Part shown: positions 1 to 64,000 of the stretch, piece after piece
Numbering within the stretch: the first letter of the stretch is position 1
Layout: every line of letters starts with the position of its first letter
Source: an uncultured Chloroflexia bacterium
Lineage (GTDB): Bacteria; Chloroflexota; Chloroflexia; QHBQ01; JADMIH01
Assembly: GCA_963797095.1 (NCBI GenBank)
Contig: CAWCNY010000002.1
Coordinates: forward strand, 928,001 to 992,000
Direction: 5' to 3'
Length of the DNA: 64,000 nt
Position numbers and translations under genes: made by a program
The notes under the pieces: generated by a model
The model's input: only the letters and a program-made list of their open reading frames with translations
What the model was told of the DNA's origin: nothing
Databases searched by the model: none

Positions 1-1784
1 CGTCCTCCGCCATTGTCTTTGCCTCGCCCTCCATCCTTGCCCTTCACCCCTGACATCTCCCTGGCGAGCGCCGCATGCAGTTTGCTCAGAAAGTCGTCCG
101 ACACACCCAGCGAATTAGGCGGGGCGTTCAACTCCGTCAGCAACTTCATCGTTGATGGTCGGTCCACCGTGAAGCCGAGCGCATCCGTCGCTTCGTCTTC
201 CAGGTTGTGGGCCTCATCGATGATCAGATGGTCGTATTCGGGCAGCACGCCACCGCCCATAGCCAGGTCGGCCAGCAGCAGCGCGTGGTTGACCACCAGT
301 ATATTGGCGCTCTTTGCTCGCCGTCGCGCCCGGTCGAAGAAGCACAGTCCCTTTTGCCTTACCTGGCACTCATACAGCGGGCACCCTTCCTCGCTCACGC
401 AAACGTGCTTCCACACTTCGTTCTCGTCGTTCAGCAAAAGCAATTCGTTTCGGTCGCCTGTTTCGGTCTCCGGCAGCCAGATCATAAGCTTGACCATCAC
501 CCGCAACTGCTCTATCGAGGACGGCGACCCCCTGCGGAACGAGTACCATCGCCGCAAGCAGATATAGTTTGCCTTCCCCTTCAGCAAAGCCGATTTGAAT
601 TGCCCTGAGGACGAAGCGCGAAAGCCGGATGACGAACGTCCATTGCCGTCGTCCTTCGTCCTTCGTCTTTCGTCTCCGAACCGACCTTCGTCTTTTGTAC
701 TTCGTCCTTCGTCCTCTCCATATTCCCTCAGCAGCCTATCCAGTATCGGCAGATCCTTATGGAACAATTGGTCCTGCAAATTGATCGTGTTGGTCGATAC
801 GACCACCCGCTCGCCTGTGCGAAGCGAGTAGAGGATCGACGGCAGCAGATACCCGATGCTCTTACCCGTGCCCGTGCCCGCCTCCAGGATCAGATGGTGG
901 CCCCTATTGAGCGCATTGGCCACCGCCTGCGCCATCTCGATCTGCTGCGGGCGATGCTCGTAACCCGCGAACACCCGCGACATCGGCCCGCCCGGCGCTA
1001 ATATACGCTCGATCTCAGCCGGGTCCAGTGGGGGCTTGTCCTGCGAATACTCCTTCGCATCCTCGTCGCTCTCAGGCTCGTAATACGGCTCATCGAAGGG
1101 GTGAAGGAATCCCACATCAAGCTCGGCATCCGACAGCCCTTTAGCCGACAACTGCGAACGTATGGACGAGCCGGACGAGAAAGCGTTGCGCGACTTCTCG
1201 TACTCAACCTCGCGGAACAGGTGCCGCAGGGGCCAATCGCTTCTCTCGGTGGCCTTGCCGATCTCGGCCAGCACCTCCAGCGGTATATCCTCGATCCGCT
1301 CGCGCAGCGCCAGGAACACGTTCATCGTAAGCTCGGCGTCGGTCACGGCCCGGTGCGCTCGACCTTCACCCTCTTTCACCCCCAGCTTCTCGGCCACCGC
1401 CCGCAAATTATAGACAGCCGCTTCGGGCACCAGCAAAGTAGCAAGCTCGAACGTATCCCACGATACATTCCGCACATGGATACCCCCTCGCGCCAGCATG
1501 GCAAGGTCCAACTCTACCGATTGCCCGATCACCGGGCTATCCCCCACAAATTTTAGGAAATCACGCGTGATGCTTTGTATCGAAGGGGCGCGCGCCACAT
1601 CGCTTGCTCTAATACCGGTGAGCTGCGTGACCTTATAAGGTATAGGTTGATTAGGGCGCACAAAGCTCTCCCAACGGTCCACGATCTGACCGTCACGGAA
1701 CTTTACTGCCCCGATCTCAATGACCTCGTCCCGGTCGGGGTGCATACCGGTAGCCTCGAGGTCCAGCGCGATATATGTCCGCAA
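1..1784 (-). CDS. dinG: DnaQ-like 3'-5' exonuclease fused to DinG-family helicase (3' end runs off the window)
   Basis: Manual minus-strand translation from TTG at 1784 gives LRTYIALDLEATGMHPDRDEVIEIGAV (DEDDh ExoI motif). Later come HLILEAGTGTGKSIGYLLP (Walker A), VVVSTNTINLQDQL and LLKGKANYICLRR. Confidence 0.9.
   Translation of the reverse strand, partial: MRTYIALDLEATGMHPDRDEVIEIGAVKFRDGQIVDRWESFVRPNQPIPYKVTQLTGIRASDVARAPSIQSITRDFLKFVGDSPVIGQSVELDLAMLARGGIHVRNVSWDTFELATLLVPEAAVYNLRAVAEKLGVKEGEGRAHRAVTDAELTMNVFLALRERIEDIPLEVLAEIGKATERSDWPLRHLFREVEYEKSRNAFSSGSSIRSQLSAKGLSDAELDVGFLHPFDEPYYEPESDEDAKEYSQDKPPLDPAEIERILAPGGPMSRVFAGYEHRPQQIEMAQAVANALNRGHHLILEAGTGTGKSIGYLLPSILYSLRTGERVVVSTNTINLQDQLFHKDLPILDRLLREYGEDEGRSTKDEGRFGDERRRTKDDGNGRSSSGFRASSSGQFKSALLKGKANYICLRRWYSFRRGSPSSIEQLRVMVKLMIWLPETETGDRNELLLLNDENEVWKHVCVSEEGCPLYECQVRQKGLCFFDRARRRAKSANILVVNHALLLADLAMGGGVLPEYDHLIIDEAHNLEDEATDALGFTVDRPSTMKLLTELNAPPNSLGVSDDFLSKLHAALAREMSGVKGKDGGRGKDNGGG
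645..716. repeat. Degenerate heptamer tandem repeats (CTTCGTC/TTTCGTC) inserted in-frame in dinG
   Basis: Repeated cttcgtc units translate to EDEGRSTKDEGRFGDERRRTKDDG between conserved helicase segments. Confidence 0.75.
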
Positions 1785-2101
1785 AGCGGATTTGCGGCCT
1801 TTCTAGGCCAATGGCCGGTAGGGGATCCTGGGCGCGAAATGTAAGACGCAACATAACCGGTGAGATTCGCCGAACATGCCTCGAACCATGCCCGGTCACA
1901 TCTCATGCGACGCTCATTCTACTACCTCTCAGGCGCAGATGCAATAGGTATTCCCCAATTATTCTCGTTCAGGCTAATAATCTGTTTATAAGGTAGGGAA
2001 AATTGCAGGTTTGGTTGCCAATTTCCCCTATCCTGGAATGCCTCTCTTGCCAGGGAGATCTTCGTGGGCGGCTAAAGAAGTAGGCATGGTAAAATGAATA
2101 T

Positions 2102-3799
2102 ATGAACCACCCAGTCAAGGGACGACATATCCCTAGAGCGTTCTTCCTTGCCCTTGTATTCATGCTGGCAAGCGCGGGAGTAGCCGCTGCCTGCCCCACC
2201 GCTACCCGACCCTATGAAGGCGTCGGTGAAGCCAAACTGATCTTTGTCGGCGATCTGATGATGGGTCGCTATGTGGGTAGCACCCTTCTCCGAACCAACA
2301 ACTACGACCCCCCCTTCGCCCCCATCAAATCCTACCTCTCCTCAGCGGACCTCGCCATCGGCAACCTCGAAGGCCCCATAGTGCCCAGGGGTACAATCGC
2401 CATCCCTCCACCCGCCCCCAACGAGCTTAACCTCACAGGCGATGCCCGTTCCGCCTATGCCCTCTCCAGGGCAGGCTTCGATCTTCTGTCGGTAGCGAAC
2501 AACCACGCCCTCGACGCAGGCACTCCCGGCCTCAACTACACCATCACCTACGTCAGGCGTGCAGGCATGGCCCCCTTCGGCATCGACCCAGGCCCGGCCA
2601 ACGGCGGCCAGAAGCCCGTAATCCGCACCGTACATGGCCTCAGGATCGCCTTCCTCGGCTACACCACCGTCATGAACATCCCAGGCACCGGCGGCGTAGC
2701 CTTCGTTCGCCCTTATGTGAAGGCCGATCTCGACCGGGTCACTCGCGAGGTCAAAGCCGCCAGGCAGTCAGCCGATCTCGTGATCGTGATGATGCACAGC
2801 GGCACCGAATACGCCATACAGCCCAACAGCGACCAGAAGACCCTGGCGAAAACCCTGGCAGATGCGGGCGCTGACCTCGTAGTGGGCGCTCACCCGCACG
2901 TTGCCCAGGGTACGGAAACCCTCTCCAGCGCGGGCCACACCACCCTCGTGGCCTACTCCCTCGGCAACGCCCTTTTCGACCAGGAAAGCCGCCCCGAACT
3001 GCGCCAGGGCCTCGCCCTCGAAGCCACAGTAGACCGCGATGGCGTGCGCACAGCCCGCCTTGTCCCTCTACAGATTGTCACAGGCGCGACGGGCTACACC
3101 ATGAACCTGTGCGACAATCCCACTTGTAGCCTGCCTATCGAACGCGCCTCTCAAAGCACCTCTCCCGACCTCCAATGGCAGGTACAGTGGTCGGCCACCC
3201 AGCCGACCGGCAAAGCCCTCGTCTACAAGCGCCCCGCTACGTCTGATTTATCCTCCCTGGAAGACCTCGGTCTCGGTGTGCCCACCCGCGTTGATCTCAA
3301 AGACGGCACCCTCTCAGTCTCAAGCCTCGACAAGCAATCCCAATGGCAAACCGTCTGGACCACCGAAGCAGGGTGGCGCGTCACCGGCTACTCGGTCGGC
3401 GATGCCAACGCCGACGGCACACCCGACCTGATCTACACCCCCTGGAAGCACAGCCTCACCTCCGAGCGCCCTGAAGGTGGCGGCCTCGACGTGAACATGG
3501 AGGGCGGCGACCTCCTCCCTCACATCTACATCAACACCTATCGCGATGGCGACATGAAACCCCTCTGGCACGGCTCCCCTCGCCCTGCCCCCTTGCTGGG
3601 TGTGGTGACAGCCCCCATAGGCAAAGACGGCAAGCCCCTCCTCGCGACCCTCGAAAGCAGCGACCCCACCGTAGAGCGCGCCCCCGGCAAGCTCACACTC
3701 TGGGAATGGACCGGCGGCTTCGGCTTCGAACTGGCGGCCACCATCCCCGGTGCTTACTCCAACGTCTGGTCCGACGGGCGGGTGCTCCTGTTCAAGTAA
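2102..3799 (+). CDS. CapA/PGA_cap family metallophosphatase-like secreted protein with C-terminal extension
   Basis: Signal peptide plus motifs FVGDLMMGR, GNLEGP, SVANNHALD, MMHSGTEY, VVGAHPHV and YSLGNALFDQ. Confidence 0.88.
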   Translation: MNHPVKGRHIPRAFFLALVFMLASAGVAAACPTATRPYEGVGEAKLIFVGDLMMGRYVGSTLLRTNNYDPPFAPIKSYLSSADLAIGNLEGPIVPRGTIAIPPPAPNELNLTGDARSAYALSRAGFDLLSVANNHALDAGTPGLNYTITYVRRAGMAPFGIDPGPANGGQKPVIRTVHGLRIAFLGYTTVMNIPGTGGVAFVRPYVKADLDRVTREVKAARQSADLVIVMMHSGTEYAIQPNSDQKTLAKTLADAGADLVVGAHPHVAQGTETLSSAGHTTLVAYSLGNALFDQESRPELRQGLALEATVDRDGVRTARLVPLQIVTGATGYTMNLCDNPTCSLPIERASQSTSPDLQWQVQWSATQPTGKALVYKRPATSDLSSLEDLGLGVPTRVDLKDGTLSVSSLDKQSQWQTVWTTEAGWRVTGYSVGDANADGTPDLIYTPWKHSLTSERPEGGGLDVNMEGGDLLPHIYINTYRDGDMKPLWHGSPRPAPLLGVVTAPIGKDGKPLLATLESSDPTVERAPGKLTLWEWTGGFGFELAATIPGAYSNVWSDGRVLLFK

Positions 3800-4592
3800 G
3801 GAATTCTCGCAAAGCTGTATTGAACGCCTCCGGCTCCTCGACCATAGGCAGGTGCCCCGTATTCTCGATCACCACGTGCACCGATCCCTCGATCCCTGCG
3901 TGCATCTTCTCGGCCTCTACCGCCGGGATGATCTGGTCTTCCCCTCCACTGATGATCAGCGTCGGCACCTTGATCCGCGCCATATCCGGGGTTGAGTCGG
4001 GCCTCCCCACCATCGCGTGCAGCGAATCGATCACCCCTCGCTTGCCCTGCCTCAGCATCATCGCGTGCACCCACTCGGCGATCTCTTTGTCCTGCTCGTA
4101 GGTCGAAGGCGCGAACACCCTGGGGAACATCCCTTCTGCCGCTGCCACCGCCCCCTTCTCCTCAACGCTCTGCGCTGTCTTATATCGCCCCTCCCGCGCT
4201 GCTTCTGTGTCGGCCCCCGGCCTGGTCGCCACCAGTATCAACTTCTCCAGCATCTCAGGGAACTTCCGCACAAACGCAAACGCGATATACCCGCCCATCG
4301 AGTGCCCGGCCAGCACGATCTTCTCCACTCCCGCCGATTTCGCCCAACCCGCGATAGCATCCGCGTAATCGTCCATTCCTGCTTCCCTGTTTAACTCCAG
4401 CGGCTCTGACTCGCCCATTCCAGGCATATCGGGTGCAACCACCCACATCCCACCCCCAGGCCCCTCCAGTTGCTTCTCCCACAGGCTCCCGTCGAACGGG
4501 AACCCATGCACCAGCACAAGCGGCGCTCCATTCCCTTTCCCCTCGCCGCGCTGCCTCACATTCAACTTTGCTTTCAACTTTGCTGCTGCCAT
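3792..4592 (-). CDS. Alpha/beta fold hydrolase
   Basis: LVHGFPFD, GHSMGG nucleophile elbow, GEDQII, GHLPMVE. The start could also be 4628. Confidence 0.9.
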   Translation of the reverse strand: MAAAKLKAKLNVRQRGEGKGNGAPLVLVHGFPFDGSLWEKQLEGPGGGMWVVAPDMPGMGESEPLELNREAGMDDYADAIAGWAKSAGVEKIVLAGHSMGGYIAFAFVRKFPEMLEKLILVATRPGADTEAAREGRYKTAQSVEEKGAVAAAEGMFPRVFAPSTYEQDKEIAEWVHAMMLRQGKRGVIDSLHAMVGRPDSTPDMARIKVPTLIISGGEDQIIPAVEAEKMHAGIEGSVHVVIENTGHLPMVEEPEAFNTALREFLT

Positions 4593-4737
4593 CGCCTTTG
4601 CCTCCTGTTTAGAGTATATTCTCATCACATGCTGATGCTCTGCTCTCCTTTTCCTCGAACCGTGCCACTATACAATGCGCAATTCGCGTTTATCAACCCA
4701 TTGAACTTTCTCTACCCTCACCCCACGCGCTACCGGC

Positions 4738-5654
4738 GTGGGGCTTGTTTTGCTTGCAGCCGCTCTCTGGGGCACTCTCGGCACCCTCTATAAGATCGGC
4801 ACCCAGCAATACGGCCTCACTCCCCTCTCCATAGTCTTCTGGCGGGCCGCGCTGGCCGCCATCATCCTCTGGCTGGCCTTCGGTATAGTCACTCCCCTGG
4901 TGGGTGGCGGTTGGCGTTCCGTGCGCGTTGAGAAGCGCGATCTTCCCCTCTTCGCCGCCTTCGGTCTCCTCGGCGTGACCGCCTTCTACATCCTCTATAT
5001 CTACGCAGTGGTGCTTGCTGGCGTGGCTGTGGCGGTCGTCCTCCTCTATACTGCCCCCGTCTTCGTCTCCCTCATGTCCTGGCGCTTCCTGGGCGAGCCA
5101 TTCACCCACCGCAAGACCCTTGCCCTCCTCCTCGCCCTCACAGGCTGCGCGCTGGTGGCTCGCGCCTACGACCCTGCCCTTCTCAGCGTCAATGCCCCGG
5201 CATCCTGTGCGGCCTCGGTGCCGGCTTCACCTACGCCCTCTACAGCATCCTCGGCAAATTCTCTCTCAGGCGCGGCTACGGCATCGCCACCATGTCTCTC
5301 TACATCTACTCGATTGGCGCTCTCGGTCTCCTCCTGGTGGCCCTCCTTGCCGCGAGCATCTCCCCAGGTATATCAGATATCACCCTGGTGGTCGCCCCCG
5401 ATCCGGGTGCGTGGCTCCTCCTGCTGACCCTCGCCCTTTTCGCCACCATCGGCGGCCTCTACGCCTACACAGCGGCTCTGCGCCACCTCGAGGCGGGGGT
5501 CGCCAGCATCCTTGCCACCTTCGAGTCGGTGGTTGCTGCCACCTCTGCCTATTTTGTGGTGGGCGAAAGCGTCGGTTGGCCCCAGGCTCCCGGAGGTCTT
5601 CTTATCATCCTGGGCGTGCTGATCCTCCAGATACAACCCCGAAAAAAGTTCTAA
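4738..5654 (+). pseudogene. DMT/EamA family transporter split by a frameshift near 5195-5200
   Basis: ORF 4738-5427 (first EamA repeat, LLYTAPVFV) and ORF 5292-5654 (LEAGVASILATFESVVA) are in different frames. The shift falls at a C-run (aatgccccgg), so it may be a sequencing indel. Confidence 0.75.
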
Positions 5655-5859
5655 ATATGCCAAGATTAATGTTTCTTACTACTTCCATTCCTGGAACAAT
5701 TGTGATAATATAGGCCCATCAAAACGGCGCGAAGGCTACCCTTCACGTTATCAATGACGCTGTCGAGCGTCACTATTGCTACGGCTGGCGGCCCACGCTG
5801 TAGCGCCGGTGAGGCCATCAATCCAATATCCACATGTCAAGTCAAGAGAGGAGAGCAGG

Positions 5860-7209
5860 ATGCCAAAGGTCAGACCTTTACTCATTTTGGCCGTAGTTGC
5901 CTTACTTGGTGCTATAGCCATTCTTGGAGCCTTCGCACTAGGTAATCAGGGAAGTACTGTAGCTTCGAGCGGCACGGAGCTAACGGTACCGAGAGCAAAC
6001 ATGGGAATGGCAGCCAACTTCCAGGCATCGCCAGCCACAGGCAAAGGGAGCACAGCCTCCCTCCCCTTCGCCAATATTCGGGTCAACCAGGACCAGGGAA
6101 TAGAAGCTCAAAATGAGCCTTTCATAGCTGTCAATCCGTCCAATGCCCGCCACATCGTGGTAGGAGCCAACAACTGGGAAGCAGGCAATGGCCGCTTCGA
6201 AGTCACAGCCTACGTCTCCTTTGACGGAGGAGTGAGTTGGGCCACCTCCCACCCATACATCGATAGGAACGCAGGTCGCCTCAACGCCGCAGACCCCACA
6301 GTATCATTCGGGCAGGACGGAACGGTGTACTTCGGGTTCGTAGCCATGACCCCAGCCCCAGGAGCAGTGGCAGTGTCCACCTCCCATGATGGAGGGCTGA
6401 GTTGGTCCTCCCAAAGTTGGGCCACCCCCTTCACCACCCAGGCGGACAAGCCGGCCATAGCAGAGGCAGCGGGCAAGCTGTACGTCTTCTACCAGAACAC
6501 CTCCCTGATGAGCACAGTATCCTCAAACGGAGGAGCAAGCTGGTCAGCAGCCTCCACGATAGAGGCAGGAGGGAAGAACGCAGCCCCAGTAGTGGACAGC
6601 CACGGCAACGTATATGTCTTCTACAACACCCCCACCGCCATCAGGGTAGCCCGCCCAGGAATGGGAAGGATAGTGACCGTGTCGGACGCAGTAGCGCTGC
6701 AATCGAGGCCGGTGCAGTACCGAGCGGGAGTATACCCGACAGCGGGAGTAGACGGGCATGGAGTGCTGTACGTAGCATGGGCAGATGGTAGGAACATCAG
6801 CACAGGCAACGACATCATGGTCTCACGGTCAACCAACGGGACGAGTTGGAGTGGAGCCGAGAGAGTGAACACAGACGCAGGGTATGCAGACCAGTTGATG
6901 CCGGCGCTAAGTGTAGGGAGAGACGGGGCAGTATCGATAGCATGGTTAGACACTCGGAATGACCCGTCAAGAGTGAACTACGACGTGTACATGGCCCGCT
7001 CAGAAGATGGAGCAAGCTGGAGTGGGGCAAACAGCAGGGTAAGTGCGGTATCATCGAACCCGAACAACGACCCGAGGATGCAAGGGCAGCTAATCGGGGA
7101 CTACTTCGCACTAGGAGCGGGAGATGGAGGAGTGTACGTGGTATGGACAGACACTCGGAATGCCAACGAGGACATCTACCTCGCTCCTGTCCCTACCTCT
7201 AACAACTAA
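5860..7209 (+). CDS. Secreted BNR/Asp-box repeat (sialidase-like beta-propeller) protein
   Basis: GAGGAG RBS, signal peptide, and Asp boxes SFDGGVSW, SHDGGLSW, SSNGGASW, SEDGASW. Confidence 0.85.
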   Translation: MPKVRPLLILAVVALLGAIAILGAFALGNQGSTVASSGTELTVPRANMGMAANFQASPATGKGSTASLPFANIRVNQDQGIEAQNEPFIAVNPSNARHIVVGANNWEAGNGRFEVTAYVSFDGGVSWATSHPYIDRNAGRLNAADPTVSFGQDGTVYFGFVAMTPAPGAVAVSTSHDGGLSWSSQSWATPFTTQADKPAIAEAAGKLYVFYQNTSLMSTVSSNGGASWSAASTIEAGGKNAAPVVDSHGNVYVFYNTPTAIRVARPGMGRIVTVSDAVALQSRPVQYRAGVYPTAGVDGHGVLYVAWADGRNISTGNDIMVSRSTNGTSWSGAERVNTDAGYADQLMPALSVGRDGAVSIAWLDTRNDPSRVNYDVYMARSEDGASWSGANSRVSAVSSNPNNDPRMQGQLIGDYFALGAGDGGVYVVWTDTRNANEDIYLAPVPTSNN

Positions 7210-7401
7210 CTTAGCCCTTTAGGATTTCAGGGTTCGCGGGAGGTCCAGGCCGCTGGCTCTCCTGCAACATCGGAGCTATCAGGGCAGAGGAACGGCTTCG
7301 AGACGGCTTCGCGTAAGCGAAGCCGTCTCATTCTTAAAGCGCCCATCCAGGCGCACGTATAACTGGTATAATAGGGTGCTCCAAACGAAAGGTATGTACT
7401 C

Positions 7402-9789
7402 ATGCCTCGATCTTCCAACTTCTTTTCCCGCGTTCTATACGCTTGCCTTCTTTTTACTCTCCTGGCCCTGGCACTAGTAATATCAGGCGCTCATTCCACG
7501 GCAGGTATGACCATCCCTGTCCAACCCATCTCACCCAACTCTTTCTCCTCCATTATCTGGGGCACCGATATCAACGTAGGTCTGGGGATTGGACTACCTG
7601 CATTAGACCCCTCTATTCCGGAAGCGAACAGCCGTCGCAAAGATCACGTTATGGGCATCGATCCGGCTAACCCGAACCATGTCACGGCGGCATTTGTTCA
7701 AGTTGACATCGGTTTCGAATCATACTATGCGAACAGCACCAACGGCGGCCTCACCTGGTCAAGGGGCAGGCTCGCCTACCCCAACGGCTTTAGCTCAGGT
7801 GGTAGCGTGAGCTTTGCCTACGATGCTCACGGTGTGGGCTACTATTCGTCCCTCGCCATCTCCGACACTCTCGATGCGCTCTTTGTGTACACCTCCACAT
7901 CCGGCACCTCATGGAGCCAGCCGGTGCCAGTAGACATTTACTCGCACAGCGAATACCGCTACCTCCCTACCATCGCCATCGACAAACGCACATCGGGCAC
8001 GGACGCCGGCAGCGCTTACATCTTCTACGAAAACTACGGCAGCTACGATCCCTACTTCCTCGGTATCTGGGGCAGATACTCGCGCGATGGCGGCCTAACC
8101 TGGAGCGACGAATTTCAGGTGTCGGGTCCCACTCACTATTATGCTCACGGCCCCATCTCCCAGGTAGCATCGGATGGCACAGTCTACGTCGCTTACGAGT
8201 TCAGGCCGTCGAACCGGATATACAATGCGTCGGAGCTTTATCTCGACCGCAGCACCGATGGGGGTGTTACCTGGGGTCCCGATAGCCTCATCTCGGGCGC
8301 GCCAATTCAGGATATGGGTGCGCCCGACTGGAAAGAGCTTGAGCTGACCCTCACCGTAGACCAGAGCGATAGCTGCAATATGATACGCATCAACCACTAC
8401 CCAACCATTGCCGTATCGCCGACCGATCCCAACACTGTCTATGCGACCTGGAACGACGGTCGCTGGGAAACCTCATTCCCTGGCTGCGCCACCGGCACAG
8501 GCAGGCACTCCGACATAGCTTTCAGCAAGACCACCGATGGCGGCGCTACATGGTCAGCGCCCATACGCGTCAACGACGATACCCTCGGTAACGGCGTAGA
8601 TCAGTTTATGCCCACAATAGGGGTTGCCTCTGACGGCACTGTTGGCATCGCTTTTTACGACCGACGCTACGACCCCAACCACCTCAACTATGATCTCTCC
8701 TATTCCGAGTCGACCGACGGCGGAGCCACCTGGAGCGCCAACCAGCGTGTGAGTGATGTTTCAAGCGACCCCAACAGGCTGGTTGACCTCAAGAGCATAG
8801 ACGATATAGGGATGCGCAAAGCCCTGGTCTTTGGCCCTGACTACGCAATTGCGTCCTGGGTAGACACCAGGCTCGGCTCCCAACAGGGCGAATTCTTCAT
8901 CGACCGGGGCATTATTGAAGGCACGCCCACAACTCCTACACCCACACTAACCCCCGGCACTCCAGTTTCGACCCCAACTCATACTCCAACAACTACCGTT
9001 ACCCCCACTGCTGAAAGCTCGTCTACTCCTGTAAGCGCATCGCCAACCTACACTGCTCCACCCACATCGACAGCTACCTCTACAGCTACCTCTACAGCCA
9101 TCGCTACGGCGACCGCCACAATTGCCCCCACCGCCTGCACCATCCAGTTCGCGGATGTGCCCCCAGGCAGCACCTTCTACACATTTGTGCGCTGCCTGGC
9201 ATGCCAGGGCATCCTCTCAGGTTACCCTTGCGGTGGGCCGGGCGAGCCTTGCCAACCTCCCGACAATAACCCCTATTTTCGCCCCGGTGCCAACATCACC
9301 AGGGGTCAGCTATCGAAGGTAGTATCCAACGCCGCCGGTTTCAACGACCCGGTCAGCGGCCAGACCTTCGAAGACGTGCCTCCCGGCTCCACCTTCTACG
9401 AATATATTGAGCGCCTGGTTTCAAGGGGTGTTATGTCAGGCTACCCATGCGGCAACCCTGAGCCATGCGTACCCCCCGGCGACCGTCCTTACTTCCGACC
9501 TAACAACGACGCCACCAGGGGCCAGATCTCCAAGATCGTAGCCAAAGCCGCTGCTCTCAACGATCCTCCCGGCACGCAACTATTTGAAGACATGCCTCCC
9601 GGCTCCACCTTCTATACATTTACTCAGCAGCTAGCCAACCTGGGAGTAATATCGGGCTACCCATGCGGCAACCCTGAGCCATGCGTACCCCCCGGCGACC
9701 GTCCTTATTTCCGACCTAACAACGACGCCACCAGGGGCCAGATCTCCAAGATCGTATCTAACACCTTCTTCCCCGAATGCTCTCCATAA
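7402..9789 (+). CDS. S-layer homology (SLH) anchored BNR/Asp-box protein with Thr/Pro linker
   Basis: Asp boxes (STNGGLTW, SRDGGLTW, STDGGVTW), a T/P-rich linker, and three SLH repeats FxDVPPGSTFY...GYPC...FRP...TRGQ. Confidence 0.88.
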   Translation: MPRSSNFFSRVLYACLLFTLLALALVISGAHSTAGMTIPVQPISPNSFSSIIWGTDINVGLGIGLPALDPSIPEANSRRKDHVMGIDPANPNHVTAAFVQVDIGFESYYANSTNGGLTWSRGRLAYPNGFSSGGSVSFAYDAHGVGYYSSLAISDTLDALFVYTSTSGTSWSQPVPVDIYSHSEYRYLPTIAIDKRTSGTDAGSAYIFYENYGSYDPYFLGIWGRYSRDGGLTWSDEFQVSGPTHYYAHGPISQVASDGTVYVAYEFRPSNRIYNASELYLDRSTDGGVTWGPDSLISGAPIQDMGAPDWKELELTLTVDQSDSCNMIRINHYPTIAVSPTDPNTVYATWNDGRWETSFPGCATGTGRHSDIAFSKTTDGGATWSAPIRVNDDTLGNGVDQFMPTIGVASDGTVGIAFYDRRYDPNHLNYDLSYSESTDGGATWSANQRVSDVSSDPNRLVDLKSIDDIGMRKALVFGPDYAIASWVDTRLGSQQGEFFIDRGIIEGTPTTPTPTLTPGTPVSTPTHTPTTTVTPTAESSSTPVSASPTYTAPPTSTATSTATSTAIATATATIAPTACTIQFADVPPGSTFYTFVRCLACQGILSGYPCGGPGEPCQPPDNNPYFRPGANITRGQLSKVVSNAAGFNDPVSGQTFEDVPPGSTFYEYIERLVSRGVMSGYPCGNPEPCVPPGDRPYFRPNNDATRGQISKIVAKAAALNDPPGTQLFEDMPPGSTFYTFTQQLANLGVISGYPCGNPEPCVPPGDRPYFRPNNDATRGQISKIVSNTFFPECSP

Positions 9790-9817
9790 GCCAAACAGGA
9801 GGAGCAGGGGATATATT

Positions 9818-10642
9818 CTACTTTCGGGCCGGTGCGCGCTCAGGAACAGGTTGCATCCTGGTTGGGTATAGCATCGGCATGGCAGGTGTGGTCTGAGCTT
9901 TGCCTGCCATCGCCACCAGGCCGGTCGCTACTGCCTTGTCCTTCGAGTGCCCGGCTCGGGCCGAGATTACCCTGTAGATAGAGCCAACAAGCACGCTTGC
10001 TGCGCTGCCCCAGTAGAGGGCGCTTGCCCACCAGTTGCCGCTGTCTGTGCCGCTTTGCAGGCCGTGAATGAGCACCATCAAAAAGAGCGCGAAACTGAGC
10101 GAGTGGATCAGCCGCCAGGTGCGCACGCCAAGCCTGGAGCGGAAGTAGTAGCTGAAAGCGACTACCGACAGCGAATAGATCGCGACCTGCCCAAGTCCAA
10201 CCCACTGTGGCCTGTAGCTGTCGGCCATGAAGGGCACAAGCAGCTGGCCCAATGTGTAGCTCATGTACTGGTCGCCCAGTAAGATAAGCGCGTGCAAGGT
10301 GCCGAATCCCAGGCCCAAAAGGCTTGTGAACTTGTGTATTTCAAAGCTGGACGGCATCCCCGGCCATCTGCGCCCCAACTTGCCGGTGATACCCAGCCCT
10401 GCGAGCATCGACATCCAGAGGAGGAAATAGGCGACGAATGCGCTTGCCCTCGAAACATACCAGTAGGCCTGGGGCGTAGGCCCTGAGAGCGTTTCCATAA
10501 TAGCCGGGATCATGATCGGAGCTACCACCAACGCCATTACCGCTCCTAAGATTATGGACAGTATCACCCAGACGGGTGTATTGAACCGTTTCCTGGTGGT
10601 GCTTTGTTGACCGGTCTGTTTTGATGTTATAGGCTGGAACAT
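9818..10642 (-). CDS. Ferric reductase-like transmembrane (MsrQ-like) heme-b protein
   Basis: WYVSRASA, candidate heme His residues in EIHKF, LHALIL, WRLIHSLSF and LIHG, and about 6 TM segments. Confidence 0.82.
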   Translation of the reverse strand: MFQPITSKQTGQQSTTRKRFNTPVWVILSIILGAVMALVVAPIMIPAIMETLSGPTPQAYWYVSRASAFVAYFLLWMSMLAGLGITGKLGRRWPGMPSSFEIHKFTSLLGLGFGTLHALILLGDQYMSYTLGQLLVPFMADSYRPQWVGLGQVAIYSLSVVAFSYYFRSRLGVRTWRLIHSLSFALFLMVLIHGLQSGTDSGNWWASALYWGSAASVLVGSIYRVISARAGHSKDKAVATGLVAMAGKAQTTPAMPMLYPTRMQPVPERAPARK

Positions 10643-10687
10643 TTCATGTGCCTCCAGTGGCTTTCTTTCTATAGGGAAGCTATGCGG

Positions 10688-11140
10688 CTACCTGGATGAG
10701 CGTGTGCTGGTGAGCGCCGCCGGTGCCTGGGCTTCGACCACGGGTGTTGCGGTTGCACTTACTGTAGTGACTTCCGCAGCGTCCACAGGCGTGGATGTCG
10801 CGCTCACTGTGGTGGCTTCCGCAGCAACGACGGTTGTAGCGGTCGCGACCTGGGTGGCCGCTTCGGTAGGTACTTCGGTGGCGGCTGCGATAACGACAGA
10901 AGCCTGGTTTGAGCTATCGGCCTGGGTGACCTGCGCCATTTGCGCGTCCTGCCCCGTGAAGGCCGCCCATGCAAGCAGGGTAGCAACCATAGAGGTGGCG
11001 ACCATGGAAGCGTGAGCGGCCTTTGCCTTGCGTGCCGATGATCTTGCCTGAAGGACGTTTTTCTTTATAGTCGGGTCCGGTTTGTTTGCGTATCTTGAGT
11101 TCATTGTTCTATTTATCCTGGGGTTTTCTATGATCGGCAT
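10688..11140 (-). CDS. Hypothetical membrane-anchored Ala/Thr-rich protein ending TSTRSSR
   Basis: One hydrophobic segment and a low-complexity A/T linker; co-oriented immediately upstream of the ferric reductase gene. Start uncertain. Confidence 0.65.
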   Translation of the reverse strand: MPIIENPRINRTMNSRYANKPDPTIKKNVLQARSSARKAKAAHASMVATSMVATLLAWAAFTGQDAQMAQVTQADSSNQASVVIAAATEVPTEAATQVATATTVVAAEATTVSATSTPVDAAEVTTVSATATPVVEAQAPAALTSTRSSR

Positions 11141-11242
11141 GCAAGTTGTGAAAGTTATGTAGTTGGCCCAGGTCCTCTTTTCTCTTCGTTGGTTTCATTT
11201 TAGCTTTGTATTCTTGAGATTTGATGGGAATGGGTGGGCATC

Positions 11243-11262
11243 TCTCCAATGTTTCTCCAATG
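11243..11262 (-). promoter_or_regulatory. Direct repeat TCTCCAATG x2 at 11-bp spacing; candidate OmpR-type site
   Basis: tctccaatg at 11243 and 11254, upstream of the minus-strand redox operon. Confidence 0.4.
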
Positions 11263-11405
11263 ATGACGTTACGAACGCCCATAACACCGGATATTCATCC
11301 TGGTGACCGCATTCCGCCTCCCGACCGATCTATCCTGCGGCGAAATGCGCTACACTTGGAACAATCGGCTACAAACTGTTGAACTCAAAGCCGGATCAAT
11401 TGCCA

Positions 11406-12101
11406 ATGCCCTCCAGCGATCTGCTCCCTTATATCTTTACCAATACACGTCTACCACTCGCGGTGCAATTCGCTCACTGGGTTCAGGCGTCGCCCCGCTT
11501 TCGCGTGTTTGCCGAGACTTACCGCGACAAAATCCGCAAAAAGGTGCGCGGGATTACCGAGGCCGAGGGCTATGGCGATCTGCAGGCTGAACTGGCAACG
11601 GCCTACTTCCTGGTGCAGGAACGGCGGTTCCTGGTTGAATATGAGAAGTACGGCCTTGGCAAGCAGCGCGGTCCGGATTTCTCCGTCACCTACAAGACGC
11701 ATATCCGCTTCGATGTAGAGGTCACACGGCTGCGTGGGGGGCAGGCAGGGATAGCTCCAGAGCCGGGCAAGCTAGCCAATGCGCTCTGTGCCAAGTTGGT
11801 ACAACTCCCGCCGAGCATGATCAATATCCTTGTTCTGGTCGCGGACGATGCGCCCTACAATCGGGAGGACCTGGAGAGCGCGCTGCGAAGCGCAGTTATA
11901 TTGTTGCAAGAGCGAGCCGAACACAAAGACGACGAGTTCTTCATCCGGCGCGGCTTCCTCGGTGTGCGCGACTTTCACAAGCACTACGGCAGGCTCAGCG
12001 CCATTCGCCTGACCATGCCTGGTGCTCCGCCCGTCCTCCGGCTCCAGCCCCAGGCCAGGCACCCTTTGCCGCCCGACCTCGCTATCCTCCTGCGCAAATA
12101 G
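11406..12101 (+). CDS. Hypothetical protein, possible PD-(D/E)xK nuclease-like fold
   Basis: Long ORF with motif GPDF...DVEVTRL. The start may be TTG at 11379. Confidence 0.55.
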   Translation: MPSSDLLPYIFTNTRLPLAVQFAHWVQASPRFRVFAETYRDKIRKKVRGITEAEGYGDLQAELATAYFLVQERRFLVEYEKYGLGKQRGPDFSVTYKTHIRFDVEVTRLRGGQAGIAPEPGKLANALCAKLVQLPPSMINILVLVADDAPYNREDLESALRSAVILLQERAEHKDDEFFIRRGFLGVRDFHKHYGRLSAIRLTMPGAPPVLRLQPQARHPLPPDLAILLRK

Positions 12102-12170
12102 GCGCGCCTGCTACATGCTACACTCCAACTATATGAAGAATGATCCGCCTTGTTTAGGTCTTTTGATGTA

Positions 12171-12199
12171 TTGACGGCGCACCCGGCATCCGCTATCAT
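12171..12199 (+). promoter_or_regulatory. Sigma70-type promoter for the ABC-F leader
   Basis: TTGACG-N17-TATCAT. Confidence 0.7.
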
Positions 12200-12238
12200 G
12201 GCAGAAGCCGTTGAGGCTCGAAAGGAAACCGACCGGTG

Positions 12239-12316
12239 ATGAGCATACTTAGCCTTTGTCGAAGGAAAACAGGAGATCTGGCCGCCACGGGAGATTTGCG
12301 CCCTGCTGGTGGTTGA
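12239..12316 (+). CDS. Putative leader peptide (MSILSLCRRKTGDLAATGDLRPAGG) of an ABC-F attenuator
   Basis: AAAGGA RBS and a 25-codon uORF between the promoter and a terminator. Confidence 0.5.
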   Translation: MSILSLCRRKTGDLAATGDLRPAGG

Positions 12317-12343
12317 CATAATATTCCAACGTAGGTTGGGGAC

Positions 12344-12378
12344 CGCGCCGGGGCCAATAGCCCGCGGCGTTTTTGTTT
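12344..12378 (+). terminator. Intrinsic terminator within the ABC-F 5' leader
   Basis: Imperfect GC stem cgccggggc/gcccgcggcg followed by TTTTTGTTT. Confidence 0.6.
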
Positions 12379-12462
12379 GTACGGCTTGCTTTCTCGCACA
12401 TGCCGCACACGGCCCCGCTTGCTGTTGCGCCCACGGTTCGCTCCCCGGAAAGGGAGACTACA

Positions 12463-14103
12463 ATGATACTGGTGAACCTTGATAGCGTAGCCAAATACTA
12501 CGGAACCCATCTGATCTTTGATAACCTCTCGTGGCAAATCGACGAGCATGAGAAGATCGGGTTGGTGGGGCCGAACGGTGCAGGCAAGTCGACCCTGCTG
12601 AGGTTGCTGGCGGGCACCGATGTGGCGGATGGCGGTCAGGTGGCGGCGAGACGCGGCCTCAAGGTTGCCTTGCTGCCGCAAGAAGTGCCCACTGAGCCAG
12701 GAAGCACGCCCCTCTCCGTTGCCATGAGCGGCAGCGCCGACATGCGTTCCTTGCTGGCCGCTATCGAGCGCGCCGAAGCAGCTTTTTCCGACCCCGAAAT
12801 TTACGAGGACCTGGATCGCCTTACTACGTTGAGCGAGGAGCACGCACGCTTGTTGGAGGCATACGAGGAGGCTGGCGGTGGGCGGTTACGCAGCCAGGCA
12901 ACGGGGCTGCTCAACTTGATGGGTTTCAGCGCAGAGGAGCTGGAGGAACCACTCGCCAACATGAGCGGCGGCCAGAAGAAGCTGGCCTACCTGGCTGGGT
13001 GTCTCCTCCTTGAACCTGACCTGCTTCTGCTCGATGAGCCGGACAACCACCTCGATCTCGAAGGAAAGACGCGACTGGAAGCCATCGTGTGCGACTTCGC
13101 GGGATCTGTGGTGATCATATCGCATGACCGCTATCTGCTGGACGGAACCGTCACCAGGATCGCCGAGCTTGATAGCGGGCGCTTGAAACCCTACACAGGC
13201 AACTACTCGTCCTACGCGGTGCAAAAAGAGCTTGCTCTGGCGAAGCAGCAATCCGATTACGTGGCGCAACAGAAAGAGATACAACGGCTGGAGGAGGCGG
13301 TAGCCCGCTTCAAAGATTGGGCCAATCGTGTAGTGGACGAGAGGCATATCAAGCAGGCGCGCAACAAGCAACGCCAGATCGACCGGATGGAGAAGATCGA
13401 CAGGCCGGTGCTGGAGCGGCGCAAGATCGGCCTGCAACTGCACCCGCATCAGCGTGGCGGCCAGAAGGTGGTAGAGCTACGCAATATGAGCAAAAGTTTC
13501 TCCGACAACGGTCATGGCCCCGTAGAGGTACTGCGCAGGTTGAACGGACTGGTGCGGCATGGCGACCGCGTGGGGCTGGTTGGGCCTAACGGCGCGGGCA
13601 AATCGGTGCTCTTCCGGCTTATTGCCGGTCAGGCGCTGCCAACGTCGGGCGAAGTGTGGGTTGGGCCAAGCATCCAGCTTGGGCTATACACCCAGGAGCA
13701 CCAATCGCTCGAAATGGGTAGCACGCCTGTCGACACCGTGCGGCGCGTCAAGCCGATGTACGAGGAGCAGGCTTACGGCTTTCTGGGAAGGTTCATGTTC
13801 AGCTACGACAAGTCTCGCCGACCTATCAACACCCTTAGCGGTGGCGAGAAAGCCCGTCTGCAACTGGCTTGCCTGATGCTGACCGGGGCCAACTGCCTCC
13901 TCCTGGACGAGCCTACCAACAACCTTGATATAGAGAGCGCCGAGGTGTTGGAGCGTGCCCTCGCCGACTACGCGGGCAGTGTAATCGTGATCTCCCACGA
14001 TCGCTACTTCCTCGACCGGGTGGTTGACCGCATCTGGGAGTTGAAAGACGGCAGACTGCGCGAGTTCGATGGCGCGTGGAGCGATTACATGGAGCGAGCG
14101 TGA
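12463..14103 (+). CDS. ABC-F family ATP-binding protein
   Basis: Two NBDs (GPNGAGKS twice, MSGGQK/LSGGEK, LLDEPDNHLD/LLDEPTNNLD), no TM segments, GGGAG RBS. Confidence 0.93.
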   Translation: MILVNLDSVAKYYGTHLIFDNLSWQIDEHEKIGLVGPNGAGKSTLLRLLAGTDVADGGQVAARRGLKVALLPQEVPTEPGSTPLSVAMSGSADMRSLLAAIERAEAAFSDPEIYEDLDRLTTLSEEHARLLEAYEEAGGGRLRSQATGLLNLMGFSAEELEEPLANMSGGQKKLAYLAGCLLLEPDLLLLDEPDNHLDLEGKTRLEAIVCDFAGSVVIISHDRYLLDGTVTRIAELDSGRLKPYTGNYSSYAVQKELALAKQQSDYVAQQKEIQRLEEAVARFKDWANRVVDERHIKQARNKQRQIDRMEKIDRPVLERRKIGLQLHPHQRGGQKVVELRNMSKSFSDNGHGPVEVLRRLNGLVRHGDRVGLVGPNGAGKSVLFRLIAGQALPTSGEVWVGPSIQLGLYTQEHQSLEMGSTPVDTVRRVKPMYEEQAYGFLGRFMFSYDKSRRPINTLSGGEKARLQLACLMLTGANCLLLDEPTNNLDIESAEVLERALADYAGSVIVISHDRYFLDRVVDRIWELKDGRLREFDGAWSDYMERA

Positions 14104-14135
14104 TCAGATGGCAGGGATAGTGTAGGATATAGGCC

Positions 14136-15308
14136 ATGACCGAGGCGCTTCGTATTCTCTTTGACGCGCGCATGGTGCACTACCGGAGGGCGGGCATCGG
14201 GCAGTACGCGATCAGCCTGTTGCGCGCGCTGGCTCAATTGCCTGATCCGATGTCAGTCGATATGTTGCAGATGCGCGCCGATACGCGTCCTATCGTTTAC
14301 GATCCGCGTTTCAGGCGCGTGCCCGCTGCTACACCGCCCCACAATCGATTCGAGCAGGCTGCTCTCCCTGTCGAATTATTGAAGATCAGGCCCAGGCCGC
14401 AGGTGATGCACTGCCCCGACTTCGTGCCGCCTCGCGTGCGTGCCTTCCCTGCCGTAGTGAACATACAGGACCTGGCCTTCCTTAAGTTTCCTGAGCTTAC
14501 GTTGCTGACGGACGAGAGCAAGCGATATTACGGGCAGGTCCAATGGTCGGCGCGCAATGCCGAGGCCCTGATCGCGCTCTCGGAGTCGACGCGCGCTGAT
14601 ATAGTACAACTTCTCGGAGTGAAGGAGCGCAAGGTGACCGTGATCCCGGCTGCCGCCGGCGCACGATTCCACCCACCCGATGATCCGGCGAAAGCCAGAG
14701 AGGTTGCGGACCGTCGTTTCGGGCTGGGTCCGAACGAAGGTGGCTACATTCTTTTCGTCGGCACGATTGAGCCGCGCAAGAACCTGGCAACGCTGGTGGA
14801 AGCCTATAGTGTGTTGAAATCACGCGGCAAGGTAGAGCCAATGCCTGTACTGGCGCTCGTGGGCGCAAAGGGGTGGCTTTCCGAACGGCTATATGAGCGG
14901 ATAGAAGCGTTGGGTCTGGAGAAGCAGGTCTATTTCCTGCATGGTGTGGAGGATAGCGCGCTGCCGGTGTTTTATGCCGGGGCGCGTTTGTTCGCGTTCC
15001 CATCGTTGTACGAAGGGTTTGGCCTGCCCGCTCTGGAAGCTATGGCCTCGGGTACGCCTGTCGTGTCCTCAAATGCAGGGTCATTGCGCGAGGTAGTGGG
15101 TGATGCCGGGCTATTAATGGACCCTCACGATGTAGAAGGATGGGCCGGCGCGCTGGAAAGTGTGCTGTTGGACGATACATTATCAAACAGGTTGCGCGAG
15201 GCAGGGCCTATTCGGGCTGCGCACTTCTCGTGGGAGAGGGCCGCGCGGGAGACATTGCAGCTTTACCGGCAAGTAGCACGTGCTTCCGGCAAGGATTTTC
15301 AAGAGTAA
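14136..15308 (+). CDS. Glycosyltransferase family 4 (GT-B)
   Basis: [10 protein letters not shown] and [18 protein letters not shown]. Confidence 0.93.
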
Positions 15309-15413
15309 GTTTCGTAACAGGGTTTGCAATCCGGCGCGTTTGTGGTACGCTCAATATGTACCTCGCCAATGGAGCCGTGGAGACGCGCCGTACTCTGTTT
15401 CAGGAGGCTAACT

Positions 15414-16619
15414 ATGGCCGACACGCGCCCGCTCACTATCCTTTGCTTGGCGAGCTATTTCAAGGGCAACGCTTTCCTGCGGGAATGCAAGCGCCAGGGC
15501 TGCTCTACTCTCTTGCTGACAGTAGACAATCTGGAAGGGTCTCCGTGGGACTGGGAAAGCATTGACGAGTTCTTCCACGTTCCCGATCTCTTGAACCGGC
15601 AGTCTGTGACCAATACGGTTAGCTGGATTGCCCGCACCCATGAGATCGACCGCATCGTGCCGATGGACGATTACGACGTGGAGATGGCGGCCGGGGTACG
15701 CGAGCACCTGCGCGTGCCCGGCATGGGCGACACGACGGCACGTTACTTTCGCGATAAGCTTGCTATGCGCGTGCAGGCTCGTGACCGCTACATCCTGGTG
15801 CCGCCCTTCGTGCCGGTACTGAGCCACAGTCGTATAGCCGAGTTCATGGAGAGCACACCGCCGCCCTGGGTGTTGAAGCCTCGTTCGGAGGCTTCTGCTG
15901 CCGGGATCAGGCGGATTTACAACGCGGACGACCTGTGGCCGCAACTGGACGCGCTTGGCGATAGACAATCGCACTTCATCCTCGAAAAATACGTGCCGGG
16001 CGACGTGTACCACGTGGACGCGGTGACTTATGAGCGCGAAATCCTGTTCGCGGAGCCGCACCGTTACGGGTCGCCGCCCCTCAACGTGGCCCATGATGGG
16101 GGCATTTTCACCAGTATGACGCTTTCGAGGGATTCGGCTGATGTACAGACGCTTCTATCGCTGCACGGCGAGGTATTGCGCGCTCTCAACTTTGTACGAG
16201 GAGTGACCCACACCGAGTTCATCAAGAGCAACGAGGATGGCCGCTTTTACTTCCTGGAGACGGCGGCGCGCGTTGGCGGCGCGAACTTGATGGAGCTAAT
16301 CAAGGCCAGCACCGGGCTTGACCTGTGGGCAGAGTGGGCGAAGATAGAGATCGCGGGTGGGGAGCGCCCCTATGAGTTGCCGGATCACAGGCGAGATTAC
16401 GGCGGGATCATTATCTCGCTGGCGCGGCAGGAGTGGCCCGATATGAGCCAGTACAACGATCCTGAGATCGTGTGGCGGTTAGAAAAAGACCACCACGCGG
16501 GCCTGGTGGTGGCGTCGCCCGACTACGAGCGCGTGAATGCGCTGATCGAGTTGTATGTGCCGCGCTTCTACGCCGATTTCCACGCCGTGCAGCCGCCGCT
16601 TGAGAAGCCCTTGAGTTGA
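15414..16619 (+). CDS. ATP-grasp domain protein
   Basis: FRDKLAMR, WVLKPRS, LEKYVPG, HTEF, FLETAARVGG; GGAGG RBS. Confidence 0.87.
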   Translation: MADTRPLTILCLASYFKGNAFLRECKRQGCSTLLLTVDNLEGSPWDWESIDEFFHVPDLLNRQSVTNTVSWIARTHEIDRIVPMDDYDVEMAAGVREHLRVPGMGDTTARYFRDKLAMRVQARDRYILVPPFVPVLSHSRIAEFMESTPPPWVLKPRSEASAAGIRRIYNADDLWPQLDALGDRQSHFILEKYVPGDVYHVDAVTYEREILFAEPHRYGSPPLNVAHDGGIFTSMTLSRDSADVQTLLSLHGEVLRALNFVRGVTHTEFIKSNEDGRFYFLETAARVGGANLMELIKASTGLDLWAEWAKIEIAGGERPYELPDHRRDYGGIIISLARQEWPDMSQYNDPEIVWRLEKDHHAGLVVASPDYERVNALIELYVPRFYADFHAVQPPLEKPLS

Positions 16620-16625
16620 GAGAGA

Positions 16626-17318
16626 TCAGGCGGTTTGCTTCCTTGCGGACCGCACCACGCCCGACACGGGGCTTAGCGCAAGCCATTTTGGGAACGCCCT
16701 GGCAAGGCTAGGGGTGGCGTCCAGCTCGATGAGTTGGTTGCGCACAGCATCCGCGAATGCGATACGCCCCAACCATACTTCATAGCAGGCAGCGAGGTCG
16801 GCGGTCACCAGCACATCGGTATCGAAGCCGGGGTGCGTGAGGCACACCGACACATCGTCCCTCGCCAGTAGCATCCAGTAATTGCCTTCGCACGCGCCCC
16901 GAAAGTTGAACTCCACAACTACGCGGTGGTGCGGCAGGCGCTCGGTGTAAATACCCGCCCGCATCCACCAGAGGAGGAGGATCGGATCAAGCTCTGTGGA
17001 TCGCGGCTCGCCAAAAGCCCACCTTGCTCCCCATTCGATAAGGGTATCGACTACAGGCTTCAACTCTTTGCCTGCCTGGGTAAGGTGGTAGCTGGTGTCC
17101 CTCCCGTTGGGCGAAACGTGCCTCTCGATCACGCCTACCTGTTGCAAGCGCCGCAATCGCTCGGCCAGAAGCGATTTTGAGATGCCCGGCAGTCCACGCT
17201 CCAACTCGTTGAAGTGCTGGGAGCCATAGAGCATATCGCGAATGATCAGCAGCGTCCACCGGTCGCCCAGTATCTCCACCGCACGCGCACCTGGGCAGTA
17301 CTGTCCATATCCGTTCAT
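16626..17318 (-). CDS. HxlR-family winged-helix transcriptional regulator with C-terminal SCP2-like domain
   Basis: YGQYCP, ILGDRWTLLIIR, LPGISKSLLAERL, YHLTQAG. Confidence 0.9.
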   Translation of the reverse strand: MNGYGQYCPGARAVEILGDRWTLLIIRDMLYGSQHFNELERGLPGISKSLLAERLRRLQQVGVIERHVSPNGRDTSYHLTQAGKELKPVVDTLIEWGARWAFGEPRSTELDPILLLWWMRAGIYTERLPHHRVVVEFNFRGACEGNYWMLLARDDVSVCLTHPGFDTDVLVTADLAACYEVWLGRIAFADAVRNQLIELDATPSLARAFPKWLALSPVSGVVRSARKQTA

Positions 17319-17349
17319 GGGTGCAGTATAACACAGGCGTGGCCGCCGC

Positions 17350-17370
17350 ATAGTCCATTTTTTGAACTAT
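17350..17370. promoter_or_regulatory. Imperfect palindrome; candidate HxlR operator
   Basis: ATAGTCCA-N5-TGAACTAT between the divergent regulator and methyltransferase genes. Confidence 0.5.
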
Positions 17371-17453
17371 CGGAGTGGAGTCCTGTGCGCTATATTGTGT
17401 CCAGATCGGCTATGTGAGGGTGCGTCCTGAGAGTTGAGAAAGGAGTAGCGAAG

Positions 17454-18254
17454 ATGAGTGAAAGCAAGACCGGACAGGTTGTAGCCAGCGCCGCCGAGGT
17501 GTATGAGGATTTCTTTATTCCGGCGTTATTTGAGGAGTGGCCGCCTCGCGTTGCAGATGCGGCACACATTGGGCCGGGCCAGAGAGTGCTCGATGTGGCG
17601 TGCGGGACCGGGGTGCTTGCCCGCTATGTTGCAGGCCAGGTTGGACCTGATGGGTCGGTGATTGGCGTCGATATCAACGATGGTATGCTGGCCGTGGCGA
17701 GGCGAATCGCGCCTGAGATCGAGTGGAGGCATGGCGAGGCCGAGCAACTCCCATTTGCTGGCAATACTTTTGATGCTGTGGTCAGCCAGTTCGCGCTGAT
17801 GTTCTTCCGGGATAGGCAGGCAGCGATAAAGGAGATGGTACGTGTGTTGCGGCCAGGCGGTCATCTGGCGGTGGCTGTCTGGGACTTTATCGAGAACAGC
17901 CCAGGATACGCGGCTATGGCGAAGTTGTTGAGACGGCTGTTTGGTGAGCAGGCGGCGGATGCATTGCGGTTCCCCTATGTGTTGGGCGATATAGAGGTGG
18001 TACAGTCTTTGTTTGCCAATTCCGAGTTGCCTGATGTCGAGTTCGCGACTTATGAGGGTACTGCCCGGTTTCCTTCTATCGAGTCATGGGTATATACGGA
18101 TATCAGGGGATGGACGCTGGCGGATATGATCGATGCTGAGCAGTACGAGACGCTGCTTCGCGAGGCCAGACGCGAGTTGCGGCCTTTTGCTAATGAGGAG
18201 GGCAAGGTCGCGTTCAGTTCGCCCGCGCATATCATCAGCGCAACCAAAGTATGA
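17454..18254 (+). CDS. Class I SAM-dependent methyltransferase
   Basis: VLDVACGTG, GVDIN, FDAVVSQF, RVLRPGG; AGGAG RBS. Confidence 0.92.
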   Translation: MSESKTGQVVASAAEVYEDFFIPALFEEWPPRVADAAHIGPGQRVLDVACGTGVLARYVAGQVGPDGSVIGVDINDGMLAVARRIAPEIEWRHGEAEQLPFAGNTFDAVVSQFALMFFRDRQAAIKEMVRVLRPGGHLAVAVWDFIENSPGYAAMAKLLRRLFGEQAADALRFPYVLGDIEVVQSLFANSELPDVEFATYEGTARFPSIESWVYTDIRGWTLADMIDAEQYETLLREARRELRPFANEEGKVAFSSPAHIISATKV

Positions 18255-18305
18255 AATCCTACTTACCATTAGCGCCTCCAAAGCGCGTTGCCAATAGCTT
18301 AGTCC

Positions 18306-19468
18306 TCATAACATGGCCTGACCAATTTCCACCTGTTCTACAAATCCTCTCAAGGGTGCAACACCCTCAGCGTTCTCAATTGTCTCAAGCAATATCCGCC
18401 GAGCCCTCACTTGGCTCCTCTTCCTCTCGATTGCTTGCTTTATAGACTTGCATGTGTAGATCAATAGAAAGATTATGACCACAACCAGTAATATCAGGAA
18501 GAGAATAGCCATTAGGTTTGAAAACGCTTTTTGGGTCCATGCATCATACAGCAAGATAACAGCTAGCGCTAGTTCACCTAACGCACCCCACAATGTGAGG
18601 AATGCCGTCCATACAAAGACAGTAGCGGTAGTCTCTGGTTCTTTCTTCTCTGGGGGAACCTTAAGAGTTGAATTATAGATAATAGGCGCAAACACAATCA
18701 GCAACGCGAAGAAGATCCCCAGACCTGTAATTCCAGCTTTGGATATGATGCGTGAATTGTCCGACAGGAAAGCACTGCTAAGCTGAGTGGTAATGGTGGT
18801 TGCTATCGCCATATTGGTTGCCCAACTCTTTCCAAAATCCAAAGTGAGCGGTCCAGGGAGTTTCGTGCTATCAAGTGCCTCTCTCTTCTCTTTAGATGCC
18901 AAAGACACCGGCACAATAACAATGAAGCTGACAACAAGCGTAACAACCGCCACTATGAAGTCCGATAGGGAAGAGATCTGTGGGGGATCAGTTTTCGGGG
19001 TTGAGAGGCTTACAGCGCGCGACCCCGCCCCCAGCTTCGTCCCATCATCAGTCTTCCCTTCAACCAGCAGAAAACCTTTCTTAGCTGATGGTTTAGCTGT
19101 GAGGGTCAACGTCAGCACAAATGGTTTTTCTGAATATGAACTTATCATTGTATCTTCTGGATCTGCCAGGGAAAGTGAAGTTGTAACGATCCCTTTCTCA
19201 TCCGTCATGACAAGCGTGAACCGTATTCCGGATACGTCCGAAGCACTGGTGTTTTCCACAATTACACCTGCGGACCCTTGATACGATGTCTGTGCTGTCG
19301 CAGATAGGGAAACAGTTAGCTCACTGGAGTCCTTGAATCGTAATGCGGGTGTCGCTGTTCGCGCATAACCCTGACCGATTACGACGATAAAGTGGGTGAT
19401 GCCAAAAAGAAGCAAGGAGATGAGTACGAATGCTAATAATACTTTGGGGCGCATTTCTGATCTAGCCA
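18306..19468 (-). CDS. Hypothetical multi-pass membrane protein (lower GC than flanks)
   Basis: Long ORF with an N-terminal TM segment, a beta-rich domain and about 5 C-terminal TM segments. Start uncertain (19493, 19468 or 19453). Confidence 0.65.
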
Positions 19469-19694
19469 TTTGCGGCCTTCCATTATCACACATGCGTAAG
19501 CATCATAGAACATAAAGTGGGCGCTTCTTGATGCGAAAACAAGCAGGAAATTGAGGCTGTGCTTAGCGCTGCAAATGCCGCCAACTAAGATGGCGTCAGC
19601 AAAACAACGAAATTATACTGCAGGTTGACTCCTCTTGCCTACTATCAAACTGACCATGTTGGAATTGCTTTCAATCATTACTCGGCGTTAGAGA

Positions 19695-21019
19695 GTTGGT
19701 GTATTATCTTTTCTGTAAATTGGGAAATGTGGACCGGCTGAGATAGACAGCAGGTCAGGGTGTATCCTTTGAGTTGCGAAACACCAAAAGGAGGGCACCC
19801 ATGACCTACCAGCCAGATTATACGTTATCGCAGGAACTGTTGGAACGTCTCAACGAAGAAGGATTAGACGCTTTACCAGAGATGATTCGAATCGTCATTA
19901 ACTCAGCTATGCAAGCTGAGCGGCTCAAATAGTTGGGTGTTGGTGCTCCTTACGAGCGCTCTGCGGAGCGGCAGGACCAGTCCAACGGTTACAAGCCAAA
20001 GACGCTCAAGACCAGAGTGGGTGAGATTACCTTCTCTGTGCCCCAGGTGCGACAGGGCGACTTCTACCCTGGAGCCCTGGAGAAGGGACTGCGCTCGGAG
20101 CGTGCTCTCACACTGGCGTTGGCAGAGATGTACGTGCAAGGGGTCTCGACGCGCAGAGTGGCAGCCATCACCGAGAAGCTATGCGGTACCCAGGTATCCA
20201 GTGCTGCAGTGAGCCGAGCTGCCTCCCAGTTGGACGAGGTGCTGGAAGGGTGGCGCAACCGACCGCTGGGGGAGTGTCCCTACCTTATCCTGGATGCCCG
20301 TTATGAGAAGGTGAGGCAGGACGGGCAGGTGAGAGACGCTGCAGTGCTGATTGGTATTGGCATCACCCGTGCAGGGCGACGGCAACTGCTGGGAGTATCG
20401 GTATCTTTGAGCGAGTATGAGGTGCATTGGCGCACCTTCCTGCAGAGCCTGGTATCGAGGGGGCTATCAGGAGTGAGGATGATAACATCCGACGCTCATG
20501 AGGGGCTGGGGGCAGCACGCAAGGCGGTATTCGGAGGAGTGCCCTGGCAGCGGTGCCAGTTTCATCTGCAGCAGAATGCCCAGGCTTATGTTCCCCGGCA
20601 GGAGATGAAAGCTGAGGTAGCCCAGGACATTAGAGCCATCTTCTCGGCATCATCATTGGAGCAGGCCAAACAGATGCTGGACAAAGCGGTTGCGAAGTAT
20701 GAGAAGAGCGCTGCTCGCCTATCGCACTGGCTGCAAAACAACATCTTGGAAGGGTTGACCGTCTTTGCCCTCCCACAATCACAGTGGCGATCCCTTCGCA
20801 CCACCAACGGGCTGGAACGCATCAACCAGGAGGTACGCCGGCGGACCAGAGTGGTGGGGATCTTCCCCAACGAGGCGAGTTGCCTGCGCTTGGTGACGGC
20901 AGTGCTGATGGAGATCAGCGACGAATGGGAGACAGGCCGAGCTTACATGACTTTTGACTACTGATTGACCAATTTAGAGGAACACCCTGACCAATTTACA
21001 GAAAAAGGCTTGCATAATC
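19695..21019 (+). mobile_element. IS256-family insertion sequence
   Basis: Imperfect terminal IRs sharing TTTTCTGTAAATTGG. 8-bp target duplication GTTAGAGA at 19687-19694 and 21020-21027. Confidence 0.9.
19801..20964 (+). pseudogene. IS256 transposase with premature TAG at 19930
   Basis: The ATG 19801 frame continues through TAG into NGYKPK, MYVQGVSTR, LILDARYEKVR, SDAHEGL, WQRCQFH and TTNGLER. Confidence 0.88.
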
Positions 21020-21215
21020 GTTAGAGATTTCGTTGGCATTTTTTGAATATGGTCCCAAGAGCCACTACGTGTGGACGGTTCTGTTCAAAGGAAGAAGAAC
21101 TGGAAGTGCCTTCAACTCTCGGGGTTCGAAGAATGAGTATAAATACTTCCTTTGTAAAGTGTGTTATACTGGCTGTTTGGAAGCTGATAATCACTATCTG
21201 AGGAGAGGTTGTTTG

Positions 21216-21683
21216 ATGGAACGAACTCTGGTATTGCTGAAGCCGGACAGCGTGCAGCGCGGGCTGCTTGGAGAGATAATCGCTCGCTTCGAGCGCAAGG
21301 GTTTGAAGATAGTAGGGTTGAAGATGGCCGCGATCCCTGACGAGACCTGGAACGAGCATTACGCGCACCTGTCACATCTGCCCTTCTTCGGGGAGATCAA
21401 GGCGTTCATGATGCGCACGCCTGTGGTGGCCCTTTGCCTTGAGGGTGTGAATTGCGTGAACGTGGTGAGGCTGATGTGCGGGCCAACCAAGTCGTGGGAG
21501 GCCGCGCCCGGCACGATCAGGGGCGACTATGGGATGAGCATCCAGGCCAACCTCGTACACGCGTCCGATTCGGTGGAGACGGCGCAAGCCGAAGTACCGC
21601 GCTTCTTCAGCGACAGCGAGTTGTTCGATTACGACTTCCTTAAGCTGGGGTATCTGTACACGCAGAAAGAGCTTAGCGAGTAG
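21216..21683 (+). CDS. ndk: Nucleoside diphosphate kinase
   Basis: ERTLVLLKPD, PGTIRGDY, NLVHASDS. Confidence 0.96.
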   Translation: MERTLVLLKPDSVQRGLLGEIIARFERKGLKIVGLKMAAIPDETWNEHYAHLSHLPFFGEIKAFMMRTPVVALCLEGVNCVNVVRLMCGPTKSWEAAPGTIRGDYGMSIQANLVHASDSVETAQAEVPRFFSDSELFDYDFLKLGYLYTQKELSE

Positions 21684-21700
21684 TCACCCGGTTTAGAACA

Positions 21701-21733
21701 AGCAAAAATGGCGGCCCCGCCGCCATTTTTGCT
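21701..21733. terminator. Bidirectional intrinsic terminator
   Basis: AGCAAAAATGGCGG-loop-CCGCCATTTTTGCT between convergent genes. Confidence 0.85.
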
Positions 21734-21777
21734 TAGATACACCCTGTAGGTGACTGTGACTGCGACAGCCGAACCTG

Positions 21778-23298
21778 CTAGCGCTGGGCCGCGTCACAAC
21801 AGCCAGGGAAGAAGGCATTAGCCACTATCTTGCTCACCTGCCCGCGCGTGGCATTATCCGCCGAGCGGAAGTATGGTAGGTTGCCGGGCGACACACAAGG
21901 CTCTCCCGCCCCGCCGCACGGATAGCCGTTCACGATGCTCCGGCTCGATAGTCTCTCGATGAACTGGTAGAACGTGCTGCCTATCGGAACATCCTGGTAC
22001 GATTGGGTGGTATGGTTTTCGGTCCAGCCCTTCGCGTTTGCCACGATCTTGGAGATCTGCCCACGCGAGGCGTTATCATTAGGCCGGAAGTATGGTAGAT
22101 TGCCGGGCGACACACAAGGCTCTCCCCTCCCACCACATGGATAGCCATTGATGTAGCCGCGTGATGCCATCCTCTGGGTAAAGCTGTAGAAGGTGCTGCC
22201 GGGCTGCACATCCTGGAAAAGCTGGTTGCCGGGCGTGTCATTCCAGCCCGCCGAGTTGGACACCATTTTCGCCAATTGCCCTCTTGTGATCGGATTTCCA
22301 GGCCGGAAGGTGGTATCGCCATACCCGTTCACGATACCGTGACACGCCAGGTAGTAGATGAACTCGTAGTTGTAACTGCCGTACGGCACATCGCTGAACG
22401 AGCCGCAGAGCGAGGCATGAGGGCTGAAGAGGTCGGTATCTCCTACCGTAACACTGCCGTTGGCGGGCACGGTCAGGTTCCATTGTAGTCCCGCTCCCGA
22501 ATCATGGTCGGTAGTAATGATCGTATTGTTGAAGCCTGCGCCCGGAGCGGTAGTATCACCGATGGCAGCCCAGATGACGTTGTAGTAAGACTCTTCATGA
22601 GCGGCAGCGGGCACATTGGGCACGAATTGCTGGTAAAGCACCGTGCTATCGGTGCGCGTGAAATAATCGCCCACACCGCCTGTCGATGAATCGTAGTAGC
22701 CGAAGCCGGTGTCGCTACCGGCGGTATAGAGGTCGGCAGCATGGAACAGGGTGGCGGTTACGGGGGAACTTCCGCCCACCTGGGCCAACTGGAAGTCGAG
22801 ATGCACGAACTCGGCACCGTTCACATAGGTGGCGACCTGTGTGAGGCGCAAATCAGTGCTGGGCACCGACACCACGGTGGTGATCTTCCAGGGGTTGGAG
22901 GGCGAACCCGCCCCGCTCTTCGTGTTGCTCACGTTAGTGTAAGGGTTGGTATCGCGGCCTGCCGGCACATGCCCCGGCCCATATACCTTGGTTGTGCCTC
23001 CCACGTTTACCCACAGATACACGCCCTCCGCATCCTGCCCGTAGAATTGGTATTCGCTTGGGTTGCGGTAGCGGATATCCATCCGAGAGTTATCTTCTAC
23101 GGTGATGGTGAGGGGGAACCCGTAAACGATCTGGCTGCTCTCCGGAGATGACTGCTTGTCAGGTTGGGGCTTGATGAGCTGGTCGCCCTTCGATTGAGCG
23201 CTTGCGCTGCTTGCCGCCAGTAGCGCCAGGGCAGCCAGGCCCGTCAGAAAGAGGGCTACTATAGCCCGAATATTGCTGGGAGACTTTGCTTGATTCAT
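21778..23298 (-). CDS. Secreted SLH-domain protein
   Basis: Signal peptide and three C-terminal SLH repeats, two carrying GYPCGGxGEPC loops. Confidence 0.87.
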   Translation of the reverse strand: MNQAKSPSNIRAIVALFLTGLAALALLAASSASAQSKGDQLIKPQPDKQSSPESSQIVYGFPLTITVEDNSRMDIRYRNPSEYQFYGQDAEGVYLWVNVGGTTKVYGPGHVPAGRDTNPYTNVSNTKSGAGSPSNPWKITTVVSVPSTDLRLTQVATYVNGAEFVHLDFQLAQVGGSSPVTATLFHAADLYTAGSDTGFGYYDSSTGGVGDYFTRTDSTVLYQQFVPNVPAAAHEESYYNVIWAAIGDTTAPGAGFNNTIITTDHDSGAGLQWNLTVPANGSVTVGDTDLFSPHASLCGSFSDVPYGSYNYEFIYYLACHGIVNGYGDTTFRPGNPITRGQLAKMVSNSAGWNDTPGNQLFQDVQPGSTFYSFTQRMASRGYINGYPCGGRGEPCVSPGNLPYFRPNDNASRGQISKIVANAKGWTENHTTQSYQDVPIGSTFYQFIERLSSRSIVNGYPCGGAGEPCVSPGNLPYFRSADNATRGQVSKIVANAFFPGCCDAAQR

Positions 23299-23625
23299 GA
23301 TCGGTTTGCCCTTTCTTATGATAATGATCGTGCTGGTAACCATAGTCGCGGCGTGCATCTACGAGCATCAAGCCTGGCCGGAATGATCCTCGTCCTGCTA
23401 GCATTGTAGTGAAATTATCCCAGCTTAAGTAAACCTTTTTCAACAAAACGCGCTCTCCTCCATTCCGATTTGCGGAACACGCACCGCGTTCAACAGCCTG
23501 CCTATCTCACGGGAGCATGGTGTGCCGACATTTGGTATACTTGCCCCTGGCGACATTCATACGCTTGATTGTGCTGGTCCTGTACCCGTAATAGTGCGCC
23601 CGATCAGGGCAAAAGCTCTAGTAAT

Positions 23626-24363
23626 ATGAGCAAAGAGCAGGACAAAACAACAGCCGCAACCCCTACAAAACCCGAACCTGAAGACGACAAAGGCCTGGAG
23701 CGGCTGGTCTTTTTCAGCGATGCTGTCTTCGCAATCGCCATGACCCTCCTTGCCCTCGATATCCGGCTGCCGGGGCCGCCCCCAGACACCTCGGACGCCT
23801 CCATGCTCAACAGCCTGCTGGAAACAGGCCCCAAATACCTCGCCTACTTCATAAGTTTCGCGGCAATAGGCCTCTTCTGGATCGGACATAACAGGACGTT
23901 CAAGTACATCAAGTGGTACGACAATTCCCTGATATTCCTGAACCTGCTGCTGCTGATGTTCATCGGGTTCATGCCCTTCACCTCCAGTCTGCTCAGCGAC
24001 TACAGCAGCAGCCGGATCGTGCTGGTTGTCTATGCGCTTGAACTGACCGCTACGAGCATAGTATCAATACTGATCTGGTTGTACGCCGGTCGCAACGACC
24101 TGTTGATGAGAATTGGGCCTGATGGGCACCAGGCCCGCAGGAATCTCGGTGAAATTCTTTCTACTCCGATCAGCTTTGCGATTGCAGCTTTTGTTGCCTG
24201 GTGGTCGTATGCGCTTGCATGGGTGCTGTTGTGGGGTATTCTTATAGTCTCGGTAATTCACGCCATTCGCATCCGCGATTTGTCCCGGCCCCCCGATCGG
24301 CAACCAGGACAAAGCAAGCCCCCACAACAGCAAAGAAATAAGCTCGATAAGCCCGGCCCTTGA
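23626..24363 (+). CDS. TMEM175/DUF1211 family membrane protein (K+ channel-like)
   Basis: ERLVFFSDAVFAIAMTLL signature and about 6 TM segments. Confidence 0.9.
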   Translation: MSKEQDKTTAATPTKPEPEDDKGLERLVFFSDAVFAIAMTLLALDIRLPGPPPDTSDASMLNSLLETGPKYLAYFISFAAIGLFWIGHNRTFKYIKWYDNSLIFLNLLLLMFIGFMPFTSSLLSDYSSSRIVLVVYALELTATSIVSILIWLYAGRNDLLMRIGPDGHQARRNLGEILSTPISFAIAAFVAWWSYALAWVLLWGILIVSVIHAIRIRDLSRPPDRQPGQSKPPQQQRNKLDKPGP

Positions 24364-24381
24364 AGATCGGATCGGGATACC

Positions 24382-24408
24382 TGTCACAAAACCACTTGTT
24401 TACCTGTC
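24382..24408 (+). promoter_or_regulatory. ECF41-type promoter
   Basis: TGTCACA-N16-TGTC upstream of the oxidoreductase-sigJ operon, matching the ECF41 consensus TGTCACA-N16-(C/T)GTC. Confidence 0.75.
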
Positions 24409-24442
24409 TCATCCATAGAAACAACTCTTATGAGGTGAGACA

Positions 24443-25690
24443 ATGGAAACACAACAAACACAACAAACAAACGTAAACCTAGTAGTGACTGGCGCGGGCT
24501 ACGCCGGGCTGCTCGCTACGGTGCGCCTCGCGGGCAAGCTGCGCCACCGCCCCATAAAGATCACGCTGATCAACGCCTCCAACACATTCGTTGAGCGGGT
24601 GCGACTTCATCAGTTCGTGGCAGGTAGGGCGCTCAAGCAGATTTCCCTACCCAAAATCCTGCAACGCACAGGGGTCGAATTCTTGCAAGGCTATGTAACC
24701 AGGATCGACCCGTCAAATCACACCTTGACCGTGCAAACAGAGGGCGGCACTCACACGGTAAGCTACGATTACTTGCTGTACGCCCTCGGCAGTAAGGCCG
24801 ACACAGACCCTGTGCCTGGTGTGCGCGACTACGCCTACACCCTCGCGGCTACCGGCCCGCTATCCGCCGAGAAGTTACGCGAGCGCCTCCTTGCCCTCAA
24901 TAGCACTGGTGGCAACATGGTGGTGTGCGGGGGTGGTGCCACAGGCATCGAAGCAGCAGCCGAGTTCGCAGGCACATTCCCCAACATCCAGGTGCACCTT
25001 GTCACGCGGGGCACGGTCGGGGCGATGTGGAAAGCGGGTGGCGAGACAGTCACCGAGTACATCCGGCACACGCTCGAAGAGTGGGGCGTGACCATCCACG
25101 ACCGCGCCAACGTGACCGAGGTGCGCGCCAACGAGGTTTGCACAGATGCGGGCGTGCTGGCGAGCGATATCACCCTGTGGACGGGCGGGTTTGTCGTACC
25201 GTCCCTGGCGCGAGAGGCAGGACTGACGGTGAATATGCGCGGCCAGGCTCTCATCGATCCATTCTTGCGCTCGATCTCGCACCCCGACATCTTTGTCGTT
25301 GGTGACTCTGCCCAGCCGGTCGAAGAACCCGGCGCACCGTTCCGGATGAGCGCGTTCATGGCGGTCGTCACGGGCGCTCACGGAGCCGATTGCCTGAGCG
25401 CCATTTTGCAGGGCAAAACGCCAAAGCCTCTCAGCTACGCTTTTGTTGGGCAGGGTATTGCTCTAGGCCCGCACAAGGCCATCGGCTTCCTCAACTACCC
25501 GGACGATAGGCCGCGTCACCCCTACTTTACCGGGCGCGCAGGCTACGAAGTACGCGAGTTCTTCGTCCGCTATCTTGCCAGCGTCGTACCATTCGAGACG
25601 CGATGGCCTGGCTTCTTCTTCTGGCTGGGCAAAGGTCGGTATGTGGCCTCCAAGCGCCACGCACAGCAAAAAGCCCAGCTCGATACCTGA
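24443..25690 (+). CDS. NAD(P)/FAD-dependent oxidoreductase (NDH-2-like)
   Basis: GAGYAG, YDYLLYALGS, GGGATGIE, IFVVGD. Confidence 0.9.
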   Translation: METQQTQQTNVNLVVTGAGYAGLLATVRLAGKLRHRPIKITLINASNTFVERVRLHQFVAGRALKQISLPKILQRTGVEFLQGYVTRIDPSNHTLTVQTEGGTHTVSYDYLLYALGSKADTDPVPGVRDYAYTLAATGPLSAEKLRERLLALNSTGGNMVVCGGGATGIEAAAEFAGTFPNIQVHLVTRGTVGAMWKAGGETVTEYIRHTLEEWGVTIHDRANVTEVRANEVCTDAGVLASDITLWTGGFVVPSLAREAGLTVNMRGQALIDPFLRSISHPDIFVVGDSAQPVEEPGAPFRMSAFMAVVTGAHGADCLSAILQGKTPKPLSYAFVGQGIALGPHKAIGFLNYPDDRPRHPYFTGRAGYEVREFFVRYLASVVPFETRWPGFFFWLGKGRYVASKRHAQQKAQLDT

Positions 25691-25710
25691 GAATCAATAT
25701 ATAGGCTAAA

Positions 25711-26628
25711 ATGAACAATATCAAACGAATGCAAAACGGCACGTCCCGACCATCACCCATGCTGAATCCCGTTGACCAATTTGAAACCTACCGGCCCTTG
25801 ATGCTGTCCATCGCATACCGCATGCTGGGCAGCATCGCAGAGGCTGAAGACATGGTGCAAGAGACCTACCTGCGTTATCGCGCGGTGCCGCCCGACACGA
25901 TTACTTCTCACAAAGCCTTGCTCAGCACCATAGTCACACGCCTCTGCCTCAACTACCTCAACACAGCACGCGCGCAGCGCGAAACCTACATAGGGCCGTG
26001 GCTGCCGGAGCCTGTGACGACCGAAGCCGATCCTTATATCTCTGTAGCTGAAGGACCACTCTTGCACGAATCTCTTTCGATGGCGTTCCTGGTGCTGCTC
26101 GAAGAGCTCACACCACTGGAACGTGCCGTCTTTCTCCTTCGGGAAGTATTCGAGTACGAATATGCGGAGATTGCGGAAATAGTCGGCAAGGAAGAGGGCA
26201 CGTGTCGCCAGTTGTTGAGCCGGGCGAAGAAGCATATCGCGGCCAACCGCCCACGCTTCAAACCGAGCCGCGAGGCTCATCGCCGCCTGCTCGACAGGTT
26301 CCTCAAGGCTGTTAGCTTCGGCGATATGGAGGGGTTGATGCAACTGCTGCACACCGATGTAATACTGTGGGCAGACGGCGGAGGCAAGGCGCGAGGCGCT
26401 GCCACCCGCCCTGTGTATGGGCGCAACGCTGTGACCCGCTTCCTGATGGCCTCCACGCGCCTGCCCCAGGAAAGCTACACTACCGAAGTCGAGGAGATCA
26501 ACGGCGAGCCTGCTATCGTCTTGCGCACAGCCGAACAGGTCATCGTGGCGCTCTTCATTGAATCGGATGGCGAATACATCAAACACATACGAGCTATCGC
26601 CAACCCCGATAAATTGCAGCACATATAG
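25711..26628 (+). CDS. sigJ: ECF41 (SigJ-like) sigma factor with SnoaL-like C-terminal domain
   Basis: YIGPWLPEP, DGGGK and NPDKL motifs are diagnostic of ECF41. Confidence 0.9.
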   Translation: MNNIKRMQNGTSRPSPMLNPVDQFETYRPLMLSIAYRMLGSIAEAEDMVQETYLRYRAVPPDTITSHKALLSTIVTRLCLNYLNTARAQRETYIGPWLPEPVTTEADPYISVAEGPLLHESLSMAFLVLLEELTPLERAVFLLREVFEYEYAEIAEIVGKEEGTCRQLLSRAKKHIAANRPRFKPSREAHRRLLDRFLKAVSFGDMEGLMQLLHTDVILWADGGGKARGAATRPVYGRNAVTRFLMASTRLPQESYTTEVEEINGEPAIVLRTAEQVIVALFIESDGEYIKHIRAIANPDKLQHI

Positions 26629-26635
26629 GCTTTCT

Positions 26636-26677
26636 AACAAACAAAAATGGCGGCCAGGCCGCCATTTTTGTTTGTTA
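26636..26677. terminator. Bidirectional intrinsic terminator
   Basis: TAACAAACAAAAATGGCGGCC-A-GGCCGCCATTTTTGTTTGTTA; same core as the 21701 hairpin. Confidence 0.85.
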
Positions 26678-26693
26678 TGCGACTAAGTTAGAT

Positions 26694-27524
26694 TCAGACG
26701 TATTCTTCGGTGTTGGTTTCGGAGGTTTCGGTGCTATCCGCCTCTTTGCCGGCGGCGCTGCCTGTCAATATCTCACGAATCTCGTTCTGGCACCTCTCAA
26801 GCGCCTGCCTGATCTTGCGGACTGTCTCGGGGTTCTGTGCGAACGCGCCGCTCCTGAGACCACCGCCCACTGTACGCAGAAGGTCTTTGAAAGCGTCGCC
26901 CGCGAATTTAAGCTCGTACATATTCGCTCCTGAGGGTATGCGCTCGCGGAAGCGCGTCCAGAAACCCTCCACAGCGTTGTGCTGTTTGTCAAGCTCAGCG
27001 TGTCCCGCTTCTGTCAGGCTGTAGACGCGCTTCTCGCCCTCCTGCTCGGAGCGCACCAATCCCTGGTCTTCCAGCAGTTGCAGCGTCGGATAGAGGGTGC
27101 CGGGGCTGGGAGTGTAGTGCCCGCCTGTTTTCTCCTCGAGGTACTTGATGATGTCGTAGCCATGCTTGGGGCCGTCTTTGAGCACGCTCAAGATCACGTA
27201 CTTGAGCAAACCGCGCTCCAACCGCTCGCGCCCCGGGCCGAAGGGGCCAAATCCCCCAAAACCGCTGAACCCTCCTGGACCTCCTGGGCCGCCCCAGGGC
27301 CAACCGCCTTCCGCACCAAACCAGTCCTGACGCCCTCTGCCGCCTCCGCGCCCGCGACCGTGCCCCTGCCAGCGCTCCCGCTGCTGCTGCTGGTGTCTGA
27401 TGTCGCGCTCGGCGTGCCTGTGCATGCGCTCGGCATGCCTGTGAGCATTACTCCAGAAATCGTGTCCCCACGGTTCGTGAGTACTTTCGTGCTCGTGTTC
27501 ATTCGTATTGTCTGCCATTGTCAT
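26694..27524 (-). CDS. PadR-family transcriptional regulator with His/Gly-rich N-terminus
   Basis: PKHGYDIIK, PSPGTLYPTLQLLED, KRVYSLTEAG. Confidence 0.92.
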   Translation of the reverse strand: MTMADNTNEHEHESTHEPWGHDFWSNAHRHAERMHRHAERDIRHQQQQRERWQGHGRGRGGGRGRQDWFGAEGGWPWGGPGGPGGFSGFGGFGPFGPGRERLERGLLKYVILSVLKDGPKHGYDIIKYLEEKTGGHYTPSPGTLYPTLQLLEDQGLVRSEQEGEKRVYSLTEAGHAELDKQHNAVEGFWTRFRERIPSGANMYELKFAGDAFKDLLRTVGGGLRSGAFAQNPETVRKIRQALERCQNEIREILTGSAAGKEADSTETSETNTEEYV

Positions 27525-27561
27525 TCTCCTTGAATTCTTGTTTTAGGTGTGTCTTTGATAT

Positions 27562-27579
27562 ATAAAGATATATCTTTAT
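27562..27579. promoter_or_regulatory. Perfect 18-bp palindrome; candidate PadR operator
   Basis: ATAAAGATATATCTTTAT about 40 bp upstream of padR; a related AAGACGATATCTT lies at 27671. Confidence 0.6.
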
Positions 27580-27768
27580 GCTTACTATACATCAGTTTTG
27601 TGCAGTTGTCAATACCCAATTCCATACGAATCTTCACCACCCAACTTTCAACCCATTCACGAGCTTGCGCAAGACGATATCTTAGACAATTATGCCGGAT
27701 CGGGTAAAATAAGCGCATATTCTCTTTCAGCATATTCAGGCTTCGAAAGAAGTAAGGAGACATATAAC

Positions 27769-28752
27769 ATGGACAACCAAACAACCACTAAAACAATCAA
27801 GGGCATACATCATATTACCGCTATTTCAGGCGATGCCCAGCAGAACCTCGACTTCTATTCAGGCGTGCTTGGGATGCGCCTGGTGAAGCGAAGCGTAAAC
27901 CAGGACGACCCCGGCACATACCACCTCTTTTATGCAGACGCCGAAGGCCATCCTGGCACCGACCTCACCTTCTTCCCCTGGGCTAATATGCCTCGCGGGC
28001 GCAAGGGCGCGGGCCTTTCTGTCGAAGTGCAGTTGGCTATTCCTGCGGGCAGCCTCGATTATTGGACCTCAAGGCTGGCCCAATACAACGTTGACACCTC
28101 ACCTGTGGAGACCCGCTTCGGCGAGCGCGCCATCCCTTTCCGCGATCCTCACGGAATGGACCTTGCTCTCGTGGAAACCGCCGGCGACCGCCTCTTCACT
28201 CAATGGGATAATGGGCCGGTGCCGCCCGAATACCAGGTGCGCGGTCTGCATGCGGCCCGCCTCTGGGAGCGTAGCCTCGATACCACGGGCCGCTTCCTCA
28301 CTTCGGTGCTCGGCTTCGAGCAGATCGGCGAAGAAAACGGCTGGACCCGTTTCGGCGTGCAGGGTGGCGGCTCCGGCAAGTTCATAGACATCCACGAGGT
28401 GCCCGGCGAGCGCCTGGGCGAGTGGGGCGTCGGCACTGTGCACCACATCGCGTGGCGTTTGCCCGACGTAGAGCGAGAGATGGCTCTACGCGTCGATGTG
28501 ATCGCAGCGGGAGGCCACCCGACCGACCTTATAGATCGCTTCTGGTTCAAGTCGGTCTACTTTCGAGAGCCGGGCGGAGTGCTCTTCGAGTTCGCCACCG
28601 AAGGCCCCGGCTTCGGCATAGACGAGGACATGTCCAGCCTAGGTGAGCACCTGGTGCTCGCGCCCTGGCTCGAACCCTATCGAGGTGAGATCGAGGCGGC
28701 CTTACCTCCGCTCAAGATGCCTGCCGCGCAAACAGAGCCGCTCCAGGCATGA
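27769..28752 (+). CDS. Ring-cleaving dioxygenase (MhqO-like, VOC/glyoxalase superfamily)
   Basis: GIHHITAI, VNQDDPGTYHLFY, GTVHHIAW, DRFWFKSVYFREPGGVLFE; AAGGAG RBS. Confidence 0.92.
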   Translation: MDNQTTTKTIKGIHHITAISGDAQQNLDFYSGVLGMRLVKRSVNQDDPGTYHLFYADAEGHPGTDLTFFPWANMPRGRKGAGLSVEVQLAIPAGSLDYWTSRLAQYNVDTSPVETRFGERAIPFRDPHGMDLALVETAGDRLFTQWDNGPVPPEYQVRGLHAARLWERSLDTTGRFLTSVLGFEQIGEENGWTRFGVQGGGSGKFIDIHEVPGERLGEWGVGTVHHIAWRLPDVEREMALRVDVIAAGGHPTDLIDRFWFKSVYFREPGGVLFEFATEGPGFGIDEDMSSLGEHLVLAPWLEPYRGEIEAALPPLKMPAAQTEPLQA

Positions 28753-28888
28753 AAAACGCACCTATAACCCGCGAGATTGTCAAATTACACGGTGGTTCTA
28801 TACGCATTGAGGAACCGCAACACCGAGGCACGCGCCTTGTCATAACCCTTCCGCCCCTCCCCGGCGCTATTTTCAGGCATCCGACAGT

Positions 28889-29153
28889 CAGGCGGCGCTC
28901 GATCTAGTTGCCGGGCAGCACCCCGACATCATCCTCCTCGACATGAAAATGCCCGGTATGGATGGCTGGGAGTTCGCCAGGGTCTACCACCGGACATACG
29001 ACCGATGCGCCCGATCATGGTCCTCACCGCCGCCCAGGATGCTTCCGCGCGAGCAGCAGATATCAACCTCAGAGCTATCTGTCCAAGCAATTCGACCTGG
29101 ACGAGCTACTGGCGCGGATGGCTGAAATCGCCAATATGCTTGGCGACAACTGA
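28889..29153 (+). pseudogene. Degraded response-regulator receiver domain
   Basis: HPDIILLDMKMPGMDGWEF, PIMVLTAA and YLSKQFDLDELL lie in three different frames; the N-terminus is missing. Confidence 0.75.
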
Positions 29154-29159
29154 GAACGC

Positions 29160-29552
29160 TTAGAGATCGGGCACGCTTCTTCCAGCCGGATAAATCAAAT
29201 ACGCCGTCCCACCCGAAGCTTGCAGCCACAGCTTCTCAAGTTCTGCCCGCTTATAGGTGCGCTGCACAGTCTCGTTGGCGGGCGCAGCCGGGTCGTTCAC
29301 AATCGGGTTGCCCTGTGCATCGAACCCAACCAGCACTATCAGGTGCCCATTGCTCGCCGCGATAGGAGCGCCGCTCAGTTGCCCCCTCCCCCAGCTAATG
29401 CTCATGATCACGGGCACGCCTGCCTCTATCCATTTTTCCGCCTGGGACATACTCTCAAATCGAGTCACAAACGCTTCCATGCCCTGGCTTGCCGCGTAGG
29501 CTGTATTGAACGGCCAGTTGCCGTGTCCCTAATACACCCGGTCGTAATCTCG
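29160..29552 (-). pseudogene. C-terminal remnant of a peptidase C39-like protein
   Basis: DYDRVY*GHGNWPFNTAYAA...GHLIVLVGFD...VNDPA, with an in-frame TAG and no N-terminal part. Confidence 0.7.
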
Positions 29553-29796
29553 GCATTTTGCACTCAACCTTTCCTGGCAAAGCAACGTAGCGAATACGGG
29601 CGGTCCAATGCATCCTCACCGGGAGTATAACACGGCTGGGCGTTTCCCATCTGGAACTGCACACCCTATAAACATAAAACATCCCAAATCTTAGATGCAG
29701 CTTCGCATGCGTGCAATCTACCTCTAGAATAGGCAAAAATGGGGGCGAAACCTCCATTTTCGCCTATTCTAGAAAGCCCCTCCCCAAATTATGGGG

Positions 29797-29997
29797 CTTT
29801 CAAGGGTAGGTTTCTGCAAAAGGGGGTGCAGGGGTACTCCCCTGACAGGGGGAGTGATGGGGGCAGTGGGGTGTCCCCCAACTCTTTCCCCACTATTTAC
29901 TCTCCCCTCTCCCCATTTTATGGGGAGAGGGGCCGGGGGTGAGGGGTTTTAGCCTGTACTCACCGGCGGATCTTCATGGAAAACCTACCCTTGAAAG
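29797..29997. mobile_element. MITE-like element (201 bp) with perfect 17-bp TIRs
   Basis: CTTTCAAGGGTAGGTTT / AAACCTACCCTTGAAAG, flanked by AAATTATGGGG / AAATTATGGAG. Confidence 0.7.
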
Positions 29998-30111
29998 AAA
30001 TTATGGAGAGGGGTTAGGGTGGGGTCTTGGGGCATCTTGATGCTCTCCTACGCACGATTTCAAAATTCTGGATGACCCATGATCCGGTTTAGCATTCAGC
30101 CGGCACGATCA

Positions 30112-33100
30112 TTAACTGCCCCCGGCAAACAGCACATCATCAAGGTAGAAGGTAGGTTGTGGGCCTCCTGTCGTGTCCTGTAGCACAATGGCTGTTATCA
30201 CCCGGCTGGTAGCACCCAGGTCAGATAGAGGTATGCTTACCTGCCTCCAACTGTTCTGGCCTATGCTCCCACCACTGATGTAGCTGTCCAGCGGCCTCGA
30301 TGTAAGGTAATTACCGTTGGCATCGGCCACATACACCTCCATCTGCTGGCCTGAGCTGGACCCACCATTCACCCAGAAGGTGAGGCGGTCATACCCTGTG
30401 GTGTTGAACCCACTGCTGCCAAGCTGCAACCCTGCCCACGAACCAGTGAACTGGACGCTGGTAGACCTGCTCCCAGCATGCACATAGGCAGTGCTCGCGA
30501 AGTTGATGTTCGACCTCCACGACCAATTCTGCCACCCGTTGTCTAGTGCATCGTCATACACCGTACTGTGCGTACCCGCAACAGAGGTAGGTGTACTCGT
30601 AGCGGGCACTGAAGTGCGTGTGGCTGTACGGGTAGGTGTAACGGTAGGAGAACCACCTGACATATGCGTAGGGGTAGCAGTTGCACCTTGGTTTGTCGGT
30701 GTCGGACTGGGTGCAGGACCCCCACCACCGAAGCGGGTGGCCTCGGATATGATGCGGTCCCTCACCGATATCCCATATGGGTTGCTCGGTGTGAAATCCA
30801 TCCGGTCACCTGTCAGAAGACATGGACATCCCTCGTTGTCGAATAGCCATGCTGTCCACCCTATGTGCCTCCCTCCACTGTTCATCGTGTTCATTAGAGT
30901 TTCGGTGTCTGACTGGCTCATCTGTGACCCTGTCCCAAACTCGGTTACCATCACGGGGTAACCTGCATCTGCCACCGACAGGAAGTAGCTCCACTCTGAG
31001 GGTGGGTCGTATGGGTGGGAGGAGTAGACGATATTCTGCCCACCGTCTGCGGTGATGGGATTGCTCACAGCTCCACTGATGTCCCTCCCCCAGTTGCTCC
31101 CTGAGGCAAGGATAAGGTGCTTCTGAGGAGAGGGGTTATCGACAGCCCGCATGGCACTCACCATCTGGTCGTACACAGGACGCAGAGTGGCCCAACTCAC
31201 AGAGTAGTAAGTACCATTCCAATCGCCTGAGTGAGGCTCAGCCTGGAGCATAAAGAGGACATTGGACTTGTTCTTGTAACGCTGAACGAGGTCAACGAGA
31301 GCCTGTTGAGCGTTAGGGTCGACCGAGGCTGTGGGAGGCTGGTCGCCATTGATAGAGGGGTAGTAGTAGCAGTAGATAATGTACATACCATTCTGTTCAG
31401 CGAGTTGTTGGTACTCATCGAGGACAGAGAGGTAGGTAGCATCACCTGCCACCACAGGGCCGGAGGCGAAGCCATGCACAATAAGGTTAGAATGCCAGAC
31501 ATTGGCAAGCTGTGGTACAGCCTGTTCTTCGAAGGACATGGAGGGATAGACCCACTCGTTACGAAGGAGATTCACCCCTCTCAGTTCAACAGGGGAGGAG
31601 TTATCGGCACGCACCACTCTACCGCCCTGTGTCTTCAGCCATGGCAAGGCCCCCCCAGCCTGTGAGGTGGGAGTTGCGGCTGCTACTGTGTTAGTGCGTG
31701 TGGGAGTGTTCACAGGAGTATCAGTGAGGGTGGGTGTTCTGGTAGCCGTAGGTGCGGCGCTTGTGGCTGTTCTAGTGGAAGTGCGCGTAGCTGTGGGTAT
31801 TGCTCCTGTAGGTGTGCGAGTGGATGTGCGTGTAGCGGTGGATACGGGGCTTGTCGGTGTGCGTGTTGCCGTATTGGCAGGTGTGTTTGTTGGAGGTGCT
31901 GAGGTTCTGGTGGCCGTTGCAGGCACGCTTGTGTTAGTCCGAGTAGCCGTCGCCGCGGTGGTCGCTGTTGCAGCCTGCCCGCCGGCAAACAGCACATCAT
32001 CAAGGTAGAAGGTAGGTTGTGGGCCTCCTGTCGTGTCCTGTAGCACAATGGCTGTTATCACCCGGCTGGTAGCACCCAGGTCAGATAGAGGTATGCTTAC
32101 CTGCCTCCAACTGTTCTGGCCTATGCTCCCACCACTGATGTAGCTGTCCAGCGGCCTCGATGTAAGGTAATTACCGTTGGCATCGGCCACATACACCTCC
32201 ATCTGCTGGCCTGAGCTGGACCCACCATTCACCCAGAAGGTGAGGCGGTCATACCCTGTGGTGTTGAACCCACTGCTGCCAAGCTGCAACCCTGCCCACG
32301 AACCAGTGAACTGGACGCTGGTAGACCTGCTCCCAGCATGCACATAGGCAGTGCTCGCGAAGTTGATGTTCGACCTCCACGACCAATTCTGCCACCCATT
32401 CTGCAACACATCATCATACACTGTTGAGCTAACGCCACTAGCGGGTGTAGCAGTTGGCGCGCTAGTAGCCGTGCGCGTGGCTGTTCGGGTAGCCGTCGCC
32501 GAATTGGCAGGCGTTGTACTGGCACCCGGAGTAGACGTGCGCGTCGCTGTACGAGTACTCGTAGCTACTGCGGTCGATGTTCGGGTGGCCGTCGCAGGCG
32601 CTGAGGTAGATGTAGGCACAGGTGTGCCTGGGGTTCCGCCCGGCAGAGGCAAAGTGCCACCGCTGTAGTATGCAGCCGCGTTGGCGCGGATGTATCCACC
32701 GTCATCGTCCGCCACCGTCGCCACCAGGTTATTCCCGTTGATCGGTGGCGGGTTGGTGATACCGTCGCCCTTAGAATCGAAGTAGTGTGATTGGCTGCCA
32801 ACTCCGGCCCCGAACATCACGCCTATCACCCCATAATTGGCCCACAGGCTCATATGAGAGCGCCCGGTCGAAGCGTTCAGGAAGTATTCAGGACGATTGT
32901 CCTGGTAGTGCCCGTCTGTGTTGTTTTCCGAGCGATATTGTTGGTTGCCGTTAGGCACCTGCCACATAAGTGCTCGCTTGTTGGTAGCCGAATCGATACG
33001 GCCAAGCCAGGCGGCTATAGTATCGAAACTGGGCTGCTGCGAGCTATCGTGCCACCAGCGGTTCGAGCCTTGCACCAGTTCGTAGTAAGCCGCGTCGCGG

Positions 33101-33925
33101 TCCAACGGCGAGAAGAAGTTGAGTGCATAGCCGGGTCCGAAGCTATTGTGGTAAGTCGCTAGGCGATCCGCATGAGCCTGCCAGTTGAAGTTTGGGTCAT
33201 TACGCAAAGAGATAGTCAAATCGGCGCCAGGACCCCATATTGACAGGTCTTGGCCGAGTACCACGTTAGGCGCGTAAAGGTCGCGTAGGTGCGCCAGCGC
33301 CTGCCAGAAGTTGCGGAAGTTATCCGCCATGCCCGCCAGTTCTGGCATCCCTGATCCACCAACCTTGGTTGGTTGAAGGGCCGAGTTGTCGCTGGTGTTA
33401 GATGAGTTCCTGCATCATCACGCCATCCAGGTCAGGCTCGATATTCACGAATGCCGCTTGCCCGTCGTTCATCTGCTGCATCAGGACCTTGAAGTCGTTA
33501 TAGTAAGCCAGCATCGTGGATGCATCGTTCAGATTGCCGTACTCATCGTAGTGAGGGGCCGATTGCAAGATCATGTAGTACACAAACCCGGGCAGGTAGC
33601 CCGCCGAGCGGGATTGCGTTACATAGTTTCTCGCGTAGCTGCTCCCCCATGTCTGCCACCCACCGCCCGTATTCACCCCGCCTGCCAGGTACTGGTAGCG
33701 ATAGTCATACGGAACGCCGGAATGCATATCTGAAAGGTTGCCATTGAAGAGACCATAGCCGAAATGGCTAGGAAAACCTCCTGGAATCGGGGCCAGCGTG
33801 GGGCTGGCCGCCTTAACGGTTGGCAATATCTGCCCGCTCAACCCGGCTGCACCTGCAACGAGAAGAACGGCAATAGCCAGTAATATTCGAATGCGCTTGT
33901 TCAATTTAACTCCTTTCACCCGCAA
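30112..33925 (-). CDS. Large secreted multidomain glycoside hydrolase (N-terminal GH-like domain, duplicated CBM-like domains, GH5-like domain), frameshifted near 33405-33411
   Basis: Signal peptide in ORF 33398-33925; the protein continues in another frame (NSSNTSDNSALQPTKVGGSGM). GH5-like motifs LRGVN, QAEPH, VYSSHPY, VMVTEFG, IGWTAW; Thr-rich linkers. Confidence 0.75.
30122..32397. repeat. Identical 416-bp direct repeat (30122-30537 and 31982-32397) encoding the CBM-like domain
   Basis: Line-by-line identity at an offset of 1860 bp. Confidence 0.92.
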
Positions 33926-34402
33926 AGCCGTGTAAGACGTAGTTTGTATGGAGAGCCTTACCAGGGGGGGTGGTTATGCGCCGTGTATGCTTGGAGCGGC
34001 GATGAACATACAAGTTAAAGCAGCAGGCATGCCAGGTCCGGCGAACAGCCCTGTGCATGAATCCGCGAGCCTATTTTTGCGCCTGGGAAAGGCAAGCGCC
34101 TGTCGATGGGCACTTGCATCGATAGCGCTAGACGCCCTGAAAATCCTGTGGAATACTCGGTTGCTTGTCTAGCCTGTAAACTCTACCAAACGGCAACAGG
34201 CAGCCGCAATAGGAATTCTAGTGCAAATCGCGTAACCATCTGCACTAAGATTTCCTACGTAATCATCCGTATGAAGCGTCTGCCAGTGCTCACTCTGGGA
34301 CTAACGGCCATCAATTGATGGCGAAAACCACAATTCTTGAAACCGCTTCCGCCTCCGCGTTGTACACTCTCAAGGGGGATTATTTTCACCGGGGAGGAGC
34401 AA

Positions 34403-35347
34403 ATGGCAAATAAGCGGCTATTTCGTTTCGGCGTGTGCCCTGGGAGCGCGCAATCGCGCAAAGACTGGGTCGAGCAGGCACGCAAAGCCGAGGACCTGGG
34501 ATACTCAACATTTCTCTTTCCCGATCACTTCGTAAACGACCTCACCCCCGTCCCGGCCCTTTCAACAGCCGCCGAAGCCACCCGCACCTTGCGCGTAGGT
34601 AGCTATGTATTCGACAATGATTTCAGGCACCCGGCCATGCTCGCGAAAGAGGCTGCCACCCTCGACCTCCTCTCGGATGGGCGCTTTGAGCTAGGCATAG
34701 GCGCAGGCTGGCACGGCCCTGACTATGAGCAGACAGGTATACCATTCGACCCGCCGGGTGTGCGCGTCGGCAGGTTGGAGGAAGCCGTTGCCATAGTCAA
34801 AGCCTTATTCGGAGAAGAGCCGGTTACTTTCTCAGGCAAATACTACACCATCAATGCCCTGCTAGGACTCCCCAGGACCGTGCAGCGCCCCCACCCGCCC
34901 ATTTTCATAGCGGGTGGGGGCAAACGCGTCCTCTCCCTGGCCGCGAGAGAGGCCGATATTGTGGGCCTGCACCTCAGGACCTATGCCGATGGCAGTGGAG
35001 GCGATGTTACAAGCACCTCAGCCGATGCTACCCTCGAAAAACTTGATTGGGTTCGCCAGGCCGCGGGCGACCGCTTTGACCAGTTGGAATTCAACGTGCT
35101 GGTTCCCCGCATCGCCATTAGCGACAATCCCAGGCAAGCAGCAGATGAGATGGCCTCCAGGGCCAACCGCCCCGGCCTCACGCCCGAATTGCTGGCAGAA
35201 ACCCCCAACGCCCTCATCGGCACGGTCGGCAGCATTATAGAGACTCTTGAGATGAGGCGCGAGCGTTACCTCATCTCATACATAGCCATTCCCTACGATG
35301 ATATGGAGAACTTCGCACCGGTCGTCGCCCGCCTGAGCGGCAAATAG
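34403..35347 (+). CDS. LLM-class, probably F420-dependent, oxidoreductase
   Basis: FPDHF, FRHPAMLAKEAATLDLLSDGRFELGIGAGW, PPIFIAGGG. Confidence 0.9.
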   Translation: MANKRLFRFGVCPGSAQSRKDWVEQARKAEDLGYSTFLFPDHFVNDLTPVPALSTAAEATRTLRVGSYVFDNDFRHPAMLAKEAATLDLLSDGRFELGIGAGWHGPDYEQTGIPFDPPGVRVGRLEEAVAIVKALFGEEPVTFSGKYYTINALLGLPRTVQRPHPPIFIAGGGKRVLSLAAREADIVGLHLRTYADGSGGDVTSTSADATLEKLDWVRQAAGDRFDQLEFNVLVPRIAISDNPRQAADEMASRANRPGLTPELLAETPNALIGTVGSIIETLEMRRERYLISYIAIPYDDMENFAPVVARLSGK

Positions 35348-35420
35348 CCTGGCGACCGGTGCGATAACCGTACCCCGTAGCACCCTAAACGGAAAACATC
35401 TAGTCTGGTAGATCAACCGT

Positions 35421-35759
35421 CTACCTTGCCTCACTGTCTCCCCTTTTCAAGACTATCTCTTTTGCAATCGTGGCGGCGCTCATTGCGGTCGGCCAGCCCG
35501 AATAGCAGGCCAGATGGGTGATCGCCTCCACCAATTCATCCTTTGTAACGCCATTGTCCAATGCTCTTTCGATGTGGCCTCGCGGCTGTTCAGTGCGGTT
35601 TAGAGCAATCAGGGCACTCACCGTTACCAGGCTGCGGTCACGCTTTGCCAGGCCTGGTCGCTCCCAGATATCGCCAAAGAGGACATTGTCTGTCAATTCG
35701 ACCAGCTTAGGCGCGAAATCGCCGACCATCTTCTGAGCTTTAGAGGGTTCTTGATTCAT
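35421..35759 (-). CDS. Carboxymuconolactone decarboxylase family protein
   Basis: LFGDIWERPGLAKRDRSLVTVSAL and HLACYSGWP. Confidence 0.88.
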   Translation of the reverse strand: MNQEPSKAQKMVGDFAPKLVELTDNVLFGDIWERPGLAKRDRSLVTVSALIALNRTEQPRGHIERALDNGVTKDELVEAITHLACYSGWPTAMSAATIAKEIVLKRGDSEAR

Positions 35760-35808
35760 GTTTATTACCCCTTTTGGTGGCGCCTCAGCGTCGAGGATGC
35801 TAGCAATG

Positions 35809-36840
35809 TTAGGGGCGAATCATTACCTTGATAGCTCGGCGCTCGTTCATAGCGGCGTATCCTTCGGCCACTCGCTCCAGTGGTAACTCCAAGTCGAATA
35901 CACGCCCAGGGTTGATGCGACCCTCCAGAACATCGCCGAGGAGTTAAGGGATATAGCGGCGCACCGGTGCTACGCCGCCGCGCAACCCGATGTTCCGGAA
36001 AATCACGGTCTGGATAGGCACCTCGACACCGTGAGGGACCCCCACAACGCCGACAATTGAGCCAGGTCGCGCAATGCCGAACGCCGTCGCCATGGACTGG
36101 CCGGAACCGACACATTCAAGACGAGCATCGACGCCAACCCCATCCGTCAGTTGAAGAACTGCCTCGATCGCTGCGTCGCCTCGCTCGGCCACAATGTCCG
36201 TCGCACCAAAAGACCGGGCCAGCGCCTGGCGGGCCGGGTTACGGCTAAGGGCGATGATCCGAGCGGCGCCCAGCCGTCGCGAAGCAATGATAGCGCATAG
36301 ACCTACGGCGCCATCCCCTACAACACCCACTACACTGCCTTGCCTGACCCCAGCACTCACAGCAGCATGATGGCCGGTGCACATCACGTCGGAGAGCGCG
36401 ACAAGAGAGCGCATTGTTTCGTCCGAATGGCCGGAGCCAGGAACCCGGACGAGCGTGGCGTCGGCGAAAGGCACGCGCACAGCCTCCCCCTGGCCTCCGT
36501 CCATGCCGTGGTTCCCAAACGAGCCACCTGCAACGCAGTTCGACGGCCATCCAGCGCGGCAGTTTACGCACGTGCCATCGCAGTAGGTGAACGGGGCTAT
36601 TACGAGATCGCCTTTAGAGATCCCCTGCACCTCCGCCCCGACATCCTCTACCACACCGATGAACTCGTGGCCGATTGGACCAAGAGCGTGTGGCGACTCC
36701 CCACGGTAGTACCACAGATCTGAGCCGCAGATGCAGCCTAGCACCACCCGAACTACGGCGTCAGTTGGCTCAACAATCACGGGATCAGGCCGCTCACCGA
36801 CTTCTATCGAGTAGGGGCCGCCATAAATAGTCGCATTCAT
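35809..36840 (-). pseudogene. Zinc-dependent alcohol dehydrogenase with premature TAA at 35944-35946
   Basis: CICGSD, GHEFIG, CDGTCVNC, GDGAVG. The frame continues past TAA as LLGDVLEGRINPGRVFD...ERRAIKVMIRP*. Confidence 0.82.
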
Positions 36841-36887
36841 GGTTGTTTCCCTCCATTACATCGGAGCAGATATTCGAGCATAAGGTC

Positions 36888-36918
36888 ATTATATGCAAGT
36901 TAGAGCGCTCTAAGTCAA
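36888..36918 (-). promoter_or_regulatory. MerR-type promoter/operator for adh-cmd
   Basis: TTGACT-N19-TATAAT with the perfect dyad TTAGAGCGCTCTAA in the spacer. Confidence 0.85.
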
Positions 36919-37062
36919 GAGCCAGTTTTTTCTAGTAGACGGCAAGAGGCATCGCGGAAGCGGTGAATTCGCGCACCTGCATGATAGCAAGTTGACCAGC
37001 CAAGGTTATAGATCTCGAAAAGACCTACATTCGTGCTCAGATGTTTATTACAAACAAAGAAG

Positions 37063-37089
37063 AAGCCCTACCAAAACGGTAGAGCTTTT
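37063..37089 (-). terminator. Terminator hairpin; near-copy of the one downstream of tRNA-Asp
   Basis: AAGCCCTACCAAAACGGTAGAGCTTTT versus AAGCTCTACCAAAAGGTAGAGCTTTT at 46544. Confidence 0.75.
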
Positions 37090-37090
37090 G

Positions 37091-37104
37091 GGCGGAAGTG
37101 ACGG
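37091..37104. repeat. att-like copy 1 of the tRNA-Asp 3' end
   Basis: GGCGGAAGTGACGG is 13/14 identical to 46571-46584. Confidence 0.8.
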
Positions 37105-37233
37105 AGATTGCACCGTCACTTACGATCTTTCCAGCCTCAAGTTGCATCAGCAGCAAGAAATCGTTGAACCTATTCTACTCTTGCCTCATCCGAAAAGTCA
37201 AGGTCGGTATGCTGTACGGGTGCGCGCCATCGT

Positions 37234-38740
37234 TTAGGCGACTTTTCTGAGAGGGCGAGTTTTGGGCCAGCATTGCTCCCACCTCTCACTGAGCAGTTCG
37301 GCTCTCAGTGTCAGCACCCCTTGTGCTCCTGGTTTGCTCCAACACATGCCTGCTCCCTTGAGACGGGCACCAATCAGCCGCTTGCATGCACTCTCCACCG
37401 TGCCTGAACCAACTGGGAAGCCCAATGCCCGGTACTCGGAGTAGCGCATCCTCTCTTTGTTCGTCTGAAAGTAATAAATCTGCTCTCGTGCCGCTTCTCC
37501 CGCCTCCCCTTCACGTTTGCTCTCTCTGTGTAGAGCCACAATGACTGCTTCTACCCTTCCCTCCCATAATTCCTTCTCCCAACGCTTCACCCATCTTGCG
37601 GCGTCTGGTGTGCCCTGCCCGAAGATACCATTACCTGCTTGCCACAGGTGCTCCATGGCGTGATACCAGTCGAGTACCTCTACCCTGTTGGCAAAGTGCT
37701 CATCGAACTGTATCCAGTTGGTGGGTGCCCCATCTCCCAGACATACAACCTGCTCCTCAGGGCCTATCCCTCTCCTCCATGCTTCAGCACTCAACCGCTT
37801 TCCTGCCCGCTCCATCGAGCCGACCTCCGCCACATAGCTCTGATGGGTGGCTCTTGCCCCCTCTATCTCTCCTGCTTCGTTGTATGCAGGCTCGGCCCAA
37901 AACACCACTCCCGCTTTAGCGTCATGCCACCCATCTTCGTAGCGCACCTTGCCAGCGTCCAGCGTCGCCGCCCATGTGCCCAAGCCCAATGCTCCATCTG
38001 CAACCTTTGAACCTTTCTGAGAGGTGGGACTTGCCCCTAGCGTTTGATCTTCTGCTTGCAAGCTCTCCTCTCCTCTTGCAAGCTCTCCTCTCCTCTTGCA
38101 AGCTCTCCTCTCCTCTTGCAAGCTCTCCTCTCCTCTTGCAAGCTCTCCTCTCCTCTTGCAAGCTCTCCTCTTGCAAGCTCTCCTCTAATGTAAGCCCCCT
38201 CTGTTCAGTCATGCGCTCGGCTTCTCTTGGAGAGACCGACATGCCAGTGAGTACCTCCACTGCATGTGCAGCCTGCTCGAAAGGCATCTGCACACCCAGC
38301 AGGCACACTCCTTGTTGCACTCCGTCCGAGAAGTGTTCCCGTGCGGGTATGCCTAGAGCCTCATCCAGCGGGTAGCGTCCGGTGCCACACCCTTTACAGT
38401 AGAAGTAACCTCTCTCCAATGTGACCGTGCCTACCCATGTTTGCACAGTGCGCCGCTGCTTACCCTTGTACTGGGGTGTCTGCCCGCAGTCACACTGCTT
38501 GTGCCCAAGCAGCCATTCTTCCTCTATCATGGCACGATGCAGTTGGGCTGCGGCTTCTAAGGCTGAGGCGAAACAGTCCGAGCGCAGTTGACGTGCTCTT
38601 TCTTCGAGACTGCTCAAAGTAGCATCCGGGTTGCGTTGAGCATATATCCAAAGTTGTTTGACGAGCCCCTCAAATTCCTTCACAATACTAGTGAGGGCAG
38701 GTGACAGGTCGCAAACGGCCTGAAACTCGCTACTCTGCAT
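37234..38740 (-). pseudogene. ISKra4-family transposase frameshifted by an internal tandem repeat
   Basis: N-terminal part has CDCG...YFYCKGC...PLDEALG; C-terminal part has CLGDGAPTNW, LDWYHAMEHL and GSGTVESACK. Confidence 0.85.
38055..38184. repeat. Tandem repeat: 5 x 20 bp (CTTGCAAGCTCTCCTCTCCT) plus 2 x 15 bp
   Basis: Read directly from the sequence. Confidence 0.9.
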
Positions 38741-39038
38741 GATACCCTCCAGGATTTCGGCCTTAGCCGGGATGTCTTCACCTAGAGGGTATCATTTTTC
38801 TTTCCTTCCTAAAAGATGGCGCGCACCCATGCTGTACCACTTACCCAAATACCTAAAGAGCAATGGGAAGACGCGGTCCAGCGCCATAGGAAAGGCGAGA
38901 GCTTGCGGCAACCGGCAAAGGAATATGGAGTTTCACACGAAGCTATTCGGCAAGTTCTGATGCGATATGGCAGTCACGAGTTGTAAGGCTTCCCTGGGTA
39001 TCAGGAATACGTCCATTTGAGGATAAAGGTATAGGCCG

Positions 39039-41861
39039 TTAATTCAGCATCTTGTCTGGCTGAGTACGCACAATCACTGCATAAGCTACAGCGGCTTCCA
39101 TGGACATTGCCAACCCCGCTCGCCATGCCCGATCCCACGCGGCCTCGTCTAGCTGTGCCCTGGCGCTTGCCAGATGCCTGTCCCGCTCAATCTGCTCTGC
39201 TGGCCACATGTAAGCCCCTATTGCCGAGCGCAATCCTTCGGAAGCTCCAAAGAGGCGTGCCGCTCGCGTTGGATCGCCTTGCGCGCCCGCCAACGCCGCG
39301 AACCCGGTCAGGCACTCGGAGATGCCCTGTTTGTTGCCGATCTCTTGATGGAGCGTCAGGCTCTCCTTGAATAATGCCCCTGCTTTTGGGTAATCCCCTT
39401 TAGCAAGTGCTACATAGCCCAGGTTGTGTAGCACACCCGGGATATCGCTCGTCCCCCCTTGATCCTGGAACAAAAGCAGACTTTCCTCATAGAATGAGCC
39501 TGCTCGCGGGTAATTGCCCTCGATACGCGCTATATCGGCCAGCAAGGCGGACGCCTGAGCCATCCCGTAAGGATCTCCCACTTCTCTGGACAGCGCCCTA
39601 CATTCCTCCCAAGTGGACCTGGCTACTGAGTAATCTCCATGCATGAAAGACAACATTCCCGACGACATCAGCCCAAGTACCAGCCCTGGCTTGCCTTCGT
39701 CTCCTAGCTGGCGGAACAGTTTCACCCCTTCTGAATTTATCGTGCGTCCTTCCTGGTCTCCTCCAAACGCCATAGTGACTCCCAAACTAGAACGTGCATA
39801 TGCCAACCCTAGCTTATCTCCCAACTCTCGTGAGATAGCTGTGCTTTCCTCAAGCAGAACCTGCCCCGCCGAGGGGTCGCCCTGCAAAAAGGTCATGTAG
39901 CCTGCGGCGTACAAGGCCCTTGCTCGTAATTGGGTAGGCTCCGGCACACCCGGCAATAGCGCCTCCATCCACCGCCGCCCTTCACTCAGGTGGCCTCGCA
40001 TCTGCCAGAAAAGATGGAGCGCGGTGGCGATGCCCAAACCTACCTCTTTATCACCTACGCTGCTGAGGCTCCATTGGAGGGCTGCCCGCATATTGTCGTG
40101 TTCGGTCTCCAGCCTTTGCGCGGCTTCCTTCTGCCTTAGGGTCTGAATAAGCGGTGCGCATTCTTCGGCCACCTGCAGAAAGTAGTAAGCATGTGCTCGT
40201 CGCATGATGCTTATCTCGCCCCGCTCTTCCAGGCGCTCCAGCGCGTACTCGCGTATTGTCTCCAGCATCATAAAGCGAGATTCAACATGTGTGCCATCAA
40301 CCTGGCGTAGCAGGCTCTTATCATTAAGTGAGGCTACTCCGTCGAATATATTCATTTCGAAGGGGGCCAGTTCGTCCGGCGTAGAACCAGTATGGGTGGG
40401 CAACGAACGGCCTGCAGCAACAGCCTCAGCCGCCTCGAAAGTGCAACCGCCCATGAAAACGCCCATTCGGCGAAATAAGGTGCGTTCGTCGGACGATAAC
40501 AGATCGTAGCTCCAACCGATCGCGCATCGCAATGTCTGCTGACGAGCAGGCAGGTCACGCCCTCCACCAGTCAACACTTTCAGGCTGCTCTCCAACCTGG
40601 ATAGGATAGCCTGTGGAGTAAGGAGCTTAACTCGGGCCGCCGCCAACTCGATTGCCAGCGGCAGCCCATCAAGACGAACACAGATCTCGGCTATTATCGG
40701 GGCATTTTCGTTCGTCAGATCGAAGTCCGGTTTTACATCTCTGGCGCGCTCGATGAACAGGCGAACACTTTCAAAATCGGTCAGGTTCTCCAACGTGGGA
40801 GAATGGCGTAGGTCTGGCAGTTGCAAAGGAGGTGCCGGGAACTCTTTCTCACCGTATATATGGAGCACCTCGCGGCTCGTGACTAGCACCTTCAATTGAG
40901 AAGCGTCAGACAATAGTTCGCTCACTACCTGCCCCGCGCTGGACACCTGCTCGAAGTTGTCCAATAAGAGCAATAGCTCTTTCTGACCCAGATAGGCTTT
41001 CAAGCTTTCTATGATAGGCCGATTCCCATCTCCCATGAGGCCAAGTGTCTTAGCAATAGCTACCGGCACGAGGGCGGGATCGGTCAAAGCAGCTAGGGGC
41101 ACAAAGAAGACCCCATCACGAAAGCGGTCGAGCAACATTTCGCCCACTTGAAGTGAGAGGCGAGTCTTACCCGTGCCACCTGGGCCTGTGAGGGTTACAA
41201 GACGCACTTGCGGTCTGGCAAGTATCTCCTGCGTTAGCTCGACTTCCTTCTTCCTACCAATGAAGTCGGTTCGCTGAACCGGCAGATTGTTTGGGCGTGT
41301 ATCCAGCGTCTTGATGGGAGGGAAATCAGAAGGCAGATCGTCAACAACCATCTGGAAGACATGTTCCGGACGTTGCAAGTCCTTCAACTTGTGATCTCCC
41401 AGGTCGCGCAATCCGACCCCCTCCGGCAGATTATCGAAAACCAACTGATAGGTCGCACCAGTAAGCAAGATCTGTCCCCCATACCCGACAGCGAGCAAGC
41501 GCGCTATGCGATTCAGATGTGGTCTAACGTAATCACCTTCCCTTACCTCACCGGGACCGGTATGCAAAGCCATTCTCACCTTGATTGGAGCTACGCGGGG
41601 GTCCCATCTCTCTTGATGCAAAGCGCGCTGCGCGGCGAGCACCGCGCCCAGGGCCTGGGGCGCTAATACGAAGCAAGCGCAGAACGCATCGCCCATCCTT
41701 CTGAAGACTACGCCTCTGAATGCTTCGATGGCTTCCTGCAGTATGGCATCATGTCTCTCGACGGCCGCCTTCATGGCGCCCGGATGCTGCTCCCAGCGCA
41801 CGGTGCTGCTCTCGATATCAGTGTACAGGAACGTCAGAGTTCCAGTTGGTAGTTGCAACAT
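39039..41861 (-). CDS. Class III adenylate/guanylate cyclase domain + STAND/NB-ARC-like ATPase + TPR protein
   Basis: TFLYTDIESST, MGDAF, RMALHTG; TLTGPGGTGKTRL, LLLDNFEQV, LDGLPLAIELAAAR; TPR-like C-terminus. Confidence 0.9.
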   Translation of the reverse strand: MLQLPTGTLTFLYTDIESSTVRWEQHPGAMKAAVERHDAILQEAIEAFRGVVFRRMGDAFCACFVLAPQALGAVLAAQRALHQERWDPRVAPIKVRMALHTGPGEVREGDYVRPHLNRIARLLAVGYGGQILLTGATYQLVFDNLPEGVGLRDLGDHKLKDLQRPEHVFQMVVDDLPSDFPPIKTLDTRPNNLPVQRTDFIGRKKEVELTQEILARPQVRLVTLTGPGGTGKTRLSLQVGEMLLDRFRDGVFFVPLAALTDPALVPVAIAKTLGLMGDGNRPIIESLKAYLGQKELLLLLDNFEQVSSAGQVVSELLSDASQLKVLVTSREVLHIYGEKEFPAPPLQLPDLRHSPTLENLTDFESVRLFIERARDVKPDFDLTNENAPIIAEICVRLDGLPLAIELAAARVKLLTPQAILSRLESSLKVLTGGGRDLPARQQTLRCAIGWSYDLLSSDERTLFRRMGVFMGGCTFEAAEAVAAGRSLPTHTGSTPDELAPFEMNIFDGVASLNDKSLLRQVDGTHVESRFMMLETIREYALERLEERGEISIMRRAHAYYFLQVAEECAPLIQTLRQKEAAQRLETEHDNMRAALQWSLSSVGDKEVGLGIATALHLFWQMRGHLSEGRRWMEALLPGVPEPTQLRARALYAAGYMTFLQGDPSAGQVLLEESTAISRELGDKLGLAYARSSLGVTMAFGGDQEGRTINSEGVKLFRQLGDEGKPGLVLGLMSSGMLSFMHGDYSVARSTWEECRALSREVGDPYGMAQASALLADIARIEGNYPRAGSFYEESLLLFQDQGGTSDIPGVLHNLGYVALAKGDYPKAGALFKESLTLHQEIGNKQGISECLTGFAALAGAQGDPTRAARLFGASEGLRSAIGAYMWPAEQIERDRHLASARAQLDEAAWDRAWRAGLAMSMEAAVAYAVIVRTQPDKMLN

Positions 41862-41936
41862 GGTGAACGCATAATAGCAAAAACGTCCGACTTTGGCACG
41901 GGTACAAACAGGTGTTCCCCTACCCTCTTCAGAATA

Positions 41937-41970
41937 CAAGTAAGCCAGTGGCATACCACTGGCTTACTTG
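41937..41970. terminator. Hairpin adjacent to att copy 2
   Basis: CAAGTAAGCCAGTGG-CATA-CCACTGGCTTACTTG, a 15-bp perfect stem. Confidence 0.7.
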
Positions 41971-41978
41971 ACATAACT

Positions 41979-42236
41979 TGCGGAAGCGACGGGGATTGCA
42001 CCGTCAATTACGACTTTTCGTCTCTAAACCTGCACGAGCGACAAGAAATCCTTGATCCTATCTTATTCTCACCACGCAAGAAAAGTCAAGGTCGGTATTC
42101 CATGCCCCTCACACACATTCCGGAGGAGCAATGGGAAGAAGTGGCTCAACGCCACGTGAACGGCGAGAGCCTGCGCCTGTTAGCGAAGAGCTACGGAGTC
42201 TCGCATGAAGCTGTGCGGCAGGTTGTCAAGAGATAA
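41979..42236 (+). CDS. att-linked HTH protein tail, copy 2 (no start codon at the core; frame open from 41853)
   Basis: CGSDGDCTVNYDFSSL...GESLRLLAKSYGVSHEAVRQVVKR*; HTH-like pattern SLRxLAxxYGVSHExVR. Confidence 0.65.
   Translation, partial: CGSDGDCTVNYDFSSLNLHERQEILDPILFSPRKKSQGRYSMPLTHIPEEQWEEVAQRHVNGESLRLLAKSYGVSHEAVRQVVKR
41980..41993. repeat. att-like copy 2 of the tRNA-Asp 3' end
   Basis: GCGGAAGCGACGGG is identical to 46572-46585. Confidence 0.85.
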
Positions 42237-42298
42237 CTCCACTATTGAGGAGTAGTGAGACTTAGGAACGTCGATAATTCTGAAATAGTCCGGAAAAT

Positions 42299-42337
42299 AG
42301 CCAGTCCTGACAGAGATAGTTCCTCAGGACTGGCTGG
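42299..42337. terminator. Hairpin between the convergent HTH tail and cupin genes
   Basis: AGCCAGTCCTGA...TCAGGACTGGCT. Confidence 0.55.
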
Positions 42338-42366
42338 GTTAGAGTACGGTGAGCATACCTCTTCTC

Positions 42367-42837
42367 TCAATCAGGGCTTAGGGGCGGTCCAAGCAGGGAC
42401 ATATCATGTCTATCGAAAACCGCTGCAACGTCCTTCGGGTCGGGCTTGCCGTTGCGCGTAAGAGGCCCAAGCTCTTCGTAAAACCTGTGTCCACCGCCCG
42501 GTGTGTACACCACGATGATCTCGGCTGTCTCATCGGTCAAGTTTACAAAGGCATGCGGCACCTTTGATGGAAGGTATGCAAAGCCTCCTTCGTTGAGGTG
42601 GAAGATGTCGTCACCGATTCGAACCTTGAACCGGCCTTTCAGCACATGAATGGTCTCCTCCTGTATATGGTGAACATGTAATGGAGGTCCGTTTTTCGGT
42701 GCCACCTGGACTACAAAATAGTCCAATGCTCCGCCGGTATCGTCGCCGGTAACCTTGAAAATGAGATCTCTGCCCGGACCCGATTGGAGGATCAAACCCT
42801 CAGCTTCGGCAAGGACCTTGTATCCAGTCGTTATCAT
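42367..42837 (-). CDS. Cupin domain protein
   Basis: GPPLHVHHIQEE...PSKVPHAFVN; AAGGAG RBS. Confidence 0.9.
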   Translation of the reverse strand: MITTGYKVLAEAEGLILQSGPGRDLIFKVTGDDTGGALDYFVVQVAPKNGPPLHVHHIQEETIHVLKGRFKVRIGDDIFHLNEGGFAYLPSKVPHAFVNLTDETAEIIVVYTPGGGHRFYEELGPLTRNGKPDPKDVAAVFDRHDMSLLGPPLSPD

Positions 42838-43051
42838 CTTCAACTCCTTATTGAAACCGGTTATTTTCTTCATAGCGGTCACCGGTCTTTCCAATTCCGG
42901 TCGCGCTTACTGTTCTGACTATACTGGGTCGTCCTCCCGCAAATCTCCCAAAAACCTCTCAAACCATCTCTCAGGCCTCAGGTCGGTTTGCTTTGGGCAG
43001 AATTGGGCGTATAATTCAGCTAAAGAAGCGCGTTGCTACAAGAAGGCCAAC

Positions 43052-46000
43052 ATGCTCAAGATCTACCTGCTAGGCGATTTCTCAGTACACCGCGACGGCA
43101 TCCCCATACCCGCCGCCGACTGGGCGCGCCGTAAAACCAGGTCGCTTCTCAAGCTGCTGGCGCTCCAGCCAGGACACCGGCTGCACCGAGAGCAGGTCAC
43201 CGAATTGCTGTGGCCCGACCTCGATCCGATTGCTGCTCGCGACAACTTCTATCGAAACCTTTCGTTCCTCCGCCATACGCTAGAACCTGAGCTCGAGCGC
43301 CCGGCTGATTCCCACTTTGTGAATCTGCAGGCGGAGATAGTAAAGCTTGGCCCACCGGATGAGGTTTGGATAGACGTGGACGCCTTCGAGAGCCTTATCG
43401 CTCAGGCCCGTACTACGGGGCAGCCGCTCCCGTTGCTTGAGGAAGCGCTGAGTCTCTATACGGGCGATCTTCTGTCGGAAGACACCTATGAAGAATGGAC
43501 TATCTCGCGTAGGGATCTCCTATCGAGGGCAGCGATCAAGGCATTGTTGCAGATAGCCGAAGCGCGGCGGGAAGAGGTGGCCTATGAACCGGCTATCGCC
43601 GCCCTGCAGCGCGTTCTCTCTCTGGATCGCACCGACGAGCAGGCCCACCGTGAACTGATGCGCACGTTTGCGCTCTCCGGACGCCGCCAGGATGCACTGC
43701 GCCAGTACGAGCAGTGCTGTAAGGTGCTGCAATCAGAACTGAACGTGGAGCCTGAGGCGGAAACCACCGGCCTGTATGATAGCATCGCAAGGGGCGATAT
43801 GGGCAGACGCTTCACCCCTGCGGTGCCTGGTGTGCCAGCCGGGCATGCAGCTGCTCGGCCACAACTCCCCGGGACGACTGAGTCTTTGAATAATCTGCCG
43901 GACATTGGCACGCCCTTGATAGGACGCGAACGTGAGGTAGCAGAAGCATGCCGCCATCTGCGCCGCCGCGAGGTGAGACTGCTCACGATGACCGGCACGG
44001 CGGGCATCGGAAAGACCCGCCTCGCTGTTGAAGTAGCGCACGCCCTGATCGAGGACTTTCGGGATGGTACGCTCTTTGTGCCCCTGGCCCATGCCCAGGA
44101 CGCCATTCAAGTGTTCCCGGCCATCGCGCAGGCACTTGGGCTGAAAGAGGACGGGGACCGCCCTTTGCCGGAGAGCCTTCAGGCTTTCCTGCGCCATCGA
44201 CAACTTCTGATTGTGCTGGACAACTTCGAGCATGTGATCCAGGCGGCCTCCGCTCTCGCCCAGGTCCTGTCCGCTTGCCCCGGCCTCAAGTTGCTCGTTA
44301 CCAGCCGGGAACTGCTACGCCTCACGCTGGAGCACGATTTTCCGGTTCAACCCCTGTCGTTGCCGGACCTGAACCACCTTCCGCCGCCACAGGACCTGGG
44401 CGACTATACATCTATTTGCCTGTTCTTAACCAGAGCCGCCGCTGTGAAGCCTGGGTTTGCACTCACATCTGATAATGCTGTGGCTGTGGCCGAGATTTGC
44501 AGCCGGTTGGACGGGCTACCTCTCGCTATCGAGCTTGCCGCGGCGCGGGTGCGTCTCCTAGCGCCCCAAGCCCTGCTGGCGCGGCTGAGCAACCGCCTGC
44601 GCCTGCTCACCGGCGGGGCCCGCGATCTGCCCGAGCGCCAGCAGACCATCTACAAGGCTATCGATTGGAGTTACGGTCTCTTGAGCACAAGGGAAAAGTC
44701 GATTTTTGCTCGCTTGTCGGTGTTTGTCGAGGGGTGCACGGAGGAGGCTGCTGCTGCGGTCTGCTACGACCTGGAGAGCGTAGGCGACCTTGGTGCCCTG
44801 GACGACCTCTCGCTGCTTGTAGATAAGAGCCTCCTGCGGTCGGAATCGGAGATCCAGAAACCGGGGGCTGTCGGGGCGGGAACCGGATCACTCGCAAACG
44901 GATACCCTGAGTCGCGGTTCAAAATGCTCGAGACGATCCGCGAATACGCTTCGGAGAGACTGACCGAGAGCGGAGAGTTGGCCGGAACGCAGGCGCGCCA
45001 CGCCCGATATTACCTGTCGATCGCCGAGGCGGGCGAAGATAACTGGTTCACTGCCGAGCAGCACTACTGGCTGGAGAGGTTTGATCAAGAGCAGTACAAC
45101 TTCCAGGCAGCACTGGTCTGGGCGATCCGGAGCGACCTAGAGGTGGCGATCAGGTTTGGCGGCGCGCTCTGGCACTACTGGCTGGCGCATGGGTACCTCA
45201 CGGAGGGGAGGCGATGGCTTGAACAGGCCATAGCGGAGGTGCCGAGATCAGAAGATGCAGCGCTCGGTCCAGACAGGGCCGGGCGCGCGAAAGCGTTATT
45301 CGGGGCGGGTGTGCTGGCGACTCACCAGGCGGATTATGCCCGCGCCGGCGAGTTGATCGCCCAATCGCTCGGCGTCGCCCGCTCGATCGGCGATGACTTA
45401 CAGATAGCCAATTCCCTCGCCGGGCTTGGGATTAGCATGTACTACCGGGGCGAGTACGATCGCTCGATGTTGCAGTTCGAGGAGGCACTGCAAATCTTCA
45501 GGCGGCTAGGGCACACACGTGGCACGGCCCTGGCGCTGAATAGTCTGAGCGACGCGATCCTATGCCTGGGGGACAGTACGCGCGCTTCGACCCTGGCCGG
45601 GGAGAGCCTGAATCTGTCGCTAGGCATTGGGGACAGTTTCTCCGTGGCTGCCTCGCTAGCCAACCAGGGCCGGGCGCTCCTGCAGCAAGGGGACATAGAG
45701 AAAGCCCTAGCTCTCTTTGAGGAGAGCCTGGCAATTCGGGTCAAGCTGAAGGACAAGGGGGGCATGGCCCACACTCTCAATCTCCTTGGAAACGCGGCCC
45801 TCGCTCGCGGGGACATCACTGGGGCGTCAGGCTTCTACACCCAGAGTCTCACGCTGCGGCATGAACTGGGCGACAGAGAGGGCATGGCAGCCCCATTGGA
45901 GGGGCTGGCTGCCGTAGCGGAAAGGCTTGACTACGTTGAAAGAGCCGCCCGGCTCTACGGCGCTGCCGAGGCGCTACGGGAGGCGATCGGTGCGCCCATT

Positions 46001-46144
46001 CCGCCCACGGACTTCGGACTGCATAGTCGAGCTATTTCCTCGCTGAAGTCACGTTCGGAAGGAGATGCCATAGCCGCAGAATGGAGGATGGGGCGGGCTC
46101 TGCAGATAGAGGACGCAGTATCTTACGCCCTCTCTGAGGGCTGA
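43052..46144 (+). CDS. SARP/AfsR-like regulator: wHTH + BTAD + STAND ATPase + TPR
   Basis: IYLLGDF, LLWPD, IDVDAFE, LYTGDLL, EQAHRELMR; TGTAGIGKTRL, VLDNFEHV, LDGLPLAIELAAAR. Confidence 0.92.
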   Translation: MLKIYLLGDFSVHRDGIPIPAADWARRKTRSLLKLLALQPGHRLHREQVTELLWPDLDPIAARDNFYRNLSFLRHTLEPELERPADSHFVNLQAEIVKLGPPDEVWIDVDAFESLIAQARTTGQPLPLLEEALSLYTGDLLSEDTYEEWTISRRDLLSRAAIKALLQIAEARREEVAYEPAIAALQRVLSLDRTDEQAHRELMRTFALSGRRQDALRQYEQCCKVLQSELNVEPEAETTGLYDSIARGDMGRRFTPAVPGVPAGHAAARPQLPGTTESLNNLPDIGTPLIGREREVAEACRHLRRREVRLLTMTGTAGIGKTRLAVEVAHALIEDFRDGTLFVPLAHAQDAIQVFPAIAQALGLKEDGDRPLPESLQAFLRHRQLLIVLDNFEHVIQAASALAQVLSACPGLKLLVTSRELLRLTLEHDFPVQPLSLPDLNHLPPPQDLGDYTSICLFLTRAAAVKPGFALTSDNAVAVAEICSRLDGLPLAIELAAARVRLLAPQALLARLSNRLRLLTGGARDLPERQQTIYKAIDWSYGLLSTREKSIFARLSVFVEGCTEEAAAAVCYDLESVGDLGALDDLSLLVDKSLLRSESEIQKPGAVGAGTGSLANGYPESRFKMLETIREYASERLTESGELAGTQARHARYYLSIAEAGEDNWFTAEQHYWLERFDQEQYNFQAALVWAIRSDLEVAIRFGGALWHYWLAHGYLTEGRRWLEQAIAEVPRSEDAALGPDRAGRAKALFGAGVLATHQADYARAGELIAQSLGVARSIGDDLQIANSLAGLGISMYYRGEYDRSMLQFEEALQIFRRLGHTRGTALALNSLSDAILCLGDSTRASTLAGESLNLSLGIGDSFSVAASLANQGRALLQQGDIEKALALFEESLAIRVKLKDKGGMAHTLNLLGNAALARGDITGASGFYTQSLTLRHELGDREGMAAPLEGLAAVAERLDYVERAARLYGAAEALREAIGAPIPPTDFGLHSRAISSLKSRSEGDAIAAEWRMGRALQIEDAVSYALSEG

Positions 46145-46540
46145 ATGCTATCCCCGCATGATTGTGGTGCGAGAGATTGAATACCCATGTGTGCACAAAA
46201 GCGCGTGCAGAAGTCTTTAGAGAGGAACCGGAACGCAACAACGAGAATAAGAGAATGCAGGCGCGAACAATCGAGCAGCAAAATAGATGGGCTTCCTCCG
46301 CTATTATACCAAGTTCGAGACTTTTGGCACTCACATTTGCAGTCCGATATACCCAACGTTTTTGAGACAGATCGCAATATGCAGCTTGCTATTAACCGGT
46401 AACCGGTGCCAGCCGTGCATGTCTCGTCAATAGTCGCGGAAGCGAAAAGATGACGAACCGACGATTACGACCTCTGCAAGGTCGCACTTTATCCACCAAT
46501 TACAGCCAAATTCGTGCGTGAGTTGCACTTGCAAATGTGA

Positions 46541-46569
46541 AAAAAGCTCTACCAAAAGGTAGAGCTTTT
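46541..46569 (-). terminator. tRNA-Asp terminator
   Basis: AAAAGCTCTACC-loop-GGTAGAGCTTTT immediately downstream of the tRNA. Confidence 0.85.
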
Positions 46570-46572
46570 CGG

Positions 46573-46646
46573 CGGAAGCGACGGGATTCGAACCCGCGGT
46601 CTCGGCCTTGACAGGGCCGCATGTTAGGCCACTACACCACGCCTCC
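46573..46646 (-). tRNA. tRNA-Asp(GTC)
   Basis: GGAGGCG acceptor stem, TGG D-loop, anticodon loop CT-GTC-AA, GGTTCGAATCC T-arm. CCA is not fully encoded (CCG). Confidence 0.96.
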
Positions 46647-46689
46647 ATTGCCCTGGCTTCACCGAAGCGAAACACATTTAGGCTTCATT

Positions 46690-46718
46690 ATATTACCAGA
46701 TAGCCCCCCTTGTGTCAA
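46690..46718 (-). promoter_or_regulatory. tRNA promoter
   Basis: TTGACA-N17-TAATAT with an extended -10 TG. Confidence 0.7.
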
Positions 46719-46816
46719 GGAACGCCCACGCTGCCACGTCGCACGATTTTCTCCTCACGAACGCAGCTGCGAGGAGAAAATCGTGCGGCTCTACACCTAA
46801 AGCGCGTAAGCACTCT

Positions 46817-47752
46817 CTACCTGTGATGTAGTGTGCCCTGCCCCTGCCCGCGCACCCACGGTACCAACAGCAGCGCCCCGGCAACGATCAGGAACACGGG
46901 CCATATCTGCCCTATCAAGCTGTTGTTGATCAACACCACCGGCAGAAAAACCAACCCTATCACTCCGAATATAGCCGCAGGCACCAGGTAGCCTCTCTGC
47001 GTGCCGTTCGATAGCAGGTACGCGGCCAACGCACCCACTCCCACGATCAACGGGTAGATCGGCCACAACCTCCCCTGGTCCTCCCACGAGATGACGCCAA
47101 GCGTGGTCGCCAGGAAGAACACCCCCACCAGGAATGGGATGGAACCGGCAAGCACCAGGCCGCTCCGCACGCGCAGGTCGCCTACCAGCGCAGCTACAAC
47201 CAGCAGAGCCAGGCCCACTGCCATCGGATATACAGGCCACCACGTGCGCGCCCATTCACCCCCGAACCATGTGTCTATCCCGTACCGCTGCCACCAATCC
47301 CAATCGTACAGGATGCCTGACAACGTGGCTACCAGGAAGCTCACACCCAGCAGCACAAACAGCACGCCAACTACCAGCAGGCCGTTCCGTTGCAAACCCG
47401 AGGCAACATAGCTAACCAGCGCTGCCGCGCCCAGGATCAGCAAATAGAACGGCCACAATCGCTCCTGGTCTGACCACGATGCCAGCCCAAGCGTGAATAC
47501 GAAGAAGAAGGCTCCAAGCAGCAACGTGAAACTGCCAACCAGCACCGCCCATCCTCTCCGAATCTGCCCCACATCTCGCGTAATCAACACTTGCGCCATC
47601 GGGGCCAACCCCACGATCATCACGAATGCCGGCCAGATATTACCCCAGTTAAGCCCTCCGATTTCCATGGTTGCAGCCAGGAAAACCATGCCGAACAAAA
47701 TCAGGAACAGTGCGGCCTGCACAGTTCCACTACGCAAATTTCGTGTTTCCAT
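46817..47752 (-). CDS. Membrane protein with repeated LiaI/LiaF-like TM units
   Basis: Repeated xWP-hydrophobic units (NIWP, RLWP, WWP, QIWP). Confidence 0.7.
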   Translation of the reverse strand: METRNLRSGTVQAALFLILFGMVFLAATMEIGGLNWGNIWPAFVMIVGLAPMAQVLITRDVGQIRRGWAVLVGSFTLLLGAFFFVFTLGLASWSDQERLWPFYLLILGAAALVSYVASGLQRNGLLVVGVLFVLLGVSFLVATLSGILYDWDWWQRYGIDTWFGGEWARTWWPVYPMAVGLALLVVAALVGDLRVRSGLVLAGSIPFLVGVFFLATTLGVISWEDQGRLWPIYPLIVGVGALAAYLLSNGTQRGYLVPAAIFGVIGLVFLPVVLINNSLIGQIWPVFLIVAGALLLVPWVRGQGQGTLHHR

Positions 47753-48006
47753 CTCTGTGCTCCTCCTATCTCAAGGCGTGTACCTCTCCTCCAACCGCTA
47801 CTGTCAGAGGCCCGCCCAATCGCAGCTCGATGGTTGATCCCTCAAGGCCCACGGCCTCTATTACACCCTACCGGCTACAATCCAGATTCCTGGACTCTAA
47901 ACCGGGAAGCGCGCGGGCGGATTCTGCCACGTTAAGTCTCGCACAGAAAGGTTACAGTCTTTGTATAAAAGTATCTACAAGAGGTGAAAATAATGAGCAG
48001 TCTTGA

Positions 48007-48198
48007 TCAGGAAATGTGCCGCCCGCGCCACCCGAAGAAGACCGCTCCTCCACCGACCAGCAGCAGGAAGAACCCTACCCATGCCCACAACATCTGCCCG
48101 GTCATATAGCTGCCGGGAAGCACCCCTATCCCCTGAAAGAAGAAAGTCGCCCCTGTCAACAACAACAGTATCCCGATTATCATTACTGCGTTCTTCAT
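48007..48198 (-). CDS. Small two-TM hypothetical protein
   Basis: MKNAVMIIG...FFQGIGVLPGSYMTGQMLW. Confidence 0.65.
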   Translation of the reverse strand: MKNAVMIIGILLLLTGATFFFQGIGVLPGSYMTGQMLWAWVGFFLLLVGGGAVFFGWRGRHIS

Positions 48199-48223
48199 CT
48201 TGTACCCCACTTCTTTATGCTTC

Positions 48224-48952
48224 TTATATGTATAGCTTAGGGCATATCCAGGCCGCATCCATTGATACGTCAACAGGTAACGAAAGGTTCAATGGACAAA
48301 TCTCGCACACCGGCCTCGGCTTGCAAATCCGCTTAGCATGCAGCACGATCAGCGCGTGATACTCGTTGAACAATCCCGCATCGTGCGGCAGGTTATCCAT
48401 AAACACTCTCTGCACATCATGGTACGAAGCATTGGGCCGCACCAATCCCCACCTTATACAAAGTCGCAGTGCATAGGCGTCCGCCACAAATACCGCCCGC
48501 CCCAGCGCATACAACAGAATCGCGTCTGCCGTCTCAGGCCCGATCCCTTTCAGGGCAAGCAATTTCCCCCTCAACTCCTCCACTCCATCGCCCGAAGCCG
48601 CCAGGGCCTCCGGCCCCCCATTCTCCACCACAAAACCGGCCAGCGTGCGAATCCGCTCCGGCTTCTGGGTGTAAAACCCCGCCGTGCGCACAGCCGCCGT
48701 TACTTCCTCCAGGGGCGCATCTATCAGTACCTCAGGCCGCCTTAACCCATCCGCCCCCCACCTCGTCTCAATATTGCCCAGAGCCACTTCAACGTTCCTC
48801 CACGACGTGTGCTGGGTAAGGATCGCCCCCAGCATGATCTCCCATGCGCTCCCGGTGCGCGTAGGCCACCAGCTTTGCGACCCGTAATAGGCCAGCAAAG
48901 CGTCATGGATTGACATTAGTAGACGATGTAGATAAGGATCTGCTTCAGACAT
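48224..48952 (-). CDS. Endonuclease III-related HhH-GPD DNA glycosylase
   Basis: GAILTQHTSW, LKGIGPETAD, and Fe-S motif CKPRPVCEICPL. Confidence 0.9.
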   Translation of the reverse strand: MSEADPYLHRLLMSIHDALLAYYGSQSWWPTRTGSAWEIMLGAILTQHTSWRNVEVALGNIETRWGADGLRRPEVLIDAPLEEVTAAVRTAGFYTQKPERIRTLAGFVVENGGPEALAASGDGVEELRGKLLALKGIGPETADAILLYALGRAVFVADAYALRLCIRWGLVRPNASYHDVQRVFMDNLPHDAGLFNEYHALIVLHAKRICKPRPVCEICPLNLSLPVDVSMDAAWICPKLYI

Positions 48953-48991
48953 GAGCGGTTTGCAAAGTGCATAACGAAAGATAGGACGGTT

Positions 48992-49468
48992 TCAGGGACC
49001 GGTGACCACTACGTCGGCCAGGAGCGCTCCGCTCTTGTCGGCGAGGACGGCAGGTTCGATAAGGAACAGCGCATCATGCGCCCCCGCCGCCGCGTAGATC
49101 ATCGGCCACCGCAGCATCCTCTCGTCCATCAGCTTCCTGATCTCCATCGCATGCCCCAGCGGAGGCACTCCCCCGATAGCATATCCCGTATAGCGGCGCA
49201 CATCCCCCACCGGTGCCATCTTCACACTTTCGGCCCCCACCAGCGCCGCCACCTTCGCCGCGTCCACTTTCCTATCACCTCCGCAAATCACCAGCACAGG
49301 CTCCCCATCCGCCATGAACAGCAGCGACTTAGCGATGGCTCCCACCTCGCACCCCACCGCCGCTGCGGCCTCCGGCGCTGTGCGCGTGCTCTCCGACAGC
49401 CTCACCACCTGCACATCTATCCCCTGCTCGTGCAGCGCCGCCTGTACCCGCTCCGGCCCGCTTGCCAT
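48992..49468 (-). CDS. YbaK/EbsC family aminoacyl-tRNA editing protein
   Basis: STRTA, IAKSLLF, TGYAIGGVPPLGH, YAAAG. Confidence 0.9.
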   Translation of the reverse strand: MASGPERVQAALHEQGIDVQVVRLSESTRTAPEAAAAVGCEVGAIAKSLLFMADGEPVLVICGGDRKVDAAKVAALVGAESVKMAPVGDVRRYTGYAIGGVPPLGHAMEIRKLMDERMLRWPMIYAAAGAHDALFLIEPAVLADKSGALLADVVVTGP

Positions 49469-49504
49469 ATCTGCAACCCTCCTTTTCCGACAATATCGAT
49501 TATA

Positions 49505-50038
49505 TCAAGGGATAACCCGGTCCCCTTGGCCTAAAGATTCAGGAGAGAGCACCTTCAACATCTGCCGGTAAATAACCCGGTATCCAAGCTCCTCATAAAG
49601 CGCTCGCGCCCTCACGTTGAACTCCCACACTGTCAACTCGACCTGGCTCGCACCATGCTCGACTGCCCACGCCTCAGCAGCCGCCATCAGCTTATGTCCG
49701 ATCCCATGCCCTCTATACTCCTCTCCAACCTCGATATCCGTTAGCAGCGCATAATGCCTCAGCACAATCCCCTGCTGATCCTCCATGCTATGCAGCATCA
49801 ACTGAACAAAGCCCACCACCCCGCCGCCCGTCCCGTCCGCCTCTACACGCTCTGCGACAAGCAAACCGCTGTTCAGCCCTGAGATCACCCTCGATATGTA
49901 CTCTTTCGGCATGACCCGCTCCGACGACGGCGCGATGATCCCCGGCTCCCCCGCGTGGTGTATATCCGTGCCCGCCGCGAAAAGCTCCATTAGCTCTTCG
50001 TAGTCATCCTCCACCGCTTCTCGAATCATGATATCCAT
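49505..50038 (-). CDS. GNAT family N-acetyltransferase
   Basis: YRGHGIGHKLM and NVRARALYEELGY. Confidence 0.9.
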   Translation of the reverse strand: MDIMIREAVEDDYEELMELFAAGTDIHHAGEPGIIAPSSERVMPKEYISRVISGLNSGLLVAERVEADGTGGGVVGFVQLMLHSMEDQQGIVLRHYALLTDIEVGEEYRGHGIGHKLMAAAEAWAVEHGASQVELTVWEFNVRARALYEELGYRVIYRQMLKVLSPESLGQGDRVIP

Positions 50039-50072
50039 CTGCTTCCACCCTCAAGCCATCATCGGTTACTTC

Positions 50073-50990
50073 TCATCCTCGTGCGTCAATCGCCGGAATT
50101 ACCTCCCCCATCAGCGTCTCAAGCGTAATCAGGTTGGGCACGCCCGGTGTCCCGAACATGAAGTAGTCCACTCCCATCTCTATGAGCTCGTTTATCTTAT
50201 CTATGACCTCCTGCGTGGTCCCCTTGATCCCGCCCGCCGGGAGGTGACGCTCTCCCATAAGCGCCCGCAGCGCCGCCTCATTTGGCGCGCAAGCACACCC
50301 ACCAAACCACGACCGCCGCTGGCTCCTGGGGTCTTTGCCAAGCTTCTCGCACGCCTGCTCGTACACTTCCACCATCCCACGGTAGTCCTCGATGCTCGTC
50401 CACGATACATTCCACCAGTCTGCGTGCAGCGCCGCTACGCCGATCATCCTGGGCTTCATAGCCCCGATCATGATCGGAGGTACAGGATCGGGCTTCGGCT
50501 CGCACCACGCCTCCTTCACCCTGTAATACTCTCCCTCATAAGTCGCCGGCTCGTCGTGCCACATCGCCTTGATAATGTGTATATACTCTTCCAACTGGTC
50601 CACCCTCACGCCTGCGGGCGGGAAATCATACCCATACGCCTCATACTCATCCTCTTTCCACCCCGACCCTAGCCCCAAAATAAACCTTCCGCCGGTCAAG
50701 AACTGCATCGTGGCACCCATCTTTGCCACCAATGCCGGGTTTCGGTACGATTGGCAGACTACCGCCTGCCCAACCTGGAACTGCTGGTGCAGCGCCGCCA
50801 CATAAGCCACCGTAGTCCAGGCTTCCAGCACATCCCGGTTATCGGCCTGCAAGTGGTCCACAAGCCAGGCCGAATCGAACCGGTCCTTGACCAGGTTCAA
50901 CCCTCTATCAATTACCGCCAGGTGCTCCCCACGAAGCGACTTATCAGGCATCCCATTAGGCATGGTCCAACCGAATTGTATACGTGCCAT
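50073..50990 (-). CDS. LLM-class flavin-dependent oxidoreductase
   Basis: WLVDHL and YRNPALVAKMGATMQFLTGGRFILGLGSGW. Confidence 0.9.
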   Translation of the reverse strand: MARIQFGWTMPNGMPDKSLRGEHLAVIDRGLNLVKDRFDSAWLVDHLQADNRDVLEAWTTVAYVAALHQQFQVGQAVVCQSYRNPALVAKMGATMQFLTGGRFILGLGSGWKEDEYEAYGYDFPPAGVRVDQLEEYIHIIKAMWHDEPATYEGEYYRVKEAWCEPKPDPVPPIMIGAMKPRMIGVAALHADWWNVSWTSIEDYRGMVEVYEQACEKLGKDPRSQRRSWFGGCACAPNEAALRALMGERHLPAGGIKGTTQEVIDKINELIEMGVDYFMFGTPGVPNLITLETLMGEVIPAIDARG

Positions 50991-51091
50991 TTTCTTTACT
51001 CCTCATTCTCTAATTCCCGAAATCTGAATATGGCATTAACACCCCTGGCGCGAATCGCCCACATAGGATAACATATCGTATCCGGACCAAA

Positions 51092-51180
51092 CAGACGACG
51101 GCAGACGAAAGACAAAAGACAGACGATACGCAATAATCACTCGCCACTCGCCACTCATCACTCGTAATCACCCATCACGC
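51092..51180. repeat. Degenerate heptamer repeats (AGACGAA-like, CACTCGC-like)
   Basis: Visible 7-bp periodicity in the intergenic region. Confidence 0.6.
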
Positions 51181-51196
51181 TCCAGGAGCCAAAAGA

Positions 51197-52480
51197 ATGA
51201 CTACAAACACCCAACCCACACCACTCATCGACTCCGACTGGGTGCGCCCCCAGTTCCCATCCCTCTCCGTGGAGCAGGACGGCACCCCCGTCCTCTACCT
51301 TGACAACCCTGCGGGCACCCAGGTCCCACAACGCACCATCGACGCCATCGCCAACTACTTCGCCAGCGCCAACGCCAACACCCACGGCCCCTTCCTCACC
51401 AGCCGCCGCACCGACGCCGTCATCTCCGCCGCCCGTCAGGCTATGGCCTCTTTCCTCGGCGCTTCCTCCCCCCATGAGATCGTCTTCGGCCCCAACATGA
51501 CCACCCTCACCTATTCCCTCAGCCGCGCCATAGGCCGCTACCTCTCCCCACACGACGAAATAATCGTCACAGACCTCGATCACGACGCCAACATCAGCCC
51601 CTGGACCTCCCTCCAGGAGCGCGGCATGAACGTGCTCCGCACCGGGATCAACCACGAAGACTGCACCCTCGACCTCGATGCGCTGGCCGCTATCATCTCC
51701 CCCAGAACCCGCCTCATAGCCGTCACCTACGCCTCCAACGCCGTCGGCACCATCACCGACCTGGCCCGCGTCGTAGAGATGGCGCACGCAGTGGGCGCGT
51801 GGGTGTGGGTAGATGCCGTCCACTTCGGACCCCACGGCCCCATCGACGTGCAGGCCCTCGACATCGACTTCCTGGTCTGCTCCTCTTACAAGTTCTTCGG
51901 CCCCCACATCGGTATCCTCTGGGGCCGTCACACCCTCCTCGACCGCATCCCCGCCTACCAGTTGCGTCCTGCCCCCCACACCGTCCCCGAAAAGTTCGAG
52001 ACCGGCACCAAAAACCACGAATGCCTGGCGGGCCTGGCCGCCACTATCAATTACCTGGCCGACCTCGGCAGGCGCTCCGCGGGCCTCACCGAGTCCGAAG
52101 GCAATCTTCGCCCCTCCCTCGTTTCAGCCATGACCTCCATTCGTGCCTACGAAACCACCCTCAGCGCCACCCTCCTTGATGGCCTCCTCTCCATACCCAA
52201 CCTTCGCCTCTACGGCATCTCCGACCCCGCCCGCCTCGACCGCCGCGTGCCAACCTTCGCCTTCACCCTCGGTGACATGCCAAGCCCCGAACTCCAGCTC
52301 CTCCTCGGCGAGCGCGGCATATTCTCCTGGTCAGGCAACTACTACGCCCTGGCTATCATGCAGCAACTGGGCCTGGAAGGCAAAGGTGGTGCTCTCCGCG
52401 TAGGAGCAGTCCACTACAACACCCTCAACGAGATCGACCGCCTGATAGAATCCCTCAAAGCTATAGCCGCAGGCCGCTAA
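51197..52480 (+). CDS. Cysteine desulfurase-like PLP aminotransferase class V
   Basis: YLDNPAGTQVP, DHDANI, DAVH, SSYKFFGPH, FETGT. Confidence 0.9.
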   Translation: MTTNTQPTPLIDSDWVRPQFPSLSVEQDGTPVLYLDNPAGTQVPQRTIDAIANYFASANANTHGPFLTSRRTDAVISAARQAMASFLGASSPHEIVFGPNMTTLTYSLSRAIGRYLSPHDEIIVTDLDHDANISPWTSLQERGMNVLRTGINHEDCTLDLDALAAIISPRTRLIAVTYASNAVGTITDLARVVEMAHAVGAWVWVDAVHFGPHGPIDVQALDIDFLVCSSYKFFGPHIGILWGRHTLLDRIPAYQLRPAPHTVPEKFETGTKNHECLAGLAATINYLADLGRRSAGLTESEGNLRPSLVSAMTSIRAYETTLSATLLDGLLSIPNLRLYGISDPARLDRRVPTFAFTLGDMPSPELQLLLGERGIFSWSGNYYALAIMQQLGLEGKGGALRVGAVHYNTLNEIDRLIESLKAIAAGR

Positions 52481-52643
52481 ACCTCCCCCCACACTCCCCA
52501 ACATCAAAAGAACTACTTCCCACACCAACCTTCGTCCCATCTCCTTCCAGTCCTTGGCACGATGTATCTTGCCGCGCCCGACCGCATAATAGCCACCGGC
52601 AACTCATCTGCTTCAAGCCTTAAACCGCAAAGGAGACCAACTC

Positions 52644-53195
52644 GTGAACAAACGCCTTTCCTTTCTGACAATTCTTCTACTACTACTATCAGCCTTCATC
52701 TTCGCCGCCTGCGATTCCGGTACCCCCGCCACCCCCACCGTCACCCAGGACGACACCCCCGGCATCAACATCACCCGCTCCGACTACAATTCCGCCCTCG
52801 CCAAATGGCAGGTCCTCAACGTACAGGAATATAACATCTCCGAAGACTACAGCGCCTTCTCCACGCTGGCGGGTTCCTGGGAGCTACACGTGACCAAAGA
52901 CGCCATCGAGCCGACAAGCTTCTCCCGAAGCGGCACCCCCACCACCCCCACCCCCGGTCAGGACCTCTACCTTCTCACAGTTGACGGCATCTTCAACAAC
53001 ATCGACCGCGTCCTCACCGACACCGCCCAGTCCGAGCAAACCTACGCCTTCCAATACAAAGTCCAGTTCGACCCCGACAAAGGCTACCCCACCCACTTCT
53101 CAGCCCGCAGCGTCCCCAATCCCACCACAGGCTCCGGTGTAATCGCCGACGCCGACTACACTATCGATGTGAAAAGTTTGAGTATTATCAAGTAA
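52644..53195 (+). CDS. Putative lipoprotein (DUF6174-like)
   Basis: GGAG RBS, GTG start, lipobox FAAC, TVDGIF...FDPDKGYP. Confidence 0.7.
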   Translation: MNKRLSFLTILLLLLSAFIFAACDSGTPATPTVTQDDTPGINITRSDYNSALAKWQVLNVQEYNISEDYSAFSTLAGSWELHVTKDAIEPTSFSRSGTPTTPTPGQDLYLLTVDGIFNNIDRVLTDTAQSEQTYAFQYKVQFDPDKGYPTHFSARSVPNPTTGSGVIADADYTIDVKSLSIIK

Positions 53196-53393
53196 TCACC
53201 TCTCAACCCACGCCCAAACTACCGCTGAGGGGGCTTATAAACTACAGGTCCCCTCTCCCCAACCACCAACCGCAGCCATGCAAGGCGTAGCCCCAATCCT
53301 ATTCCTTCCGGTAATAGTCTGGATCTTAACCAGGCTCTTCAAGCGCCTCGGCTTCTAACAACACTCCACCCCATCGAAAAGGACAATCTCGCA

Positions 53394-53912
53394 ATGCCCC
53401 TCCTCCCCTATCAAGGCAAAACCCCCACCATCGGCCAGAACTGCTACATAGCCCCCACCGCCGTCCTGATAGGCGATGTCACCATAGAGGACGGGGCAAG
53501 CGTATGGTTCGGCTGCGTCCTCCGAGGCGACGTTGCTCCCATACACATCGGCAAGCGCACCAACATCCAGGACAACACAGTAATCCACGGCGACGATGGC
53601 TCCCCCACCACCATCGGCGACGATGTAACCGTAGGCCACAGCGCCATCGTCCACGCCGCCACCGTCTCCGACCGCGTCCTCGTCGGCATGGGCTCCGTCC
53701 TCCTGAGCCGCTGCCGCATCAACTCCGACACCATAATAGGCGCACGCGCTCTAGTCACCGAAGACGTAGAGATCCCCTCAGGCGTCTTAGCCGTAGGCAT
53801 GCCCGCCCGCCCCAAACGCCCCCTCACCGACCACGAACGCCACTCCATCCTGGAATCCGTCCAACACTACCTCGACTACGCCTCCCACTACCAAACCCAC
53901 CCCACCCCCTAA
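53394..53912 (+). CDS. Gamma carbonic anhydrase family protein
   Basis: Hexapeptide repeats, LRGD, NIQD, VGHSAIVH. Confidence 0.93.
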   Translation: MPLLPYQGKTPTIGQNCYIAPTAVLIGDVTIEDGASVWFGCVLRGDVAPIHIGKRTNIQDNTVIHGDDGSPTTIGDDVTVGHSAIVHAATVSDRVLVGMGSVLLSRCRINSDTIIGARALVTEDVEIPSGVLAVGMPARPKRPLTDHERHSILESVQHYLDYASHYQTHPTP

Positions 53913-53914
53913 AT

Positions 53915-53954
53915 CCCACTCCCCACTCCCCACTCCCCACTCGTCACTCGTCAC
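53915..53954. repeat. Heptamer tandem repeat (CCCCACT, then CGTCACT)
   Basis: Read directly from the sequence. Confidence 0.8.
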
Positions 53955-54770
53955 CAAAAATCATACCTTTGGCCACTTGCAAACATAGAACAAGTATGCT
54001 AAGGTCAATAGTGAAATAGCTAATTCACCTCCGAGCCGCGCAGCAAGGAGGACATAGAGACAAGACTGGTGTCCCTGTGTTACATGCGTTTAGCACCTTA
54101 CCAGAGGCACAAACAAAAAGGAGAGAGCAGCCAAAGCCGCAGGCCGCACCCGTGTTGCATCACAACTGCACCACGACCACAATCTCAAAAAGCGCTCCGG
54201 TCTCCCAACACCGGATCCCGCAAGGGAAATAGCACGGAACAGTGCTCAAGTGTGCATTCGTGTCACACCCTCTAAAGGCCAAAAGAGCACCGTCCGACAC
54301 CAACCAGTGCGCCACAGGGACACCATCCCAAAAGCCAACCATCCACCGCTCTACTAACGATGACCTACAAGCAAACGAACCAGGAAACACCCTGTCATCC
54401 TGAGCACTTCGCTAACGAAAATATGGCAAGAAACGAACCAACAAAGGCCTTGTCATCCTGAACGAAGTGAAGGATCTCGCTCTCAGAGATCACCCTTCGG
54501 CAACAAACCAGGCCAGAGAGTGCCCACAACGAGCAAGGTCCCCACAAAGCAAAAGATCAGGCTGCGTTTCCAGCAAGGTAATCCTTAGCAGCGCACAACC
54601 AACAACCAAACAGAAAAATGAAAAGGGTGCATGAGATCCCAAAAGATCCCAATACACCCTCTTCTCCATACCCATCCACCAGAACCTCGAACTTCAAACT
54701 AAAAACCCAAAAGAATCTTCGTGCCCTTCGTACTTTTTCGCCTCTTCGTGTACAAAAAACAAAAAGAACC

Positions 54771-55091
54771 CTACTGACCGTCCACACTCTGCCCGGCAGG
54801 CACAACACTCACCGGGGCTACCCCGGCCACATTCGTACCCGCACGCGACGCCTCCCGCTGCGGCCATTCGACCGTCAGCATCAGGCCCAATATGGACGCC
54901 AACAGCGCCCCAAGCAATACAGTAATCGTCACAAACTCGGTAATTCCCGCACTCATATTGAACATAGACCGCAGGAGCAATACAATGACCGCCCCTGTTA
55001 CCGCCCCCAACAATCCGCCTGCCATAGACATCACCAACACAAATGCCGCAATCAGCACAGCACGCCTAGAGCCTTTCTTGATCCTTGCCAT
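54771..55091 (-). CDS. Small hypothetical membrane protein
   Basis: GAGGGAG before the ATG; two or three hydrophobic segments. Confidence 0.55.
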   Translation of the reverse strand: MARIKKGSRRAVLIAAFVLVMSMAGGLLGAVTGAVIVLLLRSMFNMSAGITEFVTITVLLGALLASILGLMLTVEWPQREASRAGTNVAGVAPVSVVPAGQSVDGQ

Positions 55092-55419
55092 CTCCCTCAG
55101 TCTCCTCTGTGTAGCGCCATGGTCTGCTCTATCGCTCGTCACGAAAACATAACCGCCCACAGCCGCCTTGCTATGCCCACCTGGGCCTTGTCCTTGTCCT
55201 TTCTACCTCTCTAGCTTGCGATTCATCCGCTCCTGCGTCCACTCGCGATTCTTATTACCACCTCACCTGCTTCCGTCAGTGATGTGGAGTAGAATATAGC
55301 ATACGGCCAGGATGCATAAGCGCGGATGTGCATATGTGTAAATCAACTGTTCGGTCCCACAAACCTCCGGTTTCGCCCAAAATTGCGCTCAATCATAAAA
55401 GCAAGAAACAGGCCAGGCC

Positions 55420-55908
55420 ATGAAACCCGAAATCCTGGATAAAGTCCGCAAAATGATAGAAACCCGCAAGCTCCTGGGGCCTTCCGCCACCGGCGCCGAC
55501 CTCCCCTGGTCCTGCGACGAAACTCCGCCCCCTCTCTTCTACACCGGCCTCGAGCAATTCAACCGGGGCGAGTACTTTGAGCAGCACGAATCCCTCGAAG
55601 AGATCTGGATCTTGGAGCCACGCCCCATCCGCTACGTCTACCAGGGCATCCTCCGCATAGGCGTGGGCTTCTATAAGCTTCGCCTGTGCAACTACAGGGG
55701 CATCGTCAACCATATCAACGGGGGTATCGCCTACCTGCAACCCTTCGGCGATGAATGCCTGGGCGTAGACCTCGCCCGCCTGACCCATGAGGCCACCCAG
55801 GTCCGAGACAAAGCTATCGAGCTAGGCCCCGACCGACTATCCCAGTTCGACCTCACCACCCTACCCAAAGTCCACTACAAACACCCCGGCACGTCCCCTC
55901 ACTCATAG
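55420..55908 (+). CDS. DUF309 domain protein
   Basis: FNRGEYFEQHESLEEIW...YQGILRIGVG. Confidence 0.85.
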   Translation: MKPEILDKVRKMIETRKLLGPSATGADLPWSCDETPPPLFYTGLEQFNRGEYFEQHESLEEIWILEPRPIRYVYQGILRIGVGFYKLRLCNYRGIVNHINGGIAYLQPFGDECLGVDLARLTHEATQVRDKAIELGPDRLSQFDLTTLPKVHYKHPGTSPHS

Positions 55909-56384
55909 GTCCGCTTAGCCGCCCGATCCAGCGCGAACACTCCGCTATCCTCGGCCACTGCCACCACCAGATCGGGTACATGCAGCGCCTTCTCCACCCC
56001 TATGCGCACCCTGTAGAACAGGTACGAAGACGCTACTGCTGCCACAACTCCTACCGCCGCTCCCGCCACCGCAGGCTTATCCGCCTCGGCAAACGCAGCA
56101 GCCCCCGCCGTGGCCCCCGCTACTGCTCGCCCCAGCAACGGCAGCGGAGCAATCCGGGCAGGCAGGATCGGCAGCTTATCCAGCACTATCTCGACTAACT
56201 GCCCCAATGTGGCCAGCATCGCCATCTGGGGATTTGCCAGCAACCAGAAGATCGACTTCTCAAAGCCCTTAGGGTGCCCTGCCGCCCGCCGGGTAATCGC
56301 AGCAGGTCCGGCCACAGACCTCATCCCCGACATAACCCCCAGAATGGCCGCCCGAGCCACCACATTAGTCTCCAAGCTACTCAT
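55899..56384 (-). CDS. DUF4126-like membrane protein
   Basis: SGMRS, EIVLDKLP...R, VAVAED; GGAG RBS. Confidence 0.7.
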   Translation of the reverse strand: MSSLETNVVARAAILGVMSGMRSVAGPAAITRRAAGHPKGFEKSIFWLLANPQMAMLATLGQLVEIVLDKLPILPARIAPLPLLGRAVAGATAGAAAFAEADKPAVAGAAVGVVAAVASSYLFYRVRIGVEKALHVPDLVVAVAEDSGVFALDRAAKRTYE

Positions 56385-56400
56385 ACCTCTCCTCTCCAAA

Positions 56401-56497
56401 CCTACCGACTACCGATTACCGACTACCGACTACCAGCAACTAGGAACTAGGAACTAGGAACCCCACACTCGCTACTCGCTACTCGCTACTCGCAACT
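56401..56497. repeat. Three abutting heptamer tandem repeats (CTACCGA, AACTAGG, ACTCGCT)
   Basis: Read directly from the sequence; the last block overlaps the 3' end of cca. Confidence 0.85.
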
Positions 56498-57845
56498 CAG
56501 GATGCCCCGCCACATACTCCCGCGCCAATCGCTCGCCTTCCACCTTATCGTCCTGCGACAGCGCCCCATCCAGCACAAGCCCCAGCAGATAATCCTTGAT
56601 CTCCCCGATCCACCGCCCTGGCTTGCCCCCGAACATCTCCATCAATTCGTTACCGTCCAGCGGGCTATGCAACTTCTCTACATCCTCTTGCGCCCTTATC
56701 TCCTCGCACCTCTGGTACAGCGCGTCCACCTTAGCCAGGGCAGCCGCCACCCGCTGCGCCCGTTGCGAAGTAATATCAGCCCTCGATAACAAGAACAACC
56801 TCTCCGTGATCGGCGCGGTCTCCCTCATGAAGCGGCGCACCGCCCCGTCCGTCCAGCTTTCATCGTATACCCCGATCCGCAGGTGCTCGGCCACCAGTTG
56901 CACCACAGGCTCTATCACCTCGGCAGGCCGCCTCAACCTGTTCAGGATGCTCCGCGCTATCTTCGCCCCCACCCTGTCGTGCCCGAAGAAGTGCACTTCC
57001 CCATCGGTCACACTGTAGGTAGCAGGCTTGGCGATATCGTGCAGCAATCCAGCCCACCTCAGCACAAGGTCGGGCGGCGTCCGGTCCAGCACCTTGAGCG
57101 TGTGCGGGTATACCTCCTTGTAATGGTACGCCCCGCGCTCCATCTCGTGCATCTCCAGCAACTCCGGGATCGTGTAAGCCAGCAACCCCAGGCTGTCCAA
57201 CCCCTCGATTCCCTCGCTGGGCACGGGCGCGAGCAGCATCTTGTCCAGCTCGTCCCCGATCCGCTCCCAGGCTACCTCCTTCAGCAGGTGCCCCACTCGC
57301 CTGATAGCCTTCTTGGTCTCTCGCTCAACGAAGAACTCCAGGCCCACCGCCAGCCTTACAGCCCTCAGCATCCTCAAAGGGTCTTCTTGAAATCGTTCCT
57401 CGGCGTCCCCCACCGCCTGGATGAGCCTGTGCTCGATATCCAGCTGCCCGTTGAATGGGTCGTGCAACTCGCCTGTATGCATGTCGCGTGCGATAGCGTT
57501 CACCGTGAAGTCGCGGTGCGCCAGGTCCACATACAAGCCCCGAAGTGCAGACTTCTTCGAATGCCCCTCCCTAACCTCCTCCTGCGCCCGAAAGGTGGTC
57601 ACTTCGACCGTAAAATCGTCCACGATAGCGCTAACCGTCCCGAACTTCTCGCCCAGCGCGAACATCACGTCAGGCCGAGACGCCTCAAGTATGCTCCTTA
57701 TCACAGGCACGGGCGCGTTGGTAGTCAGGTCATAGTCGTGTATCTCGCGCCCCATCAGTTGGTCGCGCACGCTCCCGCCCACCAGGTACATCCTGTACCC
57801 GGCCCCTTCTGCGTTCTTCACCAATCTGTCGAGAAACCTATCCAT
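56472..57845 (-). CDS. cca: CCA tRNA nucleotidyltransferase with HD domain
   Basis: LVGGSVRD, DYDLTT, EVTTFR, RDFTVNA, EDPLRMLRA, LLHDIAK. Confidence 0.9.
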   Translation of the reverse strand: MDRFLDRLVKNAEGAGYRMYLVGGSVRDQLMGREIHDYDLTTNAPVPVIRSILEASRPDVMFALGEKFGTVSAIVDDFTVEVTTFRAQEEVREGHSKKSALRGLYVDLAHRDFTVNAIARDMHTGELHDPFNGQLDIEHRLIQAVGDAEERFQEDPLRMLRAVRLAVGLEFFVERETKKAIRRVGHLLKEVAWERIGDELDKMLLAPVPSEGIEGLDSLGLLAYTIPELLEMHEMERGAYHYKEVYPHTLKVLDRTPPDLVLRWAGLLHDIAKPATYSVTDGEVHFFGHDRVGAKIARSILNRLRRPAEVIEPVVQLVAEHLRIGVYDESWTDGAVRRFMRETAPITERLFLLSRADITSQRAQRVAAALAKVDALYQRCEEIRAQEDVEKLHSPLDGNELMEMFGGKPGRWIGEIKDYLLGLVLDGALSQDDKVEGERLAREYVAGHPELRVASSE

Positions 57846-57858
57846 AGAATATGCTGAA

Positions 57859-58578
57859 TCACTTCCGCTCGCCGAACACCGCTCGACCGAGGCGCACCAT
57901 CGTCGATCCTTCCTCTATCGCTATCTCATAATCGTCGGTCATTCCCATACTCAGGTGCTTCCACTCGCCAACCCCGGCGTGCGTCTTCCTTAAGCCTTCC
58001 AGCATCCGCCTCAATCCACCGAACGTCCGGCGCAATTCCTCTTCGTCCGCGCCCAAACGTGCCACCGTCATCAAGCCCATCGCTCTCAGGCACCCATGAT
58101 CCGCCAGTGCATCGGCCAGCCTCGGCAATTCCTCCGGAGCCACCCCCGACTTGGCTTCCTCCCCCGTCATGTTCACCTCAAGCAGTACCGGCAATACGTC
58201 GCCCCCTCGCTCGCAAGCATCCCTATCCAGAGCCGCCATCAGCTCAACCCTATCAACAGACTGCACCCAGTCGAACAACTCGACCGCACGCCGGGCCTTG
58301 TTCCGCTGCAACGCCCCGATCATATGCAAAATGATGCCCTTCCGAGACACCATACTCGCATCTTTCAGGCCCCGCGCAGCAAACTTCAACTCCGCTTCCT
58401 GCACCCGATTCTCCCCCAGATGCGTTACGCCCGCCTCCACCGCCGGCCGAATACGCTCCACAGGCACAGTCTTGGTCACCGCCACCAGCGTCACATCCTG
58501 AGGCTCACGACCCGCTGTTTCAGCAGCGCGAGCTATCCTATCCCGTATGTCCTCCAGGTTATCCGCAACGCTAGCCAT
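57859..58578 (-). CDS. yggS: YggS/PROSC PLP-binding protein
   Basis: VAVTK, GENRVQE, HMIGALQRNK, LSMGMTDD, MVRLG. Confidence 0.94.
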   Translation of the reverse strand: MASVADNLEDIRDRIARAAETAGREPQDVTLVAVTKTVPVERIRPAVEAGVTHLGENRVQEAELKFAARGLKDASMVSRKGIILHMIGALQRNKARRAVELFDWVQSVDRVELMAALDRDACERGGDVLPVLLEVNMTGEEAKSGVAPEELPRLADALADHGCLRAMGLMTVARLGADEEELRRTFGGLRRMLEGLRKTHAGVGEWKHLSMGMTDDYEIAIEEGSTMVRLGRAVFGERK

Positions 58579-58616
58579 ACCTATTACAAATCTCCGTGCC
58601 TCTGTGTCTCTGTGGT

Positions 58617-59585
58617 TCAAGCCGTCATTTGTCCATTGTCCCGGATCCCCATCACTACCCCAAACAGCCCACAATCCCCTCTCTCGACCCGGTGCGAATA
58701 GAACAGGTGCAGGTTGTGCCCTGTGCACACCTCCTCCACCGTCACATTAGCTCCCGGGATACCGGCCTCCACGATAGCCCGGCGTACGCCCTCCCAAAGG
58801 TTGAAGTATGTGGTCCCATCTCGCTTCTCAAGCAAAGGCTTTGGCCCGTCCCATGCCCTGGCGAAAGCCTCCTCAGCCGCCTCGATCACGTTCTCCCCGA
58901 CAGCATAGCAACAGGGCCCGATCCCCGGCCCGACCACGGACACAATCTCGTGCGGATCGCATCCGAATTCACCAACCATCATCTCAACCACGTTCCCCGC
59001 GATCCGTCCCACAGTTCCCTTCCAACCCGAATGTGCCAACCCGACCACCCAACGCGCGGGATCGTAGAAGAACACGGGCGGGCAGTCAGCCGACAGCGCC
59101 ATCAGGTATAACCCTCGCACATCGGTTACCATCGCATCCGCGCCTTCTATACTGGGCAGCCCCGGACGCATTCCACTTCCGGCATCCTCGTTTCCCACTC
59201 GTACCACCACCGAGGTATGCATTTGCTGGCACCCAACTATCCTATCAAGCGAGATGCCCAATAGCTCGGCCAGCTTCTGACGGTTTCGCAGGGCCACCTC
59301 CGGGTTAGCCGGGTGCTCACGGCTCCCACGCTTCGCACTCAGGTTCCAATCCCCCCCGTCAGGTGCGGTCCGAGTAGTGATGGCGTGCAACAATTCAGGG
59401 TAGAGATCAAGCGCTCCCGCTTTCAAAACGCCCCTGTGGGCGTGAAGGTCGTGGTGCCCTTCTCCTGTTATTGCACAGCCACTACGGGTGGTCTTTCCTA
59501 TCGCATCCGCCGTAGGGGCGGGTTTCAAACCCGCCCCCACCTCTGGATCGCTATTCCCTGCCGGTAAGCTTGCGGTAGTAATCAT
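58617..59585 (-). CDS. pgeF: Peptidoglycan editing factor PgeF (YfiH)
   Basis: QMH, SADCPPV, AHSGWKG, GPGIGPCCY, FYSHR. Confidence 0.9.
   Translation of the reverse strand: MITTASLPAGNSDPEVGAGLKPAPTADAIGKTTRSGCAITGEGHHDLHAHRGVLKAGALDLYPELLHAITTRTAPDGGDWNLSAKRGSREHPANPEVALRNRQKLAELLGISLDRIVGCQQMHTSVVVRVGNEDAGSGMRPGLPSIEGADAMVTDVRGLYLMALSADCPPVFFYDPARWVVGLAHSGWKGTVGRIAGNVVEMMVGEFGCDPHEIVSVVGPGIGPCCYAVGENVIEAAEEAFARAWDGPKPLLEKRDGTTYFNLWEGVRRAIVEAGIPGANVTVEEVCTGHNLHLFYSHRVERGDCGLFGVVMGIRDNGQMTA
59512..59540. repeat. GTAG-type REP palindrome inside pgeF
   Basis: GTAGGGGCGGGTTT-C-AAACCCGCCCCCAC, encoding VGAGLKPAPT. Confidence 0.75.
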
Positions 59586-59610
59586 CGTCTTTGCCAGGAC
59601 CTCCGGCCTC

Positions 59611-60030
59611 TTAGTCTTCAGAGTCGGCTTGCTCTTCAACACCGTCTTCATACCCACTCCCGTCGTATTCTCCCGCTTCATCCTCTTCATCATCCGCGTA
59701 ATTGCTGTAGAAAGCCTGGTTAGTAACCGACGGGTAATACACCTCTATCCCGTACTCGCTGGGCACCCCTAACGCTTCGGACACTTCGCTCAGTATGGCG
59801 TCGATCACATCGTCCAACGTCTCCTCCGAACCGGCGGCATGCGTGGTGTTGTACCCCTTGGCATACTCCGCCCATATCAACAATGTGCCCACGATCTGGT
59901 CGCTCAGATAGTGCACTTCCAGCTTGCCCATGCTCACGGCAGCGTCGTTCTCGTCCAGGGTCTCGCCATCGAATATGGCAATCTCCTCAGATTGGGCGGT
60001 CCTCACCACTCGCTTCAACTTGAGGTTCAT
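59611..60030 (-). CDS. Hypothetical acidic protein
   Basis: AGGAG RBS; co-oriented within the pgeF-yggS-cca operon. Confidence 0.7.
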   Translation of the reverse strand: MNLKLKRVVRTAQSEEIAIFDGETLDENDAAVSMGKLEVHYLSDQIVGTLLIWAEYAKGYNTTHAAGSEETLDDVIDAILSEVSEALGVPSEYGIEVYYPSVTNQAFYSNYADDEEDEAGEYDGSGYEDGVEEQADSED

Positions 60031-60076
60031 AGCTCTCCTTCCCCTCAGATCGACTGCTTATTCCGTATCGTATCCT

Positions 60077-61786
60077 CTATTTCCCCACATCGCTAACCAC
60101 GCCCAGTATGATCTGGTCGATCACCTCTTCCACAGGTGCTCTATCATCCGTAAATACGTATCCATTTGGGTCAGGCTTTACCTCACGCATGTTGCCTTGT
60201 TCGAGGCTGGCCTTGAACACCTGCTGCAAGGTCGGATCGCTTATTCTTGCCGCGTTCTCCGCGAAGTTCTCAAGCCTGGTTGGCTGCTTGGTTCCGATCA
60301 CCATGCTGTTTGCCAGGGTCGGCACATCGATCACATACACGTTCGAAAATACCTGCAACATCGTATTCGCCAGTGCATCCACCAACCGTGTATCGTCCGC
60401 AGTTCTCCCCGCGTTGATCATCGCCACTCCATCAGGCGTCAGGTGTCCGCTCACCTCCTGAAAGAACTCCTTGGTCGTCAGGTGAAAGGGTATATAGGGC
60501 TGCCTGTACGCATCGATCCCCACCACAGTCCATCTCTTGTTCTTCCCATCGGTCTGCAGATAGGTTCGCCCGTCCTCCTCGTGCGTGGTTGCGTTCTTCA
60601 GCTTATCCATGCCGAAATACTGCTCCCCGATTGCCACGATCTCAGGGTCGATCTCCACTCCATCCACAGGCACGCCAGGATATACGGTATCGTACTGCCT
60701 CATAGCCGTACCCGCCGCCGACCCGATCATCGCCATTCCCTTCATATCAGACGGCGAGAAGTTCTTGTTGAAGTAGGGCGCGATCAGCCAGTAGTCCCAC
60801 GGCCCGCCCGTCAGCAAGTTGGCCGTATCGTAAATAGAATGCACGGCGTGCCCCTCGTTCAGCATCAGCATAGTGCGCGTGCCTTCCTGCACCACCTGGA
60901 TGTAGTTGTAAGCCGACTCTTTTTCGTAAATCAACTGCCCTCGCTGAGGCGGCTTGATAAGCCCGCCTTGCACAAAGAGCGCCAATCCAAGCACTACCAA
61001 CAACATACCAGCGTAAACTGCGGCAGGGCGCATAGCCCCCGTCACCACCAACCCCAATATCGAAAACACAAGCAGCACCACGCCGGCAGTGTATAGCGTG
61101 GCCGCCGTCCCGATATACGGTATAAGAAAGAACACCGGGATGAACGTTCCAAGGATGCTCCCTAGCGTCGAGAGCGCCGACACCCCGCCAGCCGTCATAC
61201 CGGCATGAGCCACGCCTACCGAGCGCAGCCTGATAGCGAATGGCGATACGAACCCCAGCAAGATCAACGGCACCGAGAAAAGTAGGATCACTCCCACAAG
61301 CGAGCTATAGAAGACGCCCACCGAATAGTCCGAGAACCCCTCCAGCGACCACGACAGGATGGGCCGCGAGAGCACCGGGATCAGCCCGACCGCGAATCCC
61401 GCCACGGCAGTAAGCCCGTACAGGAACGAGTGCCTGGGAAAGCGGTCGGCCAGCCTCCCGCCGAGCCAGTAGCCCAGCGTCAGATAGATCATCACCAGCC
61501 CGATAAGGTTGGCCCAGATAAAGAGCGAAGTCCCAAAATAGGGCGCGAGCAGCCGCGAAGCGCTCATCTCGACGGTCATCACCGATGCCCCGCCGAAGAA
61601 GACGAGCAACAAGAGCACGGTCCCCGTTACCCGCGAATGCGCCAACTGCTCCGCAGGGAGCACTCCGCGCTGCTGCGCAGGGAGCACCCCGCGCTGCTGG
61701 GCCCCAACTTGCTCCCCTGCATGCGCCTCTGCCGCTCCCGTTGTTCCCATCCCCGCCTGCGGACGATTGTCAGTGCTAGTCGCCAA
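60077..61786 (-). CDS. Fused MFS-like/spermidine synthase domain protein
   Basis: EMSASRLLAPYFGTS, ESAYNYI, VEIDP, EDGR, HLTTKEFF, FTDDRAPVE. Confidence 0.9.
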   Translation of the reverse strand: MATSTDNRPQAGMGTTGAAEAHAGEQVGAQQRGVLPAQQRGVLPAEQLAHSRVTGTVLLLLVFFGGASVMTVEMSASRLLAPYFGTSLFIWANLIGLVMIYLTLGYWLGGRLADRFPRHSFLYGLTAVAGFAVGLIPVLSRPILSWSLEGFSDYSVGVFYSSLVGVILLFSVPLILLGFVSPFAIRLRSVGVAHAGMTAGGVSALSTLGSILGTFIPVFFLIPYIGTAATLYTAGVVLLVFSILGLVVTGAMRPAAVYAGMLLVVLGLALFVQGGLIKPPQRGQLIYEKESAYNYIQVVQEGTRTMLMLNEGHAVHSIYDTANLLTGGPWDYWLIAPYFNKNFSPSDMKGMAMIGSAAGTAMRQYDTVYPGVPVDGVEIDPEIVAIGEQYFGMDKLKNATTHEEDGRTYLQTDGKNKRWTVVGIDAYRQPYIPFHLTTKEFFQEVSGHLTPDGVAMINAGRTADDTRLVDALANTMLQVFSNVYVIDVPTLANSMVIGTKQPTRLENFAENAARISDPTLQQVFKASLEQGNMREVKPDPNGYVFTDDRAPVEEVIDQIILGVVSDVGK

Positions 61787-61943
61787 CCCTTTGCTCCTGT
61801 ATAACGATACAGGGCAAGCCGCGCATGTTGCCCTGCCCGGTCATTATACAGTGAGGTCTAAAATACGGGCAAGCATCGCACCAAACCCGCTGCTACGCAG
61901 GGAGCACTCCGCGCTGCTACGCAGGGAGCACTCCGCGCTGCTA
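61652..61943. repeat. 24-bp repeat CGCAGGGAGCAC(T/C)CCGCGCTGCT(G/A): two copies in the CDS (61652-61699) and two intergenic (61896-61943)
   Basis: Read directly from the sequence. Confidence 0.85.
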
Positions 61944-61949
61944 CACCCC

Positions 61950-64000
61950 TCAAACGCCCAGCGTGCGGGTCGCCAGTTCGTCCGAGTGCATTATGGTTCT
62001 GTTGCGTCCCTTCCCCTTCGCCACATAAAGCGCCCGGTCTGCGGCAGCTATCAGGGCTTCCTGCGACTCCCCGTCGGCCGGCAGCGATGACACTCCTGCG
62101 CTGACCGTCACCCACAGGCTCAATGGTATTTCCTCATCCACCCATACTTCGCACGCCGTAGAGGCTACCAGCAAGCGCAGCCGCTCGGCAAACTCCCATG
62201 CATCGTGCGCGCTCAATTCGGGCACTATAACCGCGAACTCCTCACCCCCATAGCGTGCCACACAGTCCACCGAGCGTATCGTTTTACTCAAAATGCCCGA
62301 CAGCCACGCCAACACTGTATCACCTATCTGGTGGCCGTAAGTGTCATTCACGTGCTTGAAGTGGTCCAGGTCGAGCAGTATCAGCGACATCGATCCTCCA
62401 TAGCGCTTGCACCGGGCCACTTCATTACTCAAAAGCCGCATAAACTCACGCCTGTTATACAACTCGGTCAATTCATCCCGAATCGCAAGCTCATGCAATG
62501 CTTCCTCGGCGCGCTTGCGCTCCCTTATCTCCTGTTGCGCTACCTCATACAGCTGCGCGTTCTGCAGCGCCACCGAGGCCATCTGCGCAAATCGGCTCAG
62601 CAGCTCTACTTCTTCGGAATGTATCTGCTCTGAATTCCCTCCCGTGTGGGCCATCCCCAGCACCCCCATCACCTCCCCACCCGCTCTCAGAGGCACCTCT
62701 ACTATGGCCCGCATCTCCACAACATCCAGTTCCGGCAAGCGGTGCTCCCACCTGGTGTAATCCTCAATCACCATGGTTTTGTTATACTCCCACACCCGCC
62801 CGGCTAACCCTTCGCCATACTTCACCCGCACATCGCCGATACTCCCCAGGAAGCGGCCGTTGGCTGCCCTTATCATCATCGTCTGCTCGTCCGGCTCCAG
62901 CACATACAGAAACGTATCCGGTATGCCAAGCAGAGAGGCCGCATTGATCACTATGGCTTCCAGCAGCGATTGCGTATCCAAACCGTTGACCAGGCCAAGT
63001 GTGGTGTCGTTTAGCGCCGAAAGCTCTGCCTTTTGCTTTCGCAGTTGGGCCTCCACCCCCCGCGCCTCTGTCACATCGCGGCTGATACCGATCACCCCAA
63101 GCAACTCGCCATCGGTCGATAGATAGGGAAACTTGGCCGTATTGTAGATAAGGGTCTTCCCGTGGATGGATACGGGGCTTTCATAGGTCAGCAACCCCAC
63201 TTCAATCGCCTGCCTGTCTTTCTCTATGACCGCTCGACCCTTCTCCTCGCCGAACAGGTCTATATCATCCATGCCAACGATATCCTGGCTTGATAGACCA
63301 AATATGTTGGCCCCGGAGCTGTTGATCATGGTATAGCGGCCCTGCAGATCCTTTATGAATATAGGGTCAGCCGTGTTCTCGATTATGGCTTTGAACCTGT
63401 TTTCACTGGCGATGAGCGCTTGCTCGCTGCGCTGCTTGCCCCGCATTTCGCGACCGATGATGGTGTAGATGAGGGCTATGAAGGCCAGGCAGAAGGGCAC
63501 GGTAGCCAGCAGCCAACCCGTCCCTGTGGCGCTCGTGACCAACTCGTCGGACATAGCGTCCAGCCTGGAGTGCTCCACCGATTGCATGTGGGCAACCGCC
63601 GAGCGTATATCGTCCATCAGCGCCTTGCCCGTCCCCTGTACGATCTTTTCCTGCGCGGCCTCGAAGCTCACCTTGCGTCGCAGAGCAACTACATCGCGGC
63701 TGAAATCGAGTTTCTGTTCGATCTTGGGCTCAAGCTGTATAAGGTTGGCTAGCTGGGTTGGATCATCGCTGATCAAGGAGCGAAGGTGCTTCAGATGGCT
63801 ATCTACGGTGCTTATGGCGGTGTAGTATGGCTCAAGGTATGAATCATCGCCGGTAATGACATACCCGCGAGTGCCGGTCTCATTATCGGTTATCAGAGAG
63901 AGGGTGGTTCCAAGTTCATCGATTACGCTCTGAGCCTGCGCCATTTGACGGCGTATAGTTAGCTCCCTTTGATTGGCGGCATCGGCCATGATGCCCAGGG
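61950..64000 (-). CDS. Diguanylate cyclase (CHASE3-PAS-GAF-GGDEF); 5' end probably outside the window
   Basis: ETGTRGYVITGD...LEPY, IFIKDLQGRY, GEGLAG, DLDHFKHVNDTYGH, RYGGEEF. Confidence 0.92.
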   Translation of the reverse strand, partial: LGIMADAANQRELTIRRQMAQAQSVIDELGTTLSLITDNETGTRGYVITGDDSYLEPYYTAISTVDSHLKHLRSLISDDPTQLANLIQLEPKIEQKLDFSRDVVALRRKVSFEAAQEKIVQGTGKALMDDIRSAVAHMQSVEHSRLDAMSDELVTSATGTGWLLATVPFCLAFIALIYTIIGREMRGKQRSEQALIASENRFKAIIENTADPIFIKDLQGRYTMINSSGANIFGLSSQDIVGMDDIDLFGEEKGRAVIEKDRQAIEVGLLTYESPVSIHGKTLIYNTAKFPYLSTDGELLGVIGISRDVTEARGVEAQLRKQKAELSALNDTTLGLVNGLDTQSLLEAIVINAASLLGIPDTFLYVLEPDEQTMMIRAANGRFLGSIGDVRVKYGEGLAGRVWEYNKTMVIEDYTRWEHRLPELDVVEMRAIVEVPLRAGGEVMGVLGMAHTGGNSEQIHSEEVELLSRFAQMASVALQNAQLYEVAQQEIRERKRAEEALHELAIRDELTELYNRREFMRLLSNEVARCKRYGGSMSLILLDLDHFKHVNDTYGHQIGDTVLAWLSGILSKTIRSVDCVARYGGEEFAVIVPELSAHDAWEFAERLRLLVASTACEVWVDEEIPLSLWVTVSAGVSSLPADGESQEALIAAADRALYVAKGKGRNRTIMHSDELATRTLGV

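Follow-up and report, generated by a model that had tools for sequence, protein, structure and literature searches.

A probable decayed tandem array of LSR-integrated elements at the 3' end of a Chloroflexia tRNA-Asp gene

The window, a 64,000-nt stretch from the 6.0-Mb genome of an uncultured Chloroflexia bacterium, carries two units in tandem against a tRNA-Asp gene. Each unit starts with a displaced copy of the tRNA 3' end (the core), which is followed by an HTH-coding segment (the tail). The locus is probably a decayed tandem array of elements integrated at the tRNA-Asp 3' end by a large serine recombinase (LSR) of a particular family. The preliminary description had proposed tandem accretion by site-specific integration at this site, and core-HTH modules found downstream of tRNA-Asp in relatives bear this out. 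Its second proposal, an integron-like array of minimal non-autonomous cassettes, is not sustained, because the "HTH tail" is a severed gene end: it belongs to the 3' part of an LSR gene that has the attP core inside its ORF.

Cores, tails and cargo in the window

The integration target is a tRNA-Asp(gtc) gene on the minus strand (46571-46646, 63.4 bits), whose 3' end forms the core at 46572-46585. The sequence GCGGAAGCGACGGG occurs exactly both there and at 41980-41993 on the plus strand (core B, 14/14), where the preliminary description had reported it. A third copy, core A, also exists as described, but it lies at 37092-37105 (plus strand) instead of 37091, reads GCGGAAGTGACGGA and matches 12 of the 14 bases instead of 13. 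Searching GCGGAAGCGACGGG with up to 2 mismatches gave 4 matches against a shuffle mean of 0.98, a number reached by 1 of 100 shuffles. Two more degenerate core copies, at 36954 and 46436, both contain the 9-mer GCGGAAGCG, which has 6 matches against a shuffle mean of 1.03 (6 was reached by none of 100 shuffles). The window thus shows the Islander signature, in which foreign DNA separates an intact tRNA gene from a directly oriented, displaced 3' fragment. ARAGORN called a 95-nt "tRNA-Gln" at 37089-37183, and a pseudo-tRNA or small RNA was rejected as the main reading of this segment: no Rfam family matches it (only tRNA-Asp passes in the Rfam search), the copies do not preserve the T-stem pairing, and codon-position wobble is seen across the region.

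The cores delimit unit A of 4.9 kb (3.3 kb without an IS element) and unit B of 4.6 kb, the sizes first proposed. The IS element in unit A (37217-38828, minus strand) encodes a UPF0236-type transposase in two overlapping ORFs and has an internal 20-bp tandem repeat near 38050-38180. It is flanked by an 8-bp target duplication, ATGCTGTA, at 37209-37216 and 38829-38836, and its ends are found at no fewer than a dozen other places in the genome. The cargo of unit A is a STAND NTPase of 971 aa (STAND971; NB-ARC and TPR; 39039-41954, minus strand) that converges on tail A; a 935-aa AAA_16 ATPase takes the same converging position on the contig with the intact LSR in L082. Unit B carries a cupin-domain protein (42367-42894, minus strand) and a SARP-type STAND regulator (SARP1129; BTAD, NB-ARC and TPR; 42755-46144, plus strand), whose true start is probably downstream of 42894. 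An ortholog of this regulator, 73% identical, adjoins a cupin in the relative G013.

Both tails match the family profile of LSR C-termini. Tail A consists of an LSR C-terminal fragment (GSDGDCTVTYDLSSLKLHQQQEIVEP..KSQGRYA; 37092-37216, plus strand; E 2.3e-14) and an HTH part (..PLTQIPKEQWEDAVQRHRKGESLRQPAKEYGVSHEAIRQVLMR..; 38837-38986, plus strand; E 6.3e-23). It has no start codon and is interrupted by the IS, and the two parts fall into one frame when the IS and one copy of the target duplication are removed. Tail B is an 84-codon LSR C-terminal fragment (41982-42236, plus strand; E 2.5e-47), the final 44 codons of which, beginning at ATG 42102, are the HTH. The sequences after cores A and B are 76% identical over 119 nt (E 1.6e-18) and their HTH parts 70% over 131 nt (E 4.2e-10), which confirms the homology noticed earlier. 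Searching the whole 6.0-Mb genome returned 16 rows. Three had E <1e-9, namely the query itself and copy A in two pieces; the remaining 13 had E >=0.39, so no further core-HTH segment was found and the two in the window are the sole ones.

A hairpin is visible left of each core, as had been described, but only the first meets terminator criteria. The terminator scan gave 7 sites against 7.8 expected, which is no enrichment, and passed one of the three core hairpins, the T0-type hairpin left of core A (37063-37087, minus strand, 11-pair stem). This hairpin resembles T0, the hairpin directly downstream of tRNA-Asp (approximately 46542-46569, minus strand), and hairpin plus core match 46544-46584 at 90% identity over 42 nt. 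T0 stands at the same place in G004, G012, G014 and G019, and its junction resembles an unoccupied attB. The hairpin termB, with 14-bp stems, lies immediately left of core B (41938-41969) and is kept together with core and tail in G012, G013 and G019.

Two relic mini-units, both on the plus strand, accompany the T0-type hairpins. One has a degenerate core (GCGGAAGCG..) and a type-2 tail start (..CGCACCTGCATGATAG..) at 36954-37062; its homologous counterpart on the tRNA side has a degenerate core and about 95 nt (46436-46543). Aligning the segment at 36954 with 46436-46585 gave 108 identical positions in 169 columns. A segment of about 150 nt, composed of relic core, 95 nt, T0 and core, occurs twice (36954-37105 and 46436-46585). 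The mini-unit of G012 lies at the same 136-nt distance from the tRNA core as in the window.

The array was said to have no integrase, and PF00589 and PF00239 indeed gave no match in the window; their 27 and 6 places in the genome all lie outside it. By tblastn the LSR body of the family had no match in the window, and an LSR of the tail family had 0 matches in the genome. The window thus lacks the on-board integrase of the Islander definition as well as the Resolvase, Recombinase and zinc-ribbon set of LSRs, of which it has C-terminal tails only. A tyrosine integrase was rejected as the linked enzyme, the window having none. G012 does have a tyrosine recombinase some 0.9 kb past the 5' side of its tRNA, where the flank is rearranged; it is 65% identical to the top-scoring PF00589 protein of the window's genome (314 aa, C6:310275) and was taken as a chance neighbour. 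Tyrosine-recombinase fragments were also seen left of a core on L068.

LSR genes and their remnants in relatives

Full-length LSRs have a C-terminus homologous to the tails of the window. On L082 a single 561-aa ORF encodes Resolvase, Recombinase and Zn_ribbon_recom, then RGSDG from the core, and then the HTH; the LSR on L062 likewise has the Resolvase, Recombinase and zinc-ribbon domains. In the intact L082 LSR, residues 506-559 are 54% identical to tail B (E 2.4e-10) and residues 519-559 are 46% identical to tail A. In Chloroflexia relatives, covered as genomes and as metagenome contigs, the frame makes up the final ~85 codons of the LSR gene; the ORF continues across the tRNA-like core, which thus lies within the integrase ORF. 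LSR and tail are in different frames at the core on L062 and L088, which indicates that some junctions are hybrid or that the tail is sometimes a separate gene.

From core through HTH, the motif ..L(H/Y)E.QEI.DP..GRYS.PLT.IP.EQW.. is common to 13 copies translated in frame. Four type-1 tails differ at 113, 94 and 242 sites in codon positions 1, 2 and 3. Judged by these patterns, core, "spacer" and HTH are a single reading frame under protein-level constraint. Among 5.8 billion proteins 40 tail homologs were found, all of 161 aa or less; they have no conserved N-terminus of their own, and conservation starts at the core-encoded GSDG or RKRRGS. In 33 of 74 HTH rows, distant relatives among them, a core precedes the HTH by 83-148 nt. 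The 41 rows without it are mostly matches below 45 bits or have little upstream sequence available, and strong HTH matches with full upstream sequence and no core at up to 2 mismatches include the L041 tail at 11153 (75 bits), L045 and L086.

When relatives were searched for the core and HTH, as first suggested, at least six same-genus genomes proved to have the module downstream of tRNA-Asp, at a distance of a few kb. Copy number (1-3) and cargo vary between them. A clean empty site was not among the findings: none of the 5 relatives searched was syntenic across the left flank 29000-37050, and the comparison gave junction types only. Synteny with relatives is generally poor, at 65-75% identity. 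The cargo beside their tails is otherwise unrelated, comprising Imm5-like proteins, a two-component system, SIR2-like proteins, REase and hydrolases.

The junctions in relatives include LSR genes split at the core. In G061 a full LSR (562-aa ORF) runs into the antisense strand of tRNA-Asp as ..SGSDG followed by IRTRGLFLDREAC and a stop, and a second full LSR, with core and tail behind it, stands 32.9 kb further left. G002 and G020, from the window's genus, have open LSR frames of 553 and 556 aa, 67% identical to the L062 LSR, which end as ..CGSDGIRTRGLILDRDAC and a stop in tRNA-Asp. The antisense-tRNA read-through is ..GSDGIRTRG.. in all three genomes. Partial LSRs lie at the same position against tRNA-Asp in G011 and G015, and in G003 and G007 only an LSR 3' end (..PEFTPLL..) and a hairpin are left there. 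G002 and G012 have an LSR 3' end followed by core and tail, and in G004 a piece of an LSR pseudogene (residues 233-395) adjoins a tail. Exhaustive search gave 65,232 LSR homologs, 22,761 of them with E of 1e-10 or better. In the best 150, the C-terminal end is GSDGIRTR.L.LDR.AC in 4 and RKRRDSNPRS.. (the same tRNA in the other frame) in 5, and 7 have the core motif and then an HTH. The fused forms came from this search; a word-indexed search with L082 residues 440-561 returned L082 alone. Relatives thus have attP inside the integrase ORF and a gene that is split on integration. They also show all stages from intact LSR bodies to remnants of 48-160 aa (G003, G004, G007), and the absence of an integrase from the window is decay.

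Proposed course of events and alternatives

In the proposed course, the attP core would be at least the last 14 bases of tRNA-Asp, placed inside the LSR ORF about 85 codons before its stop, and the codons past it would encode the HTH. Recombination within the core would split the LSR gene, with all standard LSR domains remaining in the body. The body would come to lie against the tRNA and read about 13 codons of antisense tRNA, and the HTH tail would be carried to the far end of the element, beside the sequence formerly downstream of the tRNA. The next integration would set a new tail behind the old LSR body, which would lead to arrays of same-orientation core-tail modules with cargo between them. 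An internal junction of such an array would restore LSR-core-tail, as seen in G061. The hairpin embedded in the 3' coding region of the LSR would be placed directly downstream of the tRNA and is probably its terminator. In the window both LSR bodies would have been deleted, and tail A would have been left without a start and hit by the IS. The deleted bodies, the damaged tail A and the genome without a family LSR mark the two units as relics. Bodies lost from the window and a genome without the family LSR point to a decayed accretion array, not an integron-like one.

One observation in the window counts against this reading: the tRNA-proximal junction is the attB-like T0 hairpin and not an LSR 3' end. 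Serial integration and in-place decay alone do not yield the duplicated segment of about 150 nt, so an extra step would be needed, such as a duplication or the acquisition of an already formed array segment. To our knowledge, canonical LSRs recombine attP with attB only; tandem integration into a hybrid site is therefore unexpected, yet G061 has arrays. The differing frames of LSR and tail on L062 and L088 also speak against the proposed course. Parts of the stretch occur in 20 public runs (best share 0.23 of words), and in 36900-46700 the contigs of 4 runs cover the IS and scattered pieces and bridge no core; in this thin coverage no recombination, excision or circular junction was seen.

The main alternative is that the units are minimal, integrase-less, CIME-like cassettes, moved singly or together by an integrase acting in trans into an integron-like array. 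Several features agree with it. The cores are exact (14/14) in most modules despite diverged tails, intact LSRs are present in the genus, and unit B has an attP-like site (hairpin-core-tail) on one flank and, directly oriented to it, an attB-like site (T0-core-tRNA) on the other. P0005, a protein sharing 98% identity with tail B, has a left flank of the T0 type (VELSGGSDG) where the window has LLDITCGSDG, so that the junction of a close relative differs exactly at the core; the duplicated relic-T0-core segment suggests block movement of an array segment. Like an integron, the locus has gene units between a repeated recombination site at one fixed position. The tails, though, are fragments of an integrase gene and no dedicated cassette feature, and the genome has no family LSR. 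No integron integrase is present, PF00589 having no match in the window, and attI and attC appear to be absent. Unlike in integrons, the repeated site is a tRNA fragment in coding frame inside an integrase-gene remnant, and the units have cargo of mixed orientation and their own regulators. This explanation is therefore considered unlikely.

It is still less probable that the tails, or at least tail B, were domesticated as stand-alone HTH regulators of the adjoining STAND/SARP genes, with the core a mere 5' leader. With its ATG at 42102 and an intact 44-aa HTH, tail B might be a working small regulator; the termB-core-tail junction is kept in four species, and STAND genes stand beside tails in the window and on L082. 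Against this, many copies lack the start codon or contain stops (G003, G004, G012 and tail A of the window), conservation of the LSR frame reaches upstream of the ATG, and the other tail-adjacent cargo is unrelated. Segmental duplication or homologous recombination in the chromosome, with no site-specific integration, is very improbable: the relic core-T0-core segment is present twice and STAND971 and SARP1129 are paralogs (about 40% identical), but homology between the units is limited to core and tail and ends exactly at the core on the left, and the same break point parts LSR, tRNA, T0 and tail sequences in many genomes.

Beyond the decayed array, the relics suggest, as a tentative and rather doubtful joint reading, a bacterial LSR family with a tRNA target and an attP in its own ORF, whose C-terminal HTH is swapped for about 13 antisense-tRNA-Asp residues, with two state-reporting forms, hybrid-forming arrays and reusable relic sites. 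The excised or internal junction would then encode LSR-HTH and the integrated one an LSR without the HTH, and this C-terminal swap might work as an inbuilt switch of directionality. In tandem arrays, bodies and tails would be reassorted into hybrid integrases, and incoming elements could still use relic core-tail sites, those of the window among them, to land or exit.

Known systems and significance

Bxb1/phiC31-type serine integrases resemble the family in having Resolvase, Recombinase and zinc-ribbon domains and a short identity block at the crossover. Compared with this canonical type, the family adds a C-terminal HTH, an attP in its own gene, a tRNA target and tandem arrays. The myxophage Mx8 integrates into a tRNA-Asp gene by Int, which unlike the LSR family is a tyrosine recombinase. 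As far as the available description of its IntP/IntX goes, the likeness is that a bacterial integrase ORF crosses attP and integration alters the C-terminus. Mx8 and SSV integrases "extend across attP" according to the relevant part of the Islander paper, which cites Tojo et al. 1996 (PMC4383910). In the sections of a further source that concern SSV-type ("suicidal") integrases of archaeal viruses and plasmids, the integrase ORF contains attP, itself a tRNA gene fragment, integration puts gene pieces at both element ends, the att site is translated, and junction hybrids are possible (PMC7253208). The LSR family is alike in its tRNA-fragment attP within the ORF and the splitting of the gene on integration. 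It differs in having bacterial serine recombinase domains and not the tyrosine domain of the SSV type, and in that the split takes off only the C-terminal HTH (about 85 aa) and leaves the standard domains whole. For tRNA-gene islands and CIMEs, the parts of the sources drawn on describe 3' fragments in direct orientation and decayed elements that keep att and lose the recombinase (PMC4383910, PMC5704250). The window is alike in its tRNA, displaced fragments and decay, with the CIME trait of att sites kept (the cores) and recombination genes lost (the LSR); it differs in that the linked integrase is an LSR.

A literature search found no description of a serine integrase that targets a tRNA gene or has its attP within the gene. 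In the main text of Durrant et al. 2022 the word "tRNA" is absent, and the supplementary LSR target tables of that paper may list such cases. A serine-type integrase family with a tRNA target and an attP in its own gene may thus be new. Integration at tRNA genes is treated as the domain of tyrosine integrases, and self-splitting integrase genes are described, in the part of the source concerned, as an archaeal, tyrosine-type peculiarity (PMC7253208). If the reading is true, a serine family of soil Chloroflexia that does both would broaden both views. Island-finding software would gain a new signature, an HTH tail read in frame with a fragment of a tRNA. A natural LSR that gains or loses a DNA-binding domain by integration state would bear on directionality control in LSRs, which are widely used for genome engineering. 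More modestly, the window alone gives a decayed island array with STAND-type cargo: two STAND NTPase regulators, accompanied by a cupin.

Cores, tails and hairpins at tRNA-Asp

The tRNA-Asp(gtc) gene lies on the minus strand at 46571–46646. Its 3'-terminal 14 bases, GCGGAAGCGACGGG in plus-strand writing, recur exactly at 41980–41993 (core B) and with two mismatches at 37092–37105 (core A). The preliminary description was right about the existence of this third copy, but its figures (37091, 13/14) needed a small correction. Degenerate copies at 36954 and 46436 have the first nine bases in common with the core (6 matches versus 1.03 expected by chance). The homology reported behind cores A and B was confirmed: the two sequences are 76% identical over 119 nt and, further on, 70% identical over the 131 nt that encode the HTH. 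Beyond these two, both in the window, the 6.0-Mb genome has no further copy of the core-tail sequence. The hairpins directly to the left of core A, core B and the tRNA core were also confirmed (3/3); the core A hairpin is similar to the hairpin downstream of tRNA-Asp (90% over 42 nt, core included).

From left to right, a relic mini-unit with a T0 hairpin, the type found directly downstream of tRNA-Asp (36954–37087), is followed by core A and tail A. This tail lacks a start codon and is interrupted by an IS (37217–38828, 8-bp duplication ATGCTGTA). The cargo of unit A (core A to core B) is STAND971, a 971-aa NB-ARC/TPR STAND protein encoded on the minus strand, and the termB hairpin lies between it and core B. 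Core B and tail B are followed by the cargo of unit B (core B to tRNA-Asp), namely a cupin gene and the gene of a 1129-aa BTAD/NB-ARC/TPR (SARP-like) protein, and then by a second relic mini-unit with a T0 hairpin (46436–46569) and the tRNA. The IS encodes a UPF0236-type transposase, with a frame break around a 20-bp tandem repeat (38050–38180); one public run carries 19 extra letters at 38179, and the IS ends recur at twelve or more other sites of the genome.

The HTH tail as the 3' end of a recombinase gene

The HTH tail had been taken as a cassette feature, which proved wrong. The 'spacer' between core and HTH is coding: upstream translation in the HTH frame gives the motif ..L(H/Y)E.QEI.DP..GRYS.PLT.IP.EQW.., common to thirteen copies. 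The differences among four type-1 tails fall on codon positions 1/2/3 as 113/94/242. The HTH frame extends back through the core, reading GSDG in type-1 copies and RKRRGS in type-2 copies, and a start codon is absent from most of them. Only 40 tail homologs exist in 5.8 billion proteins, all of 161 aa or less, and their N-terminal extensions are unrelated, so conservation starts at the core. Using the genome's own recombinases as tblastn queries, serine recombinase domains were found ~1.4–1.5 kb upstream of the module (core, ~120 nt, HTH) in four distinct metagenome loci (L062/L076, L082, L088 and L094). In L082, a single 561-aa ORF comprises Resolvase, Recombinase and Zn_ribbon_recom domains, then the core-encoded RGSDG and then the HTH, and tail B is 54% identical to its residues 506–559. 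Because this ORF runs unbroken from the recombinase domains to the HTH, the window's two tails represent the final ~85 codons of a gene for a large serine recombinase (LSR).

As an independent check, an exhaustive search was made with the L082 protein, and the best 150 of its 65,232 homologs were examined. Among these 150, seven showed the core motif followed by an HTH, four had the C-terminus GSDGIRTR.L.LDR.AC, and five ended in RKRRDSNPRS.., the translation of the tRNA in the other frame, which accounts for the type-2 tails. In intact genes, the hairpin left of the core lies within the LSR coding sequence (..DFHPTERQGGSRK.. in G020).

The target of Mx8 is tRNA-Asp. An attP-split integrase gene has been described for archaeal SSV-type tyrosine integrases, a type called 'so far restricted to archaea' in PMC7253208, and the Mx8 integrase ORF likewise runs across attP, according to PMC4383910. 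In the SSV type the element's own attP splits the gene of a tyrosine enzyme, whereas here the gene of a serine enzyme is split at the core. The literature searched contained no description of a serine integrase whose attP lies within its own gene or whose target is a tRNA, and tRNA is not mentioned in the main text of Durrant et al. 2022.

Opposite to the coding strand, both tails have a conserved promoter-like site (37201–37172 and 42089–42060, minus strand) that consists of TTGACT and, after 18 nt, TAGAAT or TAAGAT; it points at the core and hairpin. It could conceivably give rise to an antisense RNA of ~75 nt that stops at the hairpin, or may just as well be a side effect of encoding KSQGRY. 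ARAGORN called a 95-nt pseudo 'tRNA-Gln' at 37089–37183.

Integrated elements in related genomes

With the core inside the LSR gene acting as attP, integration at tRNA-Asp would separate the two parts of the gene: the LSR body would adjoin the tRNA, and the tail would lie at the opposite end of the element. The junctions in relatives match this expected split. In G061 (contig C51), a full LSR (562-aa ORF) at the tRNA junction reads ..SGSDG, then IRTRGLFLDREAC, then stop, and these last 13 residues come from antisense tRNA-Asp. At 32.9 kb to the left lies another full LSR (65% identity to the first) with core and tail behind it, which is the internal junction expected of a tandem array. Within the window's genus, G002 and G020 have open LSR frames of 553 and 556 aa ending ..CGSDGIRTRGLILDRDAC in tRNA-Asp, and G011 and G015 have partial LSRs in the same place. 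G003 and G007 retain nothing of the LSR next to the tRNA but its 3' end and hairpin. An LSR 3' end is followed by core and tail in G002 and G012, and an LSR pseudogene piece adjoins a tail in G004. The earlier proposal of tandem site-specific accretion at tRNA-Asp is borne out. Integration would also bring the LSR-encoded hairpin directly downstream of the tRNA, where we infer that it terminates the tRNA transcript.

Of 25 other genomes of the genus, 13 have the module, as does 1 of 35 outside it. Wherever contigs permit a placement, one to three copies are situated a few kb downstream of tRNA-Asp and point away from the displaced core. Between copies, the genes have no relation across genomes (Imm5-like, two-component system, SIR2-like, Ham1, SDR, DpnII/MboI-type nuclease, hydrolases and STAND proteins), and a scan of 20 ORFs in these stretches revealed no recombinase. 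The tRNA 5'-side flank is syntenic in relatives and the island-side flank is not; the variable hotspot suggested before is upheld.

The LSR tail faces a convergent gene for a large AAA/STAND ATPase in the intact-LSR contig (L082 4715–7522) and likewise in unit A (39039–41954); such a gene may be a recurring passenger or partner of the elements. An Imm5-like immunity-protein gene (L041 7306–7866 in G007; G012:C9:123386–123945; C6:243545–244126 in the window's own genome) is 89–91% identical in DNA among three species that otherwise differ by 25–35%; it looks recently transferred, and in two of the three it lies directly behind the LSR tail. A more distant contig (L099 4558–4811) has an arrangement unlike the others, with an intact tRNA-Asp on the same strand 87 nt upstream of a related HTH. 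In G012 only, a tyrosine recombinase gene (G012:C9:166841–167374; L061 15449–16345) lies ~0.9 kb from the tRNA-Asp 5' side; its product is 65% identical to the top-scoring PF00589 protein of the window's genome (314-aa ORF, C6:310275).

The window as a relic

Neither a tyrosine nor a serine recombinase domain was found in the window, in agreement with the reported absence of an integrase. An LSR of the tail-encoding family was not found in the window's genome either (0 matches at E ≤ 1e-20); the tally of this search, 7/26 genomes, takes in the unpublished G021 and G022, and no claim depends on either. Both LSR bodies are lost from the window, and units A and B are the decayed remains of LSR elements, not the integron-like array once proposed. 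Decayed elements without an integrase (CIMEs) are known to accrete at tRNA genes (PMC5704250). The window itself is a relic, and its interest lies in the integrase family that its relics expose.

The tRNA-side junction in the window is, as in G004, G012, G014 and G019, a T0 hairpin and not an LSR 3' end, and the segment relic-core/95 nt/T0/core is present twice in diverged form (108 of 169 aligned columns identical). Both features misfit a simple course of integration followed by decay in place; arrival of an array segment as a block, or a duplication, may lie behind them. In a protein with 98% identity to tail B, the flank is of the T0 type instead of termB, so the junctions of close relatives differ exactly at the core.

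Just past the stop of the SARP-like gene (46158–46185), GCATGATTGTGGTGCGAGAGATTGAATACC resembles the last codons of the HTH tail (compare 42205–42241), and a contig of a related strain (run X3, ~92% identical) joins 46162 to 42242 via 31 tail-end-like letters. The cupin-SARP block may thus have tail ends on both sides; in the run X3 strain it may be duplicated or circularly permuted. On the other side of tRNA-Asp, a LiaF/LiaI-like membrane protein gene (46817–47752) precedes the conserved right-flank genes (48224–49468) and is absent at the corresponding position in G003, G004, G007 and G014.

What the first reader, a model, noticed from the sequence alone, without database searches (positions are those of the whole stretch)
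41853..42236. The att core is protein-coding: recombination would swap a C-terminal HTH tail for a tRNA-antisense peptide
Seen in the sequence: in both copies the core reads in-frame as (G/C)GSDG and continues about 80 aa to an HTH. The copies are 58/85 aa identical with no gaps and many third-position changes. Homology begins exactly at the core, and there is no start codon shared by both copies. The same frame through the real tRNA reads GGSDGIRTRGLGLDRAAC* (46571-46627). Established: attP can lie within int or repressor genes (Myxococcus phage Mx8 int; mycobacteriophage BPs repressor), so integration changes the C-terminus. Inference: attP lies inside a gene, probably the recombinase. The excised form would carry the HTH and the integrated form an 18-aa tRNA-derived tail, a possible built-in directionality or regulatory switch.
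Basis: partly seen in the sequence, partly recalled or inferred. Interest (0 to 1): 0.8.

Follow-up and report, generated by a model that had tools for sequence, protein, structure and literature searches.

The report
Orphan tails of tRNA-targeting serine recombinases
The two repeated coding pieces beside tRNA-Asp fragments look like left-over ends of a mobile-element recombinase gene that its own integration cuts in two; the recombinase itself is gone from this stretch of DNA.

Summary
Two copies of an antisense tRNA-Asp 3' end are each followed by a conserved ~85-codon frame ending in a helix-turn-helix (HTH). They are 58/85 aa identical with dN/dS 0.13. Copy 1 aligns without gaps only after a 1,611-bp IS is removed.

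In other Chloroflexia, 11 of 11 examined large serine recombinase (LSR) genes next to a real tRNA-Asp run into the tRNA on its antisense strand. Nine of them end with the predicted tail, GSDGIRTRGL.LDR.AC.

The HTH piece sits at the far end of the integrated element, has no start codon of its own, and lies in the same frame relative to the core as that element's LSR (3 of 3 elements with both ends). In one intact 32.9-kb element, joining the ends gives a 641-codon LSR-HTH frame, against 562 codons when integrated. One natural 601-aa LSR-core-HTH frame also exists.

The window holds no LSR. Its two copies are orphaned attR-side tails in a decayed array that now carries STAND NTPase and cupin genes.

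No excised circle was seen, and what the tail swap does is inferred. This is a new variant of the Mx8/SSV 'attP inside the integrase gene' theme, here with a serine recombinase and a tRNA target.

The parts
46571..46646 (-). Intact tRNA-Asp(GTC) gene. Its 3' end (46571-46585 on the + strand) is the att core.
   Evidence: ARAGORN. Rfam tRNA model, 63.4 bits, 46573-46646. Sequence read.
46541..46570 (.). Hairpin plus T-run. In tRNA sense this is the terminator just behind the tRNA. It is of the type seen beside LSR-free tRNA-Asp genes of relatives.
   Evidence: Sequence. The same hairpin type stands at L035 14428, L057 and L015.
41979..42236 (+). Copy 2 of the orphan LSR tail. It comprises the partial core (41980-41993), a linker with the motif LHERQEILDP, a three-helix HTH, and the stop at 42234-42236.
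   Evidence: AlphaFold2 helices at residues 49-60, 65-72 and 76-84. Weak Pfam HTH matches.
41939..41978 (.). Hairpin plus spacer left of copy 2. This is the tRNA-proximal end of the neighbouring cassette. The same hairpin type precedes cores in L034 and L048.
37091..37217 (+). Copy 1 of the tail, 5' part: core at 37092-37104, then the linker up to the IS insertion point.
   Evidence: ARAGORN's 'tRNA-Gln' call here (37089-37183) has no Rfam tRNA match even at E<=1.
37218..38828 (-). Insertion sequence that splits copy 1. It has 11-nt inverted ends, a 9-bp target duplication (37209-37217 and 38829-38837), and transposase frames at 37234-38121 and 37922-38740.
   Evidence: duplication and inverted ends printed. 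Pfam UPF0236 match. Public contigs stop exactly at 37218 and 38828. About 10 full or partial copies in the genome.
38838..38986 (+). Copy 1 of the tail, 3' part: the HTH and the stop at 38984-38986.
37060..37091 (.). Hairpin plus T-run left of copy 1. It is 90% identical over 31 nt to the one beside the real tRNA, and is the displaced tRNA downstream flank at the far end of the array.
   Evidence: Repeat family D14. Alignment.
39039..41954 (-). Cargo of the left cassette: NB-ARC/TPR STAND NTPase.
   Evidence: Pfam.
42367..42894 (-). Cargo of the right cassette: cupin-domain protein.
   Evidence: Pfam.
42755..46144 (+). Cargo of the right cassette: BTAD + NB-ARC + TPR regulator-like protein. 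No recombinase lies between it and the tRNA.
   Evidence: Pfam. An LSR query matches the window only at the tRNA itself.

Best explanation
The two copies are orphaned 3'-terminal coding segments ('tails') of large serine recombinase (LSR) genes. They come from integrative elements of Chloroflexia that insert into the 3' end of tRNA-Asp(GTC).

Shown in relatives:
- The LSR gene lies at the tRNA-proximal end of the integrated element.
- It is transcribed towards the tRNA.
- It has no stop before the att core, so in the integrated state it ends inside the antisense tRNA: about 18 codons in frame a, 12 in frame b, and 30 in frame c (stop just beyond the gene).
- The tail lies at the other end of the element, directly behind the displaced copy of the core. 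It has a linker with the motif LHEQQEI.DP and a three-helix HTH, and no start codon of its own.
- The tail is in the same frame relative to the core as that element's LSR.

Inferred: in the excised circle the two ends join into one LSR-linker-HTH protein, about 80 residues longer than the integrated form. Integration therefore swaps a DNA-binding C-terminal domain for a short tRNA-encoded peptide and silences the tail.

My committed guess for function (about even odds): the HTH tail helps the excised-form enzyme bind its own attP region or regulate itself. Its loss on integration would then make recombinase activity depend on the element's state.

In this window the LSR halves have been lost. 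Two tails remain in a decayed tandem array, one hit by an IS, that now carries STAND NTPase and cupin genes. They are most likely untranslated relics whose purifying-selection signature dates from their time in active elements.
For: Window:
- Three direct copies of the core; two are followed by the conserved frame.
- dN/dS is 0.13, and 0.17 between core and HTH.

Family:
- The tail was found in 17 of 61 related genomes, G000 included, always behind an antisense tRNA-Asp fragment and in arrays left of a minus-strand tRNA-Asp.
- 15 of 16 copies are open for at least 19 codons upstream of the motif, that is, through the core. There is no conserved start.
- The core is read in three frames.

LSR:
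- Pfam finds Resolvase + Recombinase + Zn_ribbon_recom in L044 6469-8025 and L061 8833-10521.
- 11 of 11 LSR loci carry a convergent tRNA-Asp that the LSR frame enters: 9 in frame a, 1 in frame b, 1 in frame c.
- LSR C-terminal remnants lie immediately left of cores or tRNAs in L033, L035, L036, L038 and L050.

Frame match within one element: 3 of 3.
- G061:C51, 33554-66465: 16-nt identical repeats, LSR and tail both in frame a. The in-silico circle gives 641 codons against 562 integrated.
- The tRNA-adjacent cassettes of L036 and L033 are both frame b at both ends.

Frame match at genome level:
- G132 and G174: LSR frame a, tails frame a.
- G105: LSR frame b, both tails frame b.

Natural in-frame junctions: P0029 (a), P0036 (b), P0045 (c), L050 (a), and a full-length 601-aa frame in L072.

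No tyrosine integrase on the intact element's contig: 0 of 16 genome hits lie on G061:C51.

Predicted docking of the tail on the LSR body: weak support. Score 0.51 (runs 0.51, 0.59, 0.50) against a best of 3 controls of 0.00. At least 62% of contacts are shared between runs and partner pLDDT is at least 60. That mark was reached by 58 of 80 solved complexes and 2 of 110 mismatched pairs, but a score of 0.60 or under came from only 7 of those 80 solved complexes and from both mismatches that passed.
Against: - No excised circle or attP junction was observed. The public runs were contigs only and showed no such joint.
- The window and its genome hold no LSR of this family. Everything about the LSR rests on relatives.
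- Junctions between neighbouring elements are out of frame in L035 (a|b), L038 (c|a) and L044 (c|a). In L044 and L070 the LSR stops 7-8 codons after the core, and L056 also looks out of frame. I read these as hybrids between different elements, which is an assumption.
- In G102 the candidate far-end core has no HTH in any frame, and no tail was found in that genome.
- G053 has a frame-a LSR and a frame-c tail, on different contigs.
- A word-index search for long fused proteins found only ordinary LSRs of 518 and 505 aa.
- Residues 1-47 of the tail are predicted disordered.
- The flank next to the real tRNA in the window is host-type rather than an element end. The history of this array is not resolved.
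Confidence: 0.75

Rival explanations
1. The tail is a separate small gene (a regulator or recombination directionality factor) that merely abuts attP. It would be translated from a start inside the LSR 3' end or by coupling. The LSR simply ends a few codons past the core, and the in-frame cases are coincidence. Integration would still cut the small gene from its start.
For: - In L044 the LSR stops 8 codons after the core, and an ATG four codons before the core opens the tail frame.
- In L070 the LSR stops 7 codons after the core.
- In the locus sample, only 1 of 4 neighbour junctions is in frame, about chance.
- LSR directionality factors are small and diverse (abstract listing of PMC11795197).
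Against: - Frames match in 3 of 3 elements with both ends, and at genome level in G132, G174 and G105.
- No start is conserved in 16 copies.
- Coding constraint runs up to the core.
- A natural 601-aa continuous frame exists.
- The L044 junction joins a frame-c LSR to a frame-a tail, as expected of two different elements.
Confidence: 0.15
2. These are ordinary tyrosine-integrase islands at a tRNA gene, and the HTH is an excisionase-like gene next to attR. The LSRs would be unrelated neighbours.
For: - tRNA genes are the classic targets of tyrosine integrases (passages of PMC4383910).
- A truncated tyrosine-integrase fragment lies in one cassette, L058 6242-6562.
- A XerC/D-like gene lies beside the tRNA in L035.
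Against: - The L035 integrase lies on the 5' side of the tRNA, outside the array.
- No tyrosine integrase lies on the contig of the intact element (0 of 16).
- The LSR overlaps the tRNA in 11 of 11 loci from several families.
- No Pfam excisionase family matches the tail.
Confidence: 0.04
3. The repeated frame is not coding. The similarity would reflect DNA-level att arm sites or a tRNA-like RNA.
For: - The first ~30 nt behind the core are nearly invariant at the nucleotide level within a subgroup and form a T-arm-like hairpin.
- ARAGORN calls a 95-nt 'tRNA-Gln' on copy 1.
Against: - Third-position excess of 40 of 72 differences, and pS 0.66 against pN 0.17.
- Synonymous codon alternation occurs in the motif across 16 copies.
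- Indels keep the frame.
- There is no Rfam tRNA match at copy 1, even at E<=1.
Confidence: 0.02

Closest known systems
Myxophage Mx8 integrase (IntP/IntX)
   Same: attP lies inside the integrase coding sequence, so integration gives the gene a new 3' end and an altered C-terminus. Seen as passages of PMC6070905; the reference is cited in PMC4383910.
   Different: - Mx8 Int is a tyrosine recombinase; here the enzyme is a large serine recombinase.
- Here the swapped part is a whole HTH domain of about 90 residues, against 12-30 tRNA-antisense codons.
- Here the displaced part stays as an orphan frame at the far end of the element.
SSV-type 'suicidal' integrases of archaea
   Same: The recombination site lies inside the integrase gene, and the gene is partitioned on integration. 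That the usual target is a tRNA gene is my recollection; the passages I read (PMC8371274; abstract listing of PMC7253208) do not state it.
   Different: - They are tyrosine recombinases. The review I read says they occur 'exclusively in the archaeal domain'.
- There the catalytic gene is split. Here the catalytic, recombinase and zinc-ribbon domains stay intact and only the C-terminal tail changes.
Integration-dependent immunity of mycobacteriophage BPs
   Same: attP lies inside a gene, so the integrated and the free form encode different C-termini of a DNA-binding protein. Seen in the abstract listing of PMC4557955 and passages of PMC8092301.
   Different: - There the gene is the repressor and the integrase is a tyrosine recombinase.
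- Here the gene is the recombinase itself.
- No degradation tag was identified here.
Canonical large serine integrases (phiC31, Bxb1, A118, SPbeta)
   Same: The same Pfam domain set, Resolvase + Recombinase + Zn_ribbon_recom, in the relatives' LSRs.
   Different: - Known serine systems are described with short common cores (5-8 bp) inside protein genes (passages of PMC8092301).
[quoted passage not shown]
- Here the target is a tRNA gene, with 14-16 nt of identity, and the gene crosses its own site.
Tandem accretion of integrative elements and cis-mobilisable remnants at one att site (ICESt1/CIME of Streptococcus thermophilus; recalled, not read here)
   Same: Arrays of elements and integrase-less remnants separated by copies of the att core.
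   Different: Here each remnant keeps a coding fragment of the recombinase gene, because the site lies inside that gene.

Membership tests
Island integrated in a tRNA gene (att repeats) | An intact tRNA gene plus displaced direct copies of its 3' end that bound the inserted DNA. | tested here: met
   Cores at 37092, 41980 and 46572. tRNA confirmed.
Island integrated in a tRNA gene (att repeats) | A recombinase gene on board. | tested here: not met
   No recombinase lies between the cores in the window (Pfam on 10 frames). The LSR profile and LSR queries find nothing but the tRNA itself. The feature is met in relatives.
Large serine recombinase | Resolvase catalytic domain followed by Recombinase and zinc-ribbon domains. 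| tested here: met
   Met for relatives only: L044 6469-8025 and L061 8833-10521 score above the Pfam cut-offs. Others were assigned by 43-92% identity over about 500 aa. The window encodes only the tail, not these domains.
Large serine recombinase | Short att sites with a small common core and a 2-bp crossover. | tested here: inconclusive
   The common core is 14-16 nt in G061:C51, longer than the 5-8 bp quoted for mycobacterial Int-S systems (passages of PMC8092301). The crossover point was not determined.
Recombinase gene that spans its own attP (Mx8/SSV kind) | The recombinase frame crosses the att core in the integrated state. | tested here: met
   11 of 11 LSR frames enter the tRNA-Asp gene.
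Recombinase gene that spans its own attP (Mx8/SSV kind) | The other end of the same element continues that frame, so the free form encodes a different C-terminus. | tested here: met
   3 of 3 elements with both ends. One natural 601-aa continuous frame. One element (G102) has no HTH at its candidate far end.
Recombinase gene that spans its own attP (Mx8/SSV kind) | Both protein forms are shown to exist and to differ in activity. | not testable with these tools
   No RNA holder was listed and only contigs were laid.
Pfam HTH families (Sigma70_r4, HTH_38, HTH_7, Mor) | Score at or above the family's gathering cut-off. | tested here: not met
   Window tail: Sigma70_r4 20.3 bits against 24.1; HTH_38 19.5 against 27. 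Members matching at E<=0.01, of 18: Sigma70_r4 13, Mor 9, HTH_7 5.
Three-helix (homeodomain-like) HTH fold | Three short helices with a turn between the second and third. | tested here: met
   AlphaFold2 helices at 49-60, 65-72 and 76-84, with block pLDDT 81-90. Foldseek gave 0 matches at E<=0.001. The best superpositions are generic HTHs: IstA, and Hin at rmsd 1.0-1.8 over 38-41 columns.
Integration-dependent immunity (BPs type) | attP inside a repressor gene, next to a tyrosine integrase. | tested here: not met
   The gene crossed by the site is the LSR. No tyrosine integrase lies on the intact element's contig.

The most novel reading that the evidence does not exclude
A Chloroflexia-wide family of large serine recombinases targets a tRNA gene and rewrites its own C-terminus each time it recombines.

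The excised element would make an LSR with an extra linker-plus-HTH domain. The integrated element makes an LSR that ends in a tRNA-antisense peptide. In tandem arrays, an upstream LSR can regain a tail from its neighbour.

The tail swap would be a self-encoded sensor of integration state that tunes direction or level of recombination. It would be the first such case for serine recombinases, and a bacterial counterpart of the archaeal self-splitting integrases.
Probability: 0.45. Interest if true: 0.8.

Novelty: new variant of a known kind. Interest (0 to 1): 0.65.

Why it matters
- **Engineering.** Large serine recombinases are prized genome-engineering tools because their direction is controlled simply. 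A natural family in which the recombination product itself changes the enzyme's domain make-up would offer a new, testable way of controlling direction or activity.
- **Target range.** It would also show that serine recombinases can use tRNA genes, which the Islander paper (2014, passages read) described as unknown for this family.
- **Annotation.** The result explains a set of 'hypothetical proteins' of 64-161 aa with arbitrary N-termini beside tRNA-Asp fragments in Chloroflexia assemblies. They are gene-caller readings of orphan recombinase tails.
- **Island mapping.** It marks tRNA-Asp as an accretion hot spot. The cargo seen there includes STAND NTPases, TIR, type I restriction-modification, SIR2, and HerA/NurA-like genes.

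Tried and rejected
**Readings abandoned**
- First working idea: tandem tyrosine-integrase islands with an excisionase-like HTH at attR. I dropped it when no integrase was found in any cassette and the LSR link appeared.
- Idea that the Leu of the motif is the start: rejected, since CTT, CTA and ATC occur there.
- Idea that a frame from the tRNA-proximal end of the window's right cassette continues into the core: rejected, since a TGA lies 10 codons before it and there is no LSR remnant.
- The second tRNA-Asp gene of the genome has an unrelated sequence and flank. A core-like match on contig C6 is a chance hit inside a gene.

**Searches with no useful result**
- Viral contigs: 0 of 97 pattern stretches confirmed.
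- Phage records: no match.
- Metagenome contigs: 1 weak locus of 186 stretches.
- Solved structures by sequence: nothing below E 0.2.
- Long fused proteins by word index: only 2 ordinary LSRs.

**Sequencing runs**
- No RNA holder was listed.
- Four runs were laid as contigs only. Much of the stretch has no cover, and no excision or circle joint was seen.

**Closed or unused tools**
- Supplements of papers were not consulted.

**Literature**
Five searches turned up no report of a serine recombinase whose gene spans its own attP, or of one targeting a tRNA gene. That is absence in those searches only.
Full report
**1. The observation**

ARAGORN and Rfam place one real tRNA-Asp(GTC) gene at 46571-46646 on the minus strand. 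The antisense of its 3' end, GCGGAAG(C/T)GACGG, recurs at 41980 and 37092.

Behind both partial copies one frame reads (G/C)GSDGDCTV.YD.SSL.LH..QEI..PIL and runs on to an HTH and a stop. Copy 1 is interrupted at 37218-38828 by an insertion sequence. The IS has 11-nt inverted ends and a 9-bp target duplication. Public contigs break exactly at its ends, and the genome holds about ten copies.

With the IS and one duplicate removed by coordinates in a script, the copies compare as follows:
- 58/85 aa and 183/255 nt identical, with no gaps.
- Differences fall 19/13/40 on codon positions 1/2/3.
- dN/dS is 0.13 overall and 0.17 for residues 6-45, between core and HTH.
- The other two frames show no excess of synonymous change.

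The left flanks of the two copies do not align.

**2. The window has no recombinase**

Between the cores lie these genes:
- an NB-ARC/TPR STAND NTPase (39039-41954, minus strand);
- a cupin (42367-42894, minus strand);
- a BTAD-NB-ARC-TPR protein (42755-46144, plus strand);
- the IS transposase.

Each core, including the real one, is preceded on the + strand by a hairpin plus T-run. In tRNA sense this is a terminator right behind the tRNA end. The hairpin sequences differ between sites while the pairing is kept.

**3. The tail family**

The 85-aa query finds only these two copies in the own genome. It matches 17 of 61 related genomes, G000 included: 14 of 25 other genomes of the same genus and 2 of 3 of a genus in another family. 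Record titles name these organisms as Chloroflexia MAGs. One relic lies on a plasmid of Ca. Chlorohelix allophototropha.

The copies stand in arrays to the left of a minus-strand tRNA-Asp. Their cargo is varied and often defence-like.

Three features pointed away from a free-standing gene:
- **The core is read in three frames** relative to the conserved downstream frame. These are GSDG (frame a), RKRR (frame b) and EAT (frame c).
- **No start is conserved.** The Leu codon of the motif is CTG 11, CTT 2, CTA 1, TTG 1 and ATC 1 of 16 copies. Four of 16 copies have no ATG/GTG/TTG after the nearest upstream stop.
- **The frame stays open through the core.** It is open for at least 19 codons upstream of the motif in 15 of 16 copies.

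Database gene calls give these proteins arbitrary N-termini.

**4. The recombinase**

A profile search of 1.84 billion representatives gave 1,365 proteins at E<=0.001. I read 37 of the best 150. Three of them (P0029, P0036, P0045) carry an N-terminal extension that runs in frame through the core into the tail.

That extension matches DNA immediately left of cores or tRNAs in L033, L035, L036, L038, L044 and L050. In L044 it is the C-terminus of a 518-aa protein with Resolvase, Recombinase and Zn_ribbon_recom domains.

Searches with that LSR gave:
- homologues at E<=1e-30 in 8 of 61 relatives, with none in G000;
- homologues at E<=1e-60 in 24 of 401 genomes of the class.

These two tallies include the unpublished genomes G021 and G154. 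No sequence-level claim here rests on them.

I fetched 11 LSR loci. All 11 carry a convergent tRNA-Asp(GTC), and in all 11 the LSR frame enters the tRNA gene:

| Frame | Loci | Ending |
|---|---|---|
| a | 9 | about 18 codons inside the tRNA, ...GSDGIRTRGL.LDR.AC* |
| b | 1 | 12 codons inside, ...RKRRDSNPRSQP* |
| c | 1 | 30 codons, stop just beyond the tRNA |

The tRNA terminator hairpin is embedded in the LSR's variable C-terminal linker.

**5. Does the free form join LSR and tail?**

On G061:C51 there are only two cores. One at 33554 is followed by a frame-a tail. The other at 66465 is the real tRNA, entered by a frame-a LSR. They share 16 identical bases.

The 32.9 kb between them holds TIR, type I restriction-modification, peptidase, Replic_Relax and ParA genes, plus the LSR. 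No tyrosine integrase lies on that contig: 0 of 16 genome hits. Joining the ends in a script gives one 641-codon frame, against 562 codons in the integrated form.

Further evidence for a continuous frame:
- Two decayed tRNA-adjacent cassettes (L036, L033) have a frame-b tail at one end and a frame-b LSR remnant at the other. That makes 3 of 3 elements with both ends in matching frames.
- At genome level, G132 and G174 have frame-a LSRs and frame-a tails. G105 has a frame-b LSR and two frame-b tails.
- G394:C10 carries a large array with at least nine tails on one strand. One of its LSRs runs in frame through a core into an HTH, giving a natural 601-aa frame.

Evidence against, or uninformative:
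- Neighbour junctions in L035, L038 and L044 are out of frame.
- The L044 and L070 LSRs stop 7-8 codons after the core.
- G102's candidate far end has no HTH.
- G053 pairs a frame-a LSR with a frame-c tail on another contig.
- No circle was observed.

**6. What the tail is**

AlphaFold2 with 18 aligned sequences gives a confident three-helix HTH at residues 49-84 and a disordered N-terminal half.

Pfam and PHROGs matches are generic and below the cut-offs. They include Sigma70_r4, Mor, HTH_7 and 'DNA invertase' C-terminal HTH. Foldseek gave no match at E<=0.001; the closest superpositions are transposase and Hin-type HTHs.

The motif LHEQQEI.DP varies almost only at third codon positions across 16 copies. 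It is therefore a conserved peptide within the half of the tail that is predicted disordered.

A complex prediction of the LSR body (residues 1-514) with the tail gave weak support:
- score 0.51 (runs 0.51, 0.59, 0.50) against a best of 3 controls of 0.00;
- runs share at least 62% of contacts, and partner pLDDT is at least 60;
- the pass mark was reached by 58 of 80 solved complexes and 2 of 110 mismatched pairs;
- a score of 0.60 or under came from only 7 of those 80 solved complexes and from both mismatches that passed.

**7. Mechanism**

Shown:
- the att repeats;
- the LSR crossing the core into the tRNA;
- the tail at the far end, in a matching frame and without its own start.

Inferred:
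- the excised element encodes LSR-linker-HTH;
- integration replaces that tail with a tRNA-coded peptide and silences the tail;
- the swap affects attP binding, regulation or direction.

The window's copies are relics. The flank beside the real tRNA is host-type, and a diverged copy of it lies at the far left. One possible history is that elements entered a second, tandem tRNA-Asp copy whose body and LSR side were later deleted. I did not test this.

**8. Comparison with what is known**

- Mx8 Int and the SSV-type integrases extend across attP (passages of PMC4383910, PMC6070905 and PMC8371274).
- BPs places attP in its repressor gene (abstract listing of PMC4557955).

All of these use tyrosine recombinases. 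The review states that self-disrupting integrases are found only in archaea. The Islander paper states that serine integrases were not known to target tRNA genes. Mycobacterial Int-S systems are described with 5-8 bp cores inside protein genes.

My five literature searches found no serine-recombinase case. I therefore rate this a new variant of a known kind.

Noticed in passing
window 38035-38191 (inside the IS at 37218-38828): A 20-nt unit is repeated about seven times inside the transposase gene and splits it into two overlapping frames (37234-38121 and 37922-38740). One public contig carries 19 extra letters behind 38179, and genomic copies of the IS align with different lengths there.
   Followed up: partly
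window 37089-37183, minus strand: ARAGORN calls a 95-nt 'tRNA-Gln(CTG)' on copy 1 of the tail. Rfam gives no tRNA match there even at E<=1. It is a false call seeded by the tRNA-Asp fragment and a T-arm-like hairpin.
   Followed up: yes
L025/L059 (G017:C493), 1038-1588: Here an intact tRNA-Asp is followed on the SAME strand, 27 nt later, by a tail beginning KLHERQEIVNP. This is the opposite orientation to every other case. A second, degenerate tail in the usual form lies behind it. It may be an inversion or a wrong-orientation recombination.
   Followed up: partly
window 46162 and 42242 (run X3): One 959-nt public contig, about 92% like 45942-46162, joins 46162 to 42242 with 31 letters between that read like the last codons of a tail gene. 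A relative therefore has a different order of the same pieces.
   Followed up: no
P0002 (jgi, 90 aa): This tail is 98% identical to window copy 2 but is preceded by the host-type hairpin reading (VELSGGSDG) instead of the hairpin at 41939-41978. In that close relative the left cassette seems to be absent. The contig could not be read.
   Followed up: no
G394:C10, about 13-223 kb: At least nine tails lie on one strand and three on the other, with three full LSRs, all in one 527-kb contig. This is a very large accretion array at one site.
   Followed up: partly
P0028, P0039, P0043, P0093: Long proteins (572-1,557 aa) are built of 7-12 tandem copies of an HTH similar to the tail's. By Pfam they are homeodomain-like or HTH_7-like repeats. 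They show no link to the recombinase.
   Followed up: partly
L035 15273-16361 (G012:C9): A XerC/D-like tyrosine recombinase lies on the 5' side of the tRNA-Asp, outside the cassette array.
   Followed up: partly
window 30119-30418 and 31979-32278: Two exact 300-nt direct repeats, 1,860 nt apart, lie inside the 1,078-aa frame 30112-33348.
   Followed up: no
L044 4330-5972; L065 11151-12242; L061 7523-8317: The intact elements carry Replic_Relax and ParA genes next to the LSR. This suggests a plasmid-like free form. A ParA fragment also survives beside the LSR remnant in L036.
   Followed up: partly
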